The translations under genes were made by a program, and so were the position numbers. Below are positions 1 through 28,089 of a stretch of 28,089 bases of DNA, in pieces. The notes beneath the pieces are model-generated. The model saw nothing but the letters and a program-made list of their open reading frames with translations. It was not told the origin of the DNA and did no database searches. How positions within the stretch are numbered: the first letter of the stretch is position 1; each line of letters begins with the position of its first letter. Origin of the DNA: a virus (lineage: Duplodnaviria; Caudoviricetes); the IMG/VR virus record IMGVR_UViG_3300020461_000816, positions 1 through 28,089 of that record, one strand, 5' to 3'.

Positions 1-2
1 AA

Positions 3-3000
3 AAATCTTTAGGCGGAGGAGAAGACGAAGGAAGTAGTTTTGCTAAGGGACTGGTCAGGGGCATAGGAAATGTATTGACCGGCCCGGGCATGATTGCCTT
101 TACAGTTATATTCACAAAGCTTTTGGCTAATGTTTTTAAGTTCGCAGGATCATCACTTAAAGATGTTATGGGGATAGTTTCCGAAAAGGAAAAAGTTAGA
201 AAAATCGAAGAATCTATCGTTAAAATATTAGGGGAGAATAAAGATCTTACTCAAGCTCTTAATAATCTTTCTGATGACCGAGTGGCTCAAGAGAAGTTTG
301 TCCTTGGCATGATTGAAAGACAAACAAATGCTTTATTAGAGCAGAAAAAACTAGCCGAAAGACTCGCTAGACCGCTTGTAAGGCAAGGAGTTAATGAAGA
401 TTTGTCTTTTACTAGTGATAGCTTAGTTGATCTTGATGGAGATGGAATCCCAGATACTTTTAACGCTTCTGGGGGAGTAGTTCCTCGAGAAAGAAAAAAG
501 GAAAGAGCTGGAGCAAGAAGAGGAGGATATACTCCTGGCGCCGTTGCGGATATGAATGTTCCTGGTATTGGAAGGGTCGTATACAATAAAGCGGAAACCA
601 TTAAGCAGTTTCCTGGAATGGCGCAACCTGCTATTATGCCCCCACAGAATAGTCCTGCTGGACAGCATTATAAAAATGCGTTTAGTGACAAGCATGGATT
701 TAATCCTTATGCTGGAAGTGGTTTTGTTCCTAATTTTGCAAGATGGGGAAAAGCTGACTACCCTGGCAGAAACACTAAAAAATATAGTGAAGCAAAAGGC
801 AATTGGTACATGGATAATCCTGCCTCAGGAAACATTAGCGTAAGGGGGACACCATTTAATGATTTACCAAATTACGTAATTAACCAAATCAAGAAAACTG
901 GCGGTGCGATTGGAGGCGGAAACATAGTTTTTGAAACCCCTGTTTCAAATTTAAATAAATCTACTTTTTTTGGAATAGGTGACCACTTATCTGCACTGGG
1001 GATAAGTACCATACGGACGGAATTACCTTTTGATTTCATAAATTATGCTGATGAGTATTTAGGAAAGAGCGGTCAACTGAAGAGTTCATATCGGACTAGA
1101 CTAAGTAAAGGCTCAAGCGCAAGTAAGGGAAAAATGGGTGAAGAGCTGTTTATGACCTCGGAAGAGGGTGGGGGCTATAAGTCAACAGCTGCTCATGACC
1201 AAGGAGTTGTAGACGCCGTACAAGAGGGTAAGATTCCTATTGAGGTTAAAGCAGGATCTATATCTTTGCAAAACTTAGCAGAAAAAAGCATAAGAAGATA
1301 TTCAAACCAGGCATTTAGAGACAACATTAGACAGCTTGCAAATGCACATATAGGTTCGACCTCAAGAAACAACCTTATACCAGGACTAGAAACAAATGGA
1401 GAAATTGCAGAATCATTACTTAATGCAGTTGATCAATTTGAGGAGCAAACAATAGTAAACAATTTATCATTACTTGCTAAAATGGGAGAGTACAGCTTCA
1501 CTGGAATGTCCAATGAAGAAACCAAATCTCTTCTTATTAATGATCCAAAACGTAAGATATTAAAACATGGAATAGGTGACAGAGAACTTCAAACACTTAA
1601 AAAATTTGGATTGAGTGGTGGATTTGTTCCTAATTTTATAGGTTTGACCCCGGCAGTGAAAAGCATAGCTGCAGAATTTAACCCAAAGAATGTTTCGAAT
1701 AAAACGCATCTCAGTTATATAGCCTTAGCTAAAAATGTAAGACTATCAGCAATGGGAGGTGGTACTAAATCACTCTCAACAATCGCCGCTGAGATGGGCA
1801 TATCAGAGTCAACGATTTCTAACTCCAAGAAACCGTCCACTACGTCAGGAAAAGCAGCTAAAGAAGCGCTTGGAAAAGGCTATAGTGCTTATGTAAGCGA
1901 TTTAAATGAAATTAAGTCGAATAAAAAATACCATATTCAAAGAGGACTTGATTTTGAGAATCACTTACTAGAGATATTTGGAATGACCAGGGCGACTGAT
2001 AAAACCGCCCCAATGGATTATATTAACAACGAGTTTGAGGGAAAAGATAAAGACCTCAAAAAGAGAATTGAAATGATGGAGTCCACTGGTCATGGCGATG
2101 CATATGCTGGCCCAGCAGGGCATGCAGTTGATCATTTCATAGCCAAAGCAGTCCGTCAACAAGACCCCGATATAAAAACTTTTTTAACAGGTCGTAAAAG
2201 ATCTAAAAGAATCTTAAATACAAAAAATTATAGAGATATTATAGGTACAACTGGAGGTAAAACAGATGATGTAATCAAAGGAGTAGCTTCAATATCCGAT
2301 ATTGCAGAGCATTCAAAAAACTGGTTTCGAAGAAAAATTGTAGGTGCAGGTTATCCACTTAAAAAAACTGACAAGGTCGTGGATTTTATAAAAGCAAATC
2401 CAAAACTAGATAATAAAGAAATAACATATAAGTATACAAAAGATTTTGTTGACATAAACGAAGTAGTAAATCAGATAAGCAAGCTAGATCCAGGTAATAC
2501 TAAATCTCAAGGCCTAATTCCTAATTTTGCATCAACAACTTTATATAGAGGGACTAGCCCTAGATATGACAAGATTATGGATGATATCCCTAATCCTCCT
2601 CAATTCTTGTTTGACAAAATAATGGCGGCTAATACAAAATCTGAATTTATAGAAGCCGTTAAACACCTAGGAATATCTCACTCTATGGGGGCATACAGCG
2701 GAAGCTATAATGAGAGAGCAAGGACTGCTACTTTAGAGGAGCTGAGGGGTTATGAAAAACTACCGGAAAATGAAATTCTTCACGGAGGATATGTATACCC
2801 CAGGCCTATAAAGGGAGGATGGGGCAAGCAAGAAGGGGTTGACATTACTCCTAAGCACCAGCCTTCTGGATTTGTTAGCAGAACTGTAGACAAAGATGTA
2901 GCTATGAGTTTTGCAAAAGCCTTGACTCCTGGATATGAATATGACCCAAATGAAATGGGCAGAGTTGAAGAAAGATCTGTTTCGAATACAAGAATATTCG

Positions 3001-6000
3001 ACCAGGAAAAACTTGAAAAATATGTAGATAGATTTGGGTTAGAAAATGTAAAAAGAAGTTTTAAAGAAGGAATGCGCAAAGGAACCCTAAAAGACATTTA
3101 TTTAAATCTTCACAAATTCCGACCAAAAGTTCAAAGCACAGATCCTTTAGATATGTTTAGTCCTAATGCTGGAGAGTCAGAAAGAAGCATAGGAATGACT
3201 GATGGATCACTTACTAGTGACGAAAAAGAAATAACTCAGATTTGGTCAAAGCGCTCTCCTTATTTCGGGAGCAATCAAGGGTTGGTTCCTAATTTTTCTT
3301 ACAGGATGGCTAAAGGCATCGAATGGCAAAAGCATGCTAGTTACGGAAAAGGTTTCGACGAAGGTACTTACGGAAAAAGTTTTATTGGAGAAACAATAAA
3401 AAATCAAAAGAAATTCTTGTTAGCAAAAGGCCATCCTTTCTTTTCTAATTATATGGGTAACCAGAAAAAGAAGTTGTGGGCTTTAAAGCAAGCTACATTT
3501 TCTGGAAAAGATATCTATTGGCCTGGGGCTCATTTGGCTGACCTAGAAGCATGGGGGCATCTTCCAAATGAAGAAGCTGCAAAAAGTGCCGCCCAACGCG
3601 TAGCAGATGAACAAAAGAAAAATAACCAATACAGGGATGAGATGCTCAATGGGAAATGGGAGGATGTCTCTGATGTAATGAGGTTTGTCTCCAAAACACA
3701 AGAAGTTCGATACACAGGAGCGCTCAAAGATAAAATAGTTGATAAGCTAGGAAAAGAATATAGCCACATATCTTATAATGCTAAGCGCGTAGAAGATTAT
3801 GCCAAAGAGAATAAAATTTTCAAAGAACAGTCTAAATTTGGACTGCAAACAAAAAATCCATACCCAGACACAATTAGAGCTATTAATCAGATAGCTGATT
3901 TGCCCGCACAAAAAATAAAAGACCTAGATGTTATCAGGCCAAGGGGAATGAGCGAAATGGAGATGGAGCAGGTAAGGGCTCAATCAATAGCAAATCAGAT
4001 AAAATGGGATGTGCGAGAATCTGCCTCCGGAAAGAAAGAATATGGAATTAGGGCTAATGGAGCAGGAGCATTTCCAAAATTCATGGAATTTTTAGCCAAA
4101 AAAGGAATTCCCAAAAGATCAATAGATAATATACAAAAGAAACTTGACGCTAAGAATGCGGCAATGAATGAACACTATAACCAAGCACATAAGAACTATG
4201 GGGCTAGTGGAAGGGCTAAGCAGAGCGCTGGTCTTGCTTATGATGCGATGTCAAAAGATCAAAACCGAATTACAACGGATGGTCTTTATATTAAAAATCT
4301 TGCAAGTTTAATAAAAGAGTATAATGAAAGTTATGCCAACCAAGGTCTTGTTCCCAATTTTGCAGATATATCAAAAATAAGAGAATTAGCAATTAGAGGA
4401 AGGGGAGGCGAAAAAACCAACGCCCAAAGAATGCTCAAGAAATTCTCTATACAATCTAAGGGAATGTTTGACGATATGATAATAGACGATTTCCTAAGGA
4501 ATCCTAATATGTCGTACAAAGGGCCTTGGGGAGATACTGTAACTGATTATTTATTAAGCAAAGGGTACGATAGAGATCAAATTTTGAAAGCCGCCAAAAA
4601 ACCGGGATCTTATACTAGGGCGGCCATTGGTCTTATACCTAATTTCTCTAACCCATTAAGGGATGCAATAAGTAGAGAAAAATCCGCAGGAATACCTGAG
4701 AACAGAATAAGAGTTTCTCAAGACGACAGGCTCAGGGGTCCGAAAAATCCAATGGGGCTTGGTGTTATTAACACTAGGGATGAACCGCTAGGAATTGGGC
4801 AAGGAATTAGACGCGCAAAAGAAATGGGCATAAACCCGAAAAGCCACGGAGCATCACAAGGATTGGTTCCTAATTTTGCAGATCCTGTAAATCTTGATGA
4901 AATAAGAAAAAGTCTCGTTTCTAATTTAAAGAAAATAGAGAAATCTTTTGGTAATGTTAACATGGTCACAAGGATCTTTAAAGGCCTTGATACTGATGAT
5001 GTAGACTCGATTGAAAAAGCGATAGATAAAACAAGCGATTTAATAGGTCACCTACAAGAAGGAATTAGTAATTTAGAAACAAAGGCTCAATCTGGCCCAC
5101 TTACTCAAGCGGAAGAAAAACAACTTAGTGGCAATAAGGAACGTTTAGAGAAAATAAAAGAAACCAAGAAAAACCTTGAAGGAGCAAAAGCTGTCGCTTC
5201 AGTAAAAACAACAGATGATTTTGACAAGCATTTAGAAAAATTAATAAAAGCAATAAACGAACGCCTTAAAGACATAGAACAATCAGGAAGTGCCGACGCC
5301 GAGCAAGAACATAAAAAAATACTTGAAGAGAGGCATAACTTAGAGAGAGAGGACATCAAATTGTCTGAACAAGGCATGAAAGCCAAGGAAGGCGATATAT
5401 CCAAATTGTTCTTTATGTCTAGTATGATCCAGATGGTTAATGGACAATTTCAGGAACTAGCTACTAGCTCAAGTTCTGTCATTGCTGGATTTGGGCGGCT
5501 TGGTGAAGGAATAGGTAATGTTGTTCAAGCTCAAATTGCAGCAAAAGAAGTAAGTAGTCAGCTCAGCTCAGCTATGGGGGTTGATAGTGATCAATCATTT
5601 AGTTTAGGTGATTTAAATCCGTTTGACTCAAGCTCTCGTGACGCGAAAAATAAAGCTTTTAAAGCATCAGAGATGGAAAAAGCCAGGAAGGGCAAAGCTC
5701 CCAAGGGCATGCTGGGAGGCCTTCTGAAATCTGCTGGTGGGCTCGCAAGAGGATTTACTAGATTTGTACCAATTCTTGGTCAAGCTTATACTATATTTCA
5801 AGGAGTTAATTCTGCCCTTAAATTTCTTAGTGGGACTGCTCTTGGTGCAGCCATGGGGCTTGAAGAGGGTGAAGGACTTATGGACCTGCTTGCATCAAGG
5901 GCTAGTAAAGCAGCAAAAAATATTGAAAGACTTGGAAAAATGTCTGAGGTTGCATCTGCAGCAATGGAGTCAATAGACAAGAGTACTGAAGCTCAGAAAA

Positions 6001-9000
6001 AAGTTACCGACTTAGAAGTTCTAGGAAGCAAAAGAACATTAAAGCAGGATACCGAGTTGATGAGAGCTAGGCTTGAGTTAATGAAAGCAAAAACAAAGGA
6101 AGTTGAATCAATCGCAAACCTTACAAACAAGCAAAAAGCAGGAGCTAGTGGAGTAAAGTTTTTTACGGAAGTGCTAGAGGATGCCGCTAGTTCAGGAAAA
6201 AGTATTAGAGATGCATTAGAGGCAGCTTCTACAGAAATGTCGGCATTTACCGCCATGGCTCAAATAAGAAAAAATTTCTCTGAACAAACCAATAATCTTG
6301 GTTTATCGGATGGCCAAGAGGAATTTTCATCAATGGCTAAAATAGCCGGAGCGGGATTAGCTGAGTTTATAGTGCCATTAATCAACGAGCCAGGAAAAAG
6401 TGAAAGAGAAAATGCAGATATACTGAATAAAGTAATGCTGGAGGTTCAAAGGATTGCTAATATGAGCGCTTCTGATATAGACGACTCAATTGGTATTGAT
6501 AGTATTGATTTTAGTAAAACGGGAATTAGTCGTGAGTTTGTTGCCGAAGCTATAGCAAAGGAACTACAGCGGTTTCAAGAAGATACGACAGAAGAAGATG
6601 AATATGGCCTGGATGCCAACAAGGCCTTTAAAGCAGGCATGCAAATCCTCGCTGAACAATTAAAAGCCAGAAGTGATCTTACTGATGACCTTCTTGATAT
6701 TGCTGAAAGTACTGGAGAAAGCAAGAAAGTACACGCTAGAATTTTAAGTATGGCATTGAGCGAGTCTAAGTTCGCTGCAGAAAGACAAAAATTTCAAGCC
6801 TCTATGCTTAAGCTTGATAGGTCTATAATGAGTAATACTGTCTCATCATTAAAAGATAATGAATTAATTTCTAGAGCAGATGCTATTAGGGCCGCCAATG
6901 CAATCAAGCTTGCAGACATTCAAACAGATCTTGAGCTTAAAAGAGCAGAAGCGACAAGAGAATATTCTAATACGTTAGTTAAACTTAATGCAGAATCCTT
7001 AAAGGTAGAAAACTTAATTTCACAAGAAGATAAAGCAAGCCTGGAAGCAGCAACTAATAGATTGAAAAAGGGATTGGAGAAATCAGCTGATGCTCTTGAG
7101 GGCGGGAAAATGCTTGACAGTTTAACAGAAGGATTATCTGAAGATGCCGTATCCCGTCTGAAAAGCATGATAAGCACGGATGATATCGCAGAGGCTCAAG
7201 AAAAATTAAATAGTCTAGCTGCTAATGTTAAAGACGGTGTAGAGACACAAGAACATCTCAATAACATTTTAAGAGATATGGTTGAAAAAGGAAAGCACAA
7301 TGTTGCTTTATTAATGAAATTGGGACTTTCTATATCTGAAACCATACCAGTAAATGAAGACTCTACTATTAAGTATAGAGAAGCTATTACCAAGCTCGCG
7401 CAAAACCTTGACTCTTTAGATAAAAATAATAAAACAGAAGAAAGAAAATTAAAAATTGCCACTCAAGAAGAGCTGGTAAAAGCAAAAACTCTAGCTGGAG
7501 CAAAAGAATTAGCGCGTAGAATAGAAAAAGAAGTAGACCTGAGAAAAACAATAGAGAAAAATACTCTTGGTGAAATAGCAACTCTTAAGGTTTTGAACGA
7601 CGCGAATAAAGAAAGAGCAAAAATTGCAAAAAAATCACTTGGTTATGAGGCTTTAATTTTTGAAAGATTAAGAAGGCAGGTTCAGGATCAATTATCTTCA
7701 GAACAAGATACCTCTGCTACCCTTGATCAACAAGTAATGCTCATGAGGCTAAGAAGACCTGGTGCTGTAGTCAGAAATCCAGGAATCAGGGAAGCCGTAA
7801 ATAAACAAACCGAATTAGACGCTTTAAAAGTCAAGGCTGAGTTAACAAATTTACAAAAATCAAGGCTAGAAGCTCAAGACAGAAATTCTTTTATAGCTAT
7901 ATGGAAACAAAGAAATTTTATTGCGAACGAAACATTCTTAACCGAAAAAGCTAACCAAGAGAATGAAATACTTAATAACGATGCAAATCTGAAGCTTCTT
8001 GATAACAAAAAAAATAGGAATGATGTTGCGGCAAGAACTTTAATATTAGAAGTTCAAGGAATTGAAAAAGAATCAATGCTCCTTGATAGCAAAGTAGAAT
8101 TATTAAAAAATGCTAATTACAGGGCTTATATCTCACAGTCTCAGGTTAACTCCGAACTTAAGCAATTAAAGTACGACAAAGAACTCGAAGACGCCAAGTT
8201 TGAGTATGCCTTGCATAGTGGAAAGCTCGCTGAGACATCAGGCTTAACAGCCGAACAAGAAACTCTTGCGTTAGAGCGAGAAGCTATGTCGCTCAAATTA
8301 AAAGAAGATAAGCTTAAAAATGAAAAAGAATTAATAAGCAGGCAAACCAGGGCTCAAAATCTTCTTGACGTACAAAATAAACTTATAGAAATGAGGAATG
8401 CTCAAATTTCTGCCAGCGTCGACCAGGGGCACTTAAGTGCAATGGTTGATGCTGATATGCAAATCGAAAGAGCAGGTCAGAGAGGTGGGCTTAGGAGGTC
8501 AGCAACAAGGGGAATTATGTCAGGAAGACCTGAAGACATCCTCGCATTTACTGAGGGATTAAAGGAGTATAATGACACTGTTGGAGCAGGCACAAAAGCT
8601 ATTGATCAACTACGAATAAGAATGGCGGAAATGTCCGTATCTGCATCTAACCTCGGTTCTGATTTAGTCGACATAGGAATCGATGGTGCTAGGTCTGGCA
8701 TGGTTGAATTATTTAAATCAATAGGTAGCGGGGCAAAAAGTGCAAGCGAAGCCTGGGAAGACTTTAGTTTAGGGGTTGCTGAAAGCCTTCTTGACCGAAT
8801 CATGCAAAACAATGTCGACAAAATTATTAATGATTTAACTTACGCATTTACCGGGATCGATCCAGTTGAAGAAGCTAATAGATTTTTAGCTCAAAATAGT
8901 GATGCGGTTACTTTGAATACAGCTGCTATTGAGAAACTAATAGCAACTTATGCTGACGGAATAAGATCTGATACAGCACCTCCAGTGGGTGACAGGCAAG

Positions 9001-12000
9001 CAATATTAGCTAGAATAGAACGACTGATAGCAGCTATTGAGGCTAAGCATGCAGCCACTTATAGCCCTAAACCTAAAACTGGAATCGGCAACTACCACCT
9101 CGGTTTCCAGAAACTCGTGCAAACCCCAGCTGACATTATTAAATCCGCAAGGCCAAGAATGGAGCAATCTGCAAATGATCTTGTTGATGCTGTCACTCGG
9201 TCCCTGGCAAGTGTCACTAGCAAAGTTGAGGAAGTAAACGAACAGGCACAAAAAGCATTAGCAGTTAAACAAAAGCAAGAACAAGCAAAGTTGATAGATC
9301 AACAGTTTAAGGGGGCGGGCGCTGAAATGACCAAACGCCTCGAAGCTGGCCACTCTGGTATAGAAGGTGTTAAGAGTGAATTATGGGCTTCATATGGAAG
9401 TAAAAGTAAGGGTAAGAGAAGGCTTGATGAAATTGATGAAGAGCTTGCCCAACTTAGTCGCCTTAAAGGAAAAGAATATGAAAGACACTGGGCTGTTCCT
9501 ACTCCATATGAGACAGAGAATGAATCTAACATTCGCCAGTGGAAAAAAAACCTTAGAGCATGGAGAGATCAACAAAACAAAAAGAAATTCGACAGCAACA
9601 AATGGTTTGATATATATAACGCTCCAGGACCTTTGGGGAATCGTGACACACTAAAATACAGAGATGGCAGAAGGATTCATGGAGAATTTTTGCAAGGGGC
9701 TTCACAACAAGAAATTGACAGACTCTCTAAAGCTATTGCTAAGGAAAAAGCAAATAAAGTCGGGCTCGGGGTGGGTCTTTCTTCAATTCAAAGTGATTTA
9801 TCAAAGACAGGTATTTCTTCCGAAGAGCGTCAGAGCTTAAGGGACCAGCAGAAAAAAACAAAAGAAAAAATCCAAGCCATAAATTCAAATATAGAAAATC
9901 TAGAAGAAGAGAAAGCATGGTACGAGAAAGTATATAATACAGGAACTTTCTGGATTGATTATGACAAAAATAATGAGCAAAAACAGGATGAACTAAGAAA
10001 AGAACAGGAAAGAATAAACAATGAACTAAACGATGCACAAAAAGCGATAAACTCTGCAAAAGTTGAACTATTAAATCAATATAGAAATAGAGCTGAAGTA
10101 TTAACCGCTATGGTTGAAGGTTTTAATTCAGGAGAAGCTCCATTAACGAAAGGAGAATATGAGAGCCTATATACCGAAGTTCAGAATTTTAATAACACTT
10201 ATGGCATGCAACTAAGAAATGAGGATCAAAATTATGGGAGGGTTAATATGACAGAGCCAAATCGTGTTAATAATAGCCGTTTTCGTACTAAAGAGGACTT
10301 TGCAGGGCCTCCTTTAGCCAATCAATTACCTCCCCCATTTGACACATCTAAATTGCCCCCAGTACCGCCCCCTCCGGCACTAGTAGGCCAAAAAGAAGTA
10401 GGACTTTCGTTAGCGATGGACCCCAATGTGCAAGGATTAAAACTCGCCTTAGAAGCTAACACAAGTGCTGTTAGGGAAAAAAATGTAAAAATCTACCAAG
10501 ATTCTCTAGATGATTTAGGCCAAATTTTAGGAAAAAAATTCTGGGGCGGAAGAATTCAAAAATTTGCAGAAGGCGGCTTCGTGAATGGGCCAGCAGGAAA
10601 AGATCAAGTTCCTGCCATGTTGACCGCCGGTGAATACGTTGTGCCCAAGGATGAAGTCCAAAAATTTAATAAAGGAACAGGCAGGCGAGGCGCTGGAACT
10701 ACTGGTAATTGGTGGGAAGAGGATTGGTTTGGCTGGAATCGGCAAAACACAGACAACCGTATGGTCGCAGGGCTTCAAGCGGTAACCTCAGCGGTAACCA
10801 TGCAGCATGCATCAAGACTGATGAGTGACGCTCTCAATAAAAGGCAAGACAAGCCTCCGACATTTGATATGAAAAAGCTTAATCAGCTTAATTTACAATC
10901 AGATGTGTCAATGAAAAGGGGTGATCCCAGGCTAAGCTCGAAAGCTTTGGCGAATGATCCTGTGATGGAAGAATATCGATCATATTTAATGGACAAAGCT
11001 GCTTATAGAGTACAAAAGCAAAACGAAAAAATCAAAAAAAGAAAATCACGTATTGGTACGGCTGTGCAGACTGCCGCTAGTTTTGCCATGAAAGAGGGTG
11101 TAAATAAAATTGTTCGCCCAATGGTCTCTAAAGCCAGAGAAGCCGTTGTTGACTGGGCTGGCGGAAAATGGGGGGATTATTCAGAGACATATCAACATTT
11201 AAGAAAAAGTGGATTTGATGTAAAATATAGCGATGTCAGGGAATCTATCGAAAGCGGAAAAGATTTAACATTTGACAGAGTTGTCAATGGAAGAAATAGA
11301 ACATATACATTTAGTCCAAAAAAGACACCTTTTCATGATCAAAAAGGAACACTTGAAATATCTAATATAGAGGGTGGCGGAATAGGAGGAAATCAAATAT
11401 ATGCTGATGGTTTTGAATGGCAAAAATGGGGGGATCCATTTACAAATGCCGCAAGGCTAAGTGAGCCCACTAGGCCTGGAAGCGCAGAAGAGAGAAAAAT
11501 ATTAAAAAACTTAGAAGAAACATACGAAAGGAAAAATAGAGGCGGACTAATACCCTCAATGCTTACTGCAGGAGAGGGATTTATACCAGCGTCAATAGCT
11601 AAAAGAATTGGTTATGGAAACTTAGACACAATGAACAAAACCGGATCTCTTCCGATTGTTCAAGGCCCAGGAGGAATTGACAAGGTTGGGCCAGTTGGTT
11701 TAAGTGAAGGAGATTTTATTATCCGAAAAAGTTCTACGGACAAACTCATGAGGGAAAACCCGAACATGATGAGATTTGCACTTCAGAACCCAGACGGATT
11801 CAGGAGAGGGGAAACAGGATATTACGAGGGAGGAATAGTTGGCACTGGAGATTTTTCTTCAACATCAATGCCTACCTCAAGTGCTTCGTCGACTGGTCAA
11901 CCAGTTAATAGAATTCAGCCATTGATAGAAGCTGCTGAAGCACAACAAAAAGAAAAGGCAACACATTCTCAAAATAACGAGGTTACCAATAATATTAATG

Positions 12001-12158
12001 TTAGCGTAACCATTGATAGCTCAGGGAATGAAACGGTAGAGGCATCAAGCCCTAAGGAATCATACGAACAAGAGCAAGAACTGGCCATGAAGATTAAATC
12101 TAAGGTTCTAGAAGTTATAAGAGAGGAGAAAAGACTAGGCGGAGAGCTCGATAGATGA
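3..12158 (+). CDS. Giant phage tail tape measure protein carrying an internal array of effector-like cassettes (5' partial)
   Basis: The frame is open from base 3 (KSLGGGEDEGSSFAKGLVRGIGNVLTGPG...), so the TTG start at 75 is probably an artefact and the gene begins upstream. It has long Ala/Glu/Lys/Leu-rich helical stretches and Gly/Ala-rich amphipathic segments (about 50-150 and 5700-5870). The C-terminus is TMP-like (FAEGGFVNGPAGKDQVPAMLTAGEYVV; NNINVSVTID...VLEVIREEKRLGGEL). It lies directly upstream of lambda-like M/L/K/I/J tip genes. Confidence 0.9.
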   Translation, partial: KSLGGGEDEGSSFAKGLVRGIGNVLTGPGMIAFTVIFTKLLANVFKFAGSSLKDVMGIVSEKEKVRKIEESIVKILGENKDLTQALNNLSDDRVAQEKFVLGMIERQTNALLEQKKLAERLARPLVRQGVNEDLSFTSDSLVDLDGDGIPDTFNASGGVVPRERKKERAGARRGGYTPGAVADMNVPGIGRVVYNKAETIKQFPGMAQPAIMPPQNSPAGQHYKNAFSDKHGFNPYAGSGFVPNFARWGKADYPGRNTKKYSEAKGNWYMDNPASGNISVRGTPFNDLPNYVINQIKKTGGAIGGGNIVFETPVSNLNKSTFFGIGDHLSALGISTIRTELPFDFINYADEYLGKSGQLKSSYRTRLSKGSSASKGKMGEELFMTSEEGGGYKSTAAHDQGVVDAVQEGKIPIEVKAGSISLQNLAEKSIRRYSNQAFRDNIRQLANAHIGSTSRNNLIPGLETNGEIAESLLNAVDQFEEQTIVNNLSLLAKMGEYSFTGMSNEETKSLLINDPKRKILKHGIGDRELQTLKKFGLSGGFVPNFIGLTPAVKSIAAEFNPKNVSNKTHLSYIALAKNVRLSAMGGGTKSLSTIAAEMGISESTISNSKKPSTTSGKAAKEALGKGYSAYVSDLNEIKSNKKYHIQRGLDFENHLLEIFGMTRATDKTAPMDYINNEFEGKDKDLKKRIEMMESTGHGDAYAGPAGHAVDHFIAKAVRQQDPDIKTFLTGRKRSKRILNTKNYRDIIGTTGGKTDDVIKGVASISDIAEHSKNWFRRKIVGAGYPLKKTDKVVDFIKANPKLDNKEITYKYTKDFVDINEVVNQISKLDPGNTKSQGLIPNFASTTLYRGTSPRYDKIMDDIPNPPQFLFDKIMAANTKSEFIEAVKHLGISHSMGAYSGSYNERARTATLEELRGYEKLPENEILHGGYVYPRPIKGGWGKQEGVDITPKHQPSGFVSRTVDKDVAMSFAKALTPGYEYDPNEMGRVEERSVSNTRIFDQEKLEKYVDRFGLENVKRSFKEGMRKGTLKDIYLNLHKFRPKVQSTDPLDMFSPNAGESERSIGMTDGSLTSDEKEITQIWSKRSPYFGSNQGLVPNFSYRMAKGIEWQKHASYGKGFDEGTYGKSFIGETIKNQKKFLLAKGHPFFSNYMGNQKKKLWALKQATFSGKDIYWPGAHLADLEAWGHLPNEEAAKSAAQRVADEQKKNNQYRDEMLNGKWEDVSDVMRFVSKTQEVRYTGALKDKIVDKLGKEYSHISYNAKRVEDYAKENKIFKEQSKFGLQTKNPYPDTIRAINQIADLPAQKIKDLDVIRPRGMSEMEMEQVRAQSIANQIKWDVRESASGKKEYGIRANGAGAFPKFMEFLAKKGIPKRSIDNIQKKLDAKNAAMNEHYNQAHKNYGASGRAKQSAGLAYDAMSKDQNRITTDGLYIKNLASLIKEYNESYANQGLVPNFADISKIRELAIRGRGGEKTNAQRMLKKFSIQSKGMFDDMIIDDFLRNPNMSYKGPWGDTVTDYLLSKGYDRDQILKAAKKPGSYTRAAIGLIPNFSNPLRDAISREKSAGIPENRIRVSQDDRLRGPKNPMGLGVINTRDEPLGIGQGIRRAKEMGINPKSHGASQGLVPNFADPVNLDEIRKSLVSNLKKIEKSFGNVNMVTRIFKGLDTDDVDSIEKAIDKTSDLIGHLQEGISNLETKAQSGPLTQAEEKQLSGNKERLEKIKETKKNLEGAKAVASVKTTDDFDKHLEKLIKAINERLKDIEQSGSADAEQEHKKILEERHNLEREDIKLSEQGMKAKEGDISKLFFMSSMIQMVNGQFQELATSSSSVIAGFGRLGEGIGNVVQAQIAAKEVSSQLSSAMGVDSDQSFSLGDLNPFDSSSRDAKNKAFKASEMEKARKGKAPKGMLGGLLKSAGGLARGFTRFVPILGQAYTIFQGVNSALKFLSGTALGAAMGLEEGEGLMDLLASRASKAAKNIERLGKMSEVASAAMESIDKSTEAQKKVTDLEVLGSKRTLKQDTELMRARLELMKAKTKEVESIANLTNKQKAGASGVKFFTEVLEDAASSGKSIRDALEAASTEMSAFTAMAQIRKNFSEQTNNLGLSDGQEEFSSMAKIAGAGLAEFIVPLINEPGKSERENADILNKVMLEVQRIANMSASDIDDSIGIDSIDFSKTGISREFVAEAIAKELQRFQEDTTEEDEYGLDANKAFKAGMQILAEQLKARSDLTDDLLDIAESTGESKKVHARILSMALSESKFAAERQKFQASMLKLDRSIMSNTVSSLKDNELISRADAIRAANAIKLADIQTDLELKRAEATREYSNTLVKLNAESLKVENLISQEDKASLEAATNRLKKGLEKSADALEGGKMLDSLTEGLSEDAVSRLKSMISTDDIAEAQEKLNSLAANVKDGVETQEHLNNILRDMVEKGKHNVALLMKLGLSISETIPVNEDSTIKYREAITKLAQNLDSLDKNNKTEERKLKIATQEELVKAKTLAGAKELARRIEKEVDLRKTIEKNTLGEIATLKVLNDANKERAKIAKKSLGYEALIFERLRRQVQDQLSSEQDTSATLDQQVMLMRLRRPGAVVRNPGIREAVNKQTELDALKVKAELTNLQKSRLEAQDRNSFIAIWKQRNFIANETFLTEKANQENEILNNDANLKLLDNKKNRNDVAARTLILEVQGIEKESMLLDSKVELLKNANYRAYISQSQVNSELKQLKYDKELEDAKFEYALHSGKLAETSGLTAEQETLALEREAMSLKLKEDKLKNEKELISRQTRAQNLLDVQNKLIEMRNAQISASVDQGHLSAMVDADMQIERAGQRGGLRRSATRGIMSGRPEDILAFTEGLKEYNDTVGAGTKAIDQLRIRMAEMSVSASNLGSDLVDIGIDGARSGMVELFKSIGSGAKSASEAWEDFSLGVAESLLDRIMQNNVDKIINDLTYAFTGIDPVEEANRFLAQNSDAVTLNTAAIEKLIATYADGIRSDTAPPVGDRQAILARIERLIAAIEAKHAATYSPKPKTGIGNYHLGFQKLVQTPADIIKSARPRMEQSANDLVDAVTRSLASVTSKVEEVNEQAQKALAVKQKQEQAKLIDQQFKGAGAEMTKRLEAGHSGIEGVKSELWASYGSKSKGKRRLDEIDEELAQLSRLKGKEYERHWAVPTPYETENESNIRQWKKNLRAWRDQQNKKKFDSNKWFDIYNAPGPLGNRDTLKYRDGRRIHGEFLQGASQQEIDRLSKAIAKEKANKVGLGVGLSSIQSDLSKTGISSEERQSLRDQQKKTKEKIQAINSNIENLEEEKAWYEKVYNTGTFWIDYDKNNEQKQDELRKEQERINNELNDAQKAINSAKVELLNQYRNRAEVLTAMVEGFNSGEAPLTKGEYESLYTEVQNFNNTYGMQLRNEDQNYGRVNMTEPNRVNNSRFRTKEDFAGPPLANQLPPPFDTSKLPPVPPPPALVGQKEVGLSLAMDPNVQGLKLALEANTSAVREKNVKIYQDSLDDLGQILGKKFWGGRIQKFAEGGFVNGPAGKDQVPAMLTAGEYVVPKDEVQKFNKGTGRRGAGTTGNWWEEDWFGWNRQNTDNRMVAGLQAVTSAVTMQHASRLMSDALNKRQDKPPTFDMKKLNQLNLQSDVSMKRGDPRLSSKALANDPVMEEYRSYLMDKAAYRVQKQNEKIKKRKSRIGTAVQTAASFAMKEGVNKIVRPMVSKAREAVVDWAGGKWGDYSETYQHLRKSGFDVKYSDVRESIESGKDLTFDRVVNGRNRTYTFSPKKTPFHDQKGTLEISNIEGGGIGGNQIYADGFEWQKWGDPFTNAARLSEPTRPGSAEERKILKNLEETYERKNRGGLIPSMLTAGEGFIPASIAKRIGYGNLDTMNKTGSLPIVQGPGGIDKVGPVGLSEGDFIIRKSSTDKLMRENPNMMRFALQNPDGFRRGETGYYEGGIVGTGDFSSTSMPTSSASSTGQPVNRIQPLIEAAEAQQKEKATHSQNNEVTNNINVSVTIDSSGNETVEASSPKESYEQEQELAMKIKSKVLEVIREEKRLGGELDR
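1125..1256 (+). other. PD-(D/E)xK restriction-endonuclease-like core in TMP cassette 1
   Basis: KGKMGEELF helix (1125), VVD (Asp codon at 1212) and IPIEVKAG (E-x-K at 1242-1250) occur in the canonical order and spacing of this fold. Confidence 0.65.
2532..3278 (+). other. ADP-ribosyltransferase-like domain (R-S-E clade) in TMP cassette 3
   Basis: TLYRG (LYRG at 2541), GFVSRT...VAMSFA (2868) and DEKEI (3219) match the three ART catalytic motifs in order and fill the cassette from end to end. Confidence 0.7.
10563..11843 (+). repeat. Three copies of the TMP C-terminal GG...L[TS]xG[ED] module
   Basis: FAEGGFVNGPAGKDQVPAMLTAGEYVVP (10563-10646), GGLIPSMLTAGEGFIP (11541-11588) and VQGPGGIDKVGPVGLSEGDFIIR (11658-11726), followed by YYEGGIVG (11820-11843). 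Confidence 0.8.
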
Positions 12159-13216
12159 GGCAATCAATACTTGGCTATGAACAGCAATTCTACATCAACG
12201 GAACTCAGATTTCTGGGGTGCAAAGTGTTGATGGATCATATTCTATAAAAGAAACTCCTATTAATGTTCTCGGCTGGGGGCATGTAAATAAAAATTTTCA
12301 GGGAGGAGCTCAATATATTGAATCTGACCAAGGTGGGCTCATATTAGATGAAAACGGATTCAGGTTGTTACAAGAATCTACTTTGTGCAGTAGAAAAAAG
12401 AGCGATCAGTTCCCTGAGAGCTTAGCTGTATTAAGCGCGCCCTTAGAAGGATCGTTTTCTATTAACTCAATGTTAGTTAGTGAAGATTTTTTCTTAAATT
12501 ATACTGGAGATAATCCCTTTACTGGTAGTATTCATCATGGTAATAGTTATTTTGGTTTTAGTAGCGGGTATATTACTAGCCATAATGTTTCTTGTTCTGT
12601 AGGTCAATTACCTGTGACCTCTACATCTATTGCTGTTTTTGGAGACATAGGAGGATCTCCAGATTTAGTCGAGAACGAAGATAACTCTCTCTTAATGCAG
12701 GAAGATTCGTTCAAAGTCGTGCAAGAAAAAAGCGATAATCCGAGTGATACTTATAATGCTAAAGGCAATAATCCATTTCCTGAAATCAGGGTGCCTAATC
12801 AGCAATCAATGTCTGTAGAAATTGGTGGGGATCTTGAGATAGGGGGAGGATTGGCCGGAGAAGATGGAATAACTAAAGATAGGGTAACAAGCTTCAATCA
12901 TTCTATCAATATACCAATAGAACCAATATATGTTGTCGGGTCATCTTCTGCTGTTCAGGTGGATGTTATATGGCCAGTTACAATGCAGACTGATATTACG
13001 ATAGAGGTTGACGAATACAGTTATAGAAGTATGAGAAAATATTTACGATCTCCAATACTCGATAATATAGCTATCAGGATAGATGATTGCTTTGGAAACA
13101 ACATTCAGGATTATTTAGTAAAAGACGCTAGGTTTGCAAGTGAAACTATGTCTGCCTCTACAGATGGAAGACTGACTGCAAATTTGTCTTATATTTCTTA
13201 TTATAATAAAAGGTGA
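12155..13216 (+). CDS. Phage tail structural protein, probable tail-tube-fold tip/baseplate subunit
   Basis: 353-aa ORF with an ATGA overlap on the TMP stop. It is beta-strand rich and has a tail-tube-like start (FYINGTQISGVQSVDGSYSIKETPINVLG) that is echoed in the second half (RVTSFNHSINIPIEPIYVVG). Function is inferred from position and pattern. Confidence 0.6.
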   Translation: MRQSILGYEQQFYINGTQISGVQSVDGSYSIKETPINVLGWGHVNKNFQGGAQYIESDQGGLILDENGFRLLQESTLCSRKKSDQFPESLAVLSAPLEGSFSINSMLVSEDFFLNYTGDNPFTGSIHHGNSYFGFSSGYITSHNVSCSVGQLPVTSTSIAVFGDIGGSPDLVENEDNSLLMQEDSFKVVQEKSDNPSDTYNAKGNNPFPEIRVPNQQSMSVEIGGDLEIGGGLAGEDGITKDRVTSFNHSINIPIEPIYVVGSSSAVQVDVIWPVTMQTDITIEVDEYSYRSMRKYLRSPILDNIAIRIDDCFGNNIQDYLVKDARFASETMSASTDGRLTANLSYISYYNKR

Positions 13217-14418
13217 GAAGTAAAAAACCATTCTATAGATACGAAGATGTTCCCCTGCTTTTAGCGGCGGAGGGGCAGGAGCCTGTCATGGTTTTTGCTC
13301 AATCAGCTAGTATCTCCGCCAACCAGCCCCTAGCGGCGAAAAAATTCATGGAGGATTATAATATATCTTTTGCGCTGCAAGACAAAGATATACATTTTAA
13401 AACAGCTCATGAATCGGGTTTTCTATTGGGTCCTCCAGAGGGTCCTGGATCAAAGGTTCCTGAATCCATAGAGGTTATTAGAAGCGGCCAAAAAATAGCA
13501 TATCCAAATGGTCAAGCGTTGTATCTAGCAGAAGATTTAATGCCAGGAGATTATCATATTAAAGTAAGATCTACTGGAGAAACAATACTTGATTTAAAAG
13601 AAGATATACCTTACGGAGAAGCAGAAGTTGTTAGAAATTATGCTGCAGAAGGACCAATCAGGGGAAGGTTGAGCATATCTTATTACATGAATACTGGAAA
13701 CCTTCACACTTTTGCAGATCTTACTGGCCTTATGGATCCAACTATATATCCACAAGTCAACGAATCAAAAATTACAGGTGCATTAGGAGATTATCATTTT
13801 CATGACATATATTTAAGCGAAATGAGCTTTGACGCACAACCATTTCAGCCGATACAAGCCAATGTTGAACTTGATGTTTATGGAAAAATGGAATATGTAG
13901 AAGGTTTTGCAGACTCCATAACAAGCACATATCATTGTTTTAAAGAAGAACAGATAACATTACCCCATGCAGTAAATACAAAAATTTTAGGGGCAGACGG
14001 AATTGGGATCAACTACCCTCTTAATTTTAACTATAGCATTACGGCTAACAGAGTTCCTGAAATTCCTGTGCCTATTAGTGGTTACTCTGATACAGAAGGC
14101 GAGCTCCCAACTAGGGTAGCAAAAAATGAAGTAGACATTACAGTACAATTACAAGGAGAAAAACTTGATCCTTTTCTTAAGTTAACTGGACAAAGAGCTG
14201 ATGTTACAATAAAACTTTCCGATCTAGGCTTTGAAGAAAGCTATAGTGATAATAATTTTGGAGAATTAAAAGAATTTAGATTGCTGGGTAATTTGATTTT
14301 GCCTGATGAAGTTCCTCAGGAAATGAAGCAATATGGTGTAGTTGATCAAGATGCTCTTAGCGTATCCGAGGGTGGTTTCCTCAGGGGGAGAGCAACAGTT
14401 AAACAGTCTTACAGGTAA
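13213..14418 (+). CDS. Phage tail structural protein, probable tail-tube-fold tip/baseplate subunit
   Basis: 401-aa ORF with a GTG start overlapping the previous stop (GTGA). Alternating beta pattern (YLSEMSFDAQPFQPIQANVELDVYG; NFNYSITANRVPEIPV) resembles the preceding gene. It lies between the TMP and the gpM-like gene. Confidence 0.55.
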   Translation: MRSKKPFYRYEDVPLLLAAEGQEPVMVFAQSASISANQPLAAKKFMEDYNISFALQDKDIHFKTAHESGFLLGPPEGPGSKVPESIEVIRSGQKIAYPNGQALYLAEDLMPGDYHIKVRSTGETILDLKEDIPYGEAEVVRNYAAEGPIRGRLSISYYMNTGNLHTFADLTGLMDPTIYPQVNESKITGALGDYHFHDIYLSEMSFDAQPFQPIQANVELDVYGKMEYVEGFADSITSTYHCFKEEQITLPHAVNTKILGADGIGINYPLNFNYSITANRVPEIPVPISGYSDTEGELPTRVAKNEVDITVQLQGEKLDPFLKLTGQRADVTIKLSDLGFEESYSDNNFGELKEFRLLGNLILPDEVPQEMKQYGVVDQDALSVSEGGFLRGRATVKQSYR

Positions 14419-17400
14419 TGGATATTCCTACAAAAGAATGGGTTCCTGGGAAGGAATACGCCAAAGATGACATAGTCAAGGTTTGGAATCTTGCTTTGCC
14501 TCCTTATTTAGATCCTGATAACATAAAGAACGAAGATTATTTCGCTGGAAAATATGTTAAAAAACTAGGTGATGATGATAGTAATTATGTACTAACAGAC
14601 AAAGATGAATACATTGTCACAGAAGTAGAAAGAGGAGAAATATTTACTGAAAAAACAATATCAAAAAGCTCTGAAATTGCTTTTGGTTTAAAATTTCCGA
14701 TAGATCCACAAATAGGATATACAGCGAAAGCAACAATAAGAAAAAGCCAAGAAGAATCTGATGTAAAAGATCCTTTCTTAACTAGAATTGTAGAAAAAGA
14801 AAAAAGAATAGATATCAATGAGTCAGTAGGGGTTGGGGTTGGAATTAAATTTTATGATTCTAACTTAAAGTATATTGAGCCCGAAAGCCAAAGGATGACC
14901 GTTCGCCCAATGGCATCTAACGAATTAAGTCATACCGAATGGTATCGAGCTCAGATAGATATCGAGCCAAAATTTATACCTCAAGACGCAGCTGTAGGAG
15001 AAGTTTTTATTTTTGTTTACGGAGCGGATGTTGGAGGATTTGATTTCAGGGATGTAGAAGCCACAAATTTAAGTAAATTTTTTTACTGCACAGAAGATCA
15101 TTTATCTAGCCCCCAAAATATGCCAGGAGGATCTTCTTTCTGGACTCAAGATTTTGGCTGGAGACCATCTTATGGCTCTAACTCTACTTTTGCAGCAATC
15201 AACGAATCAATGGTGCTTGGAGAAGGATCTGATTATGTAAATAATTTAGCAATTAATTCTCTGCCTCTCGAGCTTGGCCTTTCTTTTAAAAACAGAACAG
15301 ACAAAGAAGCAAAAGCTATAATTCACTTTTTGCAAGAAAAACATTTCGCTTATGAGTCTATATTTGCTTTAGATTATAAAGGTCAGAGACTGCTCTCTAG
15401 CGACGTTCAGTCATTTAATTTTATATATACTCATCCATATAGAAAAGATCTAAAATTTACATGTATTGAGTTTAATCATACTGTTACTTATAGAAACAAT
15501 AACACTATATCTGCAAAATTTATATGTAACACGGAAAGCTCATTAAGAAGTGTTGAAAGCCACTCTGGATTTAACCAAAGAATAGATGGAGTATTTCCCG
15601 CCTACATAGACCAGAAGACTGAGTTCATTAAAGGAAAAAAAATTAAGTTGAATAGTTTTTCTTTGCAGGATGGAGGCGAAGGAGGGGAAAAGTCGGCGAT
15701 TAGTCTCGAAGGATTATTAGAAATTAGTTCTTACGGAGATATAATAAACGGTTTTCCAAGTGCTGGGCTTCTGACTTTTAAAGAAGATCAAGATCTTGAA
15801 GTAGGCGATTGTATTTATGTTGATGTTCTTGATCCAGTAGACTCTGTTTACTCAATTGGTTTAGGAAAAATATTTAAAGTATTAAATAGTAAAAATTTTG
15901 TATTTGGAAAAGGAAAAGGTTATGTGGATGGTAAGTTAATTCCTTCTTTGCTCACGAGTGGAAGTACTGATGATGTGATGGCCATCGCTCAACTATCAAC
16001 AGATGTTGATCAGCCAATAGACACTGACTCTGAAGATACATTAATTGCTAATTCAAACTCAGGAGATGTCCCTGTAGTCATAAAGAAAATTTTGTTTTGC
16101 CCTGAAGATTGCTTAACTTCCCAGCCTATACTGCCAGATTCTGTATGTGGACAAAAAATCAGCCATAAAGATATAGATCCTACAACTGGAGAAGAAAGAA
16201 AGAAAATTGTTTTCTTAAAAAACTATAGACAGCTGCAGCTTGAGTCGGATATAGATAAGGATACTTTCTCTATAGATGTCACTCCTTTATCAAGTTTTAC
16301 CTTAGAAAAAGAAGATGATTTTCAAATTCTTGTACCAGCGGTTTGCGGTAGAAGTAGTATATATATTGAAAACCCAGATAAAATTCCAAAATATCCATGG
16401 TTGCAAATCAGAAATTTTGAGCAAAAACCAAGTATAGCATTTAATATAAATCAAAGGCCAAAAGGGTTTGATAGTAACTTCTTAAAGTTTTATAATAAAA
16501 AATATAAAAAGTCGATCAACCAAAACATGGCAACATTTAATGTTGTGTTTGAAAAGAGAAACGATGAGGAAGCGGCTGAGATTTTACAATTCCTAGAGAG
16601 CCATTTGGGTTATAAGAAATTTAGGTTTACAATGCCTAGGCCATATTTAGGTGATAGTAGTGAATTAACCACGCAGTCAAGACCTTTTAACTCTGTTTTT
16701 TATTGCCCAAGCTGGGAGCACCAGTTGGTATACAAAAATAATCATACTATTAGTGCTACATTTATTGAGTCTAGCACTGGCCTACAAGAAAATTTTGGAA
16801 ATCCAGATGGGCCTTGCTATGGAGCTAAAGTATATAACCCAGTTACAGAGCATAATCTTTGTACTTTTTCTTCGGTGGCGCAAGCAAAATTTTGCAGCGG
16901 CAGTAAAATGTTGACCAATGAAAATGATGGGTCAATGGAAATTCAAAGAAAAGCTGTTGATATAATTTTTATTATAGATACTACAGGGAGCATGACTCAT
17001 CGTCAAGTAGTAGGCACTGGTCCTAATAATAATGGGTATAACTATTCAAAGTATAAAGCTTCTATCGATTTAGTCTTAAAAATGATAACTGCTTATGATG
17101 ATTATATTGTGCCAGGAACATTAGATTATGATGGAAGTTTTGATGCTCCAGCGATATCTCAGACTCAGCCGCCATGGCCAGTTGATTCCTCCCTTAATAG
17201 CTTAATCGACACAAGTAAGACTGACATAATGGCCGACCTTACTGACAAGGGTTATGATGTAAAAAATTTAGAAAAATTTAAAATTAAAATAGAAAAAAAT
17301 CGAGTAAACATAGGCAGTATGCTTGTTGGAGACCCTGTTATAATTAATGATGTGTCAGAGGTGCCTATTGCTTTTGATAAAAAAATTGCTTATGATACAA

Positions 17401-18923
17401 TACTCCCTTATCGAGAACAATCTTATAATGGAGCTATAGATATTGAATATTATACAAAATGTTTTTCTCAAGCATTAGCTCAATTGTATAACAGCCCAAG
17501 GGCTGAATATGTTTCAGATCGACTAATTATAGTATTAAGTGATGGAGTGACTGAGGCCCCAGACGGGCAAACCCCCTCAGGTAGAATGCATACTCTTCCT
17601 TGGTATAGTGGAAGAGCGAATCCAAACTACCCAAAAGACCAGTTAGGCTTCAAGAATACATGGAGCCCAGAGGCGCTAGCAATCTGCGAGCAGCTTAGAA
17701 AAGGAGGAGAGTTGGCGAAAAGAAGACCAAAAGACTCTATACTCGGAAAATCTGATTATACTCATGTTGACGAAAGGAGATTGAACCCAACAAATAATGC
17801 AAATGATGGGAGTGGGCCTATAGTCAACAATAATCCCCTTCATTGGATAAACCAATACTCAAACCAAAATAATCCAGATAACGGATCATCAAATCCAGAT
17901 TGGTATGAAGATGAAATTCCTACTGTTGTAGCTTGGGCGTCAATGGGGGACCCAAATTTCATATCTGACAATTGCCCTAAATATGTTTACGATTATGACG
18001 CTAATGATCCAGATAAAGATTTGCAGTTTTATTTTCCAATAAGCACCCCAACTGGAGGAACTGATCTAGGAGAAGTAGCAAGGTTAATATCTCTTATTTC
18101 TACTGTAGAAAAAATTACTTCTGACGCTTCAGGGATGCAAAATATATTTTGTGTTTCTATAAAAAATTGTGGCCCTCACCCAGTAAAAATATTAAATAGT
18201 ATTGTTAATTTAAAAAACGAACCAGAAGATTTAAAGTGGACAACGACAGTGCTTGAAGAGGGCATACCAAAAGATGGAGACTATAAAAACTTAACTATTA
18301 TAAGTCCATCAAATGATAGAGATAATATAAAACTTGGATATGGGGGGCAATATTATGGAGACCCAAACAATAAAGGGTTTCTTTCGGATCCGTCATTTGG
18401 AGATGAATCTTCTAATATGCTTTGGGAAAGCTTTAACACAGAAAAAGAAGTAATAAGAGACGGCAAGCACTTTTGGATTGACGGAGGATGGGATAGAGAA
18501 AAGAAAATTTTCCAAATCCAATCTGATGATGATTCAATCATAACATTGGATGATGGTCCTGTTCTGATATCAGACCCAGTAGCGATTGGGGAAATTCAAA
18601 CAAAAGGGGTATACAATACTGGAGTTGCGTTCAAAGGAATGCCCGTGAGAACTTTTAAGTCAACTGGAGGTCTTGAAATTATAGATTATAATATAGGGGG
18701 GGTAGATATCAATGAATGGCCAAATAACTCAAAAGGAAACTATGATCACCTTCCAATATTACAAAAAAATGAAGTTATAGACTTGTTTTTTGGAGTAAAA
18801 GTGAAGAACTTGCATGCTATAGGGGACGAAATACAGATAGTAATCAATACCGAAGACCATACAAAAAGAAAAATGGACTGTTATGCAAATATACAAGTAC
18901 CAATTAATTTAGCCCCCAGGTAA
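14418..18923 (+). CDS. Multi-domain minor tail protein: two lambda gpM-like (distal tail) domains plus VWA, carbohydrate-binding-like and Ig-like regions
   Basis: 1501 aa. Two homologous gpM-like units: 15153-15521 (WRPSYGS...INSLPLELGLSFKNRTDKEAKAIIHFL...NNNTISAKF) and 16416-16769 (KPSIA...INQNMATFNVVFEKRNDEEAAEILQFL...NNHTISATF). VWA/MIDAS motifs VDIIFIIDTTGSM (16956) and LIIVLSDG (about 17523-17546). Confidence 0.8.
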   Translation: MDIPTKEWVPGKEYAKDDIVKVWNLALPPYLDPDNIKNEDYFAGKYVKKLGDDDSNYVLTDKDEYIVTEVERGEIFTEKTISKSSEIAFGLKFPIDPQIGYTAKATIRKSQEESDVKDPFLTRIVEKEKRIDINESVGVGVGIKFYDSNLKYIEPESQRMTVRPMASNELSHTEWYRAQIDIEPKFIPQDAAVGEVFIFVYGADVGGFDFRDVEATNLSKFFYCTEDHLSSPQNMPGGSSFWTQDFGWRPSYGSNSTFAAINESMVLGEGSDYVNNLAINSLPLELGLSFKNRTDKEAKAIIHFLQEKHFAYESIFALDYKGQRLLSSDVQSFNFIYTHPYRKDLKFTCIEFNHTVTYRNNNTISAKFICNTESSLRSVESHSGFNQRIDGVFPAYIDQKTEFIKGKKIKLNSFSLQDGGEGGEKSAISLEGLLEISSYGDIINGFPSAGLLTFKEDQDLEVGDCIYVDVLDPVDSVYSIGLGKIFKVLNSKNFVFGKGKGYVDGKLIPSLLTSGSTDDVMAIAQLSTDVDQPIDTDSEDTLIANSNSGDVPVVIKKILFCPEDCLTSQPILPDSVCGQKISHKDIDPTTGEERKKIVFLKNYRQLQLESDIDKDTFSIDVTPLSSFTLEKEDDFQILVPAVCGRSSIYIENPDKIPKYPWLQIRNFEQKPSIAFNINQRPKGFDSNFLKFYNKKYKKSINQNMATFNVVFEKRNDEEAAEILQFLESHLGYKKFRFTMPRPYLGDSSELTTQSRPFNSVFYCPSWEHQLVYKNNHTISATFIESSTGLQENFGNPDGPCYGAKVYNPVTEHNLCTFSSVAQAKFCSGSKMLTNENDGSMEIQRKAVDIIFIIDTTGSMTHRQVVGTGPNNNGYNYSKYKASIDLVLKMITAYDDYIVPGTLDYDGSFDAPAISQTQPPWPVDSSLNSLIDTSKTDIMADLTDKGYDVKNLEKFKIKIEKNRVNIGSMLVGDPVIINDVSEVPIAFDKKIAYDTILPYREQSYNGAIDIEYYTKCFSQALAQLYNSPRAEYVSDRLIIVLSDGVTEAPDGQTPSGRMHTLPWYSGRANPNYPKDQLGFKNTWSPEALAICEQLRKGGELAKRRPKDSILGKSDYTHVDERRLNPTNNANDGSGPIVNNNPLHWINQYSNQNNPDNGSSNPDWYEDEIPTVVAWASMGDPNFISDNCPKYVYDYDANDPDKDLQFYFPISTPTGGTDLGEVARLISLISTVEKITSDASGMQNIFCVSIKNCGPHPVKILNSIVNLKNEPEDLKWTTTVLEEGIPKDGDYKNLTIISPSNDRDNIKLGYGGQYYGDPNNKGFLSDPSFGDESSNMLWESFNTEKEVIRDGKHFWIDGGWDREKKIFQIQSDDDSIITLDDGPVLISDPVAIGEIQTKGVYNTGVAFKGMPVRTFKSTGGLEIIDYNIGGVDINEWPNNSKGNYDHLPILQKNEVIDLFFGVKVKNLHAIGDEIQIVINTEDHTKRKMDCYANIQVPINLAPR

Positions 18924-18924
18924 A

Positions 18925-20097
18925 ATGTCATTTATAGATCCAGAAGAAAAAGAAATTGGGTTTTCCCCGTTGCCTAAAAAAGGTTTAGATAACTTAGCTA
19001 AATGTGAGTTTTTGTCAACTGAACCAATAAATAACCCTTGTCATGGCTTTTCTGTTTCTGAAACACACACTAACAACTCAGTGCATGGAGCATCTGACGG
19101 GTCAATAAATATAACTGTTAACGGAGGTAAGTCTCCATATTCATACTCGTGGAGTAACGGGGCAACAACTCAAGATATCGGCAGCTTGGCGGCTGGAACA
19201 TATTCGGTTACAGTTACTGACGATAATCAGTGTGAAGCTTCTATTTCTGTTGAGATTACTCAACCGCTCAATGTTCCGTCTTATAGTAACTGTTTTAGCT
19301 CTTACCTGCCCGTAGACTCAGAAGGGCGAATATATGCCATACAGATTTTTGGCTCAGCCGGAAGGCAAGACGCAACTGGTGGGGGCATAAGAATGCTTGG
19401 TGGCGTTGGTGGAGCTGGAGCTGAGGGCCCTCAAAATAATAATAATTTCGGAAATGGAGAATTTGGAGGAGGGGAGCCTTTTGGCGTAGATGACACTAGG
19501 AGCAATAAAGAATATAGCCCTATAGCGTCTTATGGATCAGGGTGGAGAGAGTGTAGGTCTTTTTATGTGTTATTAAAAGATTCAAATGTGCCTGGGGCTG
19601 AAAATGCTCCATACTCTGTTGAGAGTCCGGTTGCTGGGGAGCCGTATAGTGTGGGGATACCAAATACTTTTGACTTTCTATACAACCAACCTCATTGGTG
19701 GAGAAACGCAATTGATCCGTCTTATCTAGCTTCTAATTTCCATGGAATGCTAGTGCCTCCTGGTTGGAGGATATCAGTTTATACTTTTAAAAACTTCACA
19801 GGATGTGATAAAAATTGGAGATATGCAAAACCTAATATAAGATATGAAGCAGATGGGCCTGTTTATTTTCATGATAGATACTCCCTCCCTTATGAAGCTT
19901 CTTATTCGAATGATTGTGGTTGGGATTTCTTTAAAAATGTTACGAATATATCAGTAACGGAATATCAGCCGGGAATTGGGTGGCAGGCAAACAGGGGAAC
20001 TATGCCTCAGTGGCACTATGATTGTGCCAGGTTTGATTACACTTATCCAGCCACTCATGGAGGGTATTCATATGCCTTTACTAAAATACCTCTTTAA
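18925..20097 (+). CDS. Tail-associated adhesin-like protein with one SprB repeat and a beta/gamma-crystallin-like motif
   Basis: 390 aa. HGASDGSINITVNGGKSPYSYSWSNGATTQDIGSLAAGTYSVTVTDDNQCEASISVEITQP (about 19084-19266) is a typical SprB repeat. GMLVPPGWRISVYTFKNFTG (19744-19803) resembles a crystallin Greek-key motif. Confidence 0.7.
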   Translation: MSFIDPEEKEIGFSPLPKKGLDNLAKCEFLSTEPINNPCHGFSVSETHTNNSVHGASDGSINITVNGGKSPYSYSWSNGATTQDIGSLAAGTYSVTVTDDNQCEASISVEITQPLNVPSYSNCFSSYLPVDSEGRIYAIQIFGSAGRQDATGGGIRMLGGVGGAGAEGPQNNNNFGNGEFGGGEPFGVDDTRSNKEYSPIASYGSGWRECRSFYVLLKDSNVPGAENAPYSVESPVAGEPYSVGIPNTFDFLYNQPHWWRNAIDPSYLASNFHGMLVPPGWRISVYTFKNFTGCDKNWRYAKPNIRYEADGPVYFHDRYSLPYEASYSNDCGWDFFKNVTNISVTEYQPGIGWQANRGTMPQWHYDCARFDYTYPATHGGYSYAFTKIPL

Positions 20098-20099
20098 TT

Positions 20100-21215
20100 A
20101 TGTCGGAAGAAATTAAAAAGTTTGTAAATACAGAAGGTGGCCTGCTGATCGAATTAGAAGGGACTTGTAGTGATGCATTTGCTGATTGTCGGATGCTGTG
20201 CAGGGATGGTATTGTTGATTCGGGTAGTTTTACTATTGTAAATGCATGCACCTTGCCTATAACTGTTACTGGTTTTGTTGTATCTGACCCTAAAAGATTT
20301 TCTTTGGTTGAATACCCTAAATACACAGGTAGCGGGGTGTACCCTTCTGGAGAAGTTCCTGAGCTTCCTATGCCTTTTACAATAAAACCCAGAGAAAAGA
20401 AAAAAATAAATACATTTTTTCATCCTCTTTACGAAGAATTAGAATATGGAAATGCTGGAACTATATTAAATAGAACTGGTGATAAATTCAGTTCTACAGT
20501 TCAAATGTATCCTGGGTTCCCAATATTAAATTGCTCAGAAAAATCAGACTGTGACGCAAGCGTCGTTTTGAGTGGAGAGTTTCTTTGTGATGACAAAGAA
20601 ATAGACAGAGAATGGATGAAAAACGAAGAAAATTTTATAACCCCAGAAGCTCTTCCTGATGGAATCCCAATGCCTCCATCAGATTTTGATGATGACCCTT
20701 CTAGTATTCCTGACCCTAGCCCCGTAGGATGTAACTCTAGGTGGATGGATGGAAATTACAAAATTATGCATCCAGATTATGACTCTGCTGGGGTATCAAT
20801 CACTTCTAGCCCGCAATTAATTTTAGATAATGCTAGATTTGGTTATAATGAACTAAAGAACTTCCCCGATTACCCGGGCCAAGGAAATAGCTTCAGAATG
20901 TCAAATGTTACTGTTCCACAAACATACACATTCTCAGAGCCAGTCACAGACCTGGTATTAGCATTATATAGTCTAGGTGATCCGAATAACCGTATTACAA
21001 TCACATCAAGTGCTACTCCTATGGATTATAGCAATGGAGAGTCCACTCTCACTGCTGGATGGGGGTTAACAATCGACCCGGGCTCTAAAACTATATATGG
21101 GCAAGAAGGATATGGCATGGTATTGTTCCCTGGAACACATACCTCGATAACTTTAACTCCAAATGCGGCTGAACATTATTACAATTTAGTTTGGGGTATA
21201 AAGTATTGCGAATAA
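20100..21215 (+). CDS. Tail-associated protein: N-terminal ASH/Ig-like domain, Pro/Asp linker, C-terminal beta domain
   Basis: 371 aa. FTIVNACTLPITVTGFVVS...PFTIKPREKKKINTFFHP...VVLSGE fits the ASPM-SPD2-Hydin Ig-like pattern. Linker PDGIPMPPSDFDDDPSSIPDPSP. C-terminal YTFSEPVTDLVLALYSLG...GQEGYGMVLFPGTHTSI. Confidence 0.6.
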   Translation: MSEEIKKFVNTEGGLLIELEGTCSDAFADCRMLCRDGIVDSGSFTIVNACTLPITVTGFVVSDPKRFSLVEYPKYTGSGVYPSGEVPELPMPFTIKPREKKKINTFFHPLYEELEYGNAGTILNRTGDKFSSTVQMYPGFPILNCSEKSDCDASVVLSGEFLCDDKEIDREWMKNEENFITPEALPDGIPMPPSDFDDDPSSIPDPSPVGCNSRWMDGNYKIMHPDYDSAGVSITSSPQLILDNARFGYNELKNFPDYPGQGNSFRMSNVTVPQTYTFSEPVTDLVLALYSLGDPNNRITITSSATPMDYSNGESTLTAGWGLTIDPGSKTIYGQEGYGMVLFPGTHTSITLTPNAAEHYYNLVWGIKYCE

Positions 21216-21224
21216 ATAAAAAAA

Positions 21225-22277
21225 ATGAGAAATACAGAAACATATAATAGAGAAATACTCCAGATTGAGCCTTCGACAATTGTATGTCTTTATAATATAA
21301 ACCTTAGAGATAGAGGTAGGTATTTATTTCATGCAGGAGAAAATGGATACCATAAGGAAATTATTTTTAATGGCCAAAAATATGATTACTTTCCTATTAA
21401 AGCTGAAGGTTTTAATATGAGTGGTGATGGTAAGCTTCCAAGACCGAAAATGACATTTCCAAATCACCAAGGAAACGTTTCTCTAAGATTGGGGGTATTT
21501 AAGGATTTTATTAATTACAAGGTTACAAGAATAAAAACATTCGTGAAATACCTTGATGCAGAAAACTTCCCTAATGAAATAAACCCCCATGCGGAACCTG
21601 ACCCAGACACCTCCTTTTCTGAGGATATTTTCTTTGTAAACCAGAAAACAAAAGAAAATGATAATGTTGTAGAGTTTGAATTAGTTTCTCTTCTTGAGCT
21701 TCAAAACGCCAGTGTGCCAGCAAGAACAATGTATTCTAATTATTGCGGATGGCAATACAGGAGTGATATTGGATGCGGTTATAGAGGGAGACCGATATCA
21801 GATCAAAAAAATAAAAGATTTGTGCCGAGTGGTTATACTGGGCAAATGGTAGGCGAAGAAACATATTTCTCTGGTGATTTTCTTCAAGAAAATGATTTCG
21901 CTTTAAACTCTTCTCACTTATATCCAAAATGGACTCGTAGCGGAAAATACAATAAGGGAGATGTGGTAAGAGTGGATATGGTGGATAATGATCTAGAAAT
22001 AGACAGAAAACTTTATCCTGTTAATATATATGTTTGTTTGGAAGATAATGTAAGATCAAATCCTATAGGTGATACTGAACGCTGGGTGCTTGATGATTGC
22101 GATAAAACATTATGTGGTTGCAGGCTTAGGTTTTCAGAATTAGCTACTGGAGCTGGAGGAGGAAAGAGGATGAATGCTCAAAATATAGATGCGTTCACAT
22201 CTATTGAATGGACTGAAAGTGGGAATGGTTTACCTTACGGAGGTTTTCCTGGAATAGATCCTTATGAATACAAATAA
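21225..22277 (+). CDS. Minor tail tip protein, lambda gpL-like (predicted Fe-S cluster binding)
   Basis: IIFNGQKYDYFPIKAEGF...GKLPRPKMTF, KVTRIKTFVKYLDAENF, VEFELVSLLE, CGWQYRSDIGCGY, CDKTLCGCRLRF and C-terminal LPYGGFPG are hallmark gpL motifs. The four conserved Cys are present. Confidence 0.93.
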   Translation: MRNTETYNREILQIEPSTIVCLYNINLRDRGRYLFHAGENGYHKEIIFNGQKYDYFPIKAEGFNMSGDGKLPRPKMTFPNHQGNVSLRLGVFKDFINYKVTRIKTFVKYLDAENFPNEINPHAEPDPDTSFSEDIFFVNQKTKENDNVVEFELVSLLELQNASVPARTMYSNYCGWQYRSDIGCGYRGRPISDQKNKRFVPSGYTGQMVGEETYFSGDFLQENDFALNSSHLYPKWTRSGKYNKGDVVRVDMVDNDLEIDRKLYPVNIYVCLEDNVRSNPIGDTERWVLDDCDKTLCGCRLRFSELATGAGGGKRMNAQNIDAFTSIEWTESGNGLPYGGFPGIDPYEYK

Positions 22278-22989
22278 TTTTCATAATGATATTGTATCTC
22301 ACGCCGAGAAAAACCCAGAAGAAGAGGTTTGCGGTTTTGTAATACTTAACTCTGATCTCACTGTATCTTCTGAGCCAGCTGTAAATGAAAACAGAGAAAA
22401 AGAAGATTGTTTTGAGATTTCTGCTAGTAAATTTATAGATTATAAATTAAATAAAAAAATACTGGGCATTTATCATTCGCATCCCAGAAGTGACGAAAAC
22501 CCTTCTGAGCGAGATAAAAAAGTATCTGAAGAAATGGGTATTCCATATTTAATATATAGCTTGCAGACTAAAAAGTTCTTTCTTTATTACCCCGAGTCTT
22601 ATTCTCCAGATAATTTGCTTGGCAGGCCATATGTTAAGGGCTTCTATGAGTGTACGTGCCTCTTTAAAGACTACTTTGAAGTCGAGCTAGGGATCAATAT
22701 CACAAGGTGGCACAACAACTACTGGTTGACGGAATCAGATAAAGAGGCTAATATAATATTAGAAGAAGTACTTGATAAAAATTTAAATAAAATTAATTTA
22801 ACGGATATTAAAAAACATGATGTTATCGTTTTTCAAATAAAAGACAATAAAAGAAAGCATGTTGGTATGTATTTGGGGGATGATTATTTTATTCACCAAT
22901 GTGGCGGAGGACTTTCTCAGAAACAATTTCTTGACGGTAGGTGGCAAAAGAAAATAAAAGGAGCATACAGGCACCCGTCTTTGGTGTAA
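22264..22989 (+). CDS. Tail assembly protein, lambda gpK-like (JAB/MPN + NlpC/P60)
   Basis: EEVCG...IYHSHP...PSERD is the JAMM motif. LLGRPYVKGFYECTCL...HVGMYLGDDYFIHQ is the NlpC/P60 Cys-His-His pattern. It follows gpL. Confidence 0.93.
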   Translation: MNTNNFHNDIVSHAEKNPEEEVCGFVILNSDLTVSSEPAVNENREKEDCFEISASKFIDYKLNKKILGIYHSHPRSDENPSERDKKVSEEMGIPYLIYSLQTKKFFLYYPESYSPDNLLGRPYVKGFYECTCLFKDYFEVELGINITRWHNNYWLTESDKEANIILEEVLDKNLNKINLTDIKKHDVIVFQIKDNKRKHVGMYLGDDYFIHQCGGGLSQKQFLDGRWQKKIKGAYRHPSLV

Positions 22990-22995
22990 ATATAC

Positions 22996-23006
22996 AAGGA
23001 AAAAGG
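22996..23006 (+). promoter_or_regulatory. Purine-rich ribosome binding site AAGGAAAAAGG before the gpI-gpJ start
   Basis: AAGGA at 22996-23000 lies 6 nt upstream of ATG 23007, within the 17-nt gap after gpK. Confidence 0.5.
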
Positions 23007-26000
23007 ATGAAAAAGGTATATCTACATGGGGCTCTTGGCAAGCATTTTGGTAAGGAGTGGGAACTTAATGTTTCCACCCCAGCTGAGGCCATTCATGCTC
23101 TTTTTGCAAACAATCCTGAGATAGAAAAATATCTAAATAACAAACATCAAGAAGGTGTTTATTATGGAATAAAAAAATCTGGAGAAAAAAATTTTTCAGA
23201 AGCAGGAGACTATCCATTATCAACAGATAAAGATTTGCATTTATTTCCTATTCCTCAGGGGGCTGGATTTGCTGGTAGTTTATTGTGGCTTGCGGCCACA
23301 ACAGCCGCGTCCATGTATGTTAATAAAAAAGTTGCAGAGGCGATGGAGAGAGATGACAGTGTCACTCAAACTCAAACGCAATCTTACATATATAATGGGG
23401 CAGACAATAGATTTTCGCAAGGTGCTACAATACCAATAGGATATGGAAAAGTAAATGTTGGTAGTAATGTTATTTCAGCCTGTGCTATTAATTACGATTA
23501 TAATTCTGAGAGTGGTAAAATATTTAGTTTTAGTAATGGAATACATAGTTTAGTCCCAAATTATAGTAAGTATTATAATCCCCTCTTAGGACCATTGGTT
23601 TCTAGTTTTGCGAGAAGCGTATTTGATGGAGAAAGCAAATACAGAATAGTTGATCCTGCATTTCAGTATATAACAGAACGCTTAAGTTCTTCTATTTTTG
23701 GAACTGTAGATGGATTGTATGGTGGCTTTAAGCCTCTTGATGAACAAAAAAATGAGATAACAAGTGTTAAGGAAAAAACTGGAAATTGGATTGGTGGATA
23801 TTATTACTATAATTGGAATTATGCAAAAGGTATAGATCCTGAGTTTTTAAGAAACAACAACTTTCAGGCAGATGGAAATTGGTATCCCAATGGATGGGCA
23901 ACAGCTGATATTCCAGAACAAGAATCCAAAAGGTTTGCGGTCCCAGAATCAAATGCATTAAAATCTTCGTTTGTATGCCTTCAAAGCATTCCAGTGCAGG
24001 ATAGCGAAACTCTTTCAGAAAAAATATTTTATCCAATTATATGGAGCGAAGATACTCTTCCAGATTTAAAAAGAAATGAAGGGTACGATAAGGATGGAGC
24101 GTTTCCTGTTCCTGTCGGCGAAAGATGGAGGGCAGGAATCAAAGAAAGTGGCGTTGGGTGGCATAAGCTTGAATCGACATCTGTTTATAAATCTATAGAC
24201 CTCATATCAGAAGGAGAGATTGATGGTTTTTCTGATAAAAATGGAAAGCTTTTGGAGTTTGATTCAGGACATTATACAGATACTTCTTCCGTTACCCCTA
24301 TGAGGAACGAAAAAGATGATTATCTTCAAGGAGTATTTCTTAATGAGACCCCTGTAAAAGAAATTAATTTCCAAAAAGAAGATGATGGTTTAGATGCTTA
24401 TAATATCAATGAGTTTGATATAGATGTAGCCATGAATGATGATGGCAGCATGGGGGCTGAAGATCAAAGGTTGTTAGAAGATCAATATTTATTTACAGCA
24501 TATACTAAAGAGATAAATTCCAGGTTATATGGCCCTAGGGCGGTAAATTTTGACGAAATGAAATATATTTTACCAACAGAGCCATTTGAGGAAGGTAACC
24601 TTTATGAGCTTGGAGAATATATAACATACAATGATAATACATATCGAGTAATCAAAGATATGAATAATGCTTTTCGCCCAAAGACTAGCTATGCATCTGG
24701 GGATCTTGCTTATATAGAAAATAATGGCGATTATTCTTTTTATCAAGCGAATGAAGGAATTGACGAGTATAAGCTTTTTAGTGGTGAATATGTAACTCAT
24801 GATGGTACTAATTTTGATAGAACTTACCAAAATGGAGATAAGATAAGAGCTGAATCTTATGATACGAACCAATATGAGAATGGAGAAATGTATCGATCTT
24901 TTTGTTACAAAACAATGGGCGCTGATGCTGGCAAGTTTTTAGGGACAATAGACGCTTCAATAGATTATTCAAATAAAGTTGGGTATTTCATAATGGATGA
25001 TATTAATAAAGATCCGGTTATGAATACCAATTCCCCTATTTATCTAATTACTGGAGCAACAATGCAACCTGGAGATAGTATCGATAGTTTTTCGTCTCTT
25101 ATATATTATGAGGATGGAGATGTATCTTATGGGTCTGATCCTATATGGCTGCTAGAAAATCTTGATACCATATATGAGGGGACAGTAGCCAACCTTACGA
25201 ACCAAGATGGGGATGATGTAACTGTTGATTTATCTAGTACTAGTAGTTTAAATGTTATTGGTTCAACAGTCGTGGACATAACCCCACCAAATACGGACCT
25301 ATGGGACCCTATTGATATAACAAACCCAGAAAGTATGCCTGGTTATTTTCGTAAGTTTACAGGTGAAGATCTGGATTCTGTCGCGTCACGTATGATGCAA
25401 GAAGAGAATTATATTTCTCATACAATTATTAATCCACTTGTAGAGGAAGCATATATAAGTTTACAATTAGATGAGCTTGGATATAATTACGAAGGAGACC
25501 ATGTTGAGGTCACATATAAAATTGGAGAGCTTTGGAATATACTATTGGTGGCATGGCAAGCTTATCATTTATATAAAGGTGGAGAGGCAGTAGCGAACGC
25601 GGCATTTTTCTTTGGTCAGGCAAGCGCTAATTTATCGGTAGCAGCATCGGTGCCGCAAGCAGCTGCCGGGCAAAAAGCGGCTGCTGCGATACATAAAAAA
25701 CTGGCAAAACGGGAATTGTTAACGGCAGCAAAAGAAGCGTTAATTCTTGTTGCGATAGAATTAGTAAAACAATTCATAAATCCAGAAGATGGTTGGAAAA
25801 TTGGAACAAAGATAGAAAATGCTGGAGAAGTTTGGCCCAATAAAGCAAAGTTTAGGATAAAGTATGGCAATGAAGGAGAAGAGCCTTATAGCACTGATAT
25901 ATTTTTCTATGGAGTTGCTACTTCGGCATATAGAAAAGATATAAAAATTTACTTTCCCCCAAACCCTGACCAAAGAGATAGGATAATTAAAGTATATAAA

Positions 26001-28089
26001 TTAAACAGAGAAAGAAATTTTGTAAAAGAAGGGGAGCAAGCCGCAAGATATAAAGAAACTATGTCGTTTGCTGGTGTTACAGAAATTACACCAGTAAAAA
26101 TGAATTACCCTAATTCTGTAGTAATAGGAACCAGGGTAAACGCAAAAGATATGAGTAGTGTTCCTAAAAGAACATACCATATGCGTATGAAAAAAGTAAT
26201 GATCCCATCTAATTACAACCCAGAAACCAGAAGGTATGTTGGTAATTGGGATGGGCTTTTTCAAATAAAACCAAAATGGACAGATAATCCAGCTTGGTGC
26301 CTGTATGATTTAATATCTAATAAGCGTTTTGGTGTTGGAAAATTTGGCATCAAAGATGAAAACATAGATAGATGGACCCTGTATAAAATGGCGAAATATT
26401 GCGACCAACTAGTTCCATCTGGATATAGTCCAAAATATAAAAAAAGAAGGTTTTCAGAAATATCTCAACTGAGTTTAAGTGAGTTCGCACGTGAGTTTAG
26501 GCATCCTGGAAAAAAATTAGCAATTTTTCATGATGATGGAACTTATGAGTCTATAGGGATTAAAGAAACAAAAAGAAACACAAAAGAAGTCGTGCTTGAA
26601 TATCCCCCTTCAAGCGAAGACTTTGACTGCGCAGTAGAGATTGACTATCCTCTTATAGAGCCTAGGTATACAATGAATGCATACATAATGAATAAAGAAA
26701 ATGCATTCAAATTAATTAACGAAATGGCTCAGATATTTAGATCTTATTCTTATTGGTCGGGAGGGGCAATCAACTTTTTCCAAGACGAGAAAAAAGATGC
26801 GGTAATGCTTTTCTCCAACAATAACATATCAGAAGAAGGATTTAATTATTCAGGAACCCCAAAGACATCAAGAACAAATTCTTGTAATATTAAGTACGTA
26901 GATAGATACAATATGTATCGTGCGAAAATCGAAAGAGCTGAAGATAGGGAAGCGGTACAAGAAAACAGCATGATTGAGCAGACGATAGATGGATTTGGAA
27001 TTACATCTCAAGCACAAGCAAAAAGAGCGGTAGAGTTTTTAGTGAAAGGAGCAAATCTTGAAACTGAGATAATAGCGTTTAAAACTAGTATGCTGGGTTC
27101 TTATTTAAAGCCTGGTGATATCATTGATGTAATAGACAATAAAAGAACTGTTGGTAGGTTTGCTGGAAAAATTATTGATGTGGATTTAGATGACAGGGGA
27201 ATGAAGGGAGAGGTAACTATAGATTATCCAATTCATACTTATATAGATAAAGAAGATAAAAAAACATGGAAAACAATTACTCTATATAGCCCTACTGGAA
27301 ATGAAACAATAAAGTCACTAGATTCATCCACAAAAGTAACTGATGAAGATATATCTAATATTAGGGCAAAACAAATTGGGGAGTATCTTGTTTATGATAT
27401 ATCAGAAGATAATAGAAAGCTAAAAATATATAATACTCCATACTCTTATGTCAGTGGTGAATATACATGGTTTGAAGCCCTTAAGGACTCAAAGGAAAGA
27501 GGTGGCAGGATAGCTACTGTAAATGATGAAGATGAACAAATTTTTATGGAGTCTGAATTGCCAGCAGACGGAACTGGGTGGCTAGGTGGATATCAAACTG
27601 AGCTGCCAGAGGAAAGATTAATTTGGCATAGCGATGAATCTTGCGACACTAATTATATATATTACTCAGATTGGGCTGAAGGTTTCCCTAAATTCTCGAG
27701 GCCACTTGATACAGATACAGACAATACCCTGCAAACAGATTTACCAGAGCAAGGTTTTTTAATTTCTGCAGACTCTATAGAAGATGTTGGAAACTTTTTA
27801 TTCACAACAGGCTCCAGCGATAAAGATGTTCATGGAGACTGGATGCATACTTCTGGTCAGGTTGAAATGGGGTATATGTTAGAAAGGGTTACAAATGATT
27901 CATTGGAGGGAATACTAGAATCAGAAGGAACTACTTTTGTGCTAGAAGACAAGGTTAATTTAGCAAACAAAAAACAATACAAAATACTTAATATAGCAGA
28001 AGAATCTAATGGCCTTTACGCTATTAATGGATTACAGTATAATGTAGATAAGTTTGATAATATAGAAAAGAACTTATCTATTAAAAATC
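23007..28089 (+). CDS. Fused tail assembly protein gpI + central tip/host-specificity protein gpJ (3' partial; absent from the ORF track)
   Basis: Manual translation from ATG 23007 gives MKKVYLHGALGKHFGKEWELNVSTPAEAIHAL... and QGATIPIGYGKVNVGSNVIS (gpI). In the same frame follow IDLISEGEIDG (24195), VFLNETPV, NYPNSVVIG, IPSNYNPETRRYVGNWDG, WTDNPAWCLYDL (26277), EPRYTMN, FGITSQAQAKRA and LKPGDIIDVID (gpJ). I found no stop before the window end (1694 codons). Confidence 0.92.
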   Translation, partial: MKKVYLHGALGKHFGKEWELNVSTPAEAIHALFANNPEIEKYLNNKHQEGVYYGIKKSGEKNFSEAGDYPLSTDKDLHLFPIPQGAGFAGSLLWLAATTAASMYVNKKVAEAMERDDSVTQTQTQSYIYNGADNRFSQGATIPIGYGKVNVGSNVISACAINYDYNSESGKIFSFSNGIHSLVPNYSKYYNPLLGPLVSSFARSVFDGESKYRIVDPAFQYITERLSSSIFGTVDGLYGGFKPLDEQKNEITSVKEKTGNWIGGYYYYNWNYAKGIDPEFLRNNNFQADGNWYPNGWATADIPEQESKRFAVPESNALKSSFVCLQSIPVQDSETLSEKIFYPIIWSEDTLPDLKRNEGYDKDGAFPVPVGERWRAGIKESGVGWHKLESTSVYKSIDLISEGEIDGFSDKNGKLLEFDSGHYTDTSSVTPMRNEKDDYLQGVFLNETPVKEINFQKEDDGLDAYNINEFDIDVAMNDDGSMGAEDQRLLEDQYLFTAYTKEINSRLYGPRAVNFDEMKYILPTEPFEEGNLYELGEYITYNDNTYRVIKDMNNAFRPKTSYASGDLAYIENNGDYSFYQANEGIDEYKLFSGEYVTHDGTNFDRTYQNGDKIRAESYDTNQYENGEMYRSFCYKTMGADAGKFLGTIDASIDYSNKVGYFIMDDINKDPVMNTNSPIYLITGATMQPGDSIDSFSSLIYYEDGDVSYGSDPIWLLENLDTIYEGTVANLTNQDGDDVTVDLSSTSSLNVIGSTVVDITPPNTDLWDPIDITNPESMPGYFRKFTGEDLDSVASRMMQEENYISHTIINPLVEEAYISLQLDELGYNYEGDHVEVTYKIGELWNILLVAWQAYHLYKGGEAVANAAFFFGQASANLSVAASVPQAAAGQKAAAAIHKKLAKRELLTAAKEALILVAIELVKQFINPEDGWKIGTKIENAGEVWPNKAKFRIKYGNEGEEPYSTDIFFYGVATSAYRKDIKIYFPPNPDQRDRIIKVYKLNRERNFVKEGEQAARYKETMSFAGVTEITPVKMNYPNSVVIGTRVNAKDMSSVPKRTYHMRMKKVMIPSNYNPETRRYVGNWDGLFQIKPKWTDNPAWCLYDLISNKRFGVGKFGIKDENIDRWTLYKMAKYCDQLVPSGYSPKYKKRRFSEISQLSLSEFAREFRHPGKKLAIFHDDGTYESIGIKETKRNTKEVVLEYPPSSEDFDCAVEIDYPLIEPRYTMNAYIMNKENAFKLINEMAQIFRSYSYWSGGAINFFQDEKKDAVMLFSNNNISEEGFNYSGTPKTSRTNSCNIKYVDRYNMYRAKIERAEDREAVQENSMIEQTIDGFGITSQAQAKRAVEFLVKGANLETEIIAFKTSMLGSYLKPGDIIDVIDNKRTVGRFAGKIIDVDLDDRGMKGEVTIDYPIHTYIDKEDKKTWKTITLYSPTGNETIKSLDSSTKVTDEDISNIRAKQIGEYLVYDISEDNRKLKIYNTPYSYVSGEYTWFEALKDSKERGGRIATVNDEDEQIFMESELPADGTGWLGGYQTELPEERLIWHSDESCDTNYIYYSDWAEGFPKFSRPLDTDTDNTLQTDLPEQGFLISADSIEDVGNFLFTTGSSDKDVHGDWMHTSGQVEMGYMLERVTNDSLEGILESEGTTFVLEDKVNLANKKQYKILNIAEESNGLYAINGLQYNVDKFDNIEKNLSIKN
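27441..27884 (+). other. C-type lectin-like domain inserted in gpJ
   Basis: YSYVSGEYTWFEALKDSKERGGRIATVNDEDEQIF...GWLGGYQ...LIW...YSDWAEGFP...GDW...MGYMLE follows the C-type lectin consensus (TWxxA, GGxLAxI, WIG, YxxWxxGxP, YICE-like end). Confidence 0.8.

Follow-up and report, generated by a model that had tools for sequence, protein, structure and literature searches.

The 28,089-nt stretch of DNA analysed here, from an uncultured marine tailed phage (the window), opens inside the longest tail gene, which encodes a TP901-type tape measure protein (TMP) and lies between the tail tube/chaperone and tail-tip genes. The full-length protein has 4,459 residues, and the window begins after residue 408; its N-terminal PF10145 domain lies outside the window, and is known for the full form, P0001, from precomputed annotation and found in the full-length, near-identical P0002 (E 2.7e-25). 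TMP PHROGs give weak matches to the C-terminal part of the reading frame. Genes resembling gpM, gpL, gpK and gpI/J follow the TMP (Table 1), and the upstream head-neck-tail gene order, in which gene names are assigned by position, is kept in relatives; the setting is that of late, virion genes. No cultured relatives of the array described below or of the capsid protein were found, cultured-phage matches being obtained only for the terminase and the N-terminal domain (22-28%). Hits in genome collections (22) are scattered over many phyla, with 17 DnaB matches in one bin, and therefore look like mis-binned phage contigs; no RNA holder is listed.

Table 1. Positions of the TMP, its array and associated features in the window (aa, amino acids; nt, nucleotide position).
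Feature	Position	Strand	Remarks
Tape measure protein, 5'-truncated	3..12158	+	last 4,051 of 4,459 aa; PF10145 domain at the N-terminus of full form P0001
Hydrophobic, possibly membrane-spanning segment 5' of array	72..128	+	Kyte-Doolittle peak 1.66 at P0001 residue 432
Degenerate opening joint ASGGVVP and fixed lead unit	459..719	+	~83 aa; 113/120 homologues
Motif 1, GFVPNFA	720..740	+	
Cassette 1, PD-(D/E)xK-type nuclease-like	741..1619	+	E nt 1140, D nt 1212, E nt 1242, K nt 1248
Motif 2, GFVPNFI	1620..1640	+	left crossover of cassette-2 swap, joint nt 1636
Cassette 2, HTH-like N-terminus and nuclease-like core	1641..2510	+	altered active site: G-x3-E, D, D-A-x5-GH, K
Motif 3, GLIPNFA	2511..2531	+	right crossover, joint resumes nt 2508
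Cassette 3, ADP-ribosyltransferase (ART)-like	2532..3278	+	R nt 2547, S nt 2865/2877, E nt 3222, E nt 3228
Motif 4, GLVPNFS	3279..3299	+	
Cassette 4, basic, without family	3300..4343	+	own family in 14/120 homologues
Motif 5, GLVPNFA	4344..4364	+	
Cassette 5, small basic module, without family	4365..4628	+	no invariant residues; loose family in 64/120
Motif 6, GLIPNFS	4629..4649	+	
Fixed closing unit NPxGLxVxNTxDEP	4650..4859	+	70 aa; bracket, not cargo; 106/120 homologues
Motif 7, GLVPNFA	4860..4880	+	end of array
A/E/L/Q-rich ruler part	4881..9050	+	by composition; 62-100% identity per 100 aa with P0002/P0003
C-terminal FAxGG...GE joint	10560..10650	+	related to lambda gpH 724-777
gpK-like tail assembly protein	22264..22989	+	JAB and NlpC/P60 peptidase domains (Pfam E 2.7e-11, 1.7e-10)

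The GxxPNF delimiter and its brackets

Seven G[FL][VI]PNF[ASI] peptides occur in the TMP frame, against an expectation of 5e-5 from composition, and all seven PNF tripeptides of the protein (0.25 expected) are inside them. Their spacings of 300, 297, 256, 355, 95 and 77 residues leave inserts of 293, 290, 249, 348, 88 and 70 aa, so that our recount agrees with a preliminary description in which the motif separated six unrelated cassettes. Five of these do vary; the sixth, which is devoid of Tyr, is a fixed bracket that closes the array. The opening joint is degenerate in the window, and many relatives have a full motif there. Homology between the two bracket units is not supported, a profile match of 81% having dropped to 0.5% without the motif; neither unit has a PDB sequence match.

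Outside the TMP, no copy of the motif was found in the window's other frames or among the 146 ORFs of the complete genome G003, and a role as capsid-targeting signal was rejected on these grounds. The suggested search of TMP homologues found 2-14 motifs in each of the 120 listed, with P, N and F/Y near-invariant at up to 14 sites. Synonymous codons vary across the motif, with slight skews at the V and P codons; the motif is therefore a protein-level signal, and a DNA-level recombination site as its reason was rejected. In a predicted model of a relative's minimal array, the motifs lie in disordered linkers with folded blocks between them, and the predicted domain boundaries coincide with the motifs; Foldseek found nothing at E<=0.001 for this model, and the bracket units were barely covered by the wide search. 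The FAxGG...GE joint near the TMP C-terminus looks like the first half of the delimiter, and a second variable region also terminates at a joint of the FAxGG type.

Cassettes and their turnover

In the family of cassette 1 (82/120 homologues), the E, D, E and K listed in Table 1 are kept in 100, 102, 102 and 102 of 102 sequences, respectively, and correspond to the E...D...(D/E)xK catalytic set; its Atlas lead, Tox-REase-7, reached only 0.82. The altered signature of cassette 2 (G, E, D, D, H, K) is present in 54/54 sequences, and a related cassette has a significant PF07022 match. Cassette 3 keeps its R in 32/33, its two S in 33/33 and 32/33, and E-x-E in 33/33 sequences, an alignment consistent with the aromatic-R, S-x-S/T and (E/Q)-x-E motifs of R-S-E ARTs; its Atlas leads were the NarE, Scabin and Lart1 clusters (0.88-0.90, recognition below threshold), its dN/dS against relative L195 is 0.14, and its single-sequence fold model (pLDDT 40) was unusable. 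The C-terminal third of cassette 4 also stands alone as a cassette (profile match to cluster c6, prob 98%), and cassette 5 is common to the window and relative L032 (81% nt identity over 4351-4599).

None of the window cassettes exceeded the Pfam cut-off (best, HTH families for cassette 2, E 0.03-0.85), and their PHROG matches were unconvincing (best E 0.0016); PDB profile searches with cassettes 1, 2 and 3 and one GNAT family returned only E>0.2, and no PDB sequence hit was obtained for cassette 3. Residue conservation in relatives is thus the basis on which the window cassettes are assigned to enzymes; among the enzyme motifs first proposed, the PD-(D/E)xK and ART sets are conserved and the HTH is weak in the window. 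As proposed, cassettes 1-5 are richer than the ruler in Gly, Tyr and aromatics (FWY 7.4-10.4% vs 3.3-4.0%), but the proposed enrichment of Lys is inconsistent (5.2-12.7% in cassettes vs 7.6-11.7%).

Relatives with 99-100% identical flanks replace cassette 2 at the motifs, in proteins and in one DNA contig, and sequence comparison shows motif-bounded gain, loss and replacement of cassettes, the turnover anticipated for a swappable array. Near the TMP N-terminus, arrays offer between 1 and about 12 slots, and 21 spacers of <=36 aa, near-empty slots among them, are tolerated. Between sister TMPs the array may differ by hundreds of residues without compensation in the ruler part, and a coupling of array to ruler length is not supported (rho 0.76 raw, n=112; r 0.17 after tree correction, with 55 vs 42 same-sign contrasts).

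The cassettes form ~180 sequence clusters, mostly without family, and only 7 of the 255 scanned passed the Pfam cut-off. Extra modules of relatives include SNase, GNAT, HIGH-NTase and P-loop types, with the SNase, GNAT and P-loop motifs intact, as well as kinase-like and HAD-like cassettes read off consensus motifs only. At least one nuclease-like cassette is kept in 110/120 homologues by our own grouping of consensus motifs, which points to a near-fixed core with optional slots. Net basic charge characterizes 93% of cassettes, catalytic-type residues are invariant despite 20-40% overall identity, and 56 of 59 cassette pairs show purifying selection; dN/dS values of 0.8 and 1.2 were found in two pairs of a single nuclease-like family. 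No cassette was found outside the TMP in two complete genomes (G003, G004) or in wide searches, nor a second copy of the cassette 1 or 3 families elsewhere in these genomes. Conservation, selection and the predicted model support the earlier expectation that the cassettes are globular, enzyme-like domains rather than ruler helix, with predicted activity.

Possible fates of the array

Since close relatives exchange whole modules at the motif, a variable complement of enzymes that attack the host is likely injected by the tail ahead of the DNA. Our preferred reading, to which we give an even chance, is that the bracketed array of exchangeable enzyme-like domains is likely borne in the tail and ejected, and probably cut at GxxPNF, freeing host-attacking enzymes before phage expression. 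Within the lumen, close to its head-proximal end, the cassettes would travel unfolded or incompletely folded, kept inert by tail chaperones; after ejection, the upstream hydrophobic segment may anchor the array, which would face the cytoplasm. A phage or host protease could recognize [IV]PN[FY]. The gpK-like JAB/NlpC protein is conceivably that protease, and another mere candidate is a putative prohead protease, named from its position and without a Pfam hit. Self-cleavage of the Asn-lyase type at N|F was considered as a possible chemistry of the motif. The nuclease-like modules would then attack host DNA or RNA, and the ART, GNAT and kinase-like modules might modify host proteins or nucleic acids, while swaps may arise when co-infecting phages recombine across ~20 nt of motif-coding microhomology. 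The effector-array reading of the preliminary description finds partial support, in architecture, turnover and domain boundaries; none of the findings it had named as contrary (fixed cassettes, boundaries off the motifs, a ruler-helix fold) was encountered.

It is rather unlikely, although worth weighing, that the cassettes are delivered still attached, like beads on a string, with the enzymes acting where the DNA channel opens into the cytoplasm and the motif serving as a structural joint (a chaperone or tube contact, an inter-chain register or a folding spacer). A pore-tethered polymerase is modelled for phage P23-45 in the published account, no protease has been identified here, near-empty slots and other short spacers are tolerated, and the motif's first half resembles the C-terminal joint, a type at which the second variable region also ends; yet near-invariant P, N and F/Y in predicted disordered linkers resemble a recognition site, and enzymes so diverse would hardly find every one of their targets at the pore. 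It is improbable that the array is excised as the tail assembles and nothing is injected, its products being either thrown away or put to use in the producing cell, where they might shut off the host late, keep out competing phages or degrade DNA. TMPs are known to be processed while tails assemble, which, according to the available accounts, can take out internal segments; array length shifts without ruler compensation, and a lumen of 3-4.5 nm would scarcely have room for 3-6 copies of domains of 250-350 aa in folded form. Stand-alone late genes would, however, be simpler, whereas the cassettes occur only in the TMP, and fusion to a low-copy virion protein would favour delivery.

The prevailing basic charge, the HTH domains, the altered signature of cassette 2 and the lack of family matches for most cassettes are what one would expect of largely non-catalytic modules that bind DNA or act as decoys, guiding or protecting the end of the genome as it enters or titrating host sensors, with enzyme folds that are borrowed scaffolds; the invariance of catalytic-type residues in divergent sequences and the intact SNase, GNAT and P-loop motifs make this quite improbable. 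Neutral accretion, in which the motif would be a hotspot of DNA recombination and the inserts tolerated length padding, is largely refuted and very improbable: swaps do map onto motif DNA, codon skews exist and two pairs have high dN/dS, but synonymous variation across the motif, widespread purifying selection and invariant active-site residues argue against it.

Known systems and significance

No motif-fenced array was found in the published literature searched, and the closest known systems are enzyme-fused TMPs and polyvalent proteins. In the latter (Iyer et al. 2017, PMC5512222), too, a single late polypeptide associated with the virion unites several conflict enzymes that are unrelated to one another, and it has been proposed that this polypeptide is injected and then processed into units; TMPs of the window type likewise appear to combine at least two disparate conflict domains. 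Here, in contrast, it is the TMP that serves as carrier (the main text of PMC5512222 has 0 occurrences of 'tape'), and a single repeated peptide, together with two fixed brackets, sets the domains apart. One relative's cassette has a weak Pfam ART-PolyVal match (E 2e-5, below cut-off); Pfam scans of 11 whole TMPs and of 255 cassettes gave no hit to MPTase, SWI2/SNF2, ArdC-N or LPD, although the cassettes are too divergent for firm absence.

Tme is reportedly a TMP-related effector of actinobacterial contractile injection systems. Sle1, from such a system, is described as a TMP-related carrier with an exchangeable functional domain in the tail tube (PMC13277306); both belong to bacterial contractile systems and, as described, have one functional domain, whereas here a multi-slot array sits in a phage's own ruler. 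The giant 5,002-aa TMP gp96 of Thermus phage P23-45 (10.1101/2022.12.01.518664) has a virion RNA polymerase in its N-terminal region that acts in the cytoplasm before phage expression, but this is one fixed enzyme, proposed to remain on the pore, and the account consulted describes no delimiter or swappable array. T5 pb2 (10.1101/2022.09.20.507954), TM4 gp17 (PMC1796659), lambda gpH (PMC12617516), whose residues 724-777 match the window's C-terminal joint, and the DT57C TMP (PMC10713586) are reported to carry cell-wall hydrolases and/or to be proteolytically processed; as reported, these are single peptidoglycan-targeting enzymes with one known cut near the C-terminus, in contrast to an array near the N-terminus with cytoplasm-type enzymes.

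The array is internal and multi-slot, unlike the single variable C-terminal toxin of polymorphic toxin systems. Cognate immunity genes are typical of MuF polymorphic toxins. These resemble window-type TMPs as virion structural proteins fused to variable toxin-type domains, but are described as head proteins with a single C-terminal toxin (PMC5512222, PMC9503650).

ARTs are reported to be encoded by 3% of siphophages vs 30% of myoviruses (PMC9503650), and how and where TMPs are cut is stated as unknown in the lambda account (PMC12617516). Siphophages have been regarded as carrying few injected enzymes, and a TMP with many slots would open a general path of delivery through non-contractile tails. 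On a bolder version of the preferred reading, which we hold at somewhat less than even chances, the TMP of a widespread family of ~200-kb aquatic siphophages would be a programmable injected polyprotein, in which a dedicated protease cuts every GxxPNF to free up to a dozen nucleases, ARTs, acetyltransferases and kinases, and motif DNA lets phages refill the slots by recombination from well over 100 cassette types. The cassette clusters would provide a ready-cut library of candidate host-takeover or anti-defence proteins, the motif a repeated, mutable site for asking how and where TMPs are cut, and the layout could guide engineered protein delivery into bacteria.

A motif-fenced array in tape measure proteins

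The tape measure protein (TMP) of the window is open at its 5′ end, and the TP901-type TMP domain (PF10145) lies in the part absent from it, the N-terminus of the full form P0001; downstream are lambda-like tail-tip genes (gpM-like, gpL, gpK with JAB plus NlpC/P60, and gpI/J). All seven G[FL][VI]PNF[ASI] peptides of the preliminary description are present (chance expectation 5e-5), separated by inserts of the lengths it reported. Every PNF tripeptide of the window TMP falls inside one of these peptides, and the window's other reading frames contain no G[FL][VI]PNF. Composition bears out the claimed richness of cassettes 1–5 in Gly, Tyr and aromatic residues, that of Lys being inconsistent, and a Pfam scan of the window cassettes gave no match at cut-off. 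The supposed sixth cassette is instead a 70-aa closing unit, fixed in 106 of the best 120 of 164 homologues, which brackets the array together with a lead unit.

The homologues were retrieved with residues 100–260, a query that selects for motif 1 but not for the other motifs, because it spans the lead unit and motif 1. A position score located 808 motifs, 2–14 per protein, in 120/120 of the best 120 of 164 homologues (shuffled proteins gave 2 matches at score 11 and 0 at 13); the core is P, N and F/Y, with Gly missing at some junctions. The proposed pattern scans yielded 41 viral loci initially and later at least 120 viral and at least 121 metagenome loci (estimated totals ∼180 and ∼250). Motif-fenced cassette arrays in TMPs are real and widespread. 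Two relatives are complete, at 200 kb (G003) and 214 kb, and window DNA occurs in marine metagenome runs from seven studies; among cultured phages, neither the array nor the family's capsid protein found a match.

Segments of at least 30 aa from the best 120 proteins (n = 667) formed 105 BLAST clusters; with the loci listed added, 1,393 partly redundant segments formed 186, including 110 singletons, some of them unsplit or over-long pieces. The most frequent array among the loci listed comprises the lead unit, a single nuclease-like cassette and the closing unit, and 110 of the best 120 proteins, grouped by consensus motifs, carry at least one nuclease-like cassette. In the outgroup TMP L063 the array's nuclease-like domain lies between RFxxG-type joints without PNF; L061 has neither.

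Single cassettes are tandemly duplicated in the P0090 array, P0012 and P0068, including repeated 34-aa HQDGS mini-units, indicating slot duplication. The long motif-bearing protein P0138 contains a NUDIX domain (1570–1697, E 2.5e-11), and array TMPs show a weak PGDYG match (P0074 1826–1866). Two TMPs are spread over several frames, probably through assembly frameshifts (L046 8884–21644; L056 9929–30537, which would exceed 6,000 aa).

Turnover of cassettes at the motifs

The array had been described as swappable, and cassette content does turn over at the motifs, in protein pairs and in DNA. P0001 and its homologues P0002 and P0003 are 99–100% identical over their first 947 aa and just 11–25% identical in cassette 2; divergence starts directly after PNF and identity returns at the following motif. 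A contig of metagenome run X8 lacks window nt 1637–2507 and has 898 different bases instead, while L195 is common with the window only over nt 2509–3294 (the ADP-ribosyltransferase-like cassette and its fences; 82%), within an unlike array.

Cassette families differ in 19 of 33 close pairs. Of the 101 breakpoints in these pairs, 55 fall no more than 12 aa from a motif, versus 15% for random positions, a test biased toward motifs because a conserved motif lengthens the matched block; the X8 joint is free of this bias. By our count, 20 of 23 breakpoints in the 11 closest pairs having any lie within 8 aa. Spacers of at most 36 aa number 21, near-empty slots among them. The slot for a nuclease-like domain is almost always occupied, but motif-bounded replacement of its content occurs even within a single family (P0082/P0091). 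Both complete relatives carry the two cassette families tested in one copy per genome, inside the TMP, and exchange is therefore likely phage-to-phage.

The array works like a phage polyvalent protein (PMC5512222); the main text of that paper makes no mention of tape measures, and processing there relies on an MPTase. In the available portions of their reports, the enzyme-bearing TMPs of P23-45 (10.1101/2022.12.01.518664), T5 (10.1101/2022.09.20.507954) and TM4 (PMC1796659), and the TMP-related CIS effectors Sle1 (PMC13277306) and Tme (PMC11126660), have one domain each, in contrast to the multi-slot array described here. Full-text searches, covering main texts and few subscription papers, found no motif-fenced swappable TMP array.

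Other tail and genome features

Coordinates of TMP and tail features in the window
Feature	Position (nt)	Remarks
TMP ORF, open at 5′ end	3..12158	last 4,051 aa of 4,459-aa P0001
Lead unit, fixed	471–719	in 113 of best 120 of 164 homologues; opened by a degenerate joint in the window
Motifs 1–7	starts 720, 1620, 2511, 3279, 4344, 4629, 4860	
Second hypervariable TMP region	9060–10550	13–33% identity to P0002/P0003 (flanks 93–100%); without PNF fences; Pro-rich stretch; terminates at FWGGRIQKFAEGG joint
GG-type joints near TMP C-terminus	10560–11850	three (FAEGG, NRGGLIP...GEGFIP, YEGG), around aromatic-rich inserts
Two genes after TMP	12155–14418	in cluster g0 together with the putative tail tube protein of the family
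gpM-like protein	14418–18923	1,501 aa; Phage_min_tail domain at 667–783
gpI-like/gpJ-like fusion	22941–28088	single ORF, at least 1,716 aa

The zone of GG-type joints is a possible second cargo zone, and shared cluster membership suggests tube-like paralogues at the tail tip. Lambda gpM is much smaller than the gpM-like protein, in which a vWA-like DTTGSM motif was seen by eye; the gpI/J-like fusion has a weak C-type lectin match toward its end. At four loci (L010, L012, L033, L060) the motif-bearing TMP is followed by an unannotated, different baseplate gene set (g16, g13, g15) replacing the lambda-like tip. G003 (L313–L321) also encodes DNA polymerase III alpha, a ClpB-like ATPase, RecA, two UvdE, PhoH and two sigma-70-like proteins.

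Nature of the motif and proposed delivery

Across 933 distinct motifs, codons are used at close to background frequencies apart from slight skews at V and P; selection thus acts on the GxxPNF peptide, and its ∼20-nt coding stretch can be used as crossover homology. The 146 other ORFs of G003 lack the motif. The expectation that domain boundaries coincide with the motifs agrees with an AlphaFold2 model of the minimal array of L071 (61 sequences, mean pLDDT 64, pTM 0.45), which places four motifs in segments of pLDDT <50 between blocks of 70–90 and predicts two further low-confidence stretches within the cassette itself. In its first half the motif is similar to the FAxGG joints found toward the C-terminal end of the TMP. 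Of 204 sites of this FAxGG type, half lie above the 95th percentile for GG sites in the ruler, and the joint profile matches lambda gpH 724–777 (iE 7e-6, single-protein search), adjoining the estimated gpH cut zone (∼690–730); gpH contains no PN[FY].

Being short, linear and almost invariant, and lying in flexible linkers wherever two domains meet, the peptide is best read as a protease site, with the gpK-like protein a candidate protease. The main rival, in our judgement rather unlikely, makes the motif a structural joint from which the enzymes stay tethered, as modelled for P23-45. Excision of the array in the producer cell is improbable, and non-catalytic, DNA-binding roles for the cassettes are slightly more so.

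TMPs are known to occupy the tail lumen, their N-termini pointing to the head, and to exit ahead of the DNA, and assembly-time cleavage is established for T5 (10.1101/2022.09.20.507954) and lambda (PMC12617516). From this we infer an array that would ride close to the head-proximal end of the tail, leave immediately before the DNA and arrive in the cytoplasm, where putative nucleases and modifying enzymes would act. To this whole chain, from carriage to enzyme action with the motif as protease site, we give an even chance. Across the set, array length correlates with ruler length, a relation lost after tree correction; between sister TMPs, array length changes by hundreds of residues with no offsetting change in the ruler part. 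G003 carries a C5 methylase and several glycosyltransferases, in a cluster, which could protect phage DNA against the phage's own predicted nucleases.
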